In this document: positions 1 to 64,000 of the stretch, piece by piece
Layout: each line of letters opens with the position of its first letter
Numbering within the stretch: position 1 is the stretch's first letter
Virus record (IMG/VR): IMGVR_UViG_3300027810_000002
Coordinates: 64,001-128,000 of that record
Length of the DNA stretch: 64,000 nt
Strand: one strand, 5' to 3'
Origin: a virus
Notes under the pieces: generated by a model
Database searches by the model: none
The model's input: only the letters and a program-made list of their open reading frames with translations
Told to the model about the DNA's origin: nothing
Program-made: the position numbers and the translations under genes

Positions 1-240
1 AAATTTAAATTTAAAAGAGACTGCACCAACGGACTCTGCAATTGGATTCACGTGTAATTTTTCACCAAGAGATCCTACAACCTCTTCTAAAACATGTAGA
101 GTTAGTGTTTCATATAGTCCAGTTGAAACTAATGGCAAATATGAAACCCCTTTCCATATATTTAATTCATTGTCATAAATTAAATTTAGGTCATTAGATT
201 CACTATCGAAAAATCTTAAATTTTGATAAATCTGCGCCAT
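1..240 (-). CDS. Partial CDS (runs off window), probable baseplate/structural protein
   Basis: ATG at 240 overlaps the stop of 240..512 (TAATG); open frame MAQIYQNLRFFDSESNDLNL... continues to position 1; not in ORF track. Confidence 0.75.
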   Translation of the reverse strand, partial: MAQIYQNLRFFDSESNDLNLIYDNELNIWKGVSYLPLVSTGLYETLTLHVLEEVVGSLGEKLHVNPIAESVGAVSFKFKF

Positions 241-512
241 TATCTAAAGTTTTTATAATCTTTTTTAGTTGTAAACGATTTAAATCCTTTTAAGTATGTT
301 ACCGAACCAACAAGGTCAGCTAATACTTTCTGGATTAAAACTACAAAATCATTCATTCTATTATTTCTAACAATATAAGGAGATATAGATTTCCTTAGCA
401 TGTTATCTTCATATGCGTTACCCTTGTTCTTACGATTATCCATAACACTCTCTCGAATGGTGTAGTTCCTCTTCTGCCTGCTCTTAAATAGATTCTGTAT
501 TAATGATGCCAT
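240..512 (-). CDS. Hypothetical protein in baseplate operon
   Basis: 90 aa ORF with start/stop overlaps on both sides. Confidence 0.65.
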   Translation of the reverse strand: MASLIQNLFKSRQKRNYTIRESVMDNRKNKGNAYEDNMLRKSISPYIVRNNRMNDFVVLIQKVLADLVGSVTYLKGFKSFTTKKDYKNFR

Positions 513-2332
513 TATAGTGCTCTTCTATTTTTAGCTTGTATTTTAGAGAATATTGTATGGGGTACCGCAGGTTCATCGAAATAAATAGATAACGCAGCTT
601 GTTCTCCAAGTTTAGCATCATCAGGTATTACAACACCATCGCGATCTAACCAACCTCCTCTGAATAAGGCAACTTCTTCTTTTGCTAATAATATATCACC
701 GAAAGAATCTAAATTAATTACATCCTCTGGCAATGCAGCGTTAGGTTCAAAACTTATTTTTCTTTCAGTAACTGTTCTTTTAAAGAAAACATATTTTTGT
801 TTTCCATTACCAATATCTTCTAGTATTGGGGTAGAAGGAGTAACTGTAACTTTGTTTAGGATGTAATATCCTAATCTCCTTGCATCTTCCTCTACTTTAG
901 ATATAAATCTTACATTTACTGAATCAATCCCCTCAACACTCTCTAAAAGGGCGATGATGTCTGATTTTGGTAAACGATCTCTTCTTGTTATATTGATTAA
1001 ATAATCCGATATTCTAGAACGTATTTCAGAATAAAGTGCAGGCTTGTTATATCCTTCAAAATATCTAACTTTAACATCCATGCTAAAATATTGAACATCA
1101 GGTTCTACGATCTTAACTTCGGTCGTAACCATTTGTTGTCCGCTGTTTTCAAGTAACTCTAGGAATCCATTCTTTTCGTCGCTTGAGAAAAAGAACTCGT
1201 CTAATGCTAAACTGAAATAATCTTTATTTTTGCTTAATTTTTTAGCAGTATCAGGTAACATAAATAAGTATATTACATTGTCATCATCAATATAACCATC
1301 ATCTGTCGTGTTATATGCATCTAAGTAAGAAAACATTCCATATCTTGAAAGGAAATGTTCAAATGATTCTGGATTTGCCAACACGAACGAATGCGATTGC
1401 AGTGGCGCGATTAATTTAGTTAATTCTACCGATTCAGGATCTGCTCCCATTTTAGGTGCAGCTGTAAAAGAAGACTCTAACAATTCGTTTAAATCATATG
1501 TTTCTCCTAATGAATCAAATCCTTCAGTTACGAATTTAAAAGTAAGATCTTTAGATCCTGATAAATTACCCTTTGTTCCGTCTGTGTTTAAATATTCTAC
1601 TTCAATAGAAGATCCTGCTACTGGTATTTTACCAAAAGAACCATTTCCAAAATAAATATCTAATCCTCCATTAATTCCGGTTTTAACAAGATATCCTTGA
1701 GTCCCAACCTTCATATCATATAAAGAATCATATTTAGACCATAGTGTGCTATTAACACTTACCCTAACCGAATGATGATCTGTTATTTTCTTAGTAACTA
1801 TATTATAAGACTGTAGTTTTTCACCTGTTCCTGTTACGGTCTGCGTTTCAGTCTTTCCTTGTACTACTGGGATACGAATATATGCAGCATTACTTTTTTC
1901 AATTCTAAATTGATCGTTGTTTGTTTTTAAAATATACTCTAAACCATTTGCTGTACATTTTATGATAGCATTTTGCGGTATATTAAGAGCGTCTCCTGCA
2001 ATATCAGTAGATGCTGAAGTGTTTAACCTAATTTTAATTTCGCCGTATGAGCTTGCTCCTCTGAATGCATCGTGACCGGCTAGTCTTGCGAGTCCGTATA
2101 TCGATTCAGGGTTTTGAGCAGTTAATATATTCTGTTCAACTGTTGCGTCTTCAACATAGAAGAAAATTAGTTTAGTAATTTCAGATAATACATCCAAGAT
2201 CTGTGAGAATGGAGAAGCAGTCGTGAATAGTTCACTAGTCCTTCCATATAAACGAGACATATATGACCTCGTATCCGTGATCATATCGTTTGCTCTTAAT
2301 CTAGTTGCATTTAAAAATTTAAATTCAGCCAT
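512..2332 (-). CDS. Baseplate wedge protein, T4 gp6-like
   Basis: 606 aa; EQNILTAQNPESIYGLARLAG, IYFGNGSFGKIP, GADPESVE motifs typical of gp6/baseplate J. Confidence 0.8.
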   Translation of the reverse strand: MAEFKFLNATRLRANDMITDTRSYMSRLYGRTSELFTTASPFSQILDVLSEITKLIFFYVEDATVEQNILTAQNPESIYGLARLAGHDAFRGASSYGEIKIRLNTSASTDIAGDALNIPQNAIIKCTANGLEYILKTNNDQFRIEKSNAAYIRIPVVQGKTETQTVTGTGEKLQSYNIVTKKITDHHSVRVSVNSTLWSKYDSLYDMKVGTQGYLVKTGINGGLDIYFGNGSFGKIPVAGSSIEVEYLNTDGTKGNLSGSKDLTFKFVTEGFDSLGETYDLNELLESSFTAAPKMGADPESVELTKLIAPLQSHSFVLANPESFEHFLSRYGMFSYLDAYNTTDDGYIDDDNVIYLFMLPDTAKKLSKNKDYFSLALDEFFFSSDEKNGFLELLENSGQQMVTTEVKIVEPDVQYFSMDVKVRYFEGYNKPALYSEIRSRISDYLINITRRDRLPKSDIIALLESVEGIDSVNVRFISKVEEDARRLGYYILNKVTVTPSTPILEDIGNGKQKYVFFKRTVTERKISFEPNAALPEDVINLDSFGDILLAKEEVALFRGGWLDRDGVVIPDDAKLGEQAALSIYFDEPAVPHTIFSKIQAKNRRAL

Positions 2333-2349
2333 TGTTTATTTTTATAATT

Positions 2350-2703
2350 TTATATATAGACTCCTAATTGGAATCTAGAATCTACTGTAATGTCTAAAAA
2401 GACTACGTGGTTTGATACGCCATCGACTACTTCGATGCCAACACTAACACTATATTTAGAAGCAAGCGGAATATATTCTGCTATTTGATCATCAATAATT
2501 GTTTTTAGTTGAAAATCGTTGTATCTAAATTCATAAACATAATCTTCTAAATTTGCTCCAAAATTAGGTTGCCCCAATACTTCTCCTTTTCTTGTGAAAA
2601 GCATTGTTTGTATCTGAGTTAACAACATCGACAGTTCGCTGTCTTGTTGCATTACATCAGCCTTGTAACCAGGTTCTCCTATATTTTTTACGTAAAACTC
2701 CAT
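2350..2703 (-). CDS. Baseplate wedge subunit, gp25-like
   Basis: LFTRKGEVLGQPNFGANLEDYVYE matches the gp25/GPW motif. Confidence 0.85.
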   Translation of the reverse strand: MEFYVKNIGEPGYKADVMQQDSELSMLLTQIQTMLFTRKGEVLGQPNFGANLEDYVYEFRYNDFQLKTIIDDQIAEYIPLASKYSVSVGIEVVDGVSNHVVFLDITVDSRFQLGVYI

Positions 2704-2719
2704 ATGATTATATATACGT

Positions 2720-3550
2720 TTAAGAATGCATCATCCAATCCGTTCCTTCGTCTCCTTTTATTTCTTCAATTATTGCTTCCAATTCTCCTTCTCCTAATCC
2801 CTGTATAAGATCTGCATTTACTTGGATATTTCCAGGTAATGTAAATCCGAATATTCCTAGTTTTTGACCTAAAGAAACTTTAATCTTAGCGGCACAATAT
2901 CTAAAGAATGCTTCATCTCCAAAGAGAGCACATTCTGGGATTGTTTCATATATTTCTAATATAATATCTCTCTTAGGAGTTTCTCCTGTAAATTTAAGTT
3001 CGTGTGTTAATTGGTTATAATTAAAACTAATTGGGTTATCTATGATTTGCCTAGCAAGATCATAAAAACTTTCGTTAATTACATATGATTGTAGGTTTTC
3101 TGCAGCAGCTGCTGTGTTTGCACCGCCATATGTTCCTTGCATCATCATTCTTTCCATACTGAAATCTCCTTTTTGAAAATCAATATCACTTGAACCTCCC
3201 CATCTTGAACCTGTTTCTGAACACCCATACACAGAGTATACTTCGTTTCCACCTGTTGATGGGTCCATTCCTGGTAATGTAAAAGATCTTGTTGCTTTAA
3301 ATTTATCAGAATCAAATAGAGCGTGAGGTAAAACCACAAAACTTTCTTTGACAGAGTATTCATAGTTTTTATAAAACCATTTCTTAGCTCTTTTAACTAT
3401 GTTTTGAACTTCCTTTTTTGGTAAATTCATTGGAATCATACACGATCCTGTTATGTCATCAGCAAGCTCCAACACAAATGTATTAAAACAATCTGCTCCT
3501 GGTTGTATATCATCTAGCCATGATTCTTGACCTACAAAAATATTACTCAT
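2720..3550 (-). CDS. Neck protein, T4 gp13-like
   Basis: C-terminal YCAAKIKVSLGQKLGIFGFTLPGNIQVNAD...ELEAIIEEI resembles the gp13 C-terminus. Confidence 0.7.
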   Translation of the reverse strand: MSNIFVGQESWLDDIQPGADCFNTFVLELADDITGSCMIPMNLPKKEVQNIVKRAKKWFYKNYEYSVKESFVVLPHALFDSDKFKATRSFTLPGMDPSTGGNEVYSVYGCSETGSRWGGSSDIDFQKGDFSMERMMMQGTYGGANTAAAAENLQSYVINESFYDLARQIIDNPISFNYNQLTHELKFTGETPKRDIILEIYETIPECALFGDEAFFRYCAAKIKVSLGQKLGIFGFTLPGNIQVNADLIQGLGEGELEAIIEEIKGDEGTDWMMHS

Positions 3551-3566
3551 TTTTTATTATTTATTT

Positions 3567-4859
3567 TTAAACTTCGTTGTATAGGATCTTTTCAGTTCCT
3601 TTAAACTTTGCTAATTTTTTATCGTATCTTCCTTCTCTAAATATACCGTCTTCCATGGAACCTTTTAAGATACCATCACCATATATATAACCATCTTTTA
3701 TTTTAACACTTTGGTGAATATAGCAGCTTTTTAACTTTGAAGAAATAATTTCACAGTTATCATAAAAATTACAATCATAAATATCAGATCCTGTTACAGT
3801 ACATTTAAACAAATCACAATAAAATAGTTCGCCACGAATATCGCATTCAATAAAATCATATCTTTCAAGTTCAACACAATATTGTAATTCACCTTTATTT
3901 ACCTGTATTTTACCGGTATCTGAGTCATAATTAATATGTCCTTTGATTAGTGATCCATGTGTAAAAAGTCTTATTACTCTTTCTTTAATATTTTGCCAAT
4001 GTAAATCTAAAATTTGTGGATCTTTTCTTAAATCAACAGTAAACTCTACGTTTTTCCAGTTTTTTTCAATATGTCTCCAATTTGATCTGGCATCGAGTAT
4101 TCTTTTATTCTCAGCCAATATCCTCTTTAACTCTATTGCATTAAGTTGTGTGAAATGATTATCTTCAGTCGAATTCCAAAGTTGTAATAGGAATTGATCT
4201 AACATGTATAAGATCGATGTTGTTTTCTTTTCCCAATCCTTTCCTCCAACATATCTAAATTCTAAATAGTTCTTATGTCTTTTGTCGAAATTGATTCCAT
4301 AGTATTTAGAATCAGGGTAGATAAAGTTTTGTGAGTGTATGTGTTCTCCGTTAAAGAAACTCATACCAGTCTTAGGTAATACGAATTTTATAGATTTAGC
4401 ATAAGCTGAATCCTTTCTGGTTGGAAAGAACTTAAATACTTGATCTTCTTTAAAATCAAGTATAAATTTAAGAACATTCATTTTAGAAACCCTATTCTTA
4501 TCCTTAATTTTATTTTTATCAAAAGATATGTTTAAGTGAATTGATGATCTATCCGTAGTATATCCGTTTTCTTCAATCCATTTACATACATTAATGATCA
4601 TTAATCTAGCACTGTAATATGGTATTGCACCTGTTACGAGCTCCATTAGCTTTGCACCACCGCTCATATCTGGTTCTAGTTTAAAATGATCAGCGGTCGG
4701 CTCAAATTCACTATGTGCTTTGTCTTCTATTTGAATCTTCTTATTTAAAAGAATTCCAATCTTTTTCGCTGTTTCTTCGATAGGGAGATTTGAATAAAAT
4801 TCAAACTCGACCCCTACCAATGCGTTTTTTAGTATTTCTGAATCATTAAATGTGTTCAT
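3567..4859 (-). CDS. Putative amidoligase (COOH-NH2 ligase) with C-terminal repeat region
   Basis: GVEFEF, MELVT, HLNIS, KYYGINF, LEFRY motifs of the Amidoligase_2 family. Confidence 0.75.
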   Translation of the reverse strand: MNTFNDSEILKNALVGVEFEFYSNLPIEETAKKIGILLNKKIQIEDKAHSEFEPTADHFKLEPDMSGGAKLMELVTGAIPYYSARLMIINVCKWIEENGYTTDRSSIHLNISFDKNKIKDKNRVSKMNVLKFILDFKEDQVFKFFPTRKDSAYAKSIKFVLPKTGMSFFNGEHIHSQNFIYPDSKYYGINFDKRHKNYLEFRYVGGKDWEKKTTSILYMLDQFLLQLWNSTEDNHFTQLNAIELKRILAENKRILDARSNWRHIEKNWKNVEFTVDLRKDPQILDLHWQNIKERVIRLFTHGSLIKGHINYDSDTGKIQVNKGELQYCVELERYDFIECDIRGELFYCDLFKCTVTGSDIYDCNFYDNCEIISSKLKSCYIHQSVKIKDGYIYGDGILKGSMEDGIFREGRYDKKLAKFKGTEKILYNEV

Positions 4860-4923
4860 CCTCGAATATATGTTAAACTTAAGTTAGTTTATATATTCAA
4901 GATATATTATGATAATATTGAAA

Positions 4924-5148
4924 CTATCTTTCTAAAATTACAAAATCACCAAAAGCATCATCAAAAACCCTGATTAAATTCTCGTAATCTCCACTTTGCA
5001 TTTGCTTAAGTAGATGTTCATATGGTTTATCTAAGTCTTGTGAAAACTTTTTAGCATACGCAAGTAATGCAAATGCATTGCCATCTGGCCCCGTTAAATC
5101 TATAACAATTGGTAATTCTTGATGCTTATGTAGTTTCTTTCTAATCAT
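4924..5148 (-). CDS. Small conserved phage protein (DLTGPDGNAF motif)
   Basis: Likely start MIRKK at 5148; IDLTGPDGNAFALL motif. Confidence 0.65.
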   Translation of the reverse strand: MIRKKLHKHQELPIVIDLTGPDGNAFALLAYAKKFSQDLDKPYEHLLKQMQSGDYENLIRVFDDAFGDFVILER

Positions 5149-5488
5149 TTTCAAGCATGTTAGAGGTTTCAATAAAATCAGAAATCTCCTTTTTTGTTAT
5201 ATTATTTATCAATGGGAATAATTCATTAATATCGTCTCTGCCTACCCATCCAATAACATCATCATCGATTCCCGGCTTTACTAGTTTAGTAAAAAAAGGT
5301 ATATTATCTTCATGTAATATTGCAATCTCAAAAGAAGAATGTTCTTTTTCAGAATTTAAATCTTCTCTTGGCATACAGTACGCTGTTTTACCAGCAGCAA
5401 CACTCAATATTAATCCGTTATCGAAGTGATGGGTTGCGTTTATTCCTCCCCATCCTAATTTTTTAAATTTTAATTCTTTAAATTTCAT
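5141..5488 (-). CDS. Hypothetical early protein
   Basis: 115 aa ORF downstream of early-type promoter. Confidence 0.65.
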   Translation of the reverse strand: MKFKELKFKKLGWGGINATHHFDNGLILSVAAGKTAYCMPREDLNSEKEHSSFEIAILHEDNIPFFTKLVKPGIDDDVIGWVGRDDINELFPLINNITKKEISDFIETSNMLEND

Positions 5489-5499
5489 GTTTTAATTTT

Positions 5500-5721
5500 T
5501 TAAAGTTCAAAGTTTTCTTGAAGTTCTTTGATTAACTTTTTAATCTCTTTTTTATTAAGAGTAATGTGTGTAAAGAAATCTCCTTGATCTCTCATTGTAA
5601 ATTGTACTTTCATACCTTCTTTACCACCACTGAATCTTGTTAGTGACATTTCAGTGTTTTCCATTTCATTTGTCTTTTGACTGTGAAATTGACCTTTAAG
5701 TGATTTAAGTTCTGTTGACAT
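5500..5721 (-). CDS. Hypothetical early protein
   Basis: 73 aa ORF directly behind TATATTTA promoter at 5745-5752. Confidence 0.7.
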   Translation of the reverse strand: MSTELKSLKGQFHSQKTNEMENTEMSLTRFSGGKEGMKVQFTMRDQGDFFTHITLNKKEIKKLIKELQENFEL

Positions 5722-5744
5722 ATCTGTTAGTTTTTAATTATAGT

Positions 5745-5816
5745 TAAATATAACACTTTTTATTGAAACAAAAAAACTTTTGTGCATTTATTTTGTAATT
5801 TATAATGATTATAAAT
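5745..5816 (-). promoter_or_regulatory. Early-type promoter (TATATTTA) with upstream 19-bp palindrome ATTTATAATGATTATAAAT
   Basis: Same cassette recurs at 22990, 57442, 57568, 58029, 59584, 61692. Confidence 0.75.
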
Positions 5817-5819
5817 AAG

Positions 5820-5850
5820 AAAGGCCCAAACATAAAATGAATGGGCCTTT
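5820..5850. terminator. Intrinsic terminator after bS1 gene
   Basis: aaaggccca...tgggccttt inverted repeat. Confidence 0.65.
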
Positions 5851-5872
5851 AGTTTATAAAAATAAAGTAGTC

Positions 5873-7141
5873 TTAGATTTTCAAGAAAATCTTTCTAGAG
5901 TCTGCGTCGATTCTAGTAACCTGTACTGTAATATTATCTCCAGGTTTGATAGTTTCTAAATCTATAACATCTTCGATTTCTGAAATATGTAATAGCCCAG
6001 CAACTCCTTTTTCAATGTCTACAAAGATACCATAGTCTTTTACTGCTCGAACTGTTCCAACAATTTCACTTGGTGTTTTGATTCTATCAGTAATACCATC
6101 CCATAAGTCAACGACTGGTTTTGCATCTAATTGTGTTAGGATAATCTTTTCGTTTGATACAACTTCTTTAATCTTAAATGCAATATCATCTCCGGGTTTA
6201 ATTTCCCTAGCTCTATGTGCTTTTAATAATTCAGGAGTTAGATCATTAACGTGAATCATTCCAGTTAAACATTCATCAAACTCTACAAATACTCCGTATT
6301 TCGCAGAACCTGTAACTTTACCAGTAAGATCTTGTGTTAGATTTTCCTTTAGTGCTTCAATTTTAGAAGGAATCATTGCTTTTAAGTATTCTCTGTGAGA
6401 TACTACAATAGTTCCTCTTTTTTCTGAGAAGCTTACAGGAACAACATACATATCGCTTCCTACAATAGATTCAAAGTCTGCTAATTTGTTAATTCCAGCT
6501 AAAGAACCTGGCATAAAACATTCAACCCCCTGTACTGTTACAATATAACCTCCACCTGGTATCATTTGAGAAACTGTACCCATATATCCGGTTGCACCGT
6601 CTTTAATGGATTCCATTATTTCTTTAACAACTGCTGATTTAATACCTGCACTGATAGATCCTAATACAAATCCTCGGCCTTCTCCCATTTGAAGAACTTG
6701 AATCTTAACCTCGGCGTCTGGGACAAATAATCCTCTAACGCTAACTTCTTCTTTTAAGACGTTAACATATACATTTTCACGATACCCGATGTCGACTGCA
6801 ACCCACTCTTTGTTTATACTAAAAATAGTACCTGAGTAGATTTCACCAACCCCAATCTTCATCTGAGCTGGTCTAGCCTCTTCATGACCGTTAAAAAGAT
6901 CTAAAAGATCCTGAGCATACGGCTCATGAGAATATACACTGTATTTACCTGTGTTTTTAAGTCCTTTGTTTATCTTTCTAGATCTTGAAGGACATGACGC
7001 TTGGTGAGCATCCCAATCGAATTCTTCGATTGGAACATTAGCATTTTCTAAGTATGCTAATTTGTCATTTTTTTTTGTTGTTTGAGCGACTGGTTCTTCT
7101 TTAGTTAGTCGTACTCTTTTTGTTTTAACGTCTGTGGACAT
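5873..7141 (-). CDS. rpsA: Ribosomal protein bS1-like (four S1 domains)
   Basis: Repeated S1 motifs (GYIVTVQGVECFMPGS, YGVFVEFDECLTGMIHVND, YGIFVDIEKGVAGLLHISEI); N-terminal PIEEFDWDAH resembles Bacteroidota bS1. Confidence 0.85.
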   Translation of the reverse strand: MSTDVKTKRVRLTKEEPVAQTTKKNDKLAYLENANVPIEEFDWDAHQASCPSRSRKINKGLKNTGKYSVYSHEPYAQDLLDLFNGHEEARPAQMKIGVGEIYSGTIFSINKEWVAVDIGYRENVYVNVLKEEVSVRGLFVPDAEVKIQVLQMGEGRGFVLGSISAGIKSAVVKEIMESIKDGATGYMGTVSQMIPGGGYIVTVQGVECFMPGSLAGINKLADFESIVGSDMYVVPVSFSEKRGTIVVSHREYLKAMIPSKIEALKENLTQDLTGKVTGSAKYGVFVEFDECLTGMIHVNDLTPELLKAHRAREIKPGDDIAFKIKEVVSNEKIILTQLDAKPVVDLWDGITDRIKTPSEIVGTVRAVKDYGIFVDIEKGVAGLLHISEIEDVIDLETIKPGDNITVQVTRIDADSRKIFLKI

Positions 7142-7206
7142 TCTTTTTTTAATTTAAATTGTTAATAATAGTGAATAAATAATTTTATAGGTTATATATA
7201 CTTTTT

Positions 7207-9060
7207 TTAAAATGAGAGCGGCATGAATCCTACCATAGGGATTGGACCACCTGGTGTTGCTATTCCACCTAAATATAAAAACTTTAATTTTAATAAGTGC
7301 TTTGCACATGCTCCTGCAAATGCTGTTGCAACTAAAGTGGCAGCAACCGGAGTTGCTGGAGGAACTTCAAAAAACTTACCATTGTTCCATGCTCTTCTTA
7401 AATCGTTTGCAAGTGATGTCTTACTACCATATGATATTGGTGCAAACACGCCAAGTAATGGAGGAGTTATATTACATGGTGGTATTGGAGGCCCACTTGT
7501 AAACGGCTGAACTGCTGCTGATTGCCAGTATTTAATAATAGCACCTGCCATTATCTCATACGGATCCTCGCCGTCTTCCTCTTGATCCTGTGAGTTTACC
7601 TCTTCCATGTAGTTGGCCCACTTTCTTTGAGTTTCCCACCATCTTTCTTGCTCTTTTTTATAGAGTGAATCCTTTTCACGTCTTCGCCATATTCGACCTA
7701 TGTTGTTAGTGTACATTAAAATCTTTCCATCAATGCTCGGAACGTATGTGAAGGCTTTAATTAAACCTTGTTTTATTTCTGCTGGTATTTCTTCTGGCCT
7801 TTGCTTATGCTCTTCTTGAAAGACATATTGATTAATCTGATAATCCGAAGTAGACAGGGGAGGTACGATAAGTTTACTTGTTAAAGAATATTTATTACCT
7901 CCATCTTTTATTACTTTATTTCTTTCTTCTTTTTCGGCACTTCTCCATTCTTTTTCTAAAAATTTTATTTTATCGTATATCTTTCTAGAAAGAGCCCGGT
8001 AGTTATACGGTATCTCTGTTCCATACCTTAGAAGCTCTACCCATAGCTTATATCCTTTTGAATTATCATTCCTTTTTAGAATTCTATTAACTAGAACATT
8101 TATTCTTTCTTCTTCTGTAAGATCTGGTATAGTATTTCTAACAGGCTTAGTAATATTTTCTGGATATCCTGCAGCGTATCCTTGTAACTTTTCATCAATA
8201 CCACTTAGCTTCTCTAATACTCCACCATCGCTTATAGTAATTGATTTAGTCTTATTTATTATTTTAATTAAAGATTTACCGGACATATCTAGTATTTCTT
8301 TAAATGTATATGTATATTTACCAGGAACTGCAGGTATGTTTATTACGGTAAAGGCAGTATTATTGCCAGCTCCGCTTCCGGAACCGCTACCAGAGCCCGA
8401 TGATGTCGAGCCAGAACCTACTGAACCTACTGTTAGCAAAGGCTGTTCAATTTCGTTTATTGTATATCTTATTTTAAAAGACTGTTCTGGATTAAATTTT
8501 TTAATTATAAATCGAACAACGTAATTATGAGATGGTGCGTTTATATCTGAACTTGCTTTAGTAACTACACTAAAATCTATATCTCCGTCATTCGTGGTGT
8601 CATTTGGATCCTCCTCTGGATATGGAACCGGGCATGTTGATTCATATAGGGGATAGTAATTGAACTTCTGAAGAGTGTCTGTGTTCTCTGAGGTCCATTT
8701 TTCTATCTCACACTGTGCGTCAAATGTTAAATCGGCTTCTGGGAGTATTTCAGTAATAGACTGATACTGCGATAAAGTTTTTCTATCCTCAAGAGAGGTT
8801 TCATAATCTTCAAAAAGCTTTTTAAATGCCTTGTCAAAGCCTTCCGTCAACACAGTCTTTACGCCAGCATTACTATGTGTATTTCCGAATGGGGTTTGTG
8901 CTGTTGATACTGCGGCAACATATTCATCTGCTAGAAACGAGGCAAAGTCGCCAATGCCCGGAGTATGTGGAGGTACCTGAGGTAATCCCATACTCTCTGC
9001 ACTTCTTGCTATTAGTTTTGCAGATACGTTATTAATAAATAAAGGCCATTTTGCCGGCAT
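7207..9060 (-). CDS. Probable baseplate-associated structural protein
   Basis: 617 aa directly downstream of the spike gene; Pro-rich ends, GS linker; late-type promoter at 9081. Confidence 0.5.
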   Translation of the reverse strand: MPAKWPLFINNVSAKLIARSAESMGLPQVPPHTPGIGDFASFLADEYVAAVSTAQTPFGNTHSNAGVKTVLTEGFDKAFKKLFEDYETSLEDRKTLSQYQSITEILPEADLTFDAQCEIEKWTSENTDTLQKFNYYPLYESTCPVPYPEEDPNDTTNDGDIDFSVVTKASSDINAPSHNYVVRFIIKKFNPEQSFKIRYTINEIEQPLLTVGSVGSGSTSSGSGSGSGSGAGNNTAFTVINIPAVPGKYTYTFKEILDMSGKSLIKIINKTKSITISDGGVLEKLSGIDEKLQGYAAGYPENITKPVRNTIPDLTEEERINVLVNRILKRNDNSKGYKLWVELLRYGTEIPYNYRALSRKIYDKIKFLEKEWRSAEKEERNKVIKDGGNKYSLTSKLIVPPLSTSDYQINQYVFQEEHKQRPEEIPAEIKQGLIKAFTYVPSIDGKILMYTNNIGRIWRRREKDSLYKKEQERWWETQRKWANYMEEVNSQDQEEDGEDPYEIMAGAIIKYWQSAAVQPFTSGPPIPPCNITPPLLGVFAPISYGSKTSLANDLRRAWNNGKFFEVPPATPVAATLVATAFAGACAKHLLKLKFLYLGGIATPGGPIPMVGFMPLSF

Positions 9061-9088
9061 GATTGTATCGTTTTATAGACTATATATC

Positions 9089-9829
9089 CTATTTACCAGT
9101 CTGTTGATAATCTATGTGAGTACTTTTAAGTTCTGCAACAGTTGACGGTGTCGGTGCTGCTGGGAAACCAGAGGGCCCAACCCCTGTTGGGTGAAAGTGG
9201 TAATTGTAATCATCTAGTAATTTGTTTAACCATTTCTCTAAAGAAACTCCTCGAACTGCAGGTTCACTAATGTCCTCCGTCACGTCACTACCGTCTACTG
9301 CTTCACCAGTGTTACTTAAAAATATATCACCAGAATCTAGAAATAGCTTTTGATCGGTAGATATCTTAATAATACCTTCTTCGTCGATTTGTATAAGCGG
9401 TCTTTCCTTTGGCCCAGATCCTCTTGAGATTACTAAACCGTCTTTAGTTGATGAATATATTCTTATGTTTCGTTCGGCATCATATACTAAACTAACAACA
9501 TCATGCGCATTATCAGGATCTTGTTCTAAAACTTCTGATTTAAGATCCTTATTTTGGTTAATTTGAAACCAGTATTCAGGATGGTATATGTTACCATTGT
9601 CAAATCTCACTGCAACAATATCTCCAACTCTTGGAATTGAATGTGCTCCTGCATTATCTCTATTCATTGGGGTTGCCCATGGAATTGATTCATTTTCTAA
9701 TAAATCAAACTTACCATAAACTTTAACTCGACATCTTCCTAAAAGAGAAGGATCTACATTATCAACCACCTCACCTAACCAGTGAGTTTCCCTAATATTA
9801 TCTTTTTCTAGTTCCTTGTCTCTTGCCAT
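9089..9829 (-). CDS. Baseplate central spike, gp5/gpV-like
   Basis: gp5 OB-fold motif GEVVDNVDPSLLGRCRVKV...PRVGDIVAVRF; C-terminal HFH metal-binding tip. Confidence 0.85.
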   Translation of the reverse strand: MARDKELEKDNIRETHWLGEVVDNVDPSLLGRCRVKVYGKFDLLENESIPWATPMNRDNAGAHSIPRVGDIVAVRFDNGNIYHPEYWFQINQNKDLKSEVLEQDPDNAHDVVSLVYDAERNIRIYSSTKDGLVISRGSGPKERPLIQIDEEGIIKISTDQKLFLDSGDIFLSNTGEAVDGSDVTEDISEPAVRGVSLEKWLNKLLDDYNYHFHPTGVGPSGFPAAPTPSTVAELKSTHIDYQQTGK

Positions 9830-11010
9830 TATTCATGTATATTACCTAGAGATTTTGCAGCCGCTGAGTTTAGCGCATCTCCAATAGTCTGTCCTTGGTC
9901 TACTAAACCATGTACGTTATCTGCAATAACGCTTTGTATATTATTTGCATTTGCAGCAGGACTTGCTATGTTATCAACTCCTTTTACAAAATCTTTATAT
10001 AGATTATTAACAGCCACATTAACTCGACCTACTGTCGCATCCTTAGCCTGTTGTTTTAATTCATTAACTTTTTCGATAGCTGTGTTTTTTAAATCTCCAA
10101 CCGCTCGATCAGCAAACGCCGTTGCTTTTTGAACAGCTTGATCTTTTAGCCAATCTCCTACGCTATTAAGTTCTTTATTCTCTGAGTCAGGTGCTGGTGA
10201 TAAATCATCCGTGTTGTAAACAGATTCTACAATACCATTTAATACCCTAGCTTCCATATCATATAATGCTTCATAGCTTATTGATATTTCTCCTGTTGCT
10301 ACCTCTGGCGTGGCTTTTTGTAAATTTGCAAATAATGTTGTTCCGGATTTTAAATCAAATTCACAAAACTTAAGAGCAAACATAAAATAAGGTTTTCCAC
10401 TTGTTCCTGAAATTCCAGCATTTGCATTATCTATACCTATTTTCGGTTTAAAATTATCCGGAAATCCTCCTAGATCAACTCCACTTAAAGTAGGTTTAGA
10501 CATGTTTTTAATAGCCCTAACTTCAGTAACATAGATATACATTCTGAATTTTCTTAAATTGGTTGGTAAAACCCATGTCCATTTTCTTTCATCGAAAACC
10601 GCTTTTCTATATAAGTGCATTAAACCAGATATTGTCAGGTTAATAGACTCTAAAGTTCCTATAGTTATTACAGCATCATCCCCTCCAAAATAAGGATTTA
10701 ACGGATCATACTGTTGTATTTTTTCTAAACCAGATAAACTTTGCCAAAACCAAGGCATTTCATTATTAATAAGTTTTAAAGCTTTTTTAAAGTTCTGAAG
10801 TGCTTCTAATTTTTCTTTATAATATTCAGACGTTTCTCCTTCAGATGATAGTCTCTTTAAATAATCCTCAGCAGGGTCTGCTAACAGAGGCGAATTGGCA
10901 GCATCTGCAAAATCAAACAGCATAAGAAACGACATGTAAGTTGGATCTTGGTACGGTTGACTTGCTCTTTTACCTTTTCTAAAATCTGATATTTTCTTGA
11001 AATCTGACAT
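9829..11010 (-). CDS. Probable tail tube initiator/baseplate protein
   Basis: 393 aa between hub and spike; tube-like segments (FALKFCEFD, GEISISYE). Confidence 0.5.
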   Translation of the reverse strand: MSDFKKISDFRKGKRASQPYQDPTYMSFLMLFDFADAANSPLLADPAEDYLKRLSSEGETSEYYKEKLEALQNFKKALKLINNEMPWFWQSLSGLEKIQQYDPLNPYFGGDDAVITIGTLESINLTISGLMHLYRKAVFDERKWTWVLPTNLRKFRMYIYVTEVRAIKNMSKPTLSGVDLGGFPDNFKPKIGIDNANAGISGTSGKPYFMFALKFCEFDLKSGTTLFANLQKATPEVATGEISISYEALYDMEARVLNGIVESVYNTDDLSPAPDSENKELNSVGDWLKDQAVQKATAFADRAVGDLKNTAIEKVNELKQQAKDATVGRVNVAVNNLYKDFVKGVDNIASPAANANNIQSVIADNVHGLVDQGQTIGDALNSAAAKSLGNIHE

Positions 11011-11040
11011 ATAGTATATATTCTTATTAGTTTGTAGCTA

Positions 11041-12537
11041 TTAACCTTGTAAATTATTTAATCTACTTGGCCATTCTCTTCTTAAAAGAGTTAAGTGCTG
11101 TCTGATAGCCCCTCCCTTGTATGTATATCTAATAGATCCTATAATATAAAATCCGCTTAAGAATTCATCTACTGCTTGTGCAGATCCGTTGGTTGGTAAA
11201 TCAGGATCTGATTCTGGCTGTGCTTCAAAACCAAGTTCTTCTTTTGTGCTTTTTACCTGTGAATCAACTAAAACCTGTGAATCTGTTTCGTGAAAAATTA
11301 CAATCGGTATTTTTTGATATCTGTATAGTGCAGGATTCCATGTTGATAACTCAATTTCAAGAGTCATTTTATCTAGTTCCTGTAGGTTTTGTTGATTGTG
11401 TATTCCTGCAAAGTTGTAGTTTAAGTGTGTATTGGAAGTCTCAGGGTCACTGTTTCTTCTACCTACATATTTATACTTTATTTCTTGTTTGTATCTCTCC
11501 TCATCCCTACGTCCTTTCATGGGCTCGGCAATGTCCTTCATTTCATTTGAACTTAGTGGTTCAATATCGAAGTTTACTAATCCTTCATCAGAGTCGTTTT
11601 CAAAGTATTGCAATACTCTTTTATAGCCATTTCTTTTTGCAATAGTTCCTGCATTGTTTTTAAGAGAATACTTATCAATATGTAGATTAGATCCTTCAAG
11701 TTCTGACTTTGTGCTAAGTATTAAAGTGCTTGCCATCTCATTCGTTGTATTGCTGGCGTCCGCTCCTTTGGTATCGTTCATATCGTCGTTCATCGCTGCA
11801 ACAGCATCTTCAAAATCATCCTCTGCATTTATCATTATATTTAAGTCAACATATGTTAAATAATAAAAAGGATCGATACAGTATGTTTGAAAAGAATCAT
11901 CATTAACGTATGAGTGTTTTACTAAATTTGTAATAGTATCTATAATAGGCTCGTATGTTGTTACACAATTCATTTCATCGTCTGTTGTGTCAATGTTAGA
12001 AGCTAATCCTATTTTTAAATCAGTAGCTATTTTCTCTAAGTGATCTATTGTTGTTCCTTTGCCATACGATTTACACTGCTCCGCATTCAATCCTGGAATT
12101 TTCATCTCACCAGTAAATGAATACTTAGCTCCACCTGACCCCCTAGATATTACACTAACAGGAGGAGATTCTACGTTTGTAATATCAAAATCTATTCTAA
12201 TATCTTTATAATCGTCTTTTGGTCTAGCCGATAATCTTACTGTTATTACATCACCATCTCTTGGAAAGGAATCTACATTAAATCTAGCGTCATTATCAAC
12301 TACTGTAAGTTCTATTGTTGGAACAAATTCTTCTAATGAAATTTCAAAAGTTTTTATATCTGCTCGATTGAATTGATATCCGTTAATAATTATTAGTGGA
12401 AATTCAACCCCAAGATCTCTAGTTACGTTAGCGTCACCTGGATTGTCGCCCTCTTGCTCTCCAAATGAGTCAAAATTATGTTCATCCAGTTTTATTGTTG
12501 GTTCTAACCTTGTTAAAATTTTACCTTCTAATGCCAT
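11041..12537 (-). CDS. Probable baseplate hub protein (gp27-like)
   Basis: 498 aa; C-terminal LSGFYIIGSIRYTY...LTLLRR typical of hub proteins; synteny with gp53 and gp5. Confidence 0.6.
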   Translation of the reverse strand: MALEGKILTRLEPTIKLDEHNFDSFGEQEGDNPGDANVTRDLGVEFPLIIINGYQFNRADIKTFEISLEEFVPTIELTVVDNDARFNVDSFPRDGDVITVRLSARPKDDYKDIRIDFDITNVESPPVSVISRGSGGAKYSFTGEMKIPGLNAEQCKSYGKGTTIDHLEKIATDLKIGLASNIDTTDDEMNCVTTYEPIIDTITNLVKHSYVNDDSFQTYCIDPFYYLTYVDLNIMINAEDDFEDAVAAMNDDMNDTKGADASNTTNEMASTLILSTKSELEGSNLHIDKYSLKNNAGTIAKRNGYKRVLQYFENDSDEGLVNFDIEPLSSNEMKDIAEPMKGRRDEERYKQEIKYKYVGRRNSDPETSNTHLNYNFAGIHNQQNLQELDKMTLEIELSTWNPALYRYQKIPIVIFHETDSQVLVDSQVKSTKEELGFEAQPESDPDLPTNGSAQAVDEFLSGFYIIGSIRYTYKGGAIRQHLTLLRREWPSRLNNLQG

Positions 12538-12538
12538 T

Positions 12539-13030
12539 CTATAATATTATAGTGTCTCCGTTAATATCGATATTCTTATCTCCGTCTTTTAGTATATTTG
12601 GAGGAACTATTTGTTTTGATCCATTTTGTTTTTGAGCAGCTTTTTTCTTTAGATACTCTGCTCTCTTAGCGTCCTTAACTGTTAATCTCTTAGAGTCAAC
12701 AAACTGATCTCTTATTGATTTATCTTTTTGACTTCCTATTCCTTTAATTGTTTTCCAAGCCTTTAATATTGCGTCTTTATCTGGTATATTTAAAACATCA
12801 CCTTCATTTATTGAAAAAGGATTAGATATATTATTAAATTTTAAAATAAGATCAGAGTAATCTGCAAGCCCGTAATACTTGATTGATATCATATCAATTC
12901 GACATGTCTCATCTGCTGAAACTTCATGGACTGCCCTGATTTCAGCATTTTTAGGAAACAATATAGTTGGTTCGGTTATTCTTAACTTACCATCCTTTAT
13001 TTTTTTATTATTTATAGATTTTAAGTTCAT
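12539..13030 (-). CDS. Baseplate wedge gp53/LysM-like protein
   Basis: RIDMISIKYYG...LILKFNNISNPFSINEGDVLNIP. Confidence 0.8.
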   Translation of the reverse strand: MNLKSINNKKIKDGKLRITEPTILFPKNAEIRAVHEVSADETCRIDMISIKYYGLADYSDLILKFNNISNPFSINEGDVLNIPDKDAILKAWKTIKGIGSQKDKSIRDQFVDSKRLTVKDAKRAEYLKKKAAQKQNGSKQIVPPNILKDGDKNIDINGDTIIL

Positions 13031-13031
13031 A

Positions 13032-14780
13032 TTATCCGTTTGAATGTTTTCTTAATTCTTTGTCCTTTGGTGATTTTTGAGTTTTACCATACGCATTGAC
13101 ATCAACCGTTGCGTTAATATCTATTTCATCTGCAGGTTGTATATAGAATCTACCCCTACCTGTGTTAAACATACTTTCAATTTCTGCCTTATCTCTTGGT
13201 CTTGCTGGTTTTAATGTGATTTCAACAACCATTCTCTCTGGAAAATCTTGTAATCCCATAGGTCCTTCAAAATTAATTGAAGTATCTGTACATGCTAGAT
13301 TACCAATAACCACGATTGGGTTTAGTGGGTTACCGATTGTAACATGCCACTGTCCGGTAGGATCACCAGATAATAAAGCAGCAACTGCTTGACCACCTTG
13401 TGGAGAGTTAAACATCTTCATCATACTACCCGACAGTAAATTGTTAAGAGTATCACCAACCCCTTTCATTCCAAAATCTTTTATAGATTTCGTTATATCA
13501 CCCATAGAAGATCCAGTATTGTTACCTGTAAAATCTGAAACTACAGATTTCATAAACCCTCCGTAATCTCCATTTTTTAATAAATCAACATTACCTAATG
13601 GCCTTGCAACAGATCCATCTCCAATATATCTAACGTCTCCACCCCAGAAAGGTGCGTTATTATATGTTAAAGCTAGCATGTTAGCCAATTGATCTAACAT
13701 TAATATTTTTGGATTTGCTCCTCCTAAATCTCTAAGTTCGTATTCAAATTTTAGTTTAAATTCCTGATCAAACTTTAAACCCTGTTCCCTAACTAATGTT
13801 TTCTTAATAACATTAAGCGGACCAAATACGTGATTTGGATATGTATTACTAAATGAATCATAACCGGCACCACCATTATCTAATCTTTCCTGCTGTGCCT
13901 GTGTTCTACCTGATGCAGCGTTACTTGCAGCTTTAAGTACTTTATTATTGTTAATTATACCACCAACTTTACCTGAACTTGCATTATTCTGCGACTGTAC
14001 CGTTTGAACCTCTGCCTCTGCTTCTTTCCAATTAAAACCATGCGAAAATTTCATGATTTCCGCCATAGTATTTCCAGTTGCTTCACTTAACCATGTAACT
14101 GCTCTTGCAATATCAGGCTCTTGTGAGTTTGCTCCTGTTAATCCTAAAGGACTAATGATATCATCAGGCGCAGGGCCTGTAAATCTTCGTAGAGTTATCA
14201 TCATGTTGTTTGGAATTCTACCAAAGTATTTCGCCATAGCAAAATCTGAATATTGATATTTATATCCGTTACTACCACCAGCATCTGTCATTTCGATAAT
14301 TCTAGATGCAGTCGGGTTAATTAAAGTTCTTGGATCTATTTTGTTAAAAAACTTACTTTTATTTGAATCACCCTTACCTCCTTCTCCGAACAACGGAGTA
14401 CCTCTAAAATTAATTAATGAGTATTTATTGAAAAGAGAATATGGTCTTTTACCTAAAGTTATATTGGCGTTACCTTCTCCATCTTTATGTTTATACGAAT
14501 CTACGTCTTGATTGTAAAAAACATCAACATTTCTAGTAGCTCTAGTTTCTTGTGTAATTGCATTAACACTTGCTGCGATGTTTAAACTGGAATCTTCTTC
14601 AATAGAAGATTTTAAAGAGTTTTCATTATTCTTAATTCTTAATTGAGCGTTAACCCCATCAGGGTTTTCAATATCGAATAAGTCGTTAAGTTTATCTTTG
14701 AGTGTACTAACCCCTAGTTCGCTCACTTGCGTGATTGCGTCACTTGAGTTATTTATACCTCCACTAATGTCTAAGCTCAT
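13032..14780 (-). CDS. Probable tail tube/baseplate junction protein
   Basis: 582 aa; NLACTDTSINFEGP...FPERMVVEITLK resembles the gp48/tube fold; late-type promoter upstream. Confidence 0.5.
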   Translation of the reverse strand: MSLDISGGINNSSDAITQVSELGVSTLKDKLNDLFDIENPDGVNAQLRIKNNENSLKSSIEEDSSLNIAASVNAITQETRATRNVDVFYNQDVDSYKHKDGEGNANITLGKRPYSLFNKYSLINFRGTPLFGEGGKGDSNKSKFFNKIDPRTLINPTASRIIEMTDAGGSNGYKYQYSDFAMAKYFGRIPNNMMITLRRFTGPAPDDIISPLGLTGANSQEPDIARAVTWLSEATGNTMAEIMKFSHGFNWKEAEAEVQTVQSQNNASSGKVGGIINNNKVLKAASNAASGRTQAQQERLDNGGAGYDSFSNTYPNHVFGPLNVIKKTLVREQGLKFDQEFKLKFEYELRDLGGANPKILMLDQLANMLALTYNNAPFWGGDVRYIGDGSVARPLGNVDLLKNGDYGGFMKSVVSDFTGNNTGSSMGDITKSIKDFGMKGVGDTLNNLLSGSMMKMFNSPQGGQAVAALLSGDPTGQWHVTIGNPLNPIVVIGNLACTDTSINFEGPMGLQDFPERMVVEITLKPARPRDKAEIESMFNTGRGRFYIQPADEIDINATVDVNAYGKTQKSPKDKELRKHSNG

Positions 14781-14836
14781 ATATATTATTACTATTGTTT
14801 TTATACGTAGTAAGTATATATATTAAGATTAATCTA

Positions 14837-15427
14837 CTACCCTTTTAAGTTATCGTACTCTGGGCCCATTGGTCGAAATAATAATTTGTTGAAGTATTCT
14901 GGATCTGTAGGCGCGCGATCCCCTAGAAACTTTTTAAGATGTGCCTCGAAGACTCCTTTAGATTCATAATAATATTTACCCTTAGAATAAGAAACCCTTG
15001 AGGACTTTTCATATAGCTCCCTGATCTCTTTTTCAATTAAAAAATCTTGAATATTAAGATAAAGCTTCTGTACTTGGTTAAATGTTTTAGTGCACATCAC
15101 GGAATCTATAGTAATCATATAGGTTTCTGAATTAGCGTCTAAATGTTTTTGAAGTTCTTTTTTATTTTTAATATTAGATCTATTAAATCCAAAGACAGTA
15201 GTTCCTCCATTAAAATTCTTTTCAAATTTCATTCCAAAGAAATATCTTTTAAGAAAATTAATATCATCGTAGAACTTAACTATTCTAACATGATACTTCG
15301 GCATTGTTTCGTCGAATTTTACATCATATATTAATACTCTAACCGGGAAAACAATATTTGAATATCTAGAGTTTGAAATAAGAGCATGGACGTGTTCACC
15401 TTTATTAAATAAGCGATGCCTAATCAT
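14837..15427 (-). CDS. Hypothetical protein
   Basis: 196 aa ORF, coupled operon. Confidence 0.7.
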   Translation of the reverse strand: MIRHRLFNKGEHVHALISNSRYSNIVFPVRVLIYDVKFDETMPKYHVRIVKFYDDINFLKRYFFGMKFEKNFNGGTTVFGFNRSNIKNKKELQKHLDANSETYMITIDSVMCTKTFNQVQKLYLNIQDFLIEKEIRELYEKSSRVSYSKGKYYYESKGVFEAHLKKFLGDRAPTDPEYFNKLLFRPMGPEYDNLKG

Positions 15428-15827
15428 TGTCTACAAATTTAACGAAGTCGAATTGATTTAATATATTTTTGCTGGGTACTTTATCCATGTTTAATGAATT
15501 AAGAATAAATTCTATTTTCATGTCAGTGTAACTAGCGACCATCTTTTTAAAATTAGATATAACAATAGGATCGAGATCTCTAAATGTATATACTATTGTT
15601 GTGGTTTTTTTCTTTTCAGAATTTATCGTAGTTCTAAATGAATTCATAATATTTAAACCTATCACGGAATCACTAGGTTCGTTACTATATGGATCTGCTT
15701 TAATTAACTTGTTTTTAATAATAGAAAAGTCGATGACCGTCAAATTCGGATCTTCAATAGCCCTTACGAACTTGTTAAAATCTCTTTTCGACTTACACCA
15801 AACACATTCTATCTTTATGTTATCCAT
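15420..15827 (-). CDS. Hypothetical protein
   Basis: Likely start MDNIK at 15827, overlapping upstream stop. Confidence 0.65.
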   Translation of the reverse strand: MDNIKIECVWCKSKRDFNKFVRAIEDPNLTVIDFSIIKNKLIKADPYSNEPSDSVIGLNIMNSFRTTINSEKKKTTTIVYTFRDLDPIVISNFKKMVASYTDMKIEFILNSLNMDKVPSKNILNQFDFVKFVDND

Positions 15828-16134
15828 TATTAGTTTGTTCAAGGTTCGATATACTCGCCTTGAGATTCTTTATTTTAAAGGAGATTTCCTTTTCAGTTGG
15901 TTTGTAATTACTTCCCCAATCGCTGTTGATTTGTATTTGACTTTTAGAATTTGAATTACCAAACTCTAATCCCAAATCAATACAGAGTTCTTCGATGAAT
16001 TTTATTTTATTTAAAATAGAATCAAATTCATATACTGTAGTTGATTCGTACTCTTCACCTCCACCGTTTATATTGTCGTCGTAAACTGATTTTATTACGC
16101 CATTATCTGCTAGCGTTATTTTAATTTCCTGCAT
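15820..16134 (-). CDS. Hypothetical protein
   Basis: 104 aa ORF, coupled operon. Confidence 0.65.
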   Translation of the reverse strand: MQEIKITLADNGVIKSVYDDNINGGGEEYESTTVYEFDSILNKIKFIEELCIDLGLEFGNSNSKSQIQINSDWGSNYKPTEKEISFKIKNLKASISNLEQTNNG

Positions 16135-16504
16135 TTTTTCTACTAGCTAAAGATTGTTGAGCTTCTTTTCTTAATAAGTTTGCCTGTTTTTTGTCGGCTC
16201 TGTAAGTTTCTCTATCTTTAACAGCAGTAAGTGTCCATGCTTCTTCTAGTTTTACGATTTCTTCTGCGTTATATCCAGAAGTAGACCATGTTTCTTTTAA
16301 TTTATTTAGACTTACTATCAACTGCTCTTCAATAGAATCTAATCTTCTTTTTTCATTAGCTGTTTCCATTGATCGACCGTCTTCTGCCATTTTATTGTGC
16401 CATGCAATTCCTTGCTCTGAGAATCTTCCAAACATATTTTTTACTTTTAAAAAACCTGCTTTCTTAAACTCTCCTCTTCTTTGTCTTCTTGATGATGTTG
16501 CCAT
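16121..16504 (-). CDS. Hypothetical basic helical protein
   Basis: 127 aa; Arg-rich N-terminus SSRRQRR. Confidence 0.7.
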   Translation of the reverse strand: MATSSRRQRRGEFKKAGFLKVKNMFGRFSEQGIAWHNKMAEDGRSMETANEKRRLDSIEEQLIVSLNKLKETWSTSGYNAEEIVKLEEAWTLTAVKDRETYRADKKQANLLRKEAQQSLASRKNAGN

Positions 16505-16549
16505 TAGTTTCTCGTGTTATGTTGTTAAATATTATTTATCTAAATTATA

Positions 16550-17059
16550 TTAGCTATAGTATTCTGATAAGAAATCAGTAACATTAGCCTTAATGTATTC
16601 TTGTAATTTGCTTATCTCTATTTGCGACATAGCTACTTCTGAAATTTCCTGATTAAGATCTTCTGTTTCCATACCCTCGCCTAACATTGAATAGAGTTGT
16701 GGTGTTGGAATATTAAGATTGATTTGAATAGGAACGTTCACCACGTTTTTCTTGCTCATCTTTAATATCATTTTTCCGAGTACTGAAGGTTCTACTTCAA
16801 TCGGATCTTTTGATACTATAGGCGGGGTCGTAATATTTGCTTTTTCTTTTTTTGATGAAAGTAGAGGGTTCGCTCCTGGAAAAGGTATTTCTCCATTAAT
16901 GACCGGCTCTAGAAATTCTGATAGAACGGTCTTAAATATTCTCTGTCCGTTTGTAAAAATTACAAATTCACCATCCTCAGATTCAACATTAACTATACTC
17001 CCGAAGTTTTCTCCTTTTTTCCACTGATACTGTTTTAAATCACCTTGCACTTCTGTCAT
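16550..17059 (-). CDS. Hypothetical protein
   Basis: 169 aa behind AAAC-N17-TATAA promoter at 17077-17102. Confidence 0.7.
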   Translation of the reverse strand: MTEVQGDLKQYQWKKGENFGSIVNVESEDGEFVIFTNGQRIFKTVLSEFLEPVINGEIPFPGANPLLSSKKEKANITTPPIVSKDPIEVEPSVLGKMILKMSKKNVVNVPIQINLNIPTPQLYSMLGEGMETEDLNQEISEVAMSQIEISKLQEYIKANVTDFLSEYYS

Positions 17060-17100
17060 TTTAAATTATTTAATAGTTATACTAAAAAAATCTATTTTGT

Positions 17101-17280
17101 TTATTTTAAAGCACCTGCATGATCCTCTGCGAACTCTTCAATATAGTTTATTGATTCACTAGGGCCTATCACTGCGTCAGGGCTCGTTATGTATATTTTA
17201 TAAAAGAAAGAGTCACCTAACTCGATTCTTTTTCTTTTTAAATCTTCTAATTTTGGTAGATATCTTTTATTGAATCCCAT
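17101..17280 (-). CDS. Small phage protein (MGFNKRY...), 59 aa
   Basis: Open frame MGFNKRYLPKLEDL...DAVIGP...ALK* fills the gap after the dCMP deaminase gene; below ORF-track cutoff. Confidence 0.7.
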   Translation of the reverse strand: MGFNKRYLPKLEDLKRKRIELGDSFFYKIYITSPDAVIGPSESINYIEEFAEDHAGALK

Positions 17281-17692
17281 TCCACGTATTTACTTGTTTA
17301 ACTTCAATTCCTGCGGTTTCTAAGAGATCAACTCCGCTCATATCTCTGTATTCTTCAGTATAATATACCATTTTAATCCCGGCTTGTATAATCAATTTAG
17401 CACATCCAAAACATGGACATGTTGTTGTGTATAGCTCAGCGCCAACGCAACTCATAGTCGATTTTGCAACTTTCATAATTGCATTTGATTCTGCGTGTAA
17501 AACTGCGGGGTTTGTTACATTACCATCTTCACATGTATTATCAAAGCCATGTGGCATACCATTATAACCGAATGAAATTACTTGATGATCTTTTACAATG
17601 ACACACCCTACTTTACGTCTTTCTGCGTAACTAAGTTGAGCAAACTGATATGCGGTTTGCATGTATACTAATTCTATTGGTATTCTTGGCAT
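17267..17692 (-). CDS. dCMP deaminase
   Basis: HAESNAI and PCFGC zinc-deaminase motifs, GYNGMP. Confidence 0.9.
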   Translation of the reverse strand: MPRIPIELVYMQTAYQFAQLSYAERRKVGCVIVKDHQVISFGYNGMPHGFDNTCEDGNVTNPAVLHAESNAIMKVAKSTMSCVGAELYTTTCPCFGCAKLIIQAGIKMVYYTEEYRDMSGVDLLETAGIEVKQVNTWNGIQ

Positions 17693-17738
17693 ATTATTAT
17701 ATTATAATATTTATACCAATTAGTCGGGTATTGTTTAC

Positions 17739-17768
17739 AAAAAAAGCCCGGATTTCTCCAGGCTTTTA
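17739..17768 (-). terminator. Intrinsic terminator
   Basis: aaaagcctggagaaatccgggcttttttt on minus strand. Confidence 0.75.
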
Positions 17769-17789
17769 GTTTTATATTTAAAAAATGAA

Positions 17790-18731
17790 TTACTCTACAT
17801 GAGTAGCGTCGTCAGCTAATTCAGATTCTTTCATTTCATTAATTTTAGTAGTATATGATTCGATCATTGAATTACAAGCTGCTTCATATGCTTCAGTTGA
17901 ATAATCTTCTTTCATTTCTTTAAGAGATCCAGCTGCTAATGTTGCAACTAACGCTGCGTTTTCAGCCATGTAAGATTCTACAGTGTGAGAGTCATGTGCG
18001 TCTTCTTCCCATACTTTAGCTTCGTTTTTACAAGATTCATAAACTTCTTTTAACATCGATGCTACTGCGATTGCAGCTGCAGGATTTTCGTTTACTTCTT
18101 CTTCAGATTCTTCCTCTTCTTCAACTTTAACTTCTTCAGATTCTTCAACCTTATAAGTTTTTCCGTCAAATTCAAATTCTTTATCTCCAGCTTCTTTGGC
18201 TTTTCTAACTGCGTCTCCAAAAGCATTACCTTCTTCAACTTCTTCAACTTCTTCTTCTTCAACCTTAACTTCTTTAGATTCTTCAACCTCTTCAGATTCT
18301 TCAACTTTAAAAGTTTCACCGTCAAATTCAAATTCAGTTTCACCAGCTTCTTTAGCTTTTCTAACTGCATCTCCAAAAGCATTACCTTCTTCAATTGCTT
18401 TAACTTTAACTGTAAATGTCTCTTCTGATTCTTCGATGTACTCTGCTAAGTCAGCATCGTCCCATCCATATTGAGAATCTGCTAATACTGTTTCAAGATC
18501 TTCTTTTTTCCCTGTTAGTTCAACTTCTGGAAATCCTGAAGGACCGTTTTGGTCGATAACTTCCATAGAAACTTTGTTTTTCTTAAGTAATTTTACAAGA
18601 CCTTTTGATTTTGGGTCAACTGCATCCATTATAACAGAAGCTTCCTGAACTTCTAGATTGTTGATTTCTTCTTGATTGGCGGTAGCTTGCTTTTCAGCAA
18701 CATACTGCTCAAACGATTTTAATTTAGCCAT
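17790..18731 (-). CDS. Highly acidic internal head/scaffold-like protein
   Basis: Glu-rich; duplicated EEGNAFGDAVRKAKEAG(E/D)xEFEFDG module; N-terminal MAKLKSFEQYVAE. Confidence 0.6.
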   Translation of the reverse strand: MAKLKSFEQYVAEKQATANQEEINNLEVQEASVIMDAVDPKSKGLVKLLKKNKVSMEVIDQNGPSGFPEVELTGKKEDLETVLADSQYGWDDADLAEYIEESEETFTVKVKAIEEGNAFGDAVRKAKEAGETEFEFDGETFKVEESEEVEESKEVKVEEEEVEEVEEGNAFGDAVRKAKEAGDKEFEFDGKTYKVEESEEVKVEEEEESEEEVNENPAAAIAVASMLKEVYESCKNEAKVWEEDAHDSHTVESYMAENAALVATLAAGSLKEMKEDYSTEAYEAACNSMIESYTTKINEMKESELADDATHVE

Positions 18732-18780
18732 AATATAATTTATTTTATTGTTTTTTATTATTAATCTATATATCTATGAA

Positions 18781-19812
18781 TTAAATGATAGTTTCTTTAC
18801 CATCAATAATGTCCTGATAGTTAACTCGACCCTTAGATCTTTTAATTTGATCTTCATTTTCTTCTAAGTTTATTTTATAAATAGGTCTAATATACTCTTC
18901 ATTTAAATACGTCTTGAACTCCTGTGTTAGTTGTTCTTTATAAAAATCCTCGTATACCGCAACATAAACTCTAGCCATTTTATCTGCTGCCATTCCTGAA
19001 GCTGAATTGATCTCAGCAACCCAACATTCACCAGATTTATCTACCATTAAATCAATTGACCAAAGCCCAAGCTTTAATTTTTCTCTAACAGTTTTGCAGA
19101 TATCAGTTATTTTATCCATAAAATCTAATTTACTCACATCTTGATCGACGTATGTAAATTCAGTTTTTTCATCTGATTTTTTATCTTTAATTTCATTCTC
19201 AGTCGCTGATACTCTTTCATGAACTAATATTACAGTATCATTTACTAATAAAATTCTAAATTCAGTATCTAGATCTTTAGCTTCTGAATAGTTTTGAAAT
19301 TCTCCTTTACTTTTTTCTAAGTCTTCATAAGAATCGAAAATCTCAATACCCATTCCGGAGTGTCCATCATCTGGTTTTGCAATTACAGGAAATTCTAAAT
19401 CTTTTGTATCTTCTTTTTTATACACAGCCTTTGGTATAAAATCTGAATCTTGAAACATTTTATAAAAGTCAGTTTTATTACCAGCAATCTTCATAGCTTC
19501 TGGTACATTGTACATAACGTCCTCTGACATATTATACTTCTCTAAAAAATCTAAGCCTTCTTTTGTATTTCCACCATAATAAATAAGAGGTAGCTTTGAG
19601 TTGACTTCTAAATCCTTTCCATAATCTCCCTTTGCATAAAAAGCATTGTATAATTCTTTTAAACAAATTTCATTTACTTCGCCATATATACTGTTGTCTG
19701 TGCCGGTAAGGCCTCTTACCTTTTCTCCCGCCAATATAAAATTAACTTTTTTTAGATAATCTTTATTAGATTTTTCAAATAGAAATCTCTCGAATAGTTT
19801 GACTCTTTTCAT
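18781..19812 (-). CDS. RimK-like ATP-grasp ligase with N-terminal KLFE motif
   Basis: FPVIAKPDDGHSGMGI, EFRILLV, IDLMVD...VAEINSASG. Confidence 0.8.
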   Translation of the reverse strand: MKRVKLFERFLFEKSNKDYLKKVNFILAGEKVRGLTGTDNSIYGEVNEICLKELYNAFYAKGDYGKDLEVNSKLPLIYYGGNTKEGLDFLEKYNMSEDVMYNVPEAMKIAGNKTDFYKMFQDSDFIPKAVYKKEDTKDLEFPVIAKPDDGHSGMGIEIFDSYEDLEKSKGEFQNYSEAKDLDTEFRILLVNDTVILVHERVSATENEIKDKKSDEKTEFTYVDQDVSKLDFMDKITDICKTVREKLKLGLWSIDLMVDKSGECWVAEINSASGMAADKMARVYVAVYEDFYKEQLTQEFKTYLNEEYIRPIYKINLEENEDQIKRSKGRVNYQDIIDGKETII

Positions 19813-19826
19813 GCTAGCTTCTTTAT

Positions 19827-20174
19827 TTATACCTTATATATCTTAATTTTAAGATTCGTTGTTCCCGGTAGTATTCTATGAATAACCCCAGTTGGTATTT
19901 TTATATCTACACCAACTATCAGCGGAGTTGGTAATTCATTGTCATATTGAAATCTCCAGTCGGAATCTTCTAATACTTCAATAACCCTATCTTCAGGGTC
20001 GCTGTGCCATTTATATAAGTGTTCTGGATAACTTGGATCGAATGTTCTTATAATATAATCATCATACTGCTCTTCAACGAAGGGCTTGGTTTGATCATCT
20101 ATGTTGGATATCAATTCCTCCATTGACATACTACCGCATTTACAAGATTTACATTTACAATCTTTATCTACCAT
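19827..20174 (-). CDS. Cupin-like small phage protein
   Basis: WHSDPEDR...WRFQYDNELP...IPTGVIHRI; probable start MVDKDC at 20174. Confidence 0.6.
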   Translation of the reverse strand: MVDKDCKCKSCKCGSMSMEELISNIDDQTKPFVEEQYDDYIIRTFDPSYPEHLYKWHSDPEDRVIEVLEDSDWRFQYDNELPTPLIVGVDIKIPTGVIHRILPGTTNLKIKIYKV

Positions 20175-20707
20175 GGCTGATCTGATTTTAAACCTAATTG
20201 TTTTCCAAAAAGAGTTGGTCCATAACATGCCCAGAATCCGGCTTTCATTGGATCCATCTTTGCGGCTTTATCACAACCGTGTCGAGCCCAAAAACTAGCA
20301 GATTTTCCAGGATCATCGTTTTTAACTGTAAGGTTTGGATCTCCCCATTCTACCTTTTTTGCTAATACGTTCCCTTCTTTGTCTTTTCTACCTCCGTCTC
20401 TATATACTATAAACTTCTTACCTCCACCTCGTTCTGGTGAATCTAATTTAACTTTAATTGTCTTTCCTCCGCGTGGAGTATAAAGAGCAGGCTTACCTAC
20501 ATCTAGATTTTTAGCCATCCAGCCTGAAGGTCCTTTTAGAACAATGTTGTTTTTGTCCCAGTATTCTTTAACCTCTTCAAATAGTTTAGAATAAGCATCG
20601 CTACCTAATCTAAAGAATGAATTAGTTAAATTTAAATCTTCTTCAATATGTGCCTTTAATTCTGGTGAAACCTTTTCCCAAGCTTCAAATGTTTTTATAA
20701 ATTTCAT
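20168..20707 (-). CDS. Conserved phage protein (FWARHxC...GFWAC), putative internal head protein
   Basis: KKVEWGDP...SFWARHGCD...KAGFWAC; N-terminal MKFIKTFE. Confidence 0.65.
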   Translation of the reverse strand: MKFIKTFEAWEKVSPELKAHIEEDLNLTNSFFRLGSDAYSKLFEEVKEYWDKNNIVLKGPSGWMAKNLDVGKPALYTPRGGKTIKVKLDSPERGGGKKFIVYRDGGRKDKEGNVLAKKVEWGDPNLTVKNDDPGKSASFWARHGCDKAAKMDPMKAGFWACYGPTLFGKQLGLKSDQPW

Positions 20708-20711
20708 ATTT

Positions 20712-21017
20712 CTATTTTTCCATGTTATCGATTAGATCCTGTCGATCTAATTGTTTATAAACTTCCTTACGAACTTTTTCCATTTTCTCAGCGTACTTTG
20801 GATCGTCATTGCGATTAAATACAACTTGTTGAGTTAGTGAACCACTGATCTTCTTAACATCACCTTTACGAGTCTTTATTAACCATGCTGCTAAATCTTT
20901 AATACCTAAGTCTTTAAATCTACCCTCAGCTTCAGGTGCATCTGACTTGTTAAAATCGGGAGCTCCTGCTGGTTTTTTCTCTGTAATGAATTGTTCGAAT
21001 AACTTTATAAATTTCAC
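20712..21017 (-). CDS. Putative internal head protein
   Basis: Probable GTG start at 21017 giving (M)KFIKLFEQFITEK. Confidence 0.65.
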   Translation of the reverse strand: MKFIKLFEQFITEKKPAGAPDFNKSDAPEAEGRFKDLGIKDLAAWLIKTRKGDVKKISGSLTQQVVFNRNDDPKYAEKMEKVRKEVYKQLDRQDLIDNMEK

Positions 21018-21018
21018 G

Positions 21019-21483
21019 TTAATCTTCTTTTGATTTAAATGGTAGCTTTTTATCGTGACCTCCGTCTCTAACTTCTTTAGCAACGTCTTTGTCAGCACCT
21101 CCCCAAGTTCCTTTTCCTTTTTCTAAGAATGCATTTATTCTAGCGTATCCCCATCCTTCTTGCGTCATACCTGGATGGTGTCCACCATTCCAAGCGTCCA
21201 TTCCACGTCTCATTATGATTCTCAATAAGGGTACAGGTACTCCACTTTCTTTTGATTTGTTCTTGATTCCGGTTTCTACAGCCTTACCTTTAAGTGGTCC
21301 TCTATCTCCTTTAGCTTTTTCTGCTTCATTAACAGATTCTCCTAGAACTGGAGTATTATCATAACCGCATTCGTGACATATATAAGGTTCTTTTCCACCC
21401 TCATCTAATCTCCAAGACCAATCGCAGTTATTGCACGATACTGAATTTGCTGAAAATTCTTCAAATAATTTAACGTGTTTCAT
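21019..21483 (-). CDS. Zn-ribbon plus conserved viral domain (RRGMDAW...WGYARIN), putative internal head protein
   Basis: MKHVKLFEEF; CxxC...CxxC; motif recalled from the DUF5824-like viral family. Confidence 0.6.
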   Translation of the reverse strand: MKHVKLFEEFSANSVSCNNCDWSWRLDEGGKEPYICHECGYDNTPVLGESVNEAEKAKGDRGPLKGKAVETGIKNKSKESGVPVPLLRIIMRRGMDAWNGGHHPGMTQEGWGYARINAFLEKGKGTWGGADKDVAKEVRDGGHDKKLPFKSKED

Positions 21484-21514
21484 TTCCTTTTAATCTTTGT
21501 TTATACTTTATATA

Positions 21515-22444
21515 TCAAGATAAAACTAAATCATTTAAATATTCTTTACGGTATTTGATTAGGGCTAGCTCTTTGGCTTTGACTTCTAGTTCGATATCAA
21601 TATCCATATTGTATGTTTCTATTTTTTCGTATATGTAATCAGCATGTGCTCTTAATATAACAGATTCATCTTCGTGTAGCTTTTTTGAAGAAGAGTAGTG
21701 GCATAGTTGGCGAATACCTTTGGGCCAGGTTTTTGCACATAATTTTAACGCATCTTCCTCAGACATTGGATCTTCGTAACATCGGTGGTGGTGATAATCG
21801 AACGTGATAGGTATATTAGTCTTTTCGTAAATCTCATAAAGATCTTCTACGCCGTATTGAGCAGGCTTATCGTCATTTTCTAAAACTAATCGAGCCTGTG
21901 CGGAAGGGGATAAACGTTTAAAGTTATCAACGAACCTTTGCTTTGCAGCATCCTTGTCACCGTATGAACCACCTACGTGAATGTTCATAGAATATGTATG
22001 GTTTTGTGGTAATCCCATTGAGTCTAATATAAGTGCAGACTGATCTAATTCTCTGATAGCTGACGTAACAACTTTAGGGGTTGGGCTGGGTAAAACACAA
22101 AACTGACCAGGGTGAAAACCTACGCGTTGGCCGTATTTTTGAACAAGAGTACCTGCACCTTTGAGCAGATTAGATATTATTTGCCAATTAGGTAAATCAG
22201 TTAATTCATACTCACTCATCCAAGGAAACATAGAACTACTCATACGGTAAACATTAATACCTTGTTTGTGATTCCACTTTATAATCTCAATAAGATCTCG
22301 AACGTTTGCTTCAGCCAATTCTCCGGCGTATTTAATACCTTTAGCGGTGAATGTTCGTTTGATCATTGATCGACCGATTTTAATGTCGTGATCTTTTTGT
22401 AGTGTTAAATTAATGCAGCAATATCCGTAGTTTGCTTTTCCCAT
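21515..22444 (-). CDS. uvsE: UV-damage endonuclease
   Basis: GYCCIN, YRMSS, HPGQF, NIHVGG, LENDDK, FDYHHH, HYSSS, HADY, LEVKAKE motifs. Confidence 0.92.
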   Translation of the reverse strand: MGKANYGYCCINLTLQKDHDIKIGRSMIKRTFTAKGIKYAGELAEANVRDLIEIIKWNHKQGINVYRMSSSMFPWMSEYELTDLPNWQIISNLLKGAGTLVQKYGQRVGFHPGQFCVLPSPTPKVVTSAIRELDQSALILDSMGLPQNHTYSMNIHVGGSYGDKDAAKQRFVDNFKRLSPSAQARLVLENDDKPAQYGVEDLYEIYEKTNIPITFDYHHHRCYEDPMSEEDALKLCAKTWPKGIRQLCHYSSSKKLHEDESVILRAHADYIYEKIETYNMDIDIELEVKAKELALIKYRKEYLNDLVLS

Positions 22445-22453
22445 GTTTGTTAT

Positions 22454-22684
22454 TTATATGTTATATAATAATTCTTTGATTTTGTTTATAAATCTTTCAG
22501 CGTCACATGCTTCATCCAGTGTAAACACGTCTAGATCTTGAAATAATAGGCCAGTGCATGTGTCTACACATATGATGTCACCGATAATTTCAGCCTTAAC
22601 AACCTCATGAATTGTCATATCCTCTAGGTATATTATTTTAGAGGTGGCTAGAATTCTATCCATTCTTTGTTGGGTATTCATCAT
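22454..22684 (-). CDS. Hypothetical protein
   Basis: 76 aa ORF in early operon upstream of uvsE. Confidence 0.6.
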   Translation of the reverse strand: MMNTQQRMDRILATSKIIYLEDMTIHEVVKAEIIGDIICVDTCTGLLFQDLDVFTLDEACDAERFINKIKELLYNI

Positions 22685-22701
22685 TTGTATGTGTGGTTTA
22701 T

Positions 22702-22956
22702 TTAGCTACAATATAAACTATTAGCTTCAAATTCTTCTTCTTCGTTCCACGTGATAGTTTCACAAAATCCTGCAACAGCACGCCACATAGAGCTAAAGTA
22801 GCTTTCAAACATATATTTCTCAGCCTCTGCTAAGCTGATCATTTCAGCACCATCTATTGTGGTAATTGTTTCCATACTACTAGTACTTAATACATCCATT
22901 CCGTTCACATCGATAAAATACTGTAATTTTGTTCTTTTAATTAATATTAATTTCAT
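22702..22956 (-). CDS. Hypothetical early protein
   Basis: Probable start MKLIL at 22956 downstream of the TATATTTA promoter. Confidence 0.6.
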   Translation of the reverse strand: MKLILIKRTKLQYFIDVNGMDVLSTSSMETITTIDGAEMISLAEAEKYMFESYFSSMWRAVAGFCETITWNEEEEFEANSLYCS

Positions 22957-22989
22957 AATTCTTGGTGTTTGATCTTTATTATTATATAG

Positions 22990-23071
22990 TAAATATAACA
23001 CTTTTTATTGACACCTAAAAACTTTTATGAATTTATTTTCACAAAAAGTCCTATTTATAATGATTCCAAAT
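22990..23071 (-). promoter_or_regulatory. Early-type promoter with palindromic operator variant ATTTATAATGATTCCAAAT
   Basis: Near-identical to cassette at 57442-57523. Confidence 0.75.
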
Positions 23072-23076
23072 AAGAC

Positions 23077-23098
23077 AAAAAAAGGGACCGAAGTCCCT
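23077..23098 (-). terminator. Intrinsic terminator
   Basis: agggac-ttcg-gtccct followed by T-run on minus strand. Confidence 0.75.
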
Positions 23099-23121
23099 GA
23101 TTGCTCGACTGGCAGTCAAGC

Positions 23122-23466
23122 TTATTTCCAAAATAATTGTATTCCTATAATGCAACATGCTAATAATAAACATATTGCCGTTTTTGTTGTAATTCCCTCG
23201 CCTAATAAATAATATGTTAGAGCGGTAAAGGTTATGATTCCACACGTAAATCCAATAAACCTACCAGGCCATATTTGACCATCATAATATTCTGCTATAA
23301 ATCTAGTTGCAAGTATAAACATGTAACTAATTACAGTACCTCCAATTATCGAAATGGTTAATGGATTCTTTTTAAACCATGGCCATACGAATTGCCCGTT
23401 AGTTTGAATCCATATCATAGATTGTCCTAGCGCAAATAATAAAACGCCTGCTAATAAGCCTCTCAA
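23122..23466 (-). CDS. Small four-helix membrane protein (DMT/SMR-like)
   Basis: Four hydrophobic segments; YYLLGEGITTK. Confidence 0.6.
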   Translation of the reverse strand: MRGLLAGVLLFALGQSMIWIQTNGQFVWPWFKKNPLTISIIGGTVISYMFILATRFIAEYYDGQIWPGRFIGFTCGIITFTALTYYLLGEGITTKTAICLLLACCIIGIQLFWK

Positions 23467-24101
23467 AACAATTCTCCAGTTGTGGTTAACAAATGCGAGA
23501 TGAAACTAGGTCTGTGATGCTCATTAGGTCCTGATTCTTTAATAGCATTTATATGTTGTTTGGTTCCATATCCTTTATTTGAATTCCAACCATACTGTAT
23601 AAACTCTTCTTTTTCGCTTAATTCTTTCATAAGAGAATCTCTGCCTGTTTTAGCTAAAATTGAAGCAGCTGCAATTGAAGTATATTTGTTATCTCCACCT
23701 ATGATTGTTTCAAATGGAATTCCATGATACCCGTGGAATTGATCACCGTCTACTAAAATAAAATCAAACTTATGAGCATGTTCATCAAGATTAGATAGAC
23801 ACTTATACATTCCTTGCATAGTTGCTCTGAGTATATTTGTATTTTCAATGTCCTCAACATTAATGTGTTCAACATGAAACGCGATAGCATTACTCAATAC
23901 AATGTCAAGTGCAGTTTTCCTGTCTTTTTCATTTAGAAGTTTTGAGTCTTTAATTAATGGGTGAGTAAATCCGTGTGGCATTATACATGCTGCAACAGTG
24001 ACGGGCCCTGCCAGCGCTCCGCGACCTGCTTCATCTATTCCAACCTCTATGATATTTCTATCTTCGTTGAGAAATCCTTTAAGTAATATGTGTTTAGACA
24101 T
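23463..24101 (-). CDS. rnhB: Ribonuclease HII
   Basis: GIDEAGRGALAGPV, DSKLL, VDGD, SIAAASILAK, NKGYGT; probable start MSKH at 24101. Confidence 0.93.
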   Translation of the reverse strand: MSKHILLKGFLNEDRNIIEVGIDEAGRGALAGPVTVAACIMPHGFTHPLIKDSKLLNEKDRKTALDIVLSNAIAFHVEHINVEDIENTNILRATMQGMYKCLSNLDEHAHKFDFILVDGDQFHGYHGIPFETIIGGDNKYTSIAAASILAKTGRDSLMKELSEKEEFIQYGWNSNKGYGTKQHINAIKESGPNEHHRPSFISHLLTTTGELF

Positions 24102-24149
24102 TTCTATTTGGTATTTAAGTATTATACCTAAATATCTCAAATAGTTTAC

Positions 24150-24866
24150 TTATTCATTGTCTAATTTCCATCTGTCATATCTTTCAACAACATCAATTAA
24201 GATCTTAGCTCTTACAATATCTTTTTGTGTAAATTGGTGATGACCTATTCCTTTGATACCTTTCATTAGTTCGGTAAACGGCTCAATACCTGCTGAGTTC
24301 TTTGAAATATCATACTGACTCACATCACCTGTTACGATCACTTTAGAGGTCTTTCCCATTCTGGTAACAAATAACATAAGTTGTTTAAACGTGGCGTTCT
24401 GTGCCTCATCAAGTATCATGAGTGAGTCATCATAAGTATCTCCTCTCATAAACGCTAAAGGTCTAAATTGAATAATTTCAGATTGAACCAATTGTTCGGT
24501 TAATACTGGTCCAACTATTTTAATTAAGTTAGAAATATATGATTGCATGTATGGATCTATCTTTTCTCCGATATCTCCAGGAAGAAACCCTAGTTTCTCA
24601 CCAGCCTCTTGAATAGGCTTACATAAAATAATGTTTTTGATTTTGTTATCTGCAAATAATTTTAATGCAGCGTAACATGCTGTAAATGTTTTTGAAGTTC
24701 CAGCAGGTCCAGAGCAAAATGTAATTTCATTCTCTAATATGTTTTGTAAATAAGCTTTTTGAGATTGTCTTAATTGCGCTTTTATATCTGCTGGTTTAAT
24801 GATGACTTTACGTCTGTTAATTCTGTTGTTTTCGTTTCCGGTTTTGTTATCAGAATTCTTCTTCAT
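24150..24866 (-). CDS. phoH: PhoH family ATPase
   Basis: GPAGTSKT, LGFLPGD, LAFMRG, LDEAQN, VTGDVSQ. Confidence 0.93.
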   Translation of the reverse strand: MKKNSDNKTGNENNRINRRKVIIKPADIKAQLRQSQKAYLQNILENEITFCSGPAGTSKTFTACYAALKLFADNKIKNIILCKPIQEAGEKLGFLPGDIGEKIDPYMQSYISNLIKIVGPVLTEQLVQSEIIQFRPLAFMRGDTYDDSLMILDEAQNATFKQLMLFVTRMGKTSKVIVTGDVSQYDISKNSAGIEPFTELMKGIKGIGHHQFTQKDIVRAKILIDVVERYDRWKLDNE

Positions 24867-24883
24867 ATATTATGGTGCTATGT

Positions 24884-25141
24884 TTAATCCCCTGCCATTG
24901 TAACAAGTTCTTTTAATTTCATTAATTTATCACACTTCTCATACTCTTCTAGTCCTTCAAAATAATCTACTAAAATATTAATAAACTCACTTCTTTGGCC
25001 AATACCATGAGGTATCTCGATTATATCGTTTCCTTCTTTGAAAACAACGAATCGGTTCACGGTCTTTGTGAAGTTTCTTGTAATGGTGTAGTAAGAAGAT
25101 CTCATTAAAGAGTCTCTGTCTTCTCCTAGAATATCTTTCAT
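24884..25141 (-). CDS. Small protein with C-terminal UVR-like motif
   Basis: YFEGLEEYEKCDKLMKL; probable start MKDIL at 25141. Confidence 0.65.
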   Translation of the reverse strand: MKDILGEDRDSLMRSSYYTITRNFTKTVNRFVVFKEGNDIIEIPHGIGQRSEFINILVDYFEGLEEYEKCDKLMKLKELVTMAGD

Positions 25142-25250
25142 TTGATTGTATTTGTTTTTATGTCTTTCAACATGTAGTATATATTTGATAGTACCTAGAG
25201 ATACTACCCATACCATGAAAAAAAATATAATGATATTATATTATCAAATG

Positions 25251-25439
25251 TTATTCTGGATTGTTAAATTTTTGCTCGACGTATTTCGCTTTTTGTAATT
25301 TAACACGTTTTGCTGCTGAAGGTTTGGTATAATCTTTACCTTCGCGAAGGGCCTTAGTTTGGCCTGTTCTATTTACTTTATATTTAAATGACTTTAAAGC
25401 CTTTTCTATGTTTCCTTTTTCTACCTTGATTATTAGCAT
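25251..25439 (-). CDS. rpsU: Ribosomal protein bS21
   Basis: MLIIKVEKGNIEKALKSFKYKV...YTKPSAAKR...KAKY, Bacteroidota-type bS21. Confidence 0.9.
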   Translation of the reverse strand: MLIIKVEKGNIEKALKSFKYKVNRTGQTKALREGKDYTKPSAAKRVKLQKAKYVEQKFNNPE

Positions 25440-25687
25440 TTTATCTTGTCAATAATTTTTTTAATGTTAGAACATTTTTCATATTCTTCTAATCCTATAA
25501 AAAAGTTTAATATACTAGTTAGTGCATTTACTTTTTCTTTAGGATCTGTTTCGCTCTTAAGAGCTTTCTCTTCTCCATTAACAACTGCATTATAAATCAT
25601 GTTCATCATTGTTTCCTTTGAATCTTCTCTAAGGATTTCAATTCTATTTGAATTATCTTTTTCGGGAGTGTCTCCTAAATCATGCAT
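25433..25687 (-). CDS. Small protein with C-terminal UVR-like motif
   Basis: FFIGLEEYEKCSNIKK. Confidence 0.7.
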   Translation of the reverse strand: MHDLGDTPEKDNSNRIEILREDSKETMMNMIYNAVVNGEEKALKSETDPKEKVNALTSILNFFIGLEEYEKCSNIKKIIDKIKC

Positions 25688-26471
25688 TGCTTAGTTCTTT
25701 AATTTGCTGAATGTGTTCTAATTGTTTTTCACTTAACTCAATATTAGATGTTCTTAATTTAATCATTAAGTTACCATATTGATTTTTATTATATATCGGA
25801 AATCCCATGCCCATAATTCTTAAAATCTTACCATCATATGAGTTCTTAGGTACCTTTATCTTAACGCTATTTACTTTCGTGGTAACTTCAAATTCGCCAC
25901 CTAATAAAATATCATAAAAGGGTAGATTGTAATCCATCCAAATATCTCCATTAGTTACTATCATCTCAGGATCTGGCATGATATTCATTATTAATATAAC
26001 ATCACCATTTGGCGCCGAAGAATTAGCAGGATGTGGAAGTCCCTTTCCTTTTAATTTAAGCTTAGCTCCTTCATGAATTCCTTTCGGTATATTAACATTA
26101 AATGCAGAGTGTGTTGTATCTATTCTTTTAGTTGTTCCGTGGTAAACTTCTTCTAAAGTTAGTCTAATTCTAATTGTAACGTCTGATCCTCTTGCATTTT
26201 GGTTAAATGCGTTATCAAACATATTAGAGAAATCTCCACCGAATTGATTAAAGAAATTGTCGAATCCACCTGAACTAAAAGAATTTTTGAGATCATATTC
26301 CTTTTTCTTTTGGGAATCGCTCAATGTTTCGTATGCTTGTGAAATCTTTTTAAATTTATCTTCAGATCCTCCAATATCAGGGTGGTGGACTTTAACAAGA
26401 CCTCTATATGCCTTCTTAATATCCTCCTGACTAGCAGCGGGCTCGAGCCCCAGGATCTTATAGTAATCCAT
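25680..26471 (-). CDS. dnaJ: DnaJ/CbpA-type co-chaperone (J domain + C domain, no Zn finger)
   Basis: MDYYKILG...HHPD...AYETLSD; G/F region; C-terminal DnaJ_C domain. Confidence 0.88.
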   Translation of the reverse strand: MDYYKILGLEPAASQEDIKKAYRGLVKVHHPDIGGSEDKFKKISQAYETLSDSQKKKEYDLKNSFSSGGFDNFFNQFGGDFSNMFDNAFNQNARGSDVTIRIRLTLEEVYHGTTKRIDTTHSAFNVNIPKGIHEGAKLKLKGKGLPHPANSSAPNGDVILIMNIMPDPEMIVTNGDIWMDYNLPFYDILLGGEFEVTTKVNSVKIKVPKNSYDGKILRIMGMGFPIYNKNQYGNLMIKLRTSNIELSEKQLEHIQQIKELSNA

Positions 26472-26656
26472 TATTTGGATTCTTTAGGTGGAATCTGTCT
26501 TGTTTGTCTTGAATTCTTTGCAGCTTTATTACTTTTATTAGATTCTTTAATCTCATTCTTTTTCATATTGATTTCTCTCTTTTCAGAGTTCTGCATCAAT
26601 TGAGCTATTTTCTCTAAAGCTGTTGCAATTCTAGCGATATGTATATTATCTTCCAT
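26471..26656 (-). CDS. Hypothetical protein
   Basis: 61 aa; RIATALEKIA; late-type motif at 26661. Confidence 0.6.
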   Translation of the reverse strand: MEDNIHIARIATALEKIAQLMQNSEKREINMKKNEIKESNKSNKAAKNSRQTRQIPPKESK

Positions 26657-26668
26657 GTATTATATATC

Positions 26669-26938
26669 TTATTTAAAGAATTGAATCTGTTCTTTAAGAT
26701 CTGCGCACTTTTCGTACTCTTCAATCTCTTCAAAGTAAAACATAGTCTCTTCTATAATGTGCCTGATCATATCGGGATCACGAGTTTTATCCGTATCAAT
26801 TCCATGTTTAACTATAGCTTCGTAGTTCGCACGTGCAAGGCGGTCCTTGAGGTTATCCAGGTGTTCTTGATCTTCGATCAATATTCCATTGTTTTCAGAT
26901 TCCTCGTTAAATTCTTGTTCAAATTCAAAATTGTCCAT
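26669..26938 (-). CDS. Small acidic protein with C-terminal UVR-like motif
   Basis: YFEEIEEYEKCADLKE; early-type promoter at 26962. Confidence 0.7.
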   Translation of the reverse strand: MDNFEFEQEFNEESENNGILIEDQEHLDNLKDRLARANYEAIVKHGIDTDKTRDPDMIRHIIEETMFYFEEIEEYEKCADLKEQIQFFK

Positions 26939-27020
26939 ATTGTTTCTTTATTTGTTATATGTAAATATAAACCTTTTATTTGATATAAAAAAATCCTGGT
27001 GAAAAAACTTTTAATTATTT

Positions 27021-27743
27021 TTAAATAAGTTCCATGCTTGACATTTTTAGCATAACATTCATAGTTGCTAAAACATCCTTTTCACAGTAATCCTTTATTC
27101 TTTCTAAACCACCTTCCCAATAAACTCTATTAACGTCAGATCCTGATATGTCATCTTTAGGTGTTGGAATTCCAAGAACATTACATAAAATTCCTAGTGA
27201 TGCTCCATTATATCCTCCAAATTTCCAAACCTCAAGAGTATCTAATAGACAGTTTTCCCATGGTTTTTGTTTTTGAAGATGCAATTTAGCAGTAGGTGTA
27301 ATTCCATTTATTAAACATCTTTTAATAATCCACGGAGCATCAAACTTTTTAATATTATGCCCTGTTAATTGAACATTTCCGTTTTTATTAAATACGGCGC
27401 CTAGTGTTTGATTAAAATCAGAGAGTATGGTATACTCATCATCTCCATAATATGATTTTATTTTAGAGTGTTGTGGCATTCCAATTTCATCGAACTGAAT
27501 TTGACCAATTGATATTGTAACTATTTTTCCAAACTCTGGATGTAAAGATGCGTTTGATTGATAGAAATCTTCGTCGCTTAAATCTGACTTTTGATTCTCA
27601 TATGATTTAATTTGATCTGCCTTTTGAAGCCATAAATCATGTAGTCCTTTATTAGAACTTTTTAAATCATTTAAGGTTTTATGCTGAGCTGTCGTCTCTA
27701 TATCAATAAACAACATGCTTTTTAATTCGCTAGCGCTATACAT
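27021..27743 (-). CDS. PolB-type 3'-5' exonuclease-like protein
   Basis: FIDIET, GHNIKKFD, YCEKDV DnaQ-like motifs; KQKPWE. Confidence 0.85.
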   Translation of the reverse strand: MYSASELKSMLFIDIETTAQHKTLNDLKSSNKGLHDLWLQKADQIKSYENQKSDLSDEDFYQSNASLHPEFGKIVTISIGQIQFDEIGMPQHSKIKSYYGDDEYTILSDFNQTLGAVFNKNGNVQLTGHNIKKFDAPWIIKRCLINGITPTAKLHLQKQKPWENCLLDTLEVWKFGGYNGASLGILCNVLGIPTPKDDISGSDVNRVYWEGGLERIKDYCEKDVLATMNVMLKMSSMELI

Positions 27744-27966
27744 TTCTTAATTCATTACGGGTTAATGCTATTTCTCTAATACTTATAGGATATTTAGTAC
27801 CATCTGATTCCATTGTATACCATTTTTCATTATAATGTTTTGATAAACTTTTAGATTCTTTAGTTAGAATTCCAAATAATGTAGAACCTGCAAAACTAAA
27901 GTAGTATTTCTCTCCAATCTTTGGAGATTTTACTGTAATAGTTCTTTGTGTTTTTTTCTTTGCCAT
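27736..27966 (-). CDS. Hypothetical protein
   Basis: 76 aa behind AAAC-N17-TATAA promoter at 27974-27999. Confidence 0.65.
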   Translation of the reverse strand: MAKKKTQRTITVKSPKIGEKYYFSFAGSTLFGILTKESKSLSKHYNEKWYTMESDGTKYPISIREIALTRNELRNV

Positions 27967-27997
27967 ATACTTATTATATATGAAAAGACAAAAAAGT

Positions 27998-28231
27998 TTA
28001 CAATTCCATCCAGGTTGAGTGTTCCTTAGTACCTCTTATTCGAGTATATACTTCATAATTGACATTTATCTCTAAAAATCCTCCAGATATAGTTTCAGGA
28101 AGATCTTTAGGATTAATCCAGTATTCTGGTAATTTATCAGTTCTTTCATTGATAAAATCAAATAAAGCATCTACTTCCATATGGTGAACATATAGGGTGA
28201 TGTGCATGCAATTCATATTTGGATATCCCAT
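27998..28231 (-). CDS. Hypothetical protein
   Basis: 77 aa ORF ending the oxygenase/GT operon. Confidence 0.6.
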   Translation of the reverse strand: MGYPNMNCMHITLYVHHMEVDALFDFINERTDKLPEYWINPKDLPETISGGFLEINVNYEVYTRIRGTKEHSTWMEL

Positions 28232-28237
28232 AATTTG

Positions 28238-28831
28238 TTATTTATAGTGACCTCCACCTAACCAAAGAACAAATGATTTTCTAGTTCCTTTTGTAACTGG
28301 TTTAACAGAGTGTACCAAGTAGCTAGGAAATAAAACAACATTTCCTTTTCCTCTAGGTGCTATTAAGTTATTTTTATCTAAGGATTCTCCTCCTTGCCAA
28401 AAGCATAAGTCTCCTCCTTCATATTCTTCACTATCTGATAATTGAACGGTTATAGATACTTTTCTAATAGACATATCATGATCTCCAACATCTTGGTGCC
28501 AATCATATTTACCAAACTCAGTAGCTTCATATTCAGTATACTGTATTAATTCAGGAGCCGAATGTAAATCAAAATTCCACAGTTGGTTATTTGCTTCACT
28601 TGACATGTTTATTAATTTTTGATATAGCCATTTCCATTCTTCAGATTGTGGAATCCATTTGATATTTGATTTTCTATCTGCAGAACTGTCTCCAGAAGCT
28701 GTTACTGCTCTATTATATGGAATATTAGAAACTCCATCTTCAATCACCTTTAATTCTTGAGGTGTAAACCCCTGATCAAACCAATAGTACTGTTGAGCCT
28801 CGTTTTCTTGTGGTTTAAAAAAGTTATTCAT
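28238..28831 (-). CDS. 2OG-Fe(II) oxygenase (prolyl-hydroxylase/PKHD-like)
   Basis: WHQD, RKVSITVQLS, GGDL, FPSYLVHSVKPVTKGTRKS. Confidence 0.9.
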   Translation of the reverse strand: MNNFFKPQENEAQQYYWFDQGFTPQELKVIEDGVSNIPYNRAVTASGDSSADRKSNIKWIPQSEEWKWLYQKLINMSSEANNQLWNFDLHSAPELIQYTEYEATEFGKYDWHQDVGDHDMSIRKVSITVQLSDSEEYEGGDLCFWQGGESLDKNNLIAPRGKGNVVLFPSYLVHSVKPVTKGTRKSFVLWLGGGHYK

Positions 28832-30677
28832 TATCTGTATATGTTATATTTACTGCTCCTTCTTCTTTTCCGAATCTGGATTTTGTGTTAATAGGCCAAT
28901 CTGGATTTTCTGCATAAGCCCAATCATGTTGTCCAAGTTCTTCAAATCTTTCTTTAATTTGTTCGTTATATCTAGATGCGATAGTGCGTGTTCTTCTTTG
29001 TATATCTGCTCTAGATAGATCATGTGTATTTCTATGACCTTGATTACTATATAAAAATTGAATATAGCTTAACTTAGGTATCTTACACATAATAGTGTTT
29101 AAGAATGTTCTAATAATTAATTCGTAATCATCAACAACTGTTAAACTTCTATTGTGTCCTCCAATTGCAAAGTATGTAGATCTTCTCCACGCTCTAATGT
29201 GATTAGGAACTCCAACAATATGTCTAATTGTTTTTGGGTTAATATTTTGCTGATTAGCAGGGCTTAACATTCTACCTTGATATTCTTCTTCTCGATAGTT
29301 ACCATATCCTAATGCAAAACCAGGGCCATATTTTTGATTTTGCCATTGTTCATTTACTTCAGCAGTATCTCCATAAAAGAATCCACACTCTGGGTGTTTT
29401 TGTGCGGCGTTATGTAAATCCTGTGCACATGTTACTGCGAGTAAATCATCGTGATCTAGTTCTGCGATAATATATCCTCTAGCCATTGCATTTGCTCTCC
29501 ACTTGACCTCTCCGATAATCCCACCTGATTTTTCTCTAAAATCGTATAGCTTAACTCTAGGATCATTTGCTGCAATCTGCTCTGCAATCTTAAGTGTTTT
29601 ACCACCGTCAGTTGAATCGTTCATTAATACCCATTCCCAATTATCATAAGTTTGAGCAGCAACTGAGTTATAGGTGTTTATTAACTTTTCACCTGTGTTA
29701 TATATTGGAGTTGTAAAAGATATCATGCTATGATCGTCCATGTTTGTCGGATCTAACATTGCATTTTCAGAAACGTTATACGCAATGTCTCCTATGTTTT
29801 TAAAATCTTCGTCATTATCAATATTGATCCATTTTCTCCTAAATTGAAGAGGTAGTTTTGATAGATATTTAAAATCAGAAGAACTCTTTCCTCGAGTTAC
29901 TATTGCATCTGGTTTAAAACTGGATATTTTTTTTCTAATATCAGTATCATCCTTTGTATATTTAACCTCTAAGTTGTCATCCTCGTAATCGAGCACTTTA
30001 GTGGTTTTTATTACTGGTTCTCCAGGGCCTATGTATAAAATTCTAGGTAGTTTAGGTGTTGATACTTTTTCTAGTTGATTGTAATATGAAAGAATTTCAT
30101 TAATCCAAACAAATGTATCTGGGTGTTTCTTATATACTTCCTCGATAAAGAAACCATCAGCTGCATAATCTGCCGTGAAACCATATTTTTCAAAAAGCTC
30201 TGATCTAAATAATATTTGAGCTATGTCTGTTTTTCTGAAACCGGTAGATTCTGGAGTAGCTTCTCTATATTTTAATCCGGTAAAATCTTTACCATCTACT
30301 GACTGGCCAACCATTATAATTTTCTTTTCATAATTTATAGGTAGCGTTGCAAAGTCCTCAACTCTTTGATAAAATTCAGGGTGCATTATATTGTCGTCAT
30401 CTAGTAAATAAAACCAAGAATGTTTTAGGCTTTTTATTAAATCAGTTGTTTCAGGGTACATCATACCGCCTAACTGTCCTTTAATAAAATGAATTGTTGT
30501 GTTTGCTTGATCTAATTCAGATAAAATATTTGCATCAATATCCTTTAATGCCCTTGTATCAAATATAACATGCCAATGTATTTCTACTCCTCTTGTTTTA
30601 GAAGTGTCGAATACCGTTGGTTGTATTTTTAATAAATTAGATGTTCTAGTACATCTTGTGATTACGTTAATTTTCAT
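28824..30677 (-). CDS. Two-domain GT2 glycosyltransferase
   Basis: N-terminal GT-A (LLDDDN) and C-terminal GT2 (TPIYNT, QTYDNWEWVLMND, ELDHDD, DDYEL). Confidence 0.85.
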   Translation of the reverse strand: MKINVITRCTRTSNLLKIQPTVFDTSKTRGVEIHWHVIFDTRALKDIDANILSELDQANTTIHFIKGQLGGMMYPETTDLIKSLKHSWFYLLDDDNIMHPEFYQRVEDFATLPINYEKKIIMVGQSVDGKDFTGLKYREATPESTGFRKTDIAQILFRSELFEKYGFTADYAADGFFIEEVYKKHPDTFVWINEILSYYNQLEKVSTPKLPRILYIGPGEPVIKTTKVLDYEDDNLEVKYTKDDTDIRKKISSFKPDAIVTRGKSSSDFKYLSKLPLQFRRKWINIDNDEDFKNIGDIAYNVSENAMLDPTNMDDHSMISFTTPIYNTGEKLINTYNSVAAQTYDNWEWVLMNDSTDGGKTLKIAEQIAANDPRVKLYDFREKSGGIIGEVKWRANAMARGYIIAELDHDDLLAVTCAQDLHNAAQKHPECGFFYGDTAEVNEQWQNQKYGPGFALGYGNYREEEYQGRMLSPANQQNINPKTIRHIVGVPNHIRAWRRSTYFAIGGHNRSLTVVDDYELIIRTFLNTIMCKIPKLSYIQFLYSNQGHRNTHDLSRADIQRRTRTIASRYNEQIKERFEELGQHDWAYAENPDWPINTKSRFGKEEGAVNITYTDNE

Positions 30678-30688
30678 TTAATGTGGTT

Positions 30689-31621
30689 TTATTGTTCAAT
30701 GTCAAAGAAGAACATGTGGAAAAATCTTGCATTATCAATTGCATCTCCAAAGTATTCGGTCGCTGCGTGTAATTGTGATGAGTTAAATATTACTAGTCTA
30801 TTATATACATTTCCAATATCATCAATCTTTTCAAATTGAGTTCCATCGTAGAAATTCATTTCTTTATTAGTACCTCTGAATGTATTTAAATATTCATCTC
30901 CCATTCTAGATTCTTGACCTGGAAACGATGAAATTCCTGTAACTTTACTTCGATACATTGCAGTTCCTGTTTGTGGAGGTGCGTCTGGGGTTAAGTAAAC
31001 CATTGCAGCATACATTTGACTATCTACATGGTATACTATAGGTTGATCTGCAGTACAGAACTGAAACACTCCATTCGCATATCCACCATCATTCCAGTTT
31101 GTTATCTTTCTACCTAGTACTTCTTCAAGTTTTTCCTTAGTGCCATCTATAATATATCTAGATTGAGATCTTTGTCCTTTGTGATATTTAGAAGGTAAAA
31201 ACTCTAAATTGTTCATAGCATATTTTCTGACTAAGTCAGGATCTGCATAGAAATTATCAACAACAATAACATCTTTATCTGTTTTATTAAATCCAGATGA
31301 AGAAGCTGGCCATTTTGCTAAAGAAATAAGTTCAACTGGCGCTGCATCATTTAAACTAATCCATAGTTTTTTCGTAATATCTTCGTGTAGCATCATTATA
31401 TTAAATCCTACATTTTCCGGAATTGTTCCTTTATAAAAAGAAGAAACATCTGATCTCTTTTCCCATGAAATATTCAAGGATTTTCCATCTAATAGAACGT
31501 CAGTTACTATAGTATCTTTAGTTATTGAACCTACCCATCCTCTTACGTACCAATATCCATCGGTGGCTTTTTTAACAGAATCAATGTTTAATTTTACATT
31601 GTTTAAATTAGTTTCGTGCAT
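30689..31621 (-). CDS. Ig-like domain fused to 2OG-Fe(II) oxygenase (DUF6445-like)
   Basis: VRGWV...KRSDV...GF N-domain; VVDNFYADPD, HVD, YNRLVIF, HAA, RFFHMFF. Confidence 0.75.
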   Translation of the reverse strand: MHETNLNNVKLNIDSVKKATDGYWYVRGWVGSITKDTIVTDVLLDGKSLNISWEKRSDVSSFYKGTIPENVGFNIMMLHEDITKKLWISLNDAAPVELISLAKWPASSSGFNKTDKDVIVVDNFYADPDLVRKYAMNNLEFLPSKYHKGQRSQSRYIIDGTKEKLEEVLGRKITNWNDGGYANGVFQFCTADQPIVYHVDSQMYAAMVYLTPDAPPQTGTAMYRSKVTGISSFPGQESRMGDEYLNTFRGTNKEMNFYDGTQFEKIDDIGNVYNRLVIFNSSQLHAATEYFGDAIDNARFFHMFFFDIEQ

Positions 31622-31639
31622 TACTTTAAATTTTAATAA

Positions 31640-31665
31640 TTATACATTAAATGTTTGATTTGTTT
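31640..31665 (-). promoter_or_regulatory. Middle-type promoter AAAC-N17-TATAA
   Basis: Exact spacing shared with seven other intergenic sites. Confidence 0.7.
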
Positions 31666-31674
31666 ATATATTAC

Positions 31675-31704
31675 AAAAAAAAGGATCCCAATGGGATCCT
31701 TTTT
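31675..31704. terminator. Intrinsic terminator after collagen operon
   Basis: aaaaaggatccca-a-tgggatccttttt perfect hairpin with A/T tails. Confidence 0.85.
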
Positions 31705-31730
31705 AATAATAAGTATGTTATTATAAATTA

Positions 31731-34340
31731 TTATGTCGGAGTAATGGTACCACCGCCTTTGAGTCCTCCACCACCGCCTCCGGTTGCTGTAACTAATCCA
31801 TTAACGAATGTGACATTGTGTCCCGTACCGAAGAAAATGGTTTCACTAATAGCACTAATTGTTCCGTTAGTTCCTGGATGTCCTCCATAACCTCGTACAC
31901 CCTGAGGTCCATTTGCTCCAGTTGCTCCTGTAGGCCCTTTATAACCTTGTGGTCCATTTGATCCTGTTGGTCCTCCATTTCCGCCATTTCCTTTTGTTCC
32001 AGTATTACCTTTTGCTCCTTGGAATCCTCTTGGTCCTCCATTTCCAGTAAGTCCTTTATAACCTTGAGGTCCTACTTGTTGATATCCCTGAGATCCTTTA
32101 AGTCCAACTCCTAGACTGCTACCAGTGTTTCCTTGAACTCCTCGAACTGTTCCAGTTGGTCCTTTATAACCAGTAGGTCCTTTATTTCCTGTCCAACCTG
32201 TAATAGTAGTTCCGGTGGTTCCTCTTAATCCCTGAGGTCCTGTATATCCTTGAACTCCTTTTGGACTTGCTCCACCATTACCTTGTGCTCCTTGAGGTCC
32301 AGTATATCCTTTTGCTCCTCCGGGTTGTGATCCTTTAAGACCTTGAGGTCCCTTAGTACCAACTTTACCTTGATATCCCTTAGGCATTGCTCCTTTAGAA
32401 CCCTGAGTTCCTTGGGCTCCTTGTGGTCCTCTATGTCCAGTTAAAGAATCTCCAGTTGGGCCGGTGTTACCGGTTAGTCCTTTATAACCTGTAACTCCTT
32501 TATGTGATGTTGGACGTGCGCCTTGATTTCCTTGTGGTCCTCTTGGTCCAGTGCTTCCGGTTGGTTGTGCTCCTTTATCTCCTTGAGTACCCTGTGCTCC
32601 TTGTGGTCCTCTTGATCCTCCGGGCTGTGCTCCTTTATCTCCTTGGAATCCTCTTGGTCCTGTTAGTCCAATAAATCCTTTTGGCTGAGCTCCTTTATAT
32701 CCTTGAACTCCTTGAGCTCCTTGAACTCCTCTAAATCCTGTTGGATTTGCTCCTTGGAAACCTCTTTCTCCATTAATTCCTTTGAAACCGGTTGCTCCTG
32801 TTGGTGAAGATCCTTGAACTCCTCTTGGTCCAGTACTTCCAATAAATCCAGTATACCCCTTTGGCATTGCTCCTCTAATTCCTTGGAATCCTCTTGGTCC
32901 TGTTGGTCCTGTTGGCGAAGTTGGTCTAGCTCCTTGAAAACCTCTTGGTCCCGTATTTCCAGCATCACCGATAAGTGCGTTATATGCAGGTCCTGTTGGT
33001 CCTGTATATCCTGTTGGTCCGTTTGGTCCTATGTGTCCTTTTGGACTTGCTCCGATATTACCAATTGCTCCTTGAGATCCTTTAAGACCAGTATATCCCT
33101 TTGGACTTGGTCCTGTATATCCTGTTGGTCCGTTTACTCCTTTATCTCCTTGGAATCCTCTATTAGTACTTCCTTGAGATCCTCTAATACCCTGTACTCC
33201 TTGAAACCCTCTTGGTCCTGTTGGTGAATTACCAATAGCTCCTTGAAAACCTCTTGGTCCAGGATCTCCTGTTTGAGCAGCTGGTGTACTTCCAGTATTT
33301 CCTTGAAAACCTCTTTCTCCGTTTAATCCTTTGTCTCCAACTGGATTTGCTCCTTGTGCTCCTTTAAAACCAGGATAACCTTCAGCTCCTTGAAAACCTT
33401 TTGGACTATTTCCAACGTCTCCTTGAAAACCTCTGTCTCCGTTCAATCCTTTGTCTCCAACTGGATTTGCTCCTTGTGCTCCTTTAAAACCAGGATAACC
33501 TTCAGCTCCTTGAAAACCTTTTGGACTATTTCCAACGTCTCCTTGAAAACCTCTGTCTCCAGTTTGTCCTACTTGTGCAGTTTGAGTTGAACCCTGTGCT
33601 CCTTTTAATCCAGTTGCACCCTGTGAACCTTTATGTCCTTTTTGATTTGTACCTGCAGAACCTTGAAATCCTACATGTCCAACAAAACCAGTTGCTCCAC
33701 CAGGGTTTAACCCCGTAGTACCTTGATCTCCTTGAAAACCTCTGAAACCAGTTGCTCCTGTTAATTGATCTCCCTGAAACCCTCTTGGTCCATCAGGTCC
33801 AATATCACCAACGTAAGCTGTAATTACATTACCCTGTGATCCGGTTGAACCTTGATCTCCTTTTAGTCCTTTAAGACCATTAGTTATTTTACCTGCATCT
33901 CCAACTGTTCCTTGATTTCCTCTAAAACCTTCTGGTCCTTCTGGTGAATCTCCAACTGTTCCTTGGAATCCTCTAAAACCTTGATCAGCAGTACCTTTAT
34001 TTCCTTGAAAACCTCGATCTCCTTGAAAACCTATATTACCTTCATAACCTTGATGTCCTTGTGGACTGTCTCCTTGAAAACCTCTGAAACCAGTATCTCC
34101 AACAGGTTCTAAACCCGCAGATCCTTGAACTCCTTTATCTCCTTGAAAACCTCTATCTCCTTGAGAACCTTGAGAACCTTCAATACCTTGAAAACCTTGA
34201 TCTCCTTGAAAACCTTGAGCTCCAACAATACCTTGGTCTCCCTGGTCTCCTTTCAATTCAGGATAGTTATTAGCATCAAAGTTACCAGTATGTAGGGGAG
34301 TTTCTCCCCCTACAAGTGATCCTGTATTTAATTTTGCCAT
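31731..34340 (-). CDS. Collagen-like fibre chain A (periodically interrupted)
   Basis: ~277 GXY triplet-equivalents with a one-residue deficit every 20 aa. Confidence 0.9.
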
Positions 34341-34380
34341 GTTATTTTTATTCTTTTTTTATATATAATTAACTTATTGA

Positions 34381-37041
34381 TTATACTATGAATCCGTTTG
34401 TTACAGTAAATGGTGTACCATTGTCATCTACAAAAAATCCATTAAAACCATTACCAGTAGGTCCAGATCCAGGCCACCCAGCATAACCGATTTTACCCTG
34501 AGGTCCAAAGTTAGTTGGTCCATTACTTCCAGTTGCTCCTCTTGCTCCTGTTGATCCAGATCCTCCAGAAGATCCTTGAGCTCCTCTTGGTCCTGTTGAT
34601 CCTACTAAACCTTGATATCCTGTAGATCCTGGAGATGCAGCCTGTCCTTGAAATCCTCTTGAACCTTGAGATCCTGGTATTCCTGTATATCCTTGAAATC
34701 CTCTTGGTCCTGTTGGTGGGGTTGATCCTTTATATCCTGTTGGTCCATTACTACCTTGTGGTCCTCTTGACCCCGTTGGTCCTGTTGAACCTTTAGCTCC
34801 CTGTGGTCCTTTATAACCTTGTGCTCCTTGTGGACCCGTTGGTCCTTTATAACCTCCACCTCCGGTTGCTCCAGTTCCTCCTTGATATCCTCTTGGTCCA
34901 GTATTACCTTGTGCTCCTTGTGTACCTTGGAATCCTGTTATTCCTCTGTCTCCAGTGGCTCCTTGTGGTCCTCTGTCTCCCACTGCTGAAGTAGTTCCAG
35001 TAATACCTTTTTTACCAATAAATCCAGTATAACCTTTTGCTCCAGTTGCTCCCTGTGATCCAGTTGATCCCTGTGCTCCTTGATTTCCTTTAGCTCCAGT
35101 ATTTCCCTGTACTCCTGTTAATCCAGTTGCTCCTTTAAATCCAGTATAACCAGTTACTCCCTGTGCTCCTTGATTTCCTTGTGATCCGTTAACTCCTGTT
35201 TTACCAATAAATCCAGTATAACCTGTTGCTCCGGTAGATCCTTGTGAACCATTAACTCCAGGATAACCAGTTGGTCCCGTTGGTCCTTGATTTCCAACGG
35301 CTCCAGTTCCTCCAGTTACTCCTTTAGCTCCAACAAGTCCAGTATAACCTTTTGCTCCGGTTGCGCCCTGTGCTCCTGTAAATCCAGTAGGTCCTGTTGA
35401 ACCTTTAACTCCTTGTGCTCCTTGTGCTCCTTTTACATTAGTAAATCCTTGAGGTCCCGTTGGTCCTTGAGGACCTGTGTTACCAACATTAGATGTTGTT
35501 CCTGTTAATCCTTTAAAACCAGTAGCTCCTTTTGCTCCTTGTACTCCTTGTACTCCTGTTAATCCTTTATAACCGGTAGCTCCTTTTGCTCCTTGTGCTC
35601 CTTGTGCTCCTTTAGGTCTTTGAGATCCCTGAGGTCCCTGAGCTCCTTTTGCTCCTTGAGAACCTTTATTACCAGTAGCTCCTTTAGCTCCTATTGCTCC
35701 TTGGAATCCTCTTTCACCAAGTTCTCCAGTGTTTCCTATAGTACCCTGAGGTCCAGTTGATCCCTGTGCTCCTTGATTTCCTTTTAATCCTTCAAATCCT
35801 GTTGAACCAACAACTCCTCTATAACCAGTATCTCCTTTGAAACCGGTAAATCCTGTAGCTCCTTTAGCACCTTGTGCTCCAGTAACTCCTTGGAATCCCT
35901 TTGGTCCCGTTGGTCCTTGTGGTCCTCTTCCACCAGATCCACCAGTTAATCCTTGATAACCAGTTGCTCCAGTATTACCTTTAGTTCCTTGATTTCCTTT
36001 AGCTCCAGTATCTCCTTTAAGGCCGTTAATTCCTTTAATACCAACATATCCAGTAGAACCTTTAGCTCCTGTTGCTCCTTGAAAACCTGTTGCTCCAGTA
36101 TTACCCTTAGTTCCTTGATTTCCTTTAGCCCCAGTATCTCCTTTAAGTCCGTTAATTCCTTTAATACCAACATATCCTGTAGAACCTTTAGCTCCTGTTA
36201 CTCCTTGAAAACCTGTTGCTCCAGTAGATCCTTGTGTTCCTTGAGATCCAGTACTTCCTTTATCTCCTGAAAGACCTTGAAATCCTCTTTCACCAGGATC
36301 TCCTGGTAAAGAATCCGAAGCAGTTGCTCCTTTAAATCCTTTTTGTCCTGTTGAACCTTTAGATCCCTGAGATCCTTTAACTCCATTAGTTCCAGGTAAT
36401 CCTTCAAAACCAGTAGATCCTTTAGATCCCTGTGCTCCATTAACTCCGGTAAATCCTTTTAAACCGGTTGAACCTTGCGATCCTTTATTTCCTTTAACTG
36501 ATGTTGCTCCTTTAGCTCCTTGGAATCCTCTTTCTCCAGTATCTCCTTGTGTACCTTGTGTACCTTTAATACCGAGAGAACCTTGACTTCCTTGAAAACC
36601 TCTTTCTCCGTTAATTCCTTTTACACCCTGTGCTCCAGTAGCTCCTTGGAATCCTTGAAGTCCAATAGAACCTTGATCGCCGACTTGTCCTTGATACCCA
36701 TTAGAACCATTAGGACCTAATATACCTGTTATTCCTTTTTCTCCTCTAATTCCAGTTGCACCGGTAAAACCTTGAAGACCATTTGATCCTTGATTACCTT
36801 TACTACCAGTAGATCCTTGATCACCTTGAATACCTTGATAACCATCAGTTCCAACGAAACCTTGATTACCTGTATCACCTTGATGACCGACACTACCGTC
36901 GGATCCAACAGATCCTTGGGATCCTTGAGATCCCAATTCACCGTTTGGTCCAATAAGCTGAGGAAAATTCGTGCTATTAAGGTTACCACTGTGTAATACA
37001 AGATTACTGTCTAACGTAGTACCTAAGATAAATTTTGCCAT
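34381..37041 (-). CDS. Collagen-like fibre chain B
   Basis: ~277 triplets between a 30-aa N-cap and short C-cap. Confidence 0.9.
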   Translation of the reverse strand: MAKFILGTTLDSNLVLHSGNLNSTNFPQLIGPNGELGSQGSQGSVGSDGSVGHQGDTGNQGFVGTDGYQGIQGDQGSTGSKGNQGSNGLQGFTGATGIRGEKGITGILGPNGSNGYQGQVGDQGSIGLQGFQGATGAQGVKGINGERGFQGSQGSLGIKGTQGTQGDTGERGFQGAKGATSVKGNKGSQGSTGLKGFTGVNGAQGSKGSTGFEGLPGTNGVKGSQGSKGSTGQKGFKGATASDSLPGDPGERGFQGLSGDKGSTGSQGTQGSTGATGFQGVTGAKGSTGYVGIKGINGLKGDTGAKGNQGTKGNTGATGFQGATGAKGSTGYVGIKGINGLKGDTGAKGNQGTKGNTGATGYQGLTGGSGGRGPQGPTGPKGFQGVTGAQGAKGATGFTGFKGDTGYRGVVGSTGFEGLKGNQGAQGSTGPQGTIGNTGELGERGFQGAIGAKGATGNKGSQGAKGAQGPQGSQRPKGAQGAQGAKGATGYKGLTGVQGVQGAKGATGFKGLTGTTSNVGNTGPQGPTGPQGFTNVKGAQGAQGVKGSTGPTGFTGAQGATGAKGYTGLVGAKGVTGGTGAVGNQGPTGPTGYPGVNGSQGSTGATGYTGFIGKTGVNGSQGNQGAQGVTGYTGFKGATGLTGVQGNTGAKGNQGAQGSTGSQGATGAKGYTGFIGKKGITGTTSAVGDRGPQGATGDRGITGFQGTQGAQGNTGPRGYQGGTGATGGGGYKGPTGPQGAQGYKGPQGAKGSTGPTGSRGPQGSNGPTGYKGSTPPTGPRGFQGYTGIPGSQGSRGFQGQAASPGSTGYQGLVGSTGPRGAQGSSGGSGSTGARGATGSNGPTNFGPQGKIGYAGWPGSGPTGNGFNGFFVDDNGTPFTVTNGFIV

Positions 37042-37076
37042 GTTATTATTTTTATATTTTTATTTGTTTTATATTG

Positions 37077-39950
37077 TTATCCGATATTTACACCGTTTAC
37101 AATAGTACGTGCTCCTCCTGCTGCTAAAACAGTTCCGTTATATCCAGAATTTGCAGCAGAAATACCTTGAATTCCTTGTGGTCCTCTTACTCCGGTACCA
37201 GAACCACCTGTGGCTCCTTGATAACCTTGAGGTCCTCGAGATGCAGGTGATCCTGATGCTCCAGTATATCCTTTAGGTCCTTGTGCTCCGTTTGGTCCTT
37301 TTAATCCTGTAGATCCTTGTGATCCTGATATTCCTTTATATCCTTGAACTCCTCTTGGTCCTGTACTACCATTAGGTCCTATATAACCTTGTACTCCACG
37401 TGCTCCTACTGATCCAGTGGTACCCTTTACTCCTTGAGGTCCTGTATATCCTTGAGCTCCTTGTGCTCCTTGGTTTCCTTGAGCTCCTCTTACAGTACCT
37501 GCAAGTCCAATAAAACCTTTAAGTCCGGTTGAACCTTGTGGTCCTCTTCCTCCCTGTGGTCCTATTGGTCCAGTATATCCTTTTGGTCCTGTTGCTCCTT
37601 GGAATCCTCTGTGACCTGGTGCACCACCATAACCTTGTGCTCCAGTTGGTCCTGTATAACCCTGTACTCCTTGAGTTCCTCTTGCAGCCGCAGTTCCCTG
37701 TGGTCCAGTTAGTCCTTTATTACCAGTAGCTCCCTGTGGTCCTCTTGGTCCAGTAGATCCTTTAAAACCTGTATCTCCTTTTGCTCCTTGGAATCCTCTA
37801 ATTCCTTGTGGTCCAAGATCTCCAGTAGGTCCAGTTGCTCCTTTAGGTCCGATATATCCGATATATCCTTTTGGTCCAGTTGCTCCTTGAGGTCCTTTAG
37901 TTCCTTTTGCTCCAGTTGCTCCTTGATTACCCTTTGGTCCAGTTATTCCCTGAACTCCTTTTGCTCCTTGAAAACCTTTTGTTCCTTGGGCTCCTTGAGG
38001 TCCAGTATTTCCTTGAGGTCCTCTAATAGTTCCAGTACTTCCAATTACTCCTTGAAAACCTTTGTTTCCAGTAGCTCCGGTTGCTCCTTGATTACCTTTA
38101 ATTCCTTGGAATCCTCTGTCACCAGTTGCTGCAGTAGATCCTTTAAGACCTTGGAATCCGTTTGTTCCTTGGAATCCTTGGAATCCTCTTGGTGCAGCAG
38201 TTCCCTGTGCTCCGGTATTTCCTTGAAATCCAATCTTTCCAGTTGGTCCTAAATTACCAGTTGCTCCGGTATTTCCTTGAACTCCAATAAATCCTTTATC
38301 TCCTTTAGTTGCACTTGGGGCAATATATCCAGTGTCTCCTTGTGTTCCTCTGTCTCCAGTTGCTCCTTGATTACCTTGTGATCCTGTTACTCCAGTATAT
38401 CCTTTTGCACCAGTAGTACCTTTAGATCCTTGGAATCCTCTTGGTCCACTAGATCCTTGATGTCCTCTTTCACCAGCATCTCCTTGAACTCCTTTTGAAC
38501 CTTGTGGTCCAACTGCTCCAACAGATCCCTGTGCTCCTGTTACTCCAGTGTTTCCTTGAACTCCAATTGCTCCTGTTGATCCTTTATCTCCAATTGCTCC
38601 TTGAGGTCCTGTATAACCTTTTGCTCCTTGTGCTCCAAGAGGTCCTGTTAAACCTTTAGCTCCTTGATTTCCTTTGAAACCTTGATCTCCTTTAAGACCA
38701 ACATTTCCAATAATACCTTGATTTCCTTGGAATCCTCTTGAACCAGTATTACCCTGTGCTCCAGTAGATCCTTTTAAACCTTTAGCTCCTTGGTTTCCTT
38801 TGAAACCTTGATCTCCTTTAAGACCAACATTTCCAATAACACCTTGGTTTCCTTGAAAACCTCTTGAACCAGTATTACCCTGTGCTCCAGTAGATCCTTT
38901 TAAACCTTTAGCTCCTTTTGATCCTTTAAAACCTCTTTCACCAATGATACCATCGGCTCCAGTAGATCCTTGATAACCAGTTGCTCCAGTAGATCCTTGT
39001 GTTCCTATTACTTTATTAATACCAGCGTCTCCTTGAGTTCCTTGATTTCCTTGAAAACCTCTGTCTCCTACGGGTCCGTTAATACCTGTTGTTCCTTTAA
39101 TTCCTTTGTCTCCTTGGAATCCTCTGGCTCCATTTGAACCATTATTTCCTTTTGCTCCTTGAGGTCCTGTAAATCCAACGTCTCCTTGTGCTCCTCTGTT
39201 TCCATCAAGTCCTTTATAACCTGTTGCTCCAGTTGAACCTTTAAAACCTTGATCTCCGATTACCCCATCAGAACCTTGATCACCTTTATAACCGGTAACC
39301 CCTTGATTTCCCTGAACTCCAATAGGTCCAGTAACTCCTTTGTTTCCGACAGATCCTTGGAATCCTCTGGCACCATCTGCACCTGTTAAACCCTTAGTAC
39401 CTTGAGTACCTTTAGTTCCTTGATTTCCTTGGAATCCTCTTTCACCTTGATTTCCAACAATACCTTGAGTTCCTTGGAATCCTCTTTCACCTTTAGCTCC
39501 AGTAGTACCTGAAATACCAATATCTCCTACTAATCCTTTACTACCACGTGATCCTTCACTACCAGTATCTCCTACTAATCCAGTATTTCCAAGAGAACCT
39601 TTATCTCCACGAAAACCTTCATCACCCGTATTTCCTTTTGCTCCTTTTAAAGAAAGAAAATTACCCGGAATAAAATTACCAGGTCTTATCACTAGATTAC
39701 CACCGATTGTTGAATCAGCTTTAAAGTTTCCACCACCATCAAAAGTACCACCCGCTATAATTGCGGAATCAGTACTCCTAATAGTTAACACATTCCCCGC
39801 AGGGAATGTGTTTAACTCTTCTAGGTAAGACGGCGTATAGACGATAGCTGAACCTTGGTCGATACCTGCTCTGTTCGAAGTTTCATCGATCTGAGCCTGG
39901 AATTCTCCGGTAGATTGTACTAGTTTTATCGCTATTTTATTAAATGCCAT
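37077..39950 (-). CDS. Collagen-like fibre chain C
   Basis: ~276 triplets after a 102-aa N-domain. Confidence 0.9.
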   Translation of the reverse strand: MAFNKIAIKLVQSTGEFQAQIDETSNRAGIDQGSAIVYTPSYLEELNTFPAGNVLTIRSTDSAIIAGGTFDGGGNFKADSTIGGNLVIRPGNFIPGNFLSLKGAKGNTGDEGFRGDKGSLGNTGLVGDTGSEGSRGSKGLVGDIGISGTTGAKGERGFQGTQGIVGNQGERGFQGNQGTKGTQGTKGLTGADGARGFQGSVGNKGVTGPIGVQGNQGVTGYKGDQGSDGVIGDQGFKGSTGATGYKGLDGNRGAQGDVGFTGPQGAKGNNGSNGARGFQGDKGIKGTTGINGPVGDRGFQGNQGTQGDAGINKVIGTQGSTGATGYQGSTGADGIIGERGFKGSKGAKGLKGSTGAQGNTGSRGFQGNQGVIGNVGLKGDQGFKGNQGAKGLKGSTGAQGNTGSRGFQGNQGIIGNVGLKGDQGFKGNQGAKGLTGPLGAQGAKGYTGPQGAIGDKGSTGAIGVQGNTGVTGAQGSVGAVGPQGSKGVQGDAGERGHQGSSGPRGFQGSKGTTGAKGYTGVTGSQGNQGATGDRGTQGDTGYIAPSATKGDKGFIGVQGNTGATGNLGPTGKIGFQGNTGAQGTAAPRGFQGFQGTNGFQGLKGSTAATGDRGFQGIKGNQGATGATGNKGFQGVIGSTGTIRGPQGNTGPQGAQGTKGFQGAKGVQGITGPKGNQGATGAKGTKGPQGATGPKGYIGYIGPKGATGPTGDLGPQGIRGFQGAKGDTGFKGSTGPRGPQGATGNKGLTGPQGTAAARGTQGVQGYTGPTGAQGYGGAPGHRGFQGATGPKGYTGPIGPQGGRGPQGSTGLKGFIGLAGTVRGAQGNQGAQGAQGYTGPQGVKGTTGSVGARGVQGYIGPNGSTGPRGVQGYKGISGSQGSTGLKGPNGAQGPKGYTGASGSPASRGPQGYQGATGGSGTGVRGPQGIQGISAANSGYNGTVLAAGGARTIVNGVNIG

Positions 39951-39998
39951 ATCTTTGTTTTTATTATTTTTTAGTTACTCCTGTTTTATTTATTCCAA

Positions 39999-42782
39999 TT
40001 AATCGAATGAGAATGTAATGTCTCCATTTGCGTCTCTTTCAATTCTTGCTGTTGGGTTACCATTAACATCGTTAAAATAAATAGCTTTATCATTGGCGAT
40101 TGTTATTGAATCTCCATCAAATGCACCAGTTTCTCCTTGATCTCCTTTAGTACCTTGAACTCCTTGAATACCATCGTCTCCTTTGAAACCTTGATCTCCT
40201 TTAGCTCCAGTATCTCCTTTGAAACCTTGATCTCCTTTAATACCTTGAATACCTTGAATACCATCGTCTCCTTTGAATCCTTGATCTCCTTTAATACCTT
40301 GAATACCATCGTCTCCTTTAATACCTTGAATACCATCGTCTCCTTTAGTACCCTGAACTCCGATAACTCCTTGTTCTCCAGTATCTCCTTTGAATCCTTG
40401 ATCTCCTTTAGCTCCAGTATCTCCTTTGAAACCTTGATCTCCTTTAATACCTTGAATACCATCGTCTCCTTTAGTACCTTGAACTCCGATAACTCCTTGT
40501 TCTCCAGTATCTCCTTTGAATCCTTGATCTCCTTTTAAACCAGTATCTCCTTTGAAACCTTGATCTCCTTTTAAACCTTGAATACCATTGTCTCCTTTGA
40601 ATCCTTGATCTCCTTTTAAACCAGTATCTCCTTTAGCTCCAGTATCTCCTTTGAAACCTTGATCTCCTTTAATACCTTGAATACCATCGTCTCCTTTAGT
40701 ACCTTGAACTCCTTGAATACCATCGTCTCCTTTAGTACCTTGAACTCCTTGAATACCATCGTCTCCTTTAGTACCCTGAACTCCGATAACTCCTTGTTCT
40801 CCTTGAATACCTTGAATACCATCGTCTCCTTTTAAACCTGTATCTCCTTGAATACCCTGTTCTCCTTGAATACCCTGTTCTCCTGTATCTCCTTTAAGAC
40901 CAGTATCTCCTTGAATACCTTGAATACCATCGTCTCCTTTAATACCTTGAATACCATCGTCTCCTTTAGTACCTTGAACTCCGATAACTCCTTGTTCCCC
41001 TTGGAAACCTTGAATACCTTGCTCTCCAGTATCTCCTTTGAAACCTTGATCTCCTTTTAAACCTTGAATACCATCGTCTCCTTTAGTACCTTGAACTCCT
41101 TGAATACCATCGTCTCCTTTAGTACCTTGAACTCCTTGAATACCTTGTTCTCCTGTATCTCCTTTAAGACCTGTATCTCCTTTGAATCCTTGATCTCCTT
41201 TAAGACCAGTTTCTCCTTGAATACCTTGAATACCATCGTCTCCTTTAGTACCTTGAACTCCTATAACTCCTTGTTCTCCTTGAATACCATCGTCTCCTTT
41301 AGTACCCTGAACTCCGATAACTCCTTGTTCTCCTTGAATACCTTGAATACCATCGTCTCCTTTAGTACCCTGAACTCCGATAACTCCTTGTTCTCCTTGA
41401 ATACCTTGAATACCATCGTCTCCTTTGAATCCTTGATCTCCTTTAGTACCTACAGTACCTTGAACTCCGATAACTCCTTGTTCTCCAGTATCTCCTTTTA
41501 AACCAGTATCTCCTTGAATACCTTGAATACCATCGTCTCCTTTGAAACCTTGATCTCCTTGAATACCTTGTTCTCCTTGAATACCTTGAATACCATCGTC
41601 TCCTTTAGTACCTACAGTACCTTGAACTCCGATAACTCCTTGTTCTCCTGTATCTCCTTTAAGACCAGTTTCTCCTTGAATACCTTGAATACCATTGTCT
41701 CCTTGGAAACCTTGTTCTCCTTGAATACCTTGTTCTCCTTGAATACCTTGAATACCATTGTCTCCTTGGAAACCTTGTTCTCCTTGAATACCTTGAATAC
41801 CATCGTCTCCTTTAAGACCAGTTTCTCCTTGAATACCATTGTCTCCTTGGAAACCTTGTTCTCCTTGAATACCTTGTTCTCCTTGAATACCTTGAATACC
41901 ATCGTCTCCTTTAGTACCTTGAACTCCGATAACTCCTTGTTCCCCTTGGAAACCTTGAATACCTTGTTCTCCTGTATCTCCTTTAAGACCAGTTTCTCCT
42001 TGAATACCCTGTTCTCCAGTATCTCCTTTGAATCCTTGATCTCCTTGAATACCTTGTTCTCCTGTATCTCCTTTAAGACCAGTTTCTCCTTGAATACCCT
42101 GTTCTCCAGTATCTCCTTTGAATCCTTGATCTCCTTGAATACCTTGAATACCATCGTCTCCTTTGAAACCTTGATCTCCTTGAATACCTTGAATACCATC
42201 GTCTCCTTTGAAACCCTGATCTCCTGTATCTCCTTTAAGACCAGTTTCTCCTTGAATACCTTGAATACCATTGTCTCCTTGGAAACCTTGTTCTCCTTGA
42301 ATACCTTGAATACCCTGTTCTCCTGTATCTCCTTTAAGACCAGTTTCTCCTTGAATACCTTGAATACCATTGTCTCCTTGGAAACCCTGTTCTCCTTGAA
42401 TACCTTGAATACCCTGTTCTCCTTGATCTCCTTTAAGACCATCTACTCCTTGATCTCCTTTAAGACCATCTACTCCTTGATCTCCTTGTTCCCCTTGGAA
42501 ACCTTGAATACCTTGTTCTCCTTGATCTCCTTTAAGACCAGTTTCTCCTTGAATACCAGTGTCTCCTTGGAAACCCTGTTCTCCTTGAACACCTTGAATA
42601 CCTTGTTCACCGGTATCTCCTTTAAAACCTTGATCTCCTTGAAGACCTTGATCTCCTTGAAAGCCTTGAACCCCATCAATACCTTGATCTCCTTGAAGAC
42701 CTTGATCTCCTTGCGCTCCTTGATATCCGGATCCTTGATCTCCCTGGGGACCTGCGGTAGAAATATATGCTGAATATGCCAT
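39999..42782 (-). CDS. Acidic, Pro-poor collagen-like protein (chain D)
   Basis: ~290 nearly uninterrupted triplets (GIQ, GEQ, GDQ, GDD, GFK, GLK); short C-terminal beta domain. Confidence 0.9.
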   Translation of the reverse strand: MAYSAYISTAGPQGDQGSGYQGAQGDQGLQGDQGIDGVQGFQGDQGLQGDQGFKGDTGEQGIQGVQGEQGFQGDTGIQGETGLKGDQGEQGIQGFQGEQGDQGVDGLKGDQGVDGLKGDQGEQGIQGIQGEQGFQGDNGIQGIQGETGLKGDTGEQGIQGIQGEQGFQGDNGIQGIQGETGLKGDTGDQGFKGDDGIQGIQGDQGFKGDDGIQGIQGDQGFKGDTGEQGIQGETGLKGDTGEQGIQGDQGFKGDTGEQGIQGETGLKGDTGEQGIQGFQGEQGVIGVQGTKGDDGIQGIQGEQGIQGEQGFQGDNGIQGETGLKGDDGIQGIQGEQGFQGDNGIQGIQGEQGIQGEQGFQGDNGIQGIQGETGLKGDTGEQGVIGVQGTVGTKGDDGIQGIQGEQGIQGDQGFKGDDGIQGIQGDTGLKGDTGEQGVIGVQGTVGTKGDQGFKGDDGIQGIQGEQGVIGVQGTKGDDGIQGIQGEQGVIGVQGTKGDDGIQGEQGVIGVQGTKGDDGIQGIQGETGLKGDQGFKGDTGLKGDTGEQGIQGVQGTKGDDGIQGVQGTKGDDGIQGLKGDQGFKGDTGEQGIQGFQGEQGVIGVQGTKGDDGIQGIKGDDGIQGIQGDTGLKGDTGEQGIQGEQGIQGDTGLKGDDGIQGIQGEQGVIGVQGTKGDDGIQGVQGTKGDDGIQGVQGTKGDDGIQGIKGDQGFKGDTGAKGDTGLKGDQGFKGDNGIQGLKGDQGFKGDTGLKGDQGFKGDTGEQGVIGVQGTKGDDGIQGIKGDQGFKGDTGAKGDQGFKGDTGEQGVIGVQGTKGDDGIQGIKGDDGIQGIKGDQGFKGDDGIQGIQGIKGDQGFKGDTGAKGDQGFKGDDGIQGVQGTKGDQGETGAFDGDSITIANDKAIYFNDVNGNPTARIERDANGDITFSFD
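40130..42750 (-). repeat. Mosaic of 9-bp codon-triplet repeats in chain D
   Basis: Recurrent ccttgaata / ccatcgtct / cctttaaga / ccttgatct units. Confidence 0.85.
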
Positions 42783-42816
42783 AGTTTAATTTACTTTATT
42801 TTTGTTTTTGTTTTTA

Positions 42817-43581
42817 TTAGTCTAATGAGTTTTTCTCGTATACTATATCGAAAAGATCTCCTCCTCCGATTTCATATCCTGCGAAATTTGAATTCCAAAA
42901 CAGTTCATCACCAGCTTCTAAATCTGCAACAGATTTGGCAGTGATACCTGCGTTGTTAGAGAAATATACATCTCCTGTTTTTTCTCCGTAAGTTTCAGTA
43001 ACAGCTACACCGTTAATATAAACCTGTACAGTTGAATCTGCGAAAGGAGTATAGTCTAATGTAATACCTGTTGCTGATTCATCTCCGTTAGATGCAAGAG
43101 GTGCTAAATCAGCCTGTGTGTATTCAGTACCTTGTGCTACCTGAGTTGGACCTAAACTTGGTCTCCATGGTAATACTTGTGCTTTTGTTGCTGAAATCGC
43201 TTGTAAAACTGGATTGCTGTATGCATACACTGGATCAGAAGCATTCACAAACGCTGAGATAGAACCTGAATCAGATTCATCAACTACGTAAAAAGTACCT
43301 GGAGTTAAATTCCAAGTTGATACTTCAATGTTACCAATTTGTACTGCAATAAAATTAGAATCATCAGTAGCTTCTTCAACTACTAATCTTCCCAATTTGT
43401 CGGCAGTTTTAGAATCTGCTAAAACCCAAGAACCGTTAAAGAATGCAATAACATTCCCTGCTGCAAAACCATGAGCAGCTTGTTCGTAACTTGATTTTAA
43501 AGATCCTGATGCCAGTTGAGAATCGATAGACTCTAACTTTGTCTGTAAGCCTTCGATTTGCTTAATTTTTAATTGTGACAT
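42817..43581 (-). CDS. Fibre anchor/adaptor protein
   Basis: N-terminal MSQLKIKQI; HGFAAGNVI...LTPGTFY head-fibre-like domain; C-terminal VYINGV domain paralogous to 48336..49589. Confidence 0.6.
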   Translation of the reverse strand: MSQLKIKQIEGLQTKLESIDSQLASGSLKSSYEQAAHGFAAGNVIAFFNGSWVLADSKTADKLGRLVVEEATDDSNFIAVQIGNIEVSTWNLTPGTFYVVDESDSGSISAFVNASDPVYAYSNPVLQAISATKAQVLPWRPSLGPTQVAQGTEYTQADLAPLASNGDESATGITLDYTPFADSTVQVYINGVAVTETYGEKTGDVYFSNNAGITAKSVADLEAGDELFWNSNFAGYEIGGGDLFDIVYEKNSLD

Positions 43582-43706
43582 AGATTTTTAATTTTTTTTA
43601 TTTTTTTATAATTTAAAAGAGGCTGTTTAACCTAATTTATCAATTCTATATATCATGATTAAAAGGACGTAATGTCTATATACTGCCATAATATGGTAAT
43701 ATAATT

Positions 43707-44297
43707 ATGATAAATAGTATAATGAATAGTATTACTAAGAAGATAGTTAGAGATTACATATATTTTAGAGAAACATTAGATGACGTAAAAACTATTTCTA
43801 GTGATGCGGAAGGTATGTTTAGGGACGCGATGCACGATCATAATGAGGTTGCACTAACAGCTCTCACTCCACCAGAAGGAGCACCTCCTATTAAAAAAAT
43901 TGATGAAGAACTTGTTGTAAAATTTGAAGACAAGCTCTTTAAAAAGCTTTTTAGAAAGATAGCAGTATTATGCCATCCGGATAAATTAGATGATTCTTAC
44001 TCTGAAAGAGAAGCTACATTTTTAAAAAAATGCTATGAAGATCTCAATACTTCTAACCAAACATACGATTGGGGATTGTTGTTGAAAGTTGCTATGGAAC
44101 TGGATGTTGAAATTCCGGAATTAAGCGATGAGCAATTTATTAACATTAATAATAATATAGAATCTATTAAAAATACTATTAACCAGTTTGAAGGATCTAT
44201 GGCTTATAAATGGTATACCCTCTCCGACACTGATGCCAAGAAAGGGTATTTAGAAAGCTGTGCTTCTATATTTATGGATAGTTTAAAGAATCGTTAA
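43707..44297 (+). CDS. Atypical J-domain protein
   Basis: Internal KKLFRKIAVLCHPDK (HPD) motif; only plus-strand gene in the left 57 kb. Confidence 0.7.
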   Translation: MINSIMNSITKKIVRDYIYFRETLDDVKTISSDAEGMFRDAMHDHNEVALTALTPPEGAPPIKKIDEELVVKFEDKLFKKLFRKIAVLCHPDKLDDSYSEREATFLKKCYEDLNTSNQTYDWGLLLKVAMELDVEIPELSDEQFININNNIESIKNTINQFEGSMAYKWYTLSDTDAKKGYLESCASIFMDSLKNR

Positions 44298-45076
44298 ACG
44301 TCCCACTTATTAGTTAGATGACATCTTACATAAACAGGTGCCTGATACGCAATACCATTAGGATATTCTGATTGCAATCTCGTATAAAAGTCTACATCTT
44401 CTGACGTGTCTTTAGAGATAATATCTCTCCATTTTGTTGATAAATTAGATTTGTGCATAAATAACCAAGGTGCCATTATCTGTCTGTCTGGTTTTACTTG
44501 AATTGGCTTCCATGCCTCTGGTAAACCTTCTATCTGAATTGCCGGTGTTTCTGAAGGATCTAATATAGCATTCCCATTAGCTAGCTCAGTTGAAACAGAC
44601 TCATGATCAAACCATGAGGTATTTATCCACCAATCTTTTTCTGGGTTTGCGTTAAAATATAAAAGAGATGTCATCGTTGCGTTTGGCATTAAAAAATCAT
44701 CTGAATCCATATACATTACAACGTGGCCGGTTGCTGCAGCTGCACCTAGTCTTCTACCGAATCCTCTATAATATCTTCCTTTATCTTCTATTTCCTCGTA
44801 CATTTGAGGAGTGTCTGTTCTATCGAAATATATTAGTTTTATATTTGGTGTGTTCTTGTGTGATCTATTAAATAGTTGATGTGTTTTATTACACCCATCT
44901 GCTACTATAATAAGTTCGCAGTTTTTATATGTTTGGTTTTGAAAACTTTCGACTGCCCTGTGAAATTTACCAATAGGATCTTTTCTTGAATTTTCGTAGT
45001 TTTCTAGGTTTACTTGCATCACTATAGATATTTTTATCTTGTTTAGTGATTCGAATATTTCTTTAAAATTGCTCAT
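44294..45076 (-). CDS. GT2 glycosyltransferase
   Basis: SFQNQTYKNCELIIVADG, YMDSDD, SEDVDF. Confidence 0.85.
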   Translation of the reverse strand: MSNFKEIFESLNKIKISIVMQVNLENYENSRKDPIGKFHRAVESFQNQTYKNCELIIVADGCNKTHQLFNRSHKNTPNIKLIYFDRTDTPQMYEEIEDKGRYYRGFGRRLGAAAATGHVVMYMDSDDFLMPNATMTSLLYFNANPEKDWWINTSWFDHESVSTELANGNAILDPSETPAIQIEGLPEAWKPIQVKPDRQIMAPWLFMHKSNLSTKWRDIISKDTSEDVDFYTRLQSEYPNGIAYQAPVYVRCHLTNKWDV

Positions 45077-46272
45077 TATTTATATAGGTTTGTTTTCCAA
45101 TTATATTTATAAGATAATTCATGTGTTCCTGGTTTAAATAAATTATCTATTAACTTTTTATATGTATCTACCAGATCCGCGTTAGTTGACAAATAACGGT
45201 CTAATACTTTTTTACTGTTTTCATTATATTGATCTAGGTTATTGTCATGTTCCTCAAGTGCCAATTTTAATTGATCGGCTCCTTGTGATATATTAAATCC
45301 TTCATAATAATATCCTGCATCCTTTATCATGTCTGCATTGTGCACTATAGGGTACCCAAAATAGAGTGCGTCTAAGTATGCATAGTTTAATGGGTTTTCC
45401 CATTGGTGTGATAAGACTATGTCGGTTTCACTTGCTAAGAACGTCGATACTGGGTACCTTCCAACATACTTTATTTTGTTATCTGGAGAGTTAACTATGT
45501 CGAAATTCTTAATCATCGATAAATAGTATTTATTCTTTAGTAATTTCTTGCCAGATCCTATGTATATTTGTTTAAACGCGTTTTTACCGGATTCTCTAAA
45601 AACTCTTTCAGCGATCATGATAGTCATCAATGAATATTTAACAACATTTATATTTGGTTCCATTACAGATAACTTTTTATCTTTAGCATCCTTTGGAATA
45701 TATCCCGGAATCAATTTGCCGGCACGTTTTAGTAATTTATTAAATTCATCAAGCGGCTCAGGGTCCCATATGAAAGGAACTGTTTTTATCTGAGAATCCT
45801 CTTGTCTGTATATTGTTTTAAAGTATTCTAGGTTTTGATATTCCTGTTGAGGTATTACCCATGTTTCGTCGTGGCCTCCATCCCATGAAGGAACCATTGA
45901 CTCGGTAATTGTATCAAACATTACTCGTTCCATGTCAACTACATAACTATTTCCACATTGGTATTTTACTACTTTTAAATTTGGATTTTTGCTTTTCATT
46001 AAAGATATCCTACTTGTAGGCAAAGAAGCACCTACCATAAACATTAAGTCTATCTCATTCTCCATCGCTGTAAATTTTGCGATTTTATATTTATTATAAT
46101 CCCAGTTTACTTTAGTTAAATCAGAAACATTCTTAGCTGCGTCTAAAATATAAACATCAAGTCCTTCTATTTGGTTTAACATTTTAGATAGGTTCAGCGC
46201 ATTTAATTTAATGCCGTTGATCCACATGCTTTCATATTCCTTTGTTAGGGATATTATAATTCCTACTTTCAT
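45076..46272 (-). CDS. DUF2827-like putative glycosyltransferase
   Basis: SMWINGIKLN, VMEPNINVVK, SHQWENPLNYAYLDALYFGYPIVHNA. Confidence 0.7.
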   Translation of the reverse strand: MKVGIIISLTKEYESMWINGIKLNALNLSKMLNQIEGLDVYILDAAKNVSDLTKVNWDYNKYKIAKFTAMENEIDLMFMVGASLPTSRISLMKSKNPNLKVVKYQCGNSYVVDMERVMFDTITESMVPSWDGGHDETWVIPQQEYQNLEYFKTIYRQEDSQIKTVPFIWDPEPLDEFNKLLKRAGKLIPGYIPKDAKDKKLSVMEPNINVVKYSLMTIMIAERVFRESGKNAFKQIYIGSGKKLLKNKYYLSMIKNFDIVNSPDNKIKYVGRYPVSTFLASETDIVLSHQWENPLNYAYLDALYFGYPIVHNADMIKDAGYYYEGFNISQGADQLKLALEEHDNNLDQYNENSKKVLDRYLSTNADLVDTYKKLIDNLFKPGTHELSYKYNWKTNLYK

Positions 46273-46310
46273 AAATTATACTTTATTTATTATATCTATA
46301 TATTAAAAAA

Positions 46311-46337
46311 AGAAAGGGTCCCCGTTAGAGGACCCTT
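46311..46337 (-). terminator. Intrinsic terminator
   Basis: aagggtcc...ggaccctt hairpin then T-rich tail on minus strand. Confidence 0.7.
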
Positions 46338-46377
46338 AATTTAAAAACTATGAATTAATACTTTCGTATTTTTCTTC

Positions 46378-48150
46378 TTAGTGTTGGTAAACGAATACTA
46401 CTTCGTCTTGTGCATCAATTACATAACCTGGGTTAGATAAAGTAACCTGTGGTCCTGCAACTGTTTGAACAAATACTCTGTGTCCGTTAACAAATACATC
46501 TACTAAAGATGATTGGTCTTCTTGTACAGGGTGTGCTAAACTGTAAACTAATCCAGCTCCAGCGAATGTTTCAGTAGCCATTTGATCATCTTCGATGATA
46601 GCAGCTTCTAATACATCTAATCTACCGTCTTGAACTGATTGCTCAGCGTCAGTAGAAGCGATTTCAGCAGCTAGTGCAGAATCAATTCTTGTAACGTCAG
46701 CGTTAGTAGCAACGATTTCAGCGTTTAACTGAGATTGTAAATCAGAATCAGCTTGATCTCTTGCTAATTCCTCAGCAGCCATTTCAGCGTCATGCTTAGC
46801 TTCTAATGAAGTAAAGTCTGCGTTAGTAGCAGCGATTTCATCAACTAAACCAGCTTCAACCTCTGATACTCTCGTATCGATTGAAGTAAATTCAGCAGTG
46901 ATAGCTCCTTCTAAAGAAATAACATCAGAATTAGTAGCAGCGATTTCAGCAGATAAAGCAGTATCGATTCTAGTAACATCAGAGTTAGTAGCAGCGATTT
47001 CAGCAGATAAAGCAGAATTGATACTAGTGATATCAGAATCAGTAGCAGCGATTTCAGCGTTTAAGTTAGAAATTACTACAGCTAAAGCGTTATCATTTAC
47101 AGTATCAACAGCGTTGATTAAAGAAACAACCTCAACGAATGTATCTTTGTCAGCGTCAGCAGCTAATAAGATTGCGTCGATTCTTGCGTTTTCTGCATCA
47201 ATGTTAGCTTGTAACGTTGAGTCAGCAGCAGCATAAGCAGCTTCAACTCTTACGAAGTCAGAATTAGTAGATGCAATTTCTGCAGCTAATTCTCCTTCAA
47301 CTCTTGTAAAGTCAGAGTTAGTAGAAGCGATTTCAGCAGCTAGTGCAGAATCAATTCTTGTAACGTCTCCATTAGTAGCTAAAACTTCAGCGTCTAATTC
47401 AACTCTTAAGTCAGATACTTCATCAACTAAATCTCCAGATACTTCTCCTAATCTTAAGTCAATAGAAGTAACATCAGAATTAGTAGATGCGATTTCATTG
47501 TCTAAAGCAGATTGTAATGCAGTGTCAGCTTGCTCTCTTGCTAATTCCTCAGCAGACATTTCAGCGTCATGCTTAGCCTCTAAAGAAGTGAAGTCAGAGT
47601 TAGTAGCTGCAATCTCTGCAGATAATTCTCCTTCAACTCTTGTAAAGTCAGCGTTTGTTGCAGCGATCTCTTGAGAGATTGCTAAGTTAATGCTTGTGAA
47701 ATCTGCGTTAGTTGCAGAGATCTCATTGTTTAAGTCAACGATTACCGCTCCTAAAGCGTTATCATTTTCTAAATCAACAGCATTGATTAAAGAAACAACC
47801 TCAACGAATGTATCTTTATCAGCATCAGCTGCTAATAAGATTGCGTCGATTCTTGCATTTTCTGCATCAATGTTAGATTGTAACGTTGATTCAGCACCTT
47901 CAGCTCTTGATTGTTCAGTAGATAAATCTCCTTCTAATCTAGAAACGTCTGTGTTTGTAGCTGATACTTCACCAGCTAAAGCAACTTCTAAAGAGTCAAT
48001 TGATGCGTCTAATTCCGTTTGAGCTGCAACTATCTCATCACCAACGTACTTTGCGATGTCAGATGTGTTTGCAATCTCAAAAGAAGATGTAGCTGCCCAG
48101 TTTACTGTGCTTAAGAAATCCTTAATTTGTTTTGAACGAATTTGTGCCAT
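46378..48150 (-). CDS. Acidic coiled-coil fibre protein
   Basis: 18-residue AEIAATNSDxTRxDxAL repeats; duplicated ADADKDTFVEVVSLINAVD; C-terminal VFVNG domain. Confidence 0.75.
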   Translation of the reverse strand: MAQIRSKQIKDFLSTVNWAATSSFEIANTSDIAKYVGDEIVAAQTELDASIDSLEVALAGEVSATNTDVSRLEGDLSTEQSRAEGAESTLQSNIDAENARIDAILLAADADKDTFVEVVSLINAVDLENDNALGAVIVDLNNEISATNADFTSINLAISQEIAATNADFTRVEGELSAEIAATNSDFTSLEAKHDAEMSAEELAREQADTALQSALDNEIASTNSDVTSIDLRLGEVSGDLVDEVSDLRVELDAEVLATNGDVTRIDSALAAEIASTNSDFTRVEGELAAEIASTNSDFVRVEAAYAAADSTLQANIDAENARIDAILLAADADKDTFVEVVSLINAVDTVNDNALAVVISNLNAEIAATDSDITSINSALSAEIAATNSDVTRIDTALSAEIAATNSDVISLEGAITAEFTSIDTRVSEVEAGLVDEIAATNADFTSLEAKHDAEMAAEELARDQADSDLQSQLNAEIVATNADVTRIDSALAAEIASTDAEQSVQDGRLDVLEAAIIEDDQMATETFAGAGLVYSLAHPVQEDQSSLVDVFVNGHRVFVQTVAGPQVTLSNPGYVIDAQDEVVFVYQH

Positions 48151-48335
48151 ATTATTTTATTTATTATATTTTGGCCTAACAACCTTATTGTCGTTAGTGA
48201 ATTATATATTCTTGTTAAGTTGTAATAATTGTCATATTTGGACGTAATATGTTAATAGAATTCAAAAAATTGGGTTTTTCCCATTTTCCCTATTAAAGAT
48301 GAGGTATACGTGTGCACACGTGAATTAGGATATTA

Positions 48336-49589
48336 TTACCTTAGATCGTCGGATTTTGCTTCGTATATTAAATTGATCTCGTCTCCGATTTCTAATTCAT
48401 ACCCTGCAATATCTCCATTCCAATATAATTGATCTCCTGATCTAATCTCTTCAACGCTTGCAGCCGCTAATCCGCTATTACCTGAAAAATACGCGTCTTT
48501 GTCTTTAGTTCCATCTCCAACTTCAACACTAAGTCCGTTTACTTCAACCATAACATAAGAATCTTGATATGGTGAATACGTTATTAGTATTCCTGTTGCA
48601 GAATGATTTCCTACAGATGCTGATGGGTTTATATTCTTATCAACGTACGTTAAGATACCACTTTCACTAGCAGCTCCGCCTCCTTCAAAATTAAAAGTGC
48701 TTCCGGCAGCATGTGCATCTAGCGTATATGTTACTTCTTGATCTATTTCCCATTCTGTTTTTGTAACACCAGGCCCTGCTGATGCCGCTTCCATTGTTAC
48801 ATGTACCTTTATACCATCGCTGTCATCGTCAATTCCATTTCCCGAGGTAATATCAACTCTTTCCCATGTCTCTATTTTATAAATAGCGTACAGGTTTGAA
48901 TCCGATTGATCTATTATTGTAATTACTCCACTTATTTTATCATTAGTTATTCTTTTCTCTAAAAAGTTTTCTAGAGTTGTTAATCTAGTGTTGTTTGAAT
49001 TTAAGTTTCTAAATATTATAGTTTTAACTGCCATTGGGTAATGGGAATCAACTGTTAAATACCCAGGTGCCGTTGGATTAGAACCATCGATCTCTTGTAT
49101 TGTAAACGTTCCCGTACTAGAAGGTGCTTGTATTATTGTAGTAGTTCCTCCACCTGTTTCTCCAGATGGATCTCCATTGTCTATTACTGGATTGTTAATA
49201 ACGTCTCCAAGTAATAGTCTTGGGAATACGTAGTTTTTAGGTTGCGGATAATAGTTTTCGTAGTATACGCTTATCTGTGCATATAATCTACCAGATGACA
49301 AGTGAGTTGAGTTAGTTTCGTTAATATTAAAACTTATTTTACCTGTATCGTCTACTAAATCAACGTCTAAATCAACAGAAACTCCTGAAATAGAAGGTCT
49401 TGAAAATTGCAAAACTTTTTTATCTTCAACGTAAAGAGCAACATTAAATGATGTTGGTTGATTTAAATTCAATACAGATCCTATAAAATCTTTATATAAT
49501 ATGATATCATATGTCTGTGAATTTCCTTGAATGAAGTTTGATCCCCCGTCAATAAATGCTATTATATCGTCCTTTGCTACGTAAGCCAT
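48336..49589 (-). CDS. Fibre anchor/structural protein
   Basis: C-terminal domain paralogous to 42817..43581 (VEVNG...DAYFS...GDQLYWNG...AGYE). Confidence 0.6.
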   Translation of the reverse strand: MAYVAKDDIIAFIDGGSNFIQGNSQTYDIILYKDFIGSVLNLNQPTSFNVALYVEDKKVLQFSRPSISGVSVDLDVDLVDDTGKISFNINETNSTHLSSGRLYAQISVYYENYYPQPKNYVFPRLLLGDVINNPVIDNGDPSGETGGGTTTIIQAPSSTGTFTIQEIDGSNPTAPGYLTVDSHYPMAVKTIIFRNLNSNNTRLTTLENFLEKRITNDKISGVITIIDQSDSNLYAIYKIETWERVDITSGNGIDDDSDGIKVHVTMEAASAGPGVTKTEWEIDQEVTYTLDAHAAGSTFNFEGGGAASESGILTYVDKNINPSASVGNHSATGILITYSPYQDSYVMVEVNGLSVEVGDGTKDKDAYFSGNSGLAAASVEEIRSGDQLYWNGDIAGYELEIGDEINLIYEAKSDDLR

Positions 49590-49631
49590 TTCTATTAAGT
49601 ATTTTTTATATATATTCTTTTAAATTTAACT

Positions 49632-50318
49632 TTATTTTGTTAATTTATTATAAAGTGAATATCGCAGAACTGGTAATATACATCCTTCTAAATCTTCTTT
49701 TAACTTATGGTCTACTCTCCAAAACCTATTATCATCCGATTTTAATTTTAAATTAGTAACATAGTCTATCATTTCTGGAATTCCAGATAATTCAATGTCT
49801 ACATTTTTTAGTTGCATATCTTTCCACTCCCCTACTAATCTATAAGGATTATTATAAGAATAAGTTAATATATTATTATGATTTTTGTTTATTAGAAAAA
49901 CTATTCCTTTTGTTTTAGTAGGCATTTTATGAGGAATCTCAGTGATTATCATTTTTGACATGATTGCTCTCCACTTAACTCTTACCATTCTGAATAATGC
50001 TTCGAATTCTTCTATTGCAATTTCTACTAAATTATATATGTGAAATATTTCGTCTTGGGAATCTGGGTATTCGTAATCTAACGACATCGTGTCTAGATTA
50101 ATACCTGTAAGAACCTTTAATCTATCATCGATTTCACTCTTTTGGTTCTTGAGTTTATATAAGTCTTCTAACTGATATTCAACTTCAATAAGTGCGTCAT
50201 AGATCAATCCGGCCTTGATCATAGATTTTATCTTTTGAGTTGCCCCTAAAAGTTTATATCTTTTTAATTCAAAGTCGAAAGGTAAATCTGTAAGCCAATT
50301 CTTTTCTAATACGTTCAT
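49632..50318 (-). CDS. Hypothetical protein resembling a Bacteroidota conserved family
   Basis: N-terminal NWLTDLPFDFELKRYKLL; family resemblance from memory only. Confidence 0.55.
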   Translation of the reverse strand: MNVLEKNWLTDLPFDFELKRYKLLGATQKIKSMIKAGLIYDALIEVEYQLEDLYKLKNQKSEIDDRLKVLTGINLDTMSLDYEYPDSQDEIFHIYNLVEIAIEEFEALFRMVRVKWRAIMSKMIITEIPHKMPTKTKGIVFLINKNHNNILTYSYNNPYRLVGEWKDMQLKNVDIELSGIPEMIDYVTNLKLKSDDNRFWRVDHKLKEDLEGCILPVLRYSLYNKLTK

Positions 50319-50369
50319 GAATATATTTATTCATATTTTTCTCGAGTATTAGTAAAAATTAAACTTATA

Positions 50370-50684
50370 TTATAAAGTTTTTTTGTTTTTATTTTCTTCT
50401 TTAGTATTACTTTGTTTATTTAAACTAGTATTACTAAGGGTAAGTCCCCACTGTAGAATAAACCATTGAGCTTCTTTGATCGCCATAAATTTATTTATTT
50501 TTAAAACTTCTCTAATCCTATTAACACAGTGTTCGATAAAGGCGTCTTCTTCCACCTTGGTTGTCTTGTATTCCATGTACCATTGTGGATTATTTTTAAC
50601 ATCCTCATACGTTACATTGTGTGGTTTTAACTGCTCGTTAATTAATTCAACGAAAAGCTCTTTTGTTTTTTCTCGCTTTGTCAT
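50370..50684 (-). CDS. Hypothetical phage protein
   Basis: 104 aa; WY...WFILQWGL. Confidence 0.65.
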   Translation of the reverse strand: MTKREKTKELFVELINEQLKPHNVTYEDVKNNPQWYMEYKTTKVEEDAFIEHCVNRIREVLKINKFMAIKEAQWFILQWGLTLSNTSLNKQSNTKEENKNKKTL

Positions 50685-50709
50685 ATTACTTTATTATTTT
50701 ATTAATATA

Positions 50710-50904
50710 TTATAATGATATAAGAGTAGCAAAAGCATCTCTATCACTGAGTCCTATAAAGTCATCAATTAATAGAGATACCATTACTGCATCGTTCATC
50801 GGATTGAAAGAAACTTCTACAGGTTCTATTAGATTATTATAATCCTTTAATATCGTATTAAGATACTCTAATTTTTCTTGTTTAACGTAAAAATATACTT
50901 TCAT
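50710..50904 (-). CDS. Hypothetical protein
   Basis: 64 aa downstream of clpP. Confidence 0.6.
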   Translation of the reverse strand: MKVYFYVKQEKLEYLNTILKDYNNLIEPVEVSFNPMNDAVMVSLLIDDFIGLSDRDAFATLISL

Positions 50905-50921
50905 AATCCTATACTATTATA

Positions 50922-51590
50922 TTATCTTTTTTTAATAATCTCATCAATGATCCCGTACTTCTTAGCTTCAGCAGCACTCAACCAGAAATCTCTAGTAGCG
51001 TCTTTCATTACTACCTCAGGCTTTTTACCACAGTATTCTCCTAATAAAACAAACAACTCTTTGTTTACATCTTGCCAGTTTTTCCAATCAATCTCAGCAT
51101 CCTGTATATTTCCACTGAAACCCCCAGAAGACTGGTGTAACATTGTTGTGGAGTGCTTTAGTGACATTCTCTTACCTTTAGTTCCTGCTCCTAATAATAC
51201 TGAACCCATTGATGCGGCCATCCCTGTGTTGATCGTACGTATATCACACTTAATGTAATCCATAACATCTACCATAGAAAGTCCTGATTTAACAGAACCT
51301 CCTGGCGAATCAATATGCATTGTGATATCTCCCTCTGAAGTCGTATCTAAAAACATTAATTGAGCTTGTACTATTGTAGACATATTGTCATTAACTGGAC
51401 CAGCGACCCATAGTAATCTATCCATCATCAATCTTGAAAAGATATCCATCTGAGTTGCTCTCAATTCTCTTTCCTCTAAAATATAAGGAGTCATCGAGTT
51501 TTCAATCTGCTTTTCATAATAGTTCATGTTAGAAGAACTAACGTTGTGATCGCTTATCGCGTACTTTTTAAACTCGTTACTGTAATTCAT
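50922..51590 (-). CDS. clpP: ATP-dependent Clp protease proteolytic subunit
   Basis: DIFSRLMMDR, DSPGG, catalytic AASMG / MLHQ / RDFW; Bacteroidota-like N-terminus. Confidence 0.95.
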   Translation of the reverse strand: MNYSNEFKKYAISDHNVSSSNMNYYEKQIENSMTPYILEERELRATQMDIFSRLMMDRLLWVAGPVNDNMSTIVQAQLMFLDTTSEGDITMHIDSPGGSVKSGLSMVDVMDYIKCDIRTINTGMAASMGSVLLGAGTKGKRMSLKHSTTMLHQSSGGFSGNIQDAEIDWKNWQDVNKELFVLLGEYCGKKPEVVMKDATRDFWLSAAEAKKYGIIDEIIKKR

Positions 51591-51888
51591 ATTCTTTAAT
51601 TAAGTTTGTTATTTTTTCACAGGCTTCATACTCTTCCTGTTCTTTATAGTATTGTAATGACATTAACAATGATTTCGCGTACCCTTCTTTTTCTAACTTA
51701 GCTTCCATAGTGGTTCCGTCAGTATCTACAAAATAGCATAAAATATTTATTTCATAATTACTTTTTATATTAAAATCTATAAACTCTATCATTCTTTTAT
51801 AGAACGCGTCAGTATCTATTACTGGCCCGTGCTTAGATTCTAAGAAACCATTATCGTGTATATCAAAGTATGGTATTTCTCCTATCAT
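51577..51888 (-). CDS. Small protein with C-terminal UVR-like motif, overlapping clpP start
   Basis: YYKEQEEYEACEKITNL. Confidence 0.7.
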   Translation of the reverse strand: MIGEIPYFDIHDNGFLESKHGPVIDTDAFYKRMIEFIDFNIKSNYEINILCYFVDTDGTTMEAKLEKEGYAKSLLMSLQYYKEQEEYEACEKITNLIKEYELQ

Positions 51889-51892
51889 AATA

Positions 51893-52747
51893 TTATGTTA
51901 ATCTAATATTAAGATATTCTCTTAATATATTATTATATGTTATTTGTTTACTTTTATTTCCAACAGCTTCATTAATATCTTTCATGAAATTAATACCATA
52001 TTCTGTTAATAACATATTATCTTTCGTAAGATTGAATAAAGGATTTTCAATATTCATTGTGTAATTACTACCTTGCTTTTCGCTTTCTGATACAATTTTA
52101 GAAGACATATCAAAATGTCTTTCGTAAAAATGAATATTATCTGCACAGTGGTAGTATGTTCCTAGTTCTAATTCTGGGTAAGTTTCTAATAACCACAATC
52201 TCATATGTTGGTGTATGAAACTAAAGTAAGGTGCATCGAATGTAAGGCCATAGAATATATCATTAGATCTCATTTGAACTTTCATATTCAATTTATTGTC
52301 TCTAATAAAAAAGTTGAGATACATTGTACATACAAAATCTTTATTACCTTCAAATTGAAATTTAGGTTGGTTTAAGAATGATATTGCTTGTCTTGTATTC
52401 TTGTCTGACTTTAAAGAATCTAATGCCCATTGTAATTGGCCACCTAATAATAGGTAACCGTAATTAGAATTGATCTCATTAGAATTTGGATTAGTTAAAG
52501 TAGACCACATTCCTGAAAATTGACCAATGTAATCTACATCACGATCTCTATTAAGATACCAGCACAACTCTCCACCGAAATATTTCCAATTAAAAGATCT
52601 GCTATCAAAATGCGCAATCGTTTGTGTAGGATCAAACTCTAGGGTTTGAACAGTAAGTTCCTTAACCTTCATATCTCGAGGTTGAGAAACACTACCGTCA
52701 TGTTCTATATCTAAAATTAAATCTTTGAATTTATCGTTAAATGTCAT
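51893..52747 (-). CDS. Thymidylate synthase-family protein, possibly dCMP hydroxymethylase
   Basis: TRQA, DFVCT, MRSND, GLTFD, HFYERH. Confidence 0.8.
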   Translation of the reverse strand: MTFNDKFKDLILDIEHDGSVSQPRDMKVKELTVQTLEFDPTQTIAHFDSRSFNWKYFGGELCWYLNRDRDVDYIGQFSGMWSTLTNPNSNEINSNYGYLLLGGQLQWALDSLKSDKNTRQAISFLNQPKFQFEGNKDFVCTMYLNFFIRDNKLNMKVQMRSNDIFYGLTFDAPYFSFIHQHMRLWLLETYPELELGTYYHCADNIHFYERHFDMSSKIVSESEKQGSNYTMNIENPLFNLTKDNMLLTEYGINFMKDINEAVGNKSKQITYNNILREYLNIRLT

Positions 52748-52785
52748 ATATTATATTATTAAAGTAACTTACTAATATTATACTA

Positions 52786-54762
52786 CTATTTTAAAGAAAG
52801 TTTATCTTCTCCTTTTTTATGCGATATTGAATAAACCTTAGTTCCCATTACCATTTTCTTATCTATGATAGCGTCTGCTAAAATATCTTCTACATAATTT
52901 TGAACTGCTCTTTTTAGAGGACGTGCTCCATATAGTGGATCATATCCTTGTTCTGCTAAGAATGCTTTTGCAGGTTTATTGATTTTAATGGAATATCCTT
53001 GTTTTTCTAATCTAGTGATAACTTTATTTAATTCAATATCTACAATCTCCATCATATTATCTTTGCTTAAAGAATTAAATAAGATCATGTCATCTAATCT
53101 ATTTAAGAATTCAGGTGCAAACTTATTTTTAAGTTCTTTTCTGATAATAGATTCTACATGAGATTTCTGAGTAGCCATTGAACTATGACTTTCAAATCCT
53201 ATTCCTGCTCCGAAGTCTGAAACTTTCTTAGCACCTACGTTTGATGTCATTATAATAATAGTATTAGTGAAATCTACGGTTCTTCCTAGAGAATCTGTTA
53301 ATCTACCCTCGTCTAATACTTGCAATAGTGTATTGAATGTATCTGGATGTGCTTTTTCAACCTCATCAAATAATACAACCGAATAAGGTTTACGTCTTAC
53401 TTGTTCTGTTAATTGTCCACCACTCTCATGTCCAACATATCCAGGAGGAGATCCGATTAATTTAGAAACATTAAACTTTTCTTGATATTCTGACATATCA
53501 ATTCTAATAATAGAATCTTCATCGCCAAAATAATAGTTTGCTAAAGCTTTAACTGTTTCTGTTTTACCAACTCCAGTAGGACCAATAAACATAAAAGAAC
53601 CGATTGGTTTTTTAGATGAACTAACACCGGCTCTAGATCTTTTAATTACTTTACATAATCCAGTAACTGCAGTATCTTGTCCGATTATCATTGACTTAAG
53701 TTTAGCTTCCATGTCTGTAATTACTTTACTTTCGTCGTCTGTCATTCTAGAAATTGGAATTCCAGTTGCATCTGAAATTGTTTCAGCGATATCATCATAT
53801 GTTACAGGGCGTCTGTTAATTCTTAAATCACTTTGCCAATCCGCAATAGTTTTATCAATAAGATCTCTTTGTTTTATTTCAGCGTCTCTGTATTTTGCTG
53901 CTTTTTCATAATCTTGTTCTTCGACTGCAGATAGTTTTTGAGACTTTACTACTTCAATATTTTTCTCAGCCTCTTTAATATTTTCTGGCATTTTAACCTG
54001 AGATAGGTGTACTTTTGCGCCAGCTTCATCCATTAAATCGATTGCTTTGTCTGGTAATTCTCTAGAAGTAACATATCTATCAGAAAGTTCAACACATGCT
54101 TTCAGTGCTTCATCTGTATATTCTACTGCGTGATATTCTTCGTAGTTATCTTTAATTCTATTTAAGATCTCGATAGAATCTTCAATTGAAGGTGGATCAA
54201 TAAAAACTTCTTGGAATCTTCTAGTAAGTGCTCCATCAGTTTCTATATTTTCTCTGTATTCATCGAGGGTTGTTGCGCCAATACACTGTACCTGTCCTCT
54301 TGCAAGAGCTGGTTTTAAAATATTACTAGCATCTAAAGAACCGCTAACTCCACCAGCTCCTACCATTGTGTGAATCTCATCAACAAAGATTATAATATCC
54401 GGATTAGCCTTTAGCTCATCAACAATCTTTTTCATTCTCTCTTCAAATTCTCCACGGTATTTAGTACCTGCCACAATCGTCGACATATTTAAAGAGATTA
54501 CTCTTTTACCTGTAAGCGTCATTGCTACTTTTTTATCAACAATTCTTTGTGCTATAGCCTCGACCAGCGCCGTTTTACCTACACCAGGATCTCCTAATAT
54601 AATTGGGTTGTTCTTCTTTCTTCTAGAAAGGATTTGACAAATTCTATAAACCTCTTTGTCTCTTCCAATAATAGGATCTAATTTACCCTCAGCTGCTTGA
54701 GCTGTTAAGTCTTCTCCAAATTGATCTATTAACGGTGTTTTTGCTTGTTTCTTATTTGCCAT
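52786..54762 (-). CDS. clpC: ClpC-like AAA+ ATPase lacking the Clp N-domain
   Basis: Two NBDs (GDPGVGKT, GPTGVGKT), UVR middle domain EQDYEKAAKYRD, ClpP-binding IGF loop (GAGIGF). Confidence 0.9.
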   Translation of the reverse strand: MANKKQAKTPLIDQFGEDLTAQAAEGKLDPIIGRDKEVYRICQILSRRKKNNPIILGDPGVGKTALVEAIAQRIVDKKVAMTLTGKRVISLNMSTIVAGTKYRGEFEERMKKIVDELKANPDIIIFVDEIHTMVGAGGVSGSLDASNILKPALARGQVQCIGATTLDEYRENIETDGALTRRFQEVFIDPPSIEDSIEILNRIKDNYEEYHAVEYTDEALKACVELSDRYVTSRELPDKAIDLMDEAGAKVHLSQVKMPENIKEAEKNIEVVKSQKLSAVEEQDYEKAAKYRDAEIKQRDLIDKTIADWQSDLRINRRPVTYDDIAETISDATGIPISRMTDDESKVITDMEAKLKSMIIGQDTAVTGLCKVIKRSRAGVSSSKKPIGSFMFIGPTGVGKTETVKALANYYFGDEDSIIRIDMSEYQEKFNVSKLIGSPPGYVGHESGGQLTEQVRRKPYSVVLFDEVEKAHPDTFNTLLQVLDEGRLTDSLGRTVDFTNTIIIMTSNVGAKKVSDFGAGIGFESHSSMATQKSHVESIIRKELKNKFAPEFLNRLDDMILFNSLSKDNMMEIVDIELNKVITRLEKQGYSIKINKPAKAFLAEQGYDPLYGARPLKRAVQNYVEDILADAIIDKKMVMGTKVYSISHKKGEDKLSLK

Positions 54763-54824
54763 GTTCTTAATTAGTATTTATAGTTATTATAACGAATAAA
54801 CTGGATTTGTTTATTTATTAGTGA

Positions 54825-54857
54825 AAAAAAAAGAGCCAGTGGTTAACTAGCTCTTTT
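54825..54857 (-). terminator. Intrinsic terminator
   Basis: aaaagagctagt...actggctcttttttt on minus strand. Confidence 0.75.
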
Positions 54858-54940
54858 ATAAAAATCTATGTGGTTAAATGAATCTAACGCAGCACTGTTA
54901 AATATCGTTCTGATTTATATATCTATTTTTTACGAGCAAT

Positions 54941-55156
54941 TTAAAAATTTACAGATCTCATAGTACATTGAGAACAAACTACAGCTGAGGTATTTTCAGT
55001 TACTTCTGTCCATTCTTTACATCGAGTCTCACCGTCGTTTGGCGCCCACTGAGGATATCTGCTTTCTTCCAAATCGGAATTCATACAAATCATCGTGATA
55101 GTTTTGTCGGTCTTTTTAGTTTTCCAAACTTTCGTCATCTTTTTCTTCTTGGTCAT
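54941..55156 (-). CDS. Small Cys-containing (Zn-finger-like) protein
   Basis: C...C...CSQC; AAAC-N17-TATAA promoter at 55177-55202. Confidence 0.65.
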   Translation of the reverse strand: MTKKKKMTKVWKTKKTDKTITMICMNSDLEESRYPQWAPNDGETRCKEWTEVTENTSAVVCSQCTMRSVNF

Positions 55157-55204
55157 AATATATTATTATTTGATTATTATACTTAAATATTACCTTTTGT
55201 TTCT

Positions 55205-56260
55205 ATTTTATTATTCCTTAATTCTCAGAGTTGTTAGAGTTATTCATAGGATTCTTTGGGGGAATTAAAAATTTTTATTTTTGCAGCTTCTCATTTATTC
55301 CACCTCCACCTTCTTTATTATTTACTTAAAGTAGTTTAAACGTTATTCAAAGTCTGGGAAAATAATTTTCAGCAACATTCAAAAACTAAAAAAACCCAAA
55401 AACCCAAATCAATACCAACACTATATCGTAGGTTCCCACTCACAGGTTAGGATCCCTAGAAGAACCCTCAGCCTAGGAGGTACCCTCGGAGAAAATATCA
55501 GGGGGTGTTCCACCCAACCTCTCACGTCACACTTGGGGACCGCAGGGGATGGACCCCACTAGTACACACACCACTCTGAAGAACCCTCTTTAAAAGTTGG
55601 CGCAGAGTACATGTGAGATTTGGGTTTTTCCCTTTTTTCTTCCAAGCCCTCTTATACTTACTAGTCCTTATAGAATACTATAGAATATTTCTTTTATATC
55701 TTATAGGTTCTCTATCCTGATAGAACAAGTAGACGGCGCCAACCTGCCTTTTTCGGGGTGCTTTCTTTTTGGGTTATTTGAGGGGTACTTTAAAAGGGGA
55801 CTGTGAGTGCTTGGAACCGATGTGAGTGCTTAGATCCTCTGATTGTAGTGAGTGCTTGGAGTTGGCCTCTCCCTCCCTATTCAACCTTCAAGCTTAAAGA
55901 CATAAGTTATATTCACAGGTACCAGATTTGTTTCATAATTTGTAAACTTTTTTTATTAACAGTTCTCGGAGGGTACTAGGAAGAGGGCGCCCCGCCCGAC
56001 GGGGTCTAGGGGGTCACTCCCACCCGGGGGATATTTCGGGGACTGGAGCACTTTCGCGGTTATATTATTGAGTGTAGGGGGATGGGATCCTTAGAGGGTA
56101 CCTCTGAGATCTCAAAGAGTACTCCCCATTGGTTTGGAAGGGTTCTTTTCCCGGGAGACCAGATGGTGCCCATTGAGTAAAGTGTTTTTTGATATATGTT
56201 TATTATTAATAGTAGTCATAGCCCTTGACCCCCCTCCCCTGGAGCCATGGTAAATTCAGG
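55205..56260. other. Non-coding structured region, candidate replication origin or packaging site
   Basis: ~1 kb with no ORF, GC-richer flanks, GTGAGTGCTT x3, several inverted repeats, central AT-rich tract. Confidence 0.45.
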
Positions 56261-56262
56261 AA

Positions 56263-56712
56263 CTATCTCCTGAACTTGGGTATTTGCGGCTTTGGTACTT
56301 TGGGTGTTGGAGTCCCCCCAAGCTTGGGTACGTTCGGCGTGGGTTGGTTGGCTTTGGGTCTTTGAGCCGTTGGAGAGCCTGGAGCGCCTGGGCTTGCGGG
56401 TTGCCCCTTGCCTGGTTGGCCGTCAGGATTCATGGTACTCTGCATCTTGTCGCTTGCCTTACCCATGGCATAGTTCCACGCTTTGTCTTTAGCCCACTCT
56501 TTTCCACGACTCCACTTGTCCCCTACCCAGTCGCTAAATCCGCGCTCAGGTGCTTCCCCAGCATTGACCTGAGGGGGTGCTACAGGGGTTGCCTTGGGCC
56601 TGTTGATCGAGGGCTTCCCTAGGGAGCTCTTTTGATTAGCCTGAGTGTTAGCCCCCTGGGTGTTACTCTGTACCTGTGAGTTTAATTTAGCTTGTGGGCT
56701 CTGGTTGATCAT
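56263..56712 (-). CDS. Pro/Gln-rich disordered protein with central Trp-rich amphipathic helix
   Basis: 149 aa; FSDWVGDKWSRGKEWAKDKAWNY; atypically high GC. Confidence 0.55.
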   Translation of the reverse strand: MINQSPQAKLNSQVQSNTQGANTQANQKSSLGKPSINRPKATPVAPPQVNAGEAPERGFSDWVGDKWSRGKEWAKDKAWNYAMGKASDKMQSTMNPDGQPGKGQPASPGAPGSPTAQRPKANQPTPNVPKLGGTPTPKVPKPQIPKFRR

Positions 56713-56827
56713 AGGTTAACTGGTCTAGTTGTTGATTTAGTTTAGGTATAGACTTGTCATAGGGGTTGGATAGCTTAAGTGCTATAATACGATTTCTTAA
56801 CTCTACTATCTGGTCTTGCTTGTTCAT
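56687..56827 (-). CDS. Possible 46-aa protein
   Basis: MNKQDQIVELRNRIIALKLSNPY...PTS*, overlapping start of 56263..56712; late-type motif at ~56925. Confidence 0.4.
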   Translation of the reverse strand: MNKQDQIVELRNRIIALKLSNPYDKSIPKLNQQLDQLTYDQPEPTS

Positions 56828-56952
56828 ACTCTCTATTTGGTTTTAATTAGGTTCTTTATTCATGCCCCCAGGTGGTTCACTCTGGGAACACTATATAGGG
56901 GTCACCTATTAGTTACTATAGGTTATATATAAGTGACCCACCGGGGTGACCC

Positions 56953-57411
56953 TTATAGGGCCTCTACCTCATCTGGCTGGTTCATAACGAATACTTTACT
57001 TGCCCATGTTTTACTATTAACTGCCTTATACTGATCCATATTATATAAGTTTGTATTGTACCATAATTGGTTTATAGTTCCAACTTCTAAGGTTGCCATT
57101 ATAGCTTCATCCATTACCAAGATCTTATTTCCTTTCTTTGCGAATACTGTAAAGTAATTATCAGATCCGAATGGCTTATACTCTACTGTGTGTAAGGCTC
57201 CTTTCTTATATGAACTTAATACTGTTCCTGGATTCTCATATAATCTTTGATCATCAAAATCTCTTGCGTCGTTACAGTTCATATAACCAGCTCTACATTT
57301 TGTGATAAATCTGAATTTACCTGGAACCTTCTTGTAATGATCATTGTTAATAATGTTTACTGTTTGGATCCCGGTGTGGTTGATGATGTTTTTGTTGTTT
57401 AATTCGTACAT
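56953..57411 (-). CDS. Hypothetical early protein
   Basis: Probable start MYELN at 57411 behind TATATTTA promoter. Confidence 0.7.
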   Translation of the reverse strand: MYELNNKNIINHTGIQTVNIINNDHYKKVPGKFRFITKCRAGYMNCNDARDFDDQRLYENPGTVLSSYKKGALHTVEYKPFGSDNYFTVFAKKGNKILVMDEAIMATLEVGTINQLWYNTNLYNMDQYKAVNSKTWASKVFVMNQPDEVEAL

Positions 57412-57441
57412 TTTTGTGGTGTTTAAGTTATTATTATATAG

Positions 57442-57575
57442 TAAATATAACACTTTTTATTGACACCTGACAACTTTTATGCATTTATTTTCAAAAAAAG
57501 TCCTATTTATAATGATTATAAATTAGAAAGTTTTCACCTCAGATTTTTTTATATCAATTATTATACTTATATTTA
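57442..57575. promoter_or_regulatory. Divergent early promoter pair sharing one palindromic operator (57505-57523)
   Basis: TATATTTA at 57442-57449 (-) and 57568-57575 (+); marks the strand switch. Confidence 0.8.
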
Positions 57576-57602
57576 CTATATAATAATTAAAACAACAACT
57601 AC

Positions 57603-57956
57603 ATGAATATCAAAATCACCGCAGCCGAAGAAAGAATCATCAAAGACGCACTCGCAGACTATACTAATAACTTAGTTGGTAAGGGAGTTAACTATAATAC
57701 CGTTGTTGGTATCTTAAATAAGATCAACGATGCTGGTATTGTGAAGTCAGCGAGAACACCTAAGGTGCTGGTTAATAAGCAGTATATGTTTACATTCGAG
57801 AACGGCGGATGGAACACAGTGTGGGCTAAAACATTACCTGGTGCTAGACGAGCGGCCTTATTAGAGTATAAGGATAGTGATTTAAATGTTAGTATGGACA
57901 GCGTTCACCTAGCTACTAAGAAAGGATTAGATTCAGCAATGTCCTTATTCTACTAG
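57603..57956 (+). CDS. Hypothetical early protein
   Basis: 117 aa; GGWNTVWAK. Confidence 0.75.
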   Translation: MNIKITAAEERIIKDALADYTNNLVGKGVNYNTVVGILNKINDAGIVKSARTPKVLVNKQYMFTFENGGWNTVWAKTLPGARRAALLEYKDSDLNVSMDSVHLATKKGLDSAMSLFY

Positions 57957-57965
57957 GGAACCCTT

Positions 57966-58036
57966 ATTTATAATCATTATAAATTAGAAAGTTTTCACCT
58001 CAGATTTTTTTATATCAATTAAAAGGTTTATATTTA
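57966..58036 (+). promoter_or_regulatory. Early promoter with palindromic operator
   Basis: Near-identical to 57505-57575. Confidence 0.8.
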
Positions 58037-58065
58037 CTATATAATAATAACAACAACTACTAATT

Positions 58066-58278
58066 ATGACATCATTTAAAAACTTATCAATTTACATCCT
58101 ATTAATCGCGGTCGGTATAGCTCTAGTAGCCTTTATCATACCTGCTCTTATTAAAGGTTTCTTTATTGGTCTATTATGGTTGATGAATAATCCTATTACG
58201 GGGATGATCATCTCATCTGCTTTTTTAGCTGGATGTTTTCTTGGTAGTGTTGAAACAAAATCTAATAAATCAGTATAA
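58066..58278 (+). CDS. Small membrane protein
   Basis: 70 aa, two hydrophobic helices. Confidence 0.65.
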   Translation: MTSFKNLSIYILLIAVGIALVAFIIPALIKGFFIGLLWLMNNPITGMIISSAFLAGCFLGSVETKSNKSV

Positions 58279-58298
58279 TAATAAATCAAACAAACATT

Positions 58299-59435
58299 AT
58301 GAGCATTCAAACTTTATCACAAACCGCAGTAGCAACAAGTAAACAAGAGAGCATCAACGCTCAATCTTTACGCCGCACCCTTCCTTTCAGAGACATTACG
58401 ATGATCGACGAAACAACCATCGAGTATAAAGGAACTCGTATCCCACTTACCAAGCAAGCTTTTAAATCCTTACTATCCTTAGTAGGTATGAGTCAGTCAT
58501 TCGCAGACAAATTCTCTAAGCTGTTTAACAAAGAGACTAAAGCGCAATTCATTAATACTATGAAAAACGCAATGGCATCTAATGCAGGTAAACTTAGCAA
58601 CGTTACATTGGTATTAAATCCAATTTCGAAAGCTGTGATCTTATTTACTAAAGAAGACAAGCTGCAAATCTCAAACGATCAAATGATCCAAGTTGCAGAG
58701 AACATGATCTCAGATAGTTCAATGGGAGTTTCCCGATGGACTACGGATCCAACAACAGGTATTATCACAATCGACGCTCATAACCCTAAGGCTGAGTTCG
58801 AGATCTTAGGATTAAGTGATGAGGTCTTTACAGGAGGAGTTACATTCCGTAACAGTCCACTAAAAGGATTCGAAGTTATGCCATACGTAAATCGTCAATG
58901 GTGTACTAACGGTCTAACAACAGCTATGGCACAAGAAGCATACCAACTACACTCTTTAGATAATAAGAGTATGGAAAGCTTTTTCGAGAACATGCAAGAT
59001 TTAAGACGTAACAACTACGCCCCTGAAGGATTTGCTGATCGAGTTCGTCAAGCTAACAACACACCTGCTTCACTACACGAAATGTCTTTTGCACATAACT
59101 TAATTGCAAAGCATGCTGGTGAAAGAGCAGAACAATGGGTACCTCTACAAGAGAACCTCAACGAATATAATAAAGCCGGATTTGATAAATTAACTAACGA
59201 TCAAATGAAGATGGCTAAAACTAACCAATCGCTTTGGTCAGTAATTAATGGAGTTACACACTTTAGTAGTCATGGTAAAGGTATCATCGACACTAACATG
59301 CAACCTCATAATGAAGCTGATATCCAAACACGTATTGGAAACCTATTAGGCAAAAAGAGTTTTGATCACGAAAACACAATGCCAAACCCTTTTAGTAAGG
59401 AACAGCTTCAACAGACTGGAGCTCTTCTTAACTAA
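58299..59435 (+). CDS. DUF932-like protein
   Basis: GVTFRNS...RQWCTNG and LWSVINGVTHF motifs. Confidence 0.6.
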   Translation: MSIQTLSQTAVATSKQESINAQSLRRTLPFRDITMIDETTIEYKGTRIPLTKQAFKSLLSLVGMSQSFADKFSKLFNKETKAQFINTMKNAMASNAGKLSNVTLVLNPISKAVILFTKEDKLQISNDQMIQVAENMISDSSMGVSRWTTDPTTGIITIDAHNPKAEFEILGLSDEVFTGGVTFRNSPLKGFEVMPYVNRQWCTNGLTTAMAQEAYQLHSLDNKSMESFFENMQDLRRNNYAPEGFADRVRQANNTPASLHEMSFAHNLIAKHAGERAEQWVPLQENLNEYNKAGFDKLTNDQMKMAKTNQSLWSVINGVTHFSSHGKGIIDTNMQPHNEADIQTRIGNLLGKKSFDHENTMPNPFSKEQLQQTGALLN

Positions 59436-59464
59436 TGTTTAGTTTGATTTTTAATTATTATTAT

Positions 59465-59495
59465 AAAAGGCAGGCGTTGTTTCCTGCCTTTTTTT
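59465..59495 (+). terminator. Intrinsic terminator
   Basis: aaggcagg...cctgcc followed by T-run. Confidence 0.8.
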
Positions 59496-59519
59496 ATGCA
59501 CCTCAGCCAGGGGGCCCTT

Positions 59520-59591
59520 ATCTATAATCATTATAAATTACAAATCAGTTGTCCCAAAGTTTTTTTATATCAATAAAAAGTGTTATATTTA
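59520..59591 (+). promoter_or_regulatory. Early promoter with palindromic operator
   Basis: ATCTATAATCATTATAAAT at 59520-59538; TATATTTA at 59584. Confidence 0.75.
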
Positions 59592-59615
59592 ACTATAATT
59601 AAAAAACAAACACAT

Positions 59616-59900
59616 ATGACTTATTCACAAATCGTTACAGCTATCAACAATGCTAATCTTTCAGTAGAAGAACTAAGTAAGCTTAACTCTTTCGTAGTTG
59701 ACACTGTTAAATTAAAACGCAGAATGAATGGCGCAGTTATTAAGCAATCCCTATCTAAAGGTTCAGTAGTAATGGTAGATCATCCATCACATAAGAACTC
59801 TACATTCACGATCGATTCGGTTCGTAGAACTAAAGCAACCATCGTTGATAGTCAAGGTCGCAGAATGAATGCACCTCTATCAATGTTAATTCCAATGTAA
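59616..59900 (+). CDS. Hypothetical early protein
   Basis: Probable start MTYSQ at 59616. Confidence 0.7.
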   Translation: MTYSQIVTAINNANLSVEELSKLNSFVVDTVKLKRRMNGAVIKQSLSKGSVVMVDHPSHKNSTFTIDSVRRTKATIVDSQGRRMNAPLSMLIPM

Positions 59901-59990
59901 TTGTTAATAACTTTAGGGATATAATGTCCCTAAAGTTTTCCTATCCCATTAAAAAGGTTTATATTTACATATAACATAATAACACCACAC

Positions 59991-61076
59991 ATGAAACATT
60001 ACACTATTCAAAAAACCACAAACACATATACCCTAACTGAGGTAGAATCAGGTACAACACTATCAATCGGATCAACACATCCTAAATTTGACTATGTCGC
60101 TAAAGAAGATTCTAAAGGATCAAGAATTGTTAATATCAATGGCGACAAGTTCACCTCATCTAAAGATTACAGAGGTCACTATAATAAGGCACCTAAGACT
60201 ACTAAGCTAGCTCAGCCTCTTAATATTACCTTAACAAAATTAGATGATTTAAATATCAATCAAAACTTATTTATACCTATAGAGACTAAAACAGTCTTTG
60301 ACAAATTCGCATCTACCGCCGGTGGTATTATGCCAGGTACAAACATCATGGCGGCCGGAGCCCCTGGTGTTGGTAAAACCACGGTCCTATTAGATCTATT
60401 AAGTACTGCACATGAGAGTGGTAAGAAGGTCCTATTCATCTCAGCTGAAATGTCTCAGATAGATATGGCCCGCTACTTACAACGTTTTCCTCACTGGGGT
60501 CAGTTACCAATCTTATTCCTTGCAGACTATGTGGATGAATGTCCAAAGTCTGTAATCGAACAAGTATTAAGCACTGGCTGGGATATTGTCCTAACCGATT
60601 CATACACTGAAGTTAACGACACCGTAAAGGAAGCTTGTAACCTAACCCGTGGTAAAGTAGAAAAATGGTTCCTAGATCTTATGATCTCAAATAACAAAGG
60701 CGGTAACAAGCCTGGAATCTACACAACCTTTATAACAATCTTACAATTATCTAAAGGAGGTCAATTCGTCGGATCTAACAAACTAAAACACATGACCACT
60801 AGTATGATGAGCCTAGATTGGGAAGGTGGAGAAAACGCCGGTCGTAGATATATGGAATTCTCTAAAAACCGAGTAGGTGCAGTAAACAAGAAACTCTACT
60901 TCTCTATAGAGGGTGGAGTAAGTTTTGACGAAGCCAGATATGTACGAGATCTTTTTAACGACGAGCTAGTATCTACGGAACGCAAGCAATTAGAAACAGA
61001 AGCGGATGCCTTCGACAAGTTATTCGGATTTAACGAGGCAGATGTAGAAGACTTAGAAGCTCATATCGAAATATAA
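59991..61076 (+). CDS. RadA/Sms-like RecA-family ATPase
   Basis: GAPGVGKTT, FISAEM, TDS, LKHM, KNRVG; no Lon domain. Confidence 0.75.
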   Translation: MKHYTIQKTTNTYTLTEVESGTTLSIGSTHPKFDYVAKEDSKGSRIVNINGDKFTSSKDYRGHYNKAPKTTKLAQPLNITLTKLDDLNINQNLFIPIETKTVFDKFASTAGGIMPGTNIMAAGAPGVGKTTVLLDLLSTAHESGKKVLFISAEMSQIDMARYLQRFPHWGQLPILFLADYVDECPKSVIEQVLSTGWDIVLTDSYTEVNDTVKEACNLTRGKVEKWFLDLMISNNKGGNKPGIYTTFITILQLSKGGQFVGSNKLKHMTTSMMSLDWEGGENAGRRYMEFSKNRVGAVNKKLYFSIEGGVSFDEARYVRDLFNDELVSTERKQLETEADAFDKLFGFNEADVEDLEAHIEI

Positions 61077-61627
61077 GGGTCCTAGGATCCTAAGCCTGCC
61101 CCCTGGTTATGTGGTGTTTCCTGGGGGTTTGGTGTATTCGGAGTACTGGGATGCAGTCATGGTAAAAAACGCTCCTCAGGTGTGAGTCAATTGGCGTTGG
61201 GGTTTAAGGTTCCTACAGGGACTTTACTTGGAGCTTTACTAGGGAGTACCCTTGGATTACTAGGAGGATCCTTACAGGCTTACCTATGTTTCTTATATCT
61301 CTATTAGGTTATTATAGGAGAGTATGAGTTCTTATACTTCTATTACTAGGATCCGTATTACCTGGATAGTTGTTTGCTTGGTCTTGCTTATCTCTTATAT
61401 CTTTCTCTTGTTTCTTATTGTTCTTACTTAGATTCTTATTCTTATCTCTTCTTTGTTATCTATTATGTATGATATCTTTGGTCACGTGCGTGGGTCCATT
61501 TTACAAGAATCTTTGCATGCTTGGGTGGTTTGTAGTGTGGTCGGTCAAACGGATTGATATTCTACAGGTATTTAGGATCGGGTTCTTAAGGAGTGAGCCT
61601 ATATATACCTCTTCTTTTTGTACCCTT

Positions 61628-61699
61628 ATTTGGAATCATTATAAATTAAGAAAGTTTATCACCTAGGTTTTTTTATATCAATAATTAGTGTTATATTTA
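61628..61699 (+). promoter_or_regulatory. Early promoter with palindromic operator variant
   Basis: ATTTGGAATCATTATAAAT at 61628-61646; TATATTTA at 61692. Confidence 0.75.
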
Positions 61700-61727
61700 C
61701 TATATAATAATTAAAACAACTAACATT

Positions 61728-62105
61728 ATGCCGTACATTACCAAAGATCAAGTTACCCAAAAAAGAAAAGAATTGAAAGCTGCCTTACCTAACTACAAGT
61801 TATCTATTACTACTGAACATTATTCTGGTATTAAGGTTGCTATCATGTCTGGTCCTACTGATCTTGGAACTGAATACTCTCAACTTAATCCAAACATGGA
61901 TTATAGAGAGGAAACTTGGAACCGCTATACTGAAGAATACGATTCTAATCCTCCTATACAAGATTTATTAGATATTATTATGCCTATATTAAATGAAGGC
62001 AAAGGAGCTTCACATGAAGATAGCGATTATGGATCTATTCCTGATTATTATACTTGGGTTCATGTTGGTAAATGGGATAAAGCTTATGAAATTAAAACTA
62101 AATAA
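61728..62105 (+). CDS. Hypothetical early protein
   Basis: 125 aa; LSITTEHYSGIKVAIMSGP, VGKWDK. Confidence 0.75.
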   Translation: MPYITKDQVTQKRKELKAALPNYKLSITTEHYSGIKVAIMSGPTDLGTEYSQLNPNMDYREETWNRYTEEYDSNPPIQDLLDIIMPILNEGKGASHEDSDYGSIPDYYTWVHVGKWDKAYEIKTK

Positions 62106-62107
62106 TT

Positions 62108-62407
62108 ATGGAAAGAATAGAACAAATTAAAATAGTAAAAGGAATAGTAGAAGATTCATTTGATGAGAATGCAATGTATACTGGAATAGACGATATGAAT
62201 GAAGAAAATAAAGCACATATCATAAACATAGGAACTTCAATCTTATGTACTAAATGGCAAATAGGATTTGAAGGAGGAGGCTTTGTACAATCAGTTGTTG
62301 ATAATAATCTTATGAAAGCAGTTGGAAGCGCAGATGGAACATCACTTAGAGGTTTAAAATTCTTTGCATCTTTACTATACAATACAGTTAAACCAAACTT
62401 TGAATAA
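62108..62407 (+). CDS. Hypothetical protein
   Basis: 99 aa; GGGFVQSVVDNNLMKAVGSAD. Confidence 0.7.
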   Translation: MERIEQIKIVKGIVEDSFDENAMYTGIDDMNEENKAHIINIGTSILCTKWQIGFEGGGFVQSVVDNNLMKAVGSADGTSLRGLKFFASLLYNTVKPNFE

Positions 62408-62408
62408 T

Positions 62409-63473
62409 ATGAAAATTAAATTTATTGTAATCGCATTTTTTGTAGTAGCTACATGTAATGCACAAAAAACTCTTGTATCTGATATCACGGATGCGGATCT
62501 AAGTAATACAGAACAATCTGGATTTGTAAATTGGGATTTCACCAATAATACAACCGGATATGCCTGGACATGGGGAGCTCCTGGCATGTTAGTTTATGGA
62601 GATACTCCTGAAATGTGTTATGATATAGAAGCTGAAATTAAAAATGTATCTCACGTATGGGGAGCTGGCATCTCTATTGGAGTAAATGAATCCTCATCAG
62701 ATAGTGAACTAAAGTATAATGGTATTAATAACTATTATTTGTCAGTTGAAGATAATGCGGTTGGATTATTTAAAGGAACTAATAATACACAAGAAGATTT
62801 CATAGCCGATACGCTTGTATATGTAGGTGTCGAAATTGATCAAACAGAATGGCATAAACTAAGATTAAAAATAGAAGCAGATACTATATATGGATACGTT
62901 AACGATGTCTTATACATTAGCCATAAAGTAGATAATATACAAAAGAATGGTAAGTTTGCTATAGTATCTTCTAATAGTGAAAATACATATAAGAATATAA
63001 AAGCAAGATATCATAAAGATCCTTACTATATTAGTAGTGATACTATTGTAGAATTTGTAAGTGATGTTAATCATCCAGAATGGAATAACTTACCTGTCAC
63101 TCGATTAGATGATGTTGAAACTGTAGTAGAAGCCGATGGATTAGATCATTTTATAAGCCACTATATACAATATAAAGAATCCGAATCAATTGATATACCC
63201 GATGATGTTGTTGATTGTAATTGTATTTGCCCAGAAGTAACTACTTTATCGATATATCCAAATCCAGTATCTGAATATGTTAACGTAAGTATACAACAAC
63301 CCGAAGGAACATTAAAGATTTATAGCATGCATGGCGCAATCGCTAGATCATACGACTTAACGTATGGAATTAATAGAATAGATATGACAAGATATCCAAT
63401 AGGACATTATTTATTCAAAGTAGAATACGAAGGAAGAAAAGCATTAATAGAAAAGATAATAGTAACTCATTAA
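62409..63473 (+). CDS. Secreted protein: signal peptide + LamG/lectin-like domain + T9SS C-terminal domain
   Basis: MKIKFIVIAFFVVATCNA-Q signal; WHKLRLKI...GYVND jelly-roll; IYPNP...IYSMHG...GHYLFKV...KIIV type A CTD. Confidence 0.8.
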   Translation: MKIKFIVIAFFVVATCNAQKTLVSDITDADLSNTEQSGFVNWDFTNNTTGYAWTWGAPGMLVYGDTPEMCYDIEAEIKNVSHVWGAGISIGVNESSSDSELKYNGINNYYLSVEDNAVGLFKGTNNTQEDFIADTLVYVGVEIDQTEWHKLRLKIEADTIYGYVNDVLYISHKVDNIQKNGKFAIVSSNSENTYKNIKARYHKDPYYISSDTIVEFVSDVNHPEWNNLPVTRLDDVETVVEADGLDHFISHYIQYKESESIDIPDDVVDCNCICPEVTTLSIYPNPVSEYVNVSIQQPEGTLKIYSMHGAIARSYDLTYGINRIDMTRYPIGHYLFKVEYEGRKALIEKIIVTH

Positions 63474-63479
63474 CATTTT

Positions 63480-64000
63480 ATGATAATATATGTTGCACCC
63501 CCTCGAGGGATTCAAGAAAAACAAGATTGCTTTAATTGGCTAACGCACTACGGCCATGAAGTCGTTTGGTTAGATTTAAGACGTAAAGTCAAAGGCCCTC
63601 TACTCCTATGTGGAGGCGCTGATATCGGTAAAGACCAAGAACGTGATGATCGAGAAGATATTTGGATTAAACAAACCCTTGCTGATGGATATCCTATTAT
63701 TGGTCTTTGTCGAGGCATGCAAGTTTTAAACTCTTATTTTGGAGGTGTTGTTGAAGATCTTAGTGATCTCATAGTAGAAGATCATAAAGCTGCTGATTTT
63801 TCAGAAAATACTGATCACAGTGGAAAACCTTCACAATTTCACACAGTAGAAGATTTAGATGGTAAATTAATAAATGTTAATTCTCGACACCATCAACATT
63901 GTTCAGTAATAGCAGACAATTTCAAAGCCACACATCTTTCATATCCTTTATATTCCGTAGTAGAGGGGTTTGAAGATGTTGATCAAAGGATTTGGGCTGT
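63480..64000 (+). CDS. Class I glutamine amidotransferase / peptidase C26 (partial)
   Basis: ATG at 63480; LLLCGGADI, GLCRGMQVLN, VNSRHHQ; runs off window, not in ORF track. Confidence 0.85.
   Translation, partial: MIIYVAPPRGIQEKQDCFNWLTHYGHEVVWLDLRRKVKGPLLLCGGADIGKDQERDDREDIWIKQTLADGYPIIGLCRGMQVLNSYFGGVVEDLSDLIVEDHKAADFSENTDHSGKPSQFHTVEDLDGKLINVNSRHHQHCSVIADNFKATHLSYPLYSVVEGFEDVDQRIWA

What the first reader, a model, noticed from the sequence alone, without database searches (positions are those of the whole stretch)
31731..39950. Three collagen genes in exact triplet register: a phage-encoded ABC heterotrimeric collagen
Seen, counting triplets by hand from the first GXY (totals for B and C reconcile with ORF lengths; positions in A were spot-checked against the DNA). 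(1) All three chains end at ~276-278 triplet-equivalents despite different sequences. (2) They share an N-cap ([16 protein letters not shown] / LHSGNLNSTNFPQLIG / IRPGNFIPGNFLSLKG) and a C-cap (TFVNGLV / TVTNGFI / TIVNGVN). (3) Over triplets 1-244, Gly substitutions in B (51, 71, 72, 149, 163, 169, 219) and C (71, 148, 149, 162, 169, ~218) all fall at or next to breaks in A (49-51, 70-71, 147-149, 161-162, 168-169, 217-218). Known: to my knowledge characterised prokaryotic and phage collagen-like proteins are homotrimers, and heterotrimers are regarded as an animal feature. Inference: A, B and C co-assemble 1:1:1 into one triple helix with a contour length near 240 nm.
Basis: partly seen in the sequence, partly recalled or inferred. 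Interest (0 to 1): 0.95.

Follow-up and report, generated by a model that had tools for sequence, protein, structure and literature searches.

The report
Three-chain phage collagen fibre
Three neighbouring genes of an uncultured marine jumbo phage encode different collagen chains whose lengths, duplications and contact residues fit together as one mixed triple helix in a fixed order (B-C-A), a design I found documented only for animal collagens; the case rests on sequence analysis and one structure prediction, not on a bench test.

Summary
Observation confirmed; interpretation supported by new tests. A (31731-34340), B (34381-37041) and C (37077-39950) have 276/276/275 triplet-equivalents, but only if A's one-residue-short break every seventh triplet counts as two triplets. 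Across related phages the three lengths move together through seven classes (184-276; r about 0.99); the adjacent collagen D varies independently (40-357). Length changes of +14, -21 and -43 sit at the same place in all three genes. Lys-Asp/Glu and Arg-Tyr/Phe pairs peak only at B>C +1, C>A +1 and A>B +2, the axial geometry of one staggered helix. B-C-A ranks first of all 27 trimers in 7 of 7 loci (window 114 pairs; homotrimers 23-45). In-register homology does not explain this. A model of the three C-termini passes (0.65 vs 0.01). Caveats: no biochemistry; one locus (L009) has a short A; some short forms may be assembly collapses; location on the virion is unknown. A's periodic defect may curve the fibre (about 40%). 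The scan noted this before in another genome of the same family (e1-5354748) and similar cases in other viruses.

The parts
37077..39950 (-). Chain C gene (957 aa): 102-aa N-terminal domain ending in the shared N-cap, 275 triplet-equivalents, 29-aa C-cap; predicted middle chain
34381..37041 (-). Chain B gene (886 aa): 30-aa N-cap, 276 triplet-equivalents, 29-aa C-cap; predicted leading chain
31731..34340 (-). Chain A gene (869 aa): 30-aa N-cap, 276 triplet-equivalents with a G4G break every 7th triplet (20-residue period) up to about triplet 239, C-cap and Gly-rich tail; predicted trailing chain
39645..39950 (-). N-terminal domain present only on C; about 90% conserved in close relatives; candidate single-copy attachment module (inference); fold not resolved
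37167..39644 (-). Collagen domain of C (residues 103-928)
34471..36951 (-). Collagen domain of B (residues 31-857)
31866..34250 (-). Collagen domain of A (residues 31-825)
38629..38917 (-). Tandem duplication in C, 126-nt unit (14 triplets), 94-96% identical copies, triplets about 80-112
35945..36226 (-). Tandem duplication in B, 126-nt unit (14 triplets), 94-96% identical copies, same register
33300..33560 (-). Tandem duplication in A, 120-nt unit (40 aa = 14 triplet-equivalents), 98-99% identical copies, same register
37080..37166 (-). C-cap of C; packs against the caps of A and B in the complex model
34384..34470 (-). C-cap of B
31773..31865 (-). C-cap of A
31675..31704 (-). 7-bp hairpin followed by eight T just after A's stop codon; likely intrinsic terminator closing the D-C-B-A run (read by eye, not scanned)
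39999..42782 (-). Collagen D (927 aa, net charge -92, no Pro in the parsed domain, no shared caps): not part of the trio; behaves as a homotrimer and served as internal control

Best explanation
A, B and C each supply one strand of a single collagen triple helix about 240 nm long, with B leading, C middle and A trailing. SHOWN in sequence: matched lengths, coordinated insertions and deletions, coincident breaks, and side chains complementary across chains at the axial positions of a one-residue-staggered helix. INFERRED: the three paralogous C-caps form a small mixed trimer that nucleates folding. Register is then held by inter-chain Lys-Asp/Glu/Asn, Arg-Tyr/Phe and Gln-Phe pairs, which replace hydroxyproline (only 2-5 Pro at Y per chain) and favour B-C-A over homotrimers. 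A runs one residue short every seventh triplet while B and C continue, which puts a periodic defect on one strand only. The single N-terminal domain on C probably anchors the fibre. The product is most likely a long virion fibre for first contact with a Bacteroidota host. The virion role (about 0.75), the host, and any curvature caused by A's defects (about 0.4) are inference. The confidence given is for the B-C-A heterotrimer.
For: Lengths A/B/C in triplet-equivalents: 276/276/275, 262/262/261, 258/259/266, 240/242/240, 219/221/219, 218/222/217, 184/183/184; Pearson r 0.985-0.995 with the exception L009 included; D is unrelated at 40-357. Length changes localise to the same register in all three genes: +14, -21, -43. 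Within single loci, all three genes carry near-identical tandem repeats at the same place, with units of 120/126/126 nt in one lineage and 180/189/189 nt in another, so A's unit is always 20/21 of B's and C's. Lys(Y)>Asp/Glu(X) pooled over six lineages: B>C +1 86 (background 35+-5), C>A +1 91 (24+-5), A>B +2 83 (26+-5). Arg>Phe/Tyr: 33 (7), 77 (16), 107 (24). The reverse order is flat. This +1/+1/+2 cycle is the i+2, i+2, i+5 rule of PMC11923368. Arg-aromatic N-to-C axial pairs stabilise model helices (PMC12086834). In the window, 52 of 69 acidic X residues face Lys and 62 of 69 Arg face Tyr/Phe. B-C-A ranks first of 27 trimers in 7 of 7 loci. The register holds along the length. Swapping partners between lineages cuts the signal from 8-9 to 3-4 pairs. 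A 175-aa domain is inserted in C alone (L007) or B alone (L021) without changing the matched lengths. Complex model of the three C-terminal 70-73 aa: ipSAE 0.65, best control 0.01 (mark reached by 58 of 80 solved and 2 of 110 mismatched pairs), runs agree in at least 79% of contacts, partner pLDDT at least 79, lowest-error contacts in the caps.
Against: No protein was made or imaged. L009 has B and C long (278/277) but A short (261); its pair register shifts by exactly 14 after triplet 81. It is either an assembly collapse, a chimera or a real mismatch, and laying contigs did not decide. The long/short state is scattered on the tree. L013's C is 99.7-100% identical to L002's but lacks a unit whose copies are 100% identical in L002, so some +14 differences may be assembly artefacts. 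In L015, C is 7-8 triplets longer by my count. A and C keep a weaker within-chain Arg-Gly-Phe signal (z 3-5 in close loci), so homotrimers are not excluded as minor species. The complex job held no homotrimer or unrelated-collagen control, and collagen helices can pass by likeness to solved structures.
Confidence: 0.91

Rival explanations
1. Three separate homotrimers (AAA, BBB, CCC) pack side by side in a bundle or must span the same distance, so their lengths co-vary.
For: It would also tie lengths and break positions. Known phage collagens trimerise on their own (PMC3368898). A within-chain Arg-Gly-Phe signal exists in A and C.
Against: Within-chain Lys-Gly-Asp/Glu is little or not enriched in A, B or C (35 vs 25+-6, 38 vs 34+-5, 32 vs 27+-5), whereas it is strong in D (268 vs 128). 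Lys-acid pairs per trimer in the window: AAA 7, BBB 7, CCC 15, BCA 52. Lateral packing gives no reason for a one-directional +1/+1/+2 cycle. A is 4% shorter in residues.
Confidence: 0.04
2. A heterotrimer of looser make-up: B-C-A is preferred, but two-chain forms (for example CCA, CAA, BAA) also form and function, and one chain can be mismatched or absent.
For: Two-chain trimers keep about 60% of the pairs (68 vs 114). L009 may be a viable mismatch.
Against: All three genes are kept, in the same order and with matched lengths, in 12 of 13 complete loci. All three interfaces show the signal.
Confidence: 0.04
3. The match is only a relic of gene duplication or gene conversion among paralogues, or an artefact of assembly.
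For: The caps are homologous, so the genes are paralogues. Repeat collapse is plausible for some short forms.
Against: Identical triplets in register are rarer than background (0.011-0.018 vs 0.022-0.025). The duplicated units differ in sequence between genes. The -43 change involves no near-identical repeat. Imperfect in-locus duplications and complementary pairs cannot come from collapse.
Confidence: 0.01

Closest known systems
Complement C1q (A, B, C chains) and ABC animal collagens such as type IV alpha3-alpha4-alpha5
   Same: Three different chains in one triple helix; interruptions in register, some of unequal length between chains; register supported by i+2/i+2/i+5 salt bridges (PMC11923368); C-terminal chain-selection domain (own knowledge).
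   Different: No animal non-collagenous domain was found: Pfam reports only Collagen on A and nothing on C's N-domain. Almost no Pro at Y, and heavy use of Arg-Tyr and Gln-Phe pairs. One chain carries more than 30 strictly periodic G4G deletions. Phage-encoded; works like them but is not a member.
Prophage collagen-like proteins EPclA-D of E. coli O157:H7 (PMC3368898)
   Same: Phage collagen between N- and C-terminal caps, no hydroxyproline needed, proposed virion fibre.
   Different: EPclA forms trimers from a single chain type, with PfN/PCoil/PfC domains not found here; here three genes are locked in register.
Prokaryotic collagen-like proteins in general (Scl2, BclA; review PMC8968730)
   Same: Long Gly-X-Y repeats, Thr/Gln-rich Y positions, salt-bridge stabilisation.
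   Different: The review states that they are homotrimers. Chain D of this locus fits that description; A, B and C do not.
Designed ABC collagen-mimetic peptides using axial charge and cation-pi pairs (PMC12086834; bioRxiv 10.1101/2024.05.21.595195, abstract only)
   Same: The same pair types at the same geometry specify composition and register.
   Different: Those are short, Hyp-rich synthetic peptides; this is a natural helix of about 830 residues per chain without Hyp.

Membership tests
Collagen-like protein (PF01391) | Long Gly-X-Y repeat | tested here: met
   Pfam E 5e-62 for A; B and C parsed by script
Collagen-like protein (PF01391) | Forms a triple helix physically (CD maximum near 220 nm, cooperative melting) | not testable with these tools
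   Only a model of the C-terminal 70-73 aa
ABC heterotrimeric collagen (as a design) | Three distinct chains with commensurate helical domains | tested here: met
   7 length classes, 12 of 13 loci; holds when G4G counts as two triplets
ABC heterotrimeric collagen (as a design) | Interruptions aligned across chains | tested here: met
   11/11 in the window, 39/46 over six lineages vs 12.4 expected
ABC heterotrimeric collagen (as a design) | Inter-chain pairs define one composition and register (i+2, i+2, i+5) | tested here: met
   rule from PMC11923368
ABC heterotrimeric collagen (as a design) | Terminal domains that select the three chains | tested here: inconclusive
   Caps pack in the model (0.65 vs 0.01), but no AAA/BBB/CCC comparison could be run
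ABC heterotrimeric collagen (as a design) | Measured 1:1:1 stoichiometry | not testable with these tools
   Needs co-expression and native mass spectrometry
Animal collagens / C1q family | NC1, COLFI or gC1q domain; Pro/Hyp-rich Y positions | tested here: not met
   No such Pfam domain on A or on C's N-domain; C-caps are only about 29 aa; 2-5 Pro at Y per chain
Homotrimeric prokaryotic/phage collagen-like proteins | Self-complementary chain (within-chain Lys-Gly-Asp/Glu enrichment) | tested here: not met
   Little or no enrichment in A, B, C; strong in D
Phage virion fibre | Present on the particle | not testable with these tools
   Uncultured phage; PHROG hits are to the collagen repeat only

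The most novel reading that the evidence does not exclude
The heterotrimer exists in order to break three-fold symmetry. Chain A alone loses one residue every seven triplets, close to one superhelical turn of a 7/2 helix, so the defects line up on or near one face and give a programmed curved or corkscrew collagen fibre whose length changes mostly in steps of seven triplets (14, 21; one step of 43). This would be a natural hydroxyproline-free ABC collagen outside animals and a new way to shape a collagen rod.
Probability: 0.38. Interest if true: 0.93.

Novelty: new variant of a known kind. Interest (0 to 1): 0.83.

Why it matters
[quoted passage not shown] My searches of the open library found no natural non-animal heterotrimer (subscription papers are not covered). 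If true, this shows that ABC collagen evolved independently in phages. It supplies a bacterially expressible, Hyp-free helix of about 830 residues per chain whose chain order can be read from sequence, with more than 100 predicted inter-chain pairs and natural variants. It also makes an open question testable: PMC11923368 says the structural consequences of interruptions that differ between chains are not understood, and chain A offers more than 30 such interruptions at a fixed period.

Tried and rejected
Protein search with C's N-domain found nothing. Genome collection scan: no relative. No cultured phage carries the module: the upstream 254-aa gene has only weak matches in three uncultured huge-phage records, with no collagen genes within 20 kb. 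The AlphaFold model of C's N-domain was too poor to search (pLDDT 44); Pfam, PHROG and the Atlas gave nothing useful for it. A PDB sequence search with A's C-cap gave only Gly-rich matches to designed proteins. Laying Logan contigs on L009: contigs break around A's repeat region in all four runs, as they do at B's and C's repeats in the best-matching run, but no go-back joint appeared among those shown; inconclusive. Counting G4G as one triplet (A = 243) or by residues (A = 266) was rejected because the pair register stays at +1/+1/+2 along the chain only under the two-triplet count. D as a fourth partner in the helix was rejected: no preferred shift with A, B or C, only with itself. The compensatory-switch count (9 columns vs 2.8+-1.5) is not corrected for relatedness and is given little weight. 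A literature search on G4G in heterotrimers returned nothing. Two paper look-ups failed on syntax.

Full report
Setting. The window is part of a 175-kb contig. It looks like a T4-like jumbo phage: a baseplate wedge gene matches PHROG 219, and its best relatives are uncultured huge phages and Lak phages at 29-40% identity. Runs holding a close relative are marine or seawater metagenomes. The phage encodes ribosomal protein bS21. Other bS21 phages are predicted to infect Bacteroidetes (PMC9723584), and the genes here have A-rich starts without a Shine-Dalgarno motif, so a Bacteroidota host is a reasonable inference. Four collagen genes run head to tail on the minus strand in the order D, C, B, A, 35-48 nt apart, followed by a hairpin and T run.

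The observation. The three lengths agree (276/276/275) only under that count; in residues they are 795/827/826. Because A is broken so often, each coincidence is cheap (p 0.19-0.32), yet 11 of 11 gives 3e-7 to 8e-5, and six lineages give 39 of 46 against 12.4 expected.

Co-variation of length. Related loci came from viral contigs, metagenomes and assemblies. In 13 complete loci the gene order is the same, and A/B/C fall in seven classes: 276/276/275 (window, L002, L025), 262/262/261 (L012, L029, L033), 258/259/266, 240/242/240, 219/221/219, 218/222/217 (two loci) and 184/183/184. Pairwise r is 0.985-0.995. D ranges from 40 to 357 triplets with no relation to the trio. Triplet-level alignments place +14 at triplets 80-98, -21 at 135-164 and -43 at 58-120 in all three genes. 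In the window each gene carries its own tandem duplication at the same register, 120 nt in A and 126 nt in B and C. A separate lineage shows the same with 180/189/189 nt. A 175-aa globular domain is inserted in C alone in L007 and in B alone in L021 without disturbing the match.

Limits of that evidence. L009 has long B and C but short A. Its inter-chain register shifts by exactly 14 beyond triplet 81, so its A is complementary to B and C as if the unit were present. Collapse, chimera or recent loss cannot be told apart. The long/short state is polyphyletic, and L013 looks like a collapsed copy of L002's C, so the +14 comparison between loci may be partly artefact. The in-locus duplications, the -43 event and the pair statistics do not depend on it.

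Inter-chain pairs. [quoted passage not shown] In triplet shifts this is +1, +1, +2, and the sum of four does not depend on where counting starts. I counted Lys>Asp/Glu and Arg>Phe/Tyr, both chosen beforehand, for every ordered pair of chains at 41 shifts. The peaks are B>C +1, C>A +1 and A>B +2 (86, 91 and 83 Lys-acid pairs against backgrounds of 24-35, sd about 5; 33, 77 and 107 Arg-aromatic pairs against 7-24). The reverse order is flat. In the window alone z is 9-13 for each interface, and the register holds in nearly every sliding window. Of 69 acidic X residues 52 face Lys, and of 69 Arg 62 face Tyr or Phe. B-C-A is the best of all 27 trimers in each of seven loci: 114 pairs in the window, next best 68, homotrimers 23-45. 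An unbiased scan of all residue pairs ranks Arg-Tyr, Lys-Asp, Lys-Asn and Gln-Phe highest. Three controls apply. D shows the homotrimer signature with itself and none with A, B or C. Partners swapped between lineages lose more than half the signal. Identical triplets in register are below background, so shared ancestry is not the cause. A weaker within-chain Arg-Gly-Phe signal remains in A and C.

Model. The three C-terminal 70-73 residues, folded with alignments, score 0.65 against a best control of 0.01. The mark was reached by 58 of 80 solved and 2 of 110 mismatched pairs; runs agree in at least 79% of contacts; partner pLDDT is at least 79; the best-defined contacts are between caps. This supports binding but may reflect likeness to solved collagen helices, and no homotrimer control was possible.

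Mechanism. Shown: commensurate lengths, coordinated changes, and complementary side chains in B-C-A order. Inferred: the caps nucleate a mixed trimer, axial pairs hold register without hydroxyproline (2-5 Pro at Y per chain), and the one N-terminal domain on C anchors the fibre. The N-terminal parts are the most conserved and the C-terminal parts the most variable, and some relatives add a Hint-like or SPRY-like domain (weak leads), which suits a host-facing fibre. A's defect recurs every seven triplets. The 7/2 helix repeats at that period (own knowledge), which would put the defects on one face and bend the rod; in a homotrimer they would cancel. Imino-poor sequences lean towards the looser 10/3 helix (PMC5643560), in which case the defects would precess and might act as hinges or binding studs instead. 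I put curvature at about 0.4. Neighbouring glycosyltransferases and 2-oxoglutarate oxygenases could modify the fibre; this is untested.

Comparison and novelty. It works like C1q or collagen IV alpha3-4-5 but is not a member of those families. It differs from EPclA and other prokaryotic collagen-like proteins, which are described as homotrimers. I found no published non-animal heterotrimer in the open library. Earlier notes of this scan reached the same reading for another genome of this family (e1-5354748) and for other viruses; they are unchecked AI notes, seen after my analysis, and are not counted as support. Verdict: new variant of a known kind; heterotrimer 0.91; interest 0.83.

Noticed in passing
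window:39999-42782 (-): Collagen D: 289 unbroken triplets, net charge -92, strong self Lys-Gly-Asp signal; its length varies 40-357 triplets among relatives, some with a 149-151 aa inserted domain with no Pfam match. A, B and C together are +122, so a side-by-side electrostatic association is possible, but no preferred register was found.
   Followed up: partly
G000:C1:136935-143075 (-), outside the window: Another collagen gene, 2046 aa, with unbroken runs of 311 and 241 triplets and net charge -158.
   Followed up: no
G000:C1:45382-47874 and 47928-50489 (-), outside the window: Two adjacent baseplate-region proteins (830 and 853 aa) with similar N-termini and short collagen runs of 14 and 13 triplets at nearly the same position; possibly a second small mixed helix.
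   Followed up: no
L007:11588-12112 and L021:5698-6222: The same 175-aa domain is inserted in chain C in one lineage and in chain B in another; weak SPRY lead (Atlas score 0.89, 35% of cluster members).
   Followed up: partly
L015:17689-18327 and L021:8911-9507: Chain A carries a C-terminal extension of about 200 aa with weak Hint/intein-like Pfam hits (E 0.016 and 0.0026, below the curated cut-offs).
   Followed up: partly
window:35500-35611 (-): A 54-nt near-identical repeat in B alone (93% here, 80-98% in relatives), with no length difference and no counterpart in A or C; suggests repeats can be homogenised in place.
   Followed up: partly
window:28238-31621 and 44294-46272 (-): The collagen genes are flanked by a 2OG-Fe(II) oxygenase, DUF6445, two GT2 glycosyltransferases and DUF2827; a candidate fibre-modification cluster conserved in the relatives.
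   Followed up: partly
window:25251-25439 (-): Phage-encoded ribosomal protein bS21 (Pfam E 4e-10).
   Followed up: yes
window:46378-48150 (-): 590-aa acidic, repetitive, probably coiled-coil protein whose length varies among relatives (453-674 aa); may be another fibre. Its N-terminus resembles that of the 254-aa protein at 42817-43581.
   Followed up: no
L013:1980-4727 vs L002:10001-12874: C genes 99.7-100% identical except for one 126-nt unit whose two copies are identical in L002: likely assembly collapse, or very recent contraction.
   Followed up: partly

Follow-up and report, generated by a model that had tools for sequence, protein, structure and literature searches.

Introduction

The bend of the complement C1q stalk has been ascribed to Gly-X-Y discontinuities in only some of its chains (PMC11463431; PMC9898670). 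Single interruptions bend the collagen of both C1q and mannan-binding lectin (MBL), and in solution models of the GQG kink of MBL a one-residue deletion bends the helix by 11-85 degrees (PMC9898670). Prokaryotic and phage collagens are held to be homotrimers, and the known kinks are single or irregular. The three phage collagen chains described here, A, B and C (together ABC), would differ on both counts.

Results

Four consecutive collagen genes

The window analysed comprises 64,000 nucleotides (positions 64,001 to 128,000 of the IMG/VR record IMGVR_UViG_3300027810_000002) of a 175-kb linear virus record, whose source we call a giant marine bacteriophage. The record contains T4-like baseplate wedge and head-tail adaptor genes, the nearest relatives of its baseplate wedge being uncultured huge phages and Lak phages, and the window sequence occurs in marine and seawater metagenomes. 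Gene starts carry A-rich leaders with no Shine-Dalgarno motif and a ribosomal protein S1-like gene is encoded by the phage (window 5873-7141); together with the Lak-like relatives, these features suggest a host among the Bacteroidota.

Four collagen genes follow one another on the minus strand in the order D-C-B-A. Chain D (39999..42782) is an acidic, uninterrupted collagen that lies outside the proposed trimer and served as a control. Chain C (37077..39950, 957 aa) has a 102-aa N-terminal region followed by collagen at aa 103-929 (276 triplets), chain B (34381..37041, 886 aa) is collagenous at aa 31-858 (277 triplets, with a hidden 7-triplet pattern), and chain A (31731..34340, 869 aa), the one with periodic deletions, at aa 31-826 (277 triplet equivalents). 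A terminator-like hairpin, identified by consensus match only, directly 3' of chain A (31678..31704, minus strand) ends the run. The collagen repeat (PF01391) is the sole Pfam match in all four chains; glycine recurs at every third residue over long runs, as in that family, and the frame of A resets each 20 residues. Pfam searches revealed no C-terminal Peptidase_S74 domain in A, B, C or D and no C1q or lectin globular domain at the C-termini of A, B and C, whose caps measure 28-43 aa, and PHROG matches of these collagens to tail fibres stem from the collagen repeat alone. The 30-aa leader of A (34251..34340, minus strand) has paralogous counterparts in B (aa 1-30, 36952-37041) and in C (aa 73-102, 39645-39734). 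It is probably a register-setting or anchoring cap; no relative of solved structure was found for it. Marine metatranscriptome contigs cover A, B and C (window 31600-40100, run X8), contigs alone not separating RNA from DNA. Elsewhere, a 590-aa acidic, coiled-coil-like repeat protein is encoded upstream of the collagens (window 46378-48150; 453-674 aa in relatives), and a further collagen-rich ORF of 2046 aa outside the window (G000:C1:136935-143075) has a 311-triplet stretch without interruption.

Chain A is interrupted every 20 residues

From 33953 down to 32154 on the minus strand, chain A is built of 30 consecutive 20-residue (60-bp) units, each consisting of five triplets followed by G-x-x-P-x or an 8-residue equivalent. 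The first-pass annotation had described this unit and a strict 20-residue period from aa 130 to aa 710, and our frame analysis reproduces both: the breaks fall at aa 130, 150 and so on to 710 (nt 33953 to 32213), always exactly 20 residues apart (n=30), five residues long in 24 cases and eight in the other six. The one pair of 17/23 spacings, at aa 607, results from viewing an eight-residue break from its opposite end. When 34 deletions were placed at random in 100,000 trials, the longest run of equal spacing was 7. Proline occupies residue 4 in 20 of the 30 units, which share 17% identity at non-Gly positions and 52% in DNA; being so little alike, they point to a conserved period, not to a recent repeat. 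Three earlier one-residue deletions of A (33981..34115, minus strand; triplets 16, 21 and 30) are retained in most homologues and form, with triplet 35, a 5+9 = 14 pattern.

Over 31803-33354 and 33531-34215, contigs of three marine DNA studies differ from the window at 0-2 positions, so that the period is no assembly artefact; these contigs stop at duplicated blocks, and the agreement does not extend to block copy number. The contig joints listed for this region had short sides, derived from other collagens, and were discarded.

Related loci keep matched lengths and matched duplications

Searches of a protein database with these chains returned generic collagens only, and there was no match in the bacterial or archaeal genomes searched and no specific match among cultured phages. 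Related loci were drawn from viral and metagenome contigs; they are related to one another and are not independent samples. The A/B/C triplet counts lie within 3 of each other in nine of 11 loci (161-279 triplets): 277/277/276 in the window and L002, 263/263/262 in L003, 258/261/260 in L043, 241/243/241 in L026, 220/222/220 in L022, 190/191/190 in L030, 185/184/185 in L019 and 162/161/161 in L023. The exceptions are L021 (259/260/267), where C is 7-8 triplets long, and L039 (262/279/278), where A is 16-17 short. In L039 the register is kept at the N-terminus and is regained further downstream once A is shifted by 14 triplets, as would fit either the collapse of a 120-bp repeat or a true mismatch. 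The counts agree only when each A unit is taken as seven triplets; if a unit is instead read as six triplets and a bulge, A comes out 19-34 triplets short. The lengths of A, B and C correlate with one another at 0.99 or above, and those of B and D at -0.35, values that overstate independence because of the kinship of the loci.

Tandem duplications are matched as well. Two units of A (33321..33560, minus strand) form a 120-nt duplication with 119/120 identical positions, and B (35974..36225) and C (38664..38915), on the same strand, each carry a 126-nt duplication (121/126) at the triplet position of that in A. Such sets at matching triplet positions measure 120/126/126 nt in the window, 180/189/189 in L022 and L026, and 60/63/63 in L030, all being multiples of 60/63/63 nt. 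Moreover, globular inserts of about 155-185 aa in B or C (L019:4861-7203, L030:16616-18964, L030:13923-16586, L043:4139-7384) leave the triplet count unaffected; three of them look related and move between the two chains, and they are possibly side-mounted binding domains. In two loci chain A ends in an intein-like (Hint) domain (L019:9016-9507, L021:12422-12961), with the intein C-terminal motif above the cut-off and weak PDB matches; the window's chain A has no Hint domain. A truncated gene (L048:696-1200), which follows a non-collagen gene, shares the leader and has 46 triplets with no break; it may represent a further variant.

Each of the ten A-type genes has its deletions at triplet 0 mod 7. 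In L023, 43/42/41 residues are found per 14 triplets, one chain's insertion lying beside another's deletion, and the periodically shortened chain is B-like, as judged by leader similarity. All periodic designs found thus use 7 or 14 triplets; homologues, for which the first-pass annotation had staked its proposal on break periods related to 7, have 7 in every case and 14 in the variant. These data bear on whether tandem amplification of a 60/63-bp unit could have left the period behind as a neutral relic. Recent whole-unit duplications do exist, yet spacing is still exact between units as divergent as those of A, the phase is the same in every A-type gene, and L023 places its 14-triplet period in a different chain, which makes a neutral origin highly improbable.

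The three chains prefer one register

Register was scored by axial salt bridges according to the rule i to i+2, i+2 and i+5 (PMC11923368), comparing 27 registers and compositions with shifted chains as control. For the window, 48 pairs are counted with B leading, C middle and A trailing, whereas shifted chains give 14.8 +/- 3.2 and the homotrimers AAA, BBB and CCC give 14, 7 and 18. In each of the nine 20-mer loci this B-C-A register scores highest of the 27 (z 5.6-11.2), L023 yields the same order with chains assigned by leader similarity, and the salt-bridge pattern fits the canonical collagen stagger. A complex prediction for the first ~190 collagen-proximal residues of B, C and A scored 0.25 (mark 0.32) and was counted neither way.

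Chains B and C respond to the breaks in A

As the first-pass annotation had noted, B and C keep 21 residues per unit over the periodic span of A, their glycine frame being intact apart from two one-residue insertions in C (GTIR, GTVR). Glycine is lost without insertion or deletion at 11 places in B and C within this span, every one beside a break in A. Across lineages, with sites merged by hand, there are 13 distinct Gly-loss sites in B and C, each of which falls at phase 1-2; for independent sites the probability of this by chance is about 1e-7. The test omits chain C of L021 and L043 beyond triplet 115, where counting is ambiguous owing to two 11-residue segments and a number of the sites that follow are off phase. 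These losses would mark the core levels adjoining the vacancy of A in the B-C-A stagger. The last periodic break of A (aa 710, 32213) coincides with a C insertion (aa 818, 37499), producing a 5/6/7 joint of the kind repeated in L023.

A period is hidden even in the uninterrupted triplets of B and C, where a scan of periods 4-14 gave peaks only at 7 and 14 (z at 7, 5.8 for B and 4.5 for C). In B, an aromatic residue at X occurs in 1 of 49 triplets at phases 1-2; in C, Lys, Arg or Gln at Y occurs in 1 of 29 phase-0 triplets, compared with more than half elsewhere. For B, L021 and L022 replicate the hidden period; for C, where the samples are shorter, it is weak. The same scan of D revealed no 7-triplet pattern; D shows a period-9 signal (z 3.6).

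Matched counts, matched duplications, the hidden period of B and C and the single preferred register all bear out the heterotrimer that the first-pass annotation had assumed, and we consider it nearly certain, as far as sequence can tell, that A, B and C form one heterotrimer. Three separate homotrimers would leave each of these observations unexplained. In such an arrangement A3, deleted in all strands, would be overwound and straight, making about one turn in every 20 residues if the background twist is 10/3. This reading agrees with the description of prokaryotic collagen-like proteins as homotrimers (PMC8968730), with the mismatched lengths of L039 and with our toy model (see below), where removing one residue from each of the three strands leaves the rod almost straight and overwinds it by about +80 degrees per joint; the reading is nevertheless very improbable. 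That ABC is a heterotrimer with periodic asymmetric joints is held with high confidence.

Composition of the joints and the neighbouring enzymes

Joint positions are rich in Thr, Ser and Pro, Thr is frequent at the Y position, and modifying-enzyme genes adjoin the collagen genes (window 28238-31621 and 44294-46272), encoding a 2OG-Fe(II) oxygenase, a GT2, DUF6445, a second GT2 and DUF2827. It is possible that these oxygenase and glycosyltransferase genes serve fibre modification, and modification of Thr by the neighbouring enzymes could change the twist of the helix. The joints might be read as periodic docking or modification sites, about 5.9 nm apart, for a partner lattice, chain D, neighbouring trimers or the oxygenases and glycosyltransferases, with bending incidental. 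The composition of the joints, the flanking enzymes and the charge of the chains (A, B and C basic; D strongly acidic, with 2 Pro) would suit such a role. Against it, joint sequence varies widely in A and only joint length is fixed, D is without the 7-triplet pattern, and the close relatives L031-L033 keep D and the flanking enzymes, still linked, in the absence of ABC. Across relatives D ranges from 44 to 337 triplets and its C-terminal domains differ. We regard docking or modification as an improbable explanation of the period.

Does a joint bend the helix?

The effect of a joint was explored with a toy model, in which one residue was removed from one strand of an ideal triple helix and the backbone minimised with Ala side chains, harmonic restraints and no solvent. 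Low-energy solutions, with allowed torsions, are kinked by 21-31 degrees to the short strand. The modelled kink lies within 12 degrees of the direction of A whatever the starting twist, adds -9 to +4 degrees of twist per joint, and would cost 2.4 model kcal/mol per joint to straighten at the stiffness of a 77 nm persistence length. For the L023-type joint (deletion plus insertion, every 14 triplets) the model bends by about 40 degrees toward the short chain, 3 of 20 runs being low-energy. On this modelling, the kinks are probably directional, toward A.

Overall shape depends on twist

The shape of the whole fibre would depend on the twist per triplet, which sets how closely the twist per unit approaches 360 degrees. 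The toy model forms a left-handed coil with a radius of 10-13 nm when the twist is 51.4 degrees per triplet (7/2), and a corkscrew whose radius is 3 nm at 45 degrees and 1.4 nm at 40 degrees. At 36 degrees (10/3) the fibre is practically straight, with a radius of 0.6-0.7 nm, since successive kinks then turn by about 100 degrees from unit to unit and offset one another. A 7/2 twist is characteristic of collagen rich in imino acids, and helices poor in them come closer to 10/3 (PMC3933592). Proline is present in only 11-24% of triplets, and in 23/210 triplets of B and 27/210 of C (11-13%). When composition outside the joints was scanned in the B-C-A register, none of the twists tested revealed a consistent stripe marking an inner or an outer face, and the scattered nominal p-values disagree with one another.

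The same heterotrimer might be effectively straight, with kinks that rotate 80-110 degrees per unit and cancel, or with joints that act as soft hinges; the deletion would be a register lock against homotrimers and misalignment in a segmented, flexible whisker. The low proline content favours a 10/3-like twist, at 36-40 degrees the model is nearly straight, the constraints on B and C are confined to the joint with no face stripe, and one-chain interruptions of collagen IV have been treated as flexible sites or register shifts (10.1101/2020.09.27.315929). A register lock, however, needs no strict period, and salt bridges already set the register. Proline in the joint would suggest stiffness instead of a hinge, and a 10/3 helix offers no reason for 7 and 14, which a 7/2 helix explains, though shared history could do so too. 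We treat a straight ABC rod as a genuine possibility, if a somewhat unlikely one.

For the curl, the first-pass annotation had argued that a 7/2 helix completes one turn in 7 triplets (~6 nm), which is correct, and that one deletion per turn would form a curvature code. The bending toward the shortened chain is reproduced by the toy model; the absence of a compositional face and the cancelling of kinks at a 10/3-like twist speak against the rest. Chances of a visible programmed curl appear evenly balanced, and the ring or spring originally pictured is rather unlikely. Similarly doubtful is that one unit equals one superhelical turn, which would place 30 kinks on nearly one face in a self-coiled spring or open ring of radius 10-17 nm. 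Wrapping of a host flagellum would fit a coil of 10-13 nm but was set aside, since the likely host belongs to the Bacteroidota, which are mostly non-flagellated.

Discussion

The explanation we favour, to which we give about an even chance, is an ABC trimer with preset kinks that add up to a programmed curl or corkscrew. A, B and C would wind into a single staggered helix of about 240 nm (277 triplets x 0.86 nm), with B leading, C in the middle and A trailing. At each seventh triplet A would be without its core glycine, five residues of A spanning six of B and C, and the facing positions of B and C would be tuned to the joint. Each joint would be a preset kink with A on the inside, and kinks every ~5.9 nm would produce a programmed, probably left-handed, curl or corkscrew. 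The period, the co-variation and the register are read from the sequences; the size and direction of the kink come from the toy model. The product is most likely a virion fibre for host capture.

A collagen made naturally of A, B and C, its register readable and one of its chains bearing 30 evenly spaced deletions, would show three genes encoding the shape of a fibre, and would reveal the effect of a one-chain deletion on the triple helix. If one unit is one turn, large-scale curvature would be written as the spacing of deletions and could be retuned by moving them between chains, as L023 appears to have done by shifting its deletions to another chain. The radius of the fibre would, moreover, report the twist of a proline-poor collagen. 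Such a system would provide a rule by which curved collagen nanofibres could be designed, and a candidate explanation of the curly fibres on giant phages.

Curled fibres have been described for Bacillus phage 0305phi8-36, the capsid of phage 7-7-1, the tail coil of phage G and the head of PTm1, likewise on large phages, and can wrap host appendages. The publications examined draw no link from them to collagen, PTm1 gave no PF01391 match, and neither PTm1 nor LR756500 has collagen; the likeness is one of function only. The collagen-like proteins EPclA/B of E. coli O157 prophages and the collagen tail fibres of S-CRM01 are closer in kind, being products of Gly-X-Y fibre genes of tailed phages that depend little on Hyp and are charge-stabilised, but fibres of this type from phages and bacteria have been described as homotrimeric (PMC8968730) and carry no more than one interruption. 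No long run of evenly spaced deletions was found among 120 database collagens or the S-CRM01 genes, and the literature searched contained no report of periodic one-chain deletions in collagen, an absence that is not proof. Collagen IV shares one-chain interruptions, including the one-residue deletions called 'stammers', which, in contrast to those of A, are irregular and produce no global curvature (10.1101/2020.09.27.315929). In MBL, too, a one-residue deletion bends the helix, there at a single site of a homotrimer. In the complement C1q stalk, likewise, three different chains share one helix and a chain-specific interruption bends it. C1q has one kink, in a short stalk with a globular head; the phage rod of ~240 nm has 30 even joints and no C1q domain. 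ABC is thus not a member of the C1q family, though its joints would work as the bend of the C1q stalk does.

Follow-up and report, generated by a model that had tools for sequence, protein, structure and literature searches.

The window, that is, the whole 64,000-nucleotide stretch of DNA analysed here, is part of a 175-kb linear virus record whose completeness was estimated at 66%. The sequencing runs with matches to it were marine and seawater runs. The window encodes a baseplate wedge protein that is nearest to those of uncultured huge phages (40% identity) and of Lak phages (about 34%), and it is in this phage structural region that the collagen-like Gly-X-Y genes stand. Four of them (D, C, B and A) follow each other on the minus strand:

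39999..42782, minus strand: chain D gene, 289 unbroken triplets, acidic
37077..39950, minus strand: chain C gene, 957 aa, 278 triplet-equivalents after a 102-aa N-terminal domain, putative middle strand
34381..37041, minus strand: chain B gene, 886 aa, 280 triplet-equivalents, putative leading strand
31731..34340, minus strand: chain A gene, 869 aa, 279 triplet-equivalents, putative trailing strand

The only Pfam match of the collagen chains is PF01391; their C-terminal tails measure about 20-45 aa, and no C1q or NC1 head was detected in them by Pfam. Chains A, B and C are low in proline and carry Gln, Thr and Lys at the Y position. Their helix lengths are matched, at 280/278/279 triplets for B/C/A. 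Chain D (39999-42782, minus strand) is almost proline-free, and its counterparts in relatives sometimes bear inserted domains. In relatives it is anywhere between 40 and 357 triplets long, with no link to the lengths of A, B and C, and it was therefore used as a negative control. It probably forms a separate fibre. A fifth collagen gene, of 2,046 aa and about 550 triplets, lies beyond the window (G000:C1:136938-143075, minus strand).

The collagen genes are flanked on both sides as follows:

28238-31621 and 44294-46272, minus strand: 2OG-Fe(II) oxygenase, two family-2 glycosyltransferases, DUF6445 and DUF2827

Their products could hydroxylate or glycosylate the Thr/Lys-rich chains. Several neighbouring proteins (42817-43581 and 46378-48150, minus strand; also L085, 15364-22204) begin with a similar short Ile-x-x-Lys-Gln-Ile motif, which occurs too in a gene cluster of the huge phage LR756500 and is possibly a common anchoring peptide.

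Chains A, B and C share paralogous N-terminal caps:

34251..34340, minus strand: A cap, 30 aa
36952..37041, minus strand: B cap, 30 aa
39645..39734, minus strand: C cap, residues 73-102

The three caps align without gaps up to the first Gly of the helix, and they are a candidate chain-selection and registration domain. Complex prediction with the three N-terminal 60-mers gave a weak score of 0.33, against 0.02 for the best control; 58 of 80 solved complexes attained the mark applied, as did 2 of 110 mismatched pairs, and with a score of 0.60 or under it was attained by only seven of the 80 and by both mismatches. The prediction runs agreed in at least 70% of contacts, with partner pLDDT of at least 71. 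The caps had no match among solved structures. For the C-only extension (residues 1-72) no family match was obtained, nor did a protein database search with C residues 1-105 give any match; the AlphaFold model of the C N-terminal domain (pLDDT 41) was unusable.

Tandem duplications in chains A, B and C

Each of the three genes contains a tandem duplication of a 14-triplet block:

33441..33560, minus strand: A block copy 1, triplets 81-94, 40 aa
33321..33440, minus strand: A block copy 2, triplets 95-108, the match extending about 21 nt further to 33300
36097..36222, minus strand: B block copy 1, triplets 82-95, 42 aa
35971..36096, minus strand: B block copy 2, triplets 96-109
38790..38915, minus strand: C block copy 1, triplets 82-95, 42 aa
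38664..38789, minus strand: C block copy 2, triplets 96-109

Triplet numbers are our own, the one-residue deficits of chain A being counted as whole triplets. The coordinates, lengths and triplet positions given for these duplications in the earlier note proved correct on recomputation. The copies differ at one position over 120 bp in A, and at five positions over 126 bp in both B and C. A separate search of each gene for internal repeats returned a single outstanding repeat, with periods of 120, 126 and 126 nt and scores of 133/123/127 for A/B/C, against 29/42/27 for the next best. That the duplicated sequences differ from each other was confirmed as well: the three units are unrelated, and even in the best rotation no more than 6-10 of the 28 X/Y residues are identical. 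The chance that three independent, uniformly placed starts fall within 3 triplets of each other is about 5e-4, equal length not yet being required.

The earlier note had raised the possibility of an assembly artefact, which is contradicted for A and C by the contig break points. In a 31-mer graph, the repeated 31-mers predict contig ends at 33354 and 33531 (A) and at 38697 and 38888 (C). Four runs, each from a different study, have Logan contigs that stop exactly at 33354 and 33531; one of the runs could be the source sample of the window. For the C repeat, contigs end at 38697 in two runs and at 38888 in three, and a 156-nt (126+30) loop contig through the junction is present in one run. The A and C repeats are therefore present in the reads. 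The two B copies have no common 31-mer, so the B repeat is unlikely to have been made by a k-mer graph. Among the contig joints listed, none skipped 120 or 126 nt, although such contigs drop rare variants.

Register and shape of the putative fibre

In the collagen helix, the Y residue of a strand contacts the X residue one triplet further along the next strand, or two triplets further when the contact goes from the trailing strand to the leading one, a canonical i+2, i+2, i+5 axial pattern (PMC11923368); cation-pi pairs that are N-to-C axial have a stabilising effect (PMC12086834). Contacts were scored as a simple count of Lys/Arg-Asp/Glu and Arg-Phe/Tyr pairs at every inter-chain offset. Pairs of Y-position Lys/Arg with X-position Asp/Glu, and of Arg with Phe/Tyr, peak at +1 triplet from B to C, +1 from C to A and +2 from A to B only, which is the canonical i+2, i+2, i+5 pattern. 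The register with B leading, C in the middle and A trailing had 116 contacts, against 69 for the runner-up among 10,086 states (z 11.9), while shuffled chains gave at most 46 (2,000 shuffles). Between-chain contacts numbered 30/47/39 in the B-C-A direction and at most 12-15 in the reverse one. The same order also came top in L001, L002, L065, L006, L010, L090 and L091 (z 6.3-12.2). L007 keeps the cyclic order with a one-triplet offset, and in L030, where the gene order is another, a single three-chain register stands out (z 11.2).

Seven contacts are identical in each copy of the block. When the block was removed from one or two chains without loop-out, the contacts downstream fell from 59 to 24-32, whereas removal from all three chains retained the register. 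Taken together, these patterns in the sequences make it probable that the three chains wind into one heterotrimeric collagen fibre, with B as the leading, C as the middle and A as the trailing strand; the chain lengths would be kept in step by recombination and selection. Selection for chain-to-chain complementarity, as suggested in the earlier note, is well supported by the single register, by the loss of contacts on unmatched deletion, and by the matched lengths and recurrent matched arrays of relatives described below.

Between triplets 30 and 238, chain A lacks one residue at roughly every seventh triplet, a series of about 30 units (32199-33953, minus strand). Gly substitutions in B and C fall mostly at the deficit positions of A: 8 of 11 non-Gly triplets in B and 7 of 9 in C are within one triplet of an A deficit, against 39% expected. 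The collagen helix rises by 0.286 nm per residue, which makes the rod about 240 nm long if fully helical, the block adding about 12 nm. In a helix of 7/2 symmetry seven triplets form one superhelical turn, and only under this symmetry would the 14-triplet block amount to two turns. The A deficits would then share one face and the rod would curve; with another twist it would coil. Unequal interruptions between chains were proposed to kink the helix, their structural effect being described as not understood (PMC11923368). The fibre is probably carried on the virion, and its likeliest role would be that of a curled virion fibre in host capture.

Variations on this architecture were observed in relatives. 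In L030 (3735-8784), one chain has an extra residue every 14 triplets and another lacks one at those positions, the third chain being unbroken (+1, -1 and 0). At the end of chain A in L006 (9363-9870) and in L007 there is an extra domain of 164-190 aa with a Cys-Leu-like start and a His-Asn end. It had no Pfam match at E 0.01; by eye, it looks like a Hint (intein-like) domain.

Relatives and origin of the matched blocks

The close cassettes that were scored in all chains are three distinct ones plus L067. The block is present in A, B and C of L002, which is 89% identical to the window, and absent from all three in L001 (83-85% identical). L067 (72-76% identical) has it in B and C, with a single copy in A (278/277/261). 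Copy number is thus matched in the window, L002 and L001 but not in L067; carriage in only one or two chains, which the earlier note would have counted against its reading if common among relatives, is true of one of the four close cassettes and is not common. Over 11 cassettes the helix length ranges from 161 to 280 triplets, and the spread within a cassette is at most 7 in 10 of the 11, the exception being L067. In L065, each chain is 57 triplet-equivalents shorter than in the window (171, 171 and 163 residues).

Matched expansions recur. In L010 a 7-triplet unit (63/63/60 nt) is repeated 4.6-4.8 times in every chain. The sister cassettes L090 (4.2-4.4 copies) and L091 (3.2-3.6 copies) have a unit of 21 triplets (189/189/180 nt), the array starting at triplets 76-80 in each chain; in all three chains of L090 copies 1 and 2 are the closest pair. 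The lineages with matched arrays are separate on the tree of flanking genes. The units of the arrays and of the block are all multiples of seven triplets, the A unit being shorter by one residue per seven. Such multiples are accounted for by the loss of one residue per 7 triplets in A, the phase of which must be kept. Matched repeats in L007 (21 triplets) and L030 (14-42) were seen at the protein level only and are weak. A possible older matched 6-triplet repeat near triplet 150 was left uncounted, since in A it could reflect the reuse of a motif.

A profile search gave one close match and nine weak ones. L076-L081 were rejected as relatives, being unrelated collagens. Exact look-ups of nine chains found nothing, a segment of L067 A had no match in protein databases, and no relatives were found in the prokaryote genomes or GenBank phages searched. 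In the huge phage LR756500, no collagen cassette adjoins the 254-aa homologue.

In L067, the proximal part of A is nearly identical to that of the window, with a change point at triplet 83, and the distal part still fits the unduplicated register. Its state may be a real intermediate or a reversion. It may equally be an assembly collapse or a chimera: the C gene of L071 shows three base differences from that of L002 and lacks the block, so that a collapse is possible in L067 too. If L067 is a stable natural allele, selection for matching would be looser than proposed. Its chain A also has a 52-nt repeat (triplets 81-86 and 102-107, 180-nt spacing) that is absent from the window and suggests that the following segment was gene-converted by the block.

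Copies within a strain are more alike than either is to the copies of another strain. No site was diagnostic of the copy, whereas strain-diagnostic sites numbered 7 in B and 4 in C for the window and L002, and 21 in B and 15 in C for the window and L067. Mismatches between copies also differ by chain (1/5/5 in the window, 10/5/1 in L002). As the copies are homogenised within strains, the block must have been repeatedly converted or re-expanded and copy divergence is no clock; the dating of the three events by synonymous divergence, envisaged in the earlier note, thus fails. At triplets 79-81, the single-copy alleles of A and C contain direct repeats of 25-32 nt, spaced exactly 120 nt apart in A and 126 nt apart in C. 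In single-copy B, direct repeats of at least 22 nt are missing at the block, so microhomology does not account for the origin of the B duplication. There are 13-21 such repeat pairs per gene; many duplications are accessible, and the matched one alone was seen. Synonymous divergence between strains steps up at triplets 77-98 in A and C (in C, for example, from 3.7% to 14.5%, p 2e-5), which points to crossovers between strains at the block. The genome encodes a RecA-family protein.

Globular inserts of 150-170 aa occur in single chains of relatives, and the register resumes within 1-2 triplets after them (L007, L010 and, weakly, L065). A loop-out is therefore tolerated. The 150-170 aa module stands in C of L065 (11588-12100; no Pfam match), in B of L007 (from residue 280) and in both B and C of L010. 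As far as can be read from the sequences, it suggests a mobile binding module hung off the rod.

A stepwise route can be proposed from these observations. Since strand contacts would be position-specific, a change of length in one gene would misalign everything beyond it, except where the added segment is looped out. Short direct repeats would allow ordinary unequal recombination, also across strains, by which blocks are duplicated or deleted in one gene at a time, and the unmatched state would survive as a loop-out. A duplication of the same length and place in the partner genes would then absorb the loop, restore the contacts and lengthen the fibre by about 12 nm, so that matched states would persist. 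Loop-out intermediates and selection are presumed parts of this route. Stepwise recombination filtered by selection on register most likely explains the data without a coordinating enzyme. A mechanism coordinating length change across genes, the other option of the earlier note, is not needed and finds no support in the unrelated units, the flanking repeats of A and C, the tolerated inserts or the two-chain state of L067 as assembled.

Other explanations were weighed against this one. That the duplications are artefacts of assembly or chance coincidences in repetitive DNA can practically be dismissed: short-read metagenome assembly of repetitive genes can indeed get presence or absence wrong, as in L071, but the copies have internal mismatches, contigs from four studies break where repeats predict, diverged relatives carry their own versions, and the matched starts are improbable by chance. 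It is unlikely that A, B and C form three separate homotrimers packed side by side in a bundle that needs matched length. A within-chain Arg-Phe peak at +1 in A and C would fit such a bundle, but between-chain peaks at exactly +1, +1 and +2 in one cyclic direction are the geometry inside one triple helix, and homotrimers reached only 25-51 contacts (51 at best) against 116 for B-C-A.

Even less probable than the bundle, a dedicated system such as a site-specific recombinase or a retroelement could have changed all three genes together. In its favour, matched states prevail, and the chains of each of L010, L090 and L091 agree in copy number. Against it, the three units have no common sequence, copy divergence varies between chains, the chains of the assembled L067 do not match, and the record (66% complete) yielded neither a reverse transcriptase nor a resolvase or tyrosine integrase. 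Within the heterotrimer itself, a single origin is a serious though less favoured history: the common ancestor of the window, L002, L001 and L067 would have acquired the triple duplication in a single origin, gene conversion would have kept the copies uniform, and the block would later have collapsed in A, B and C of L001 and in A of L067. This history competes with separate gains in the lineages of L067 and the window, not with the heterotrimer. The block boundaries in B are nearly equal in the window and the more distant L067 (gene nt 816 and 819) even though single-copy B has no flanking repeat, the diagnostic sites that distinguish these two are all of strains and none of copies, and the branching of the window, L002 and L001 is not settled by the flanking-gene tree. 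On the other side, a single origin takes 7 events against 5 for separate gains (our count), the outgroup L006 has the single-copy spacing of A interruptions (77 to 98), and in a flanking gene the window and L002 are closer to each other (3.9%) than to L001 (8.5%).

Returning to the stepwise route, the fuller picture would be of a phage family with a natural heterotrimeric fibre of periodic curvature, whose length works as a three-gene accordion in multiples of 7 triplets and whose proximal and distal segments are exchanged between strains near a register point at about triplet 80. The case for this picture as a whole is evenly balanced.

Comparison with known collagens

The stalk of complement C1q is an animal ABC heterotrimeric collagen. 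With it and the other animal ABC collagens (collagen IX, collagen IV alpha3-alpha4-alpha5) the phage set shares three different chains, a one-residue stagger, a register set by axial contacts, and aligned interruptions. Chain alignments, aligned interruptions and a register of axial Lys/Arg-Asp/Glu and cation-pi pairs were described for the animal proteins (PMC11923368). The phage set differs from them in being phage-encoded and low in proline, in having short paralogous caps with no C1q or NC1 head found, in the roughly 30 periodic one-residue deficits of one chain, and in three genes that change length in step.

Like Scl, BclA, the PRD1 spike and gp42 of Agrobacterium phage Miki, the phage set consists of Gly-X-Y rods without the animal machinery. 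With phage fibre collagens it has in common that these are fibre genes, with Thr-rich Y positions beside glycosyltransferase genes. Bacterial and phage collagen-like proteins were described or modelled as homotrimers (PMC8968730; PMC13611946). In a homotrimer one duplication lengthens all strands at once, whereas here it takes a change at the matching position in each of three genes. Heterotrimeric collagens are known from animals, prokaryotic ones being described as homotrimers (PMC8968730), and our literature search found no heterotrimeric phage collagen and no matched duplications across chains.

A natural ABC helix of 280 triplets with short caps offers a bacterially expressible model for chain selection and register. 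Chain A provides some 30 unequal interruptions in a regular series, of a kind whose effect is structurally not understood (PMC11923368). Compensatory evolution across three genes can be tested directly on the single-copy, double-copy and two-of-three alleles that occur in nature.

In-frame duplications of 5-15 residues in COL3A1 are rare pathogenic alleles in vascular Ehlers-Danlos syndrome (PMC11992433). They likewise keep the Gly-X-Y repeat, yet perturb the helix formed with unduplicated chains. Unlike in COL3A1, the partner chains here have matching duplications, and this state is common to several strains.
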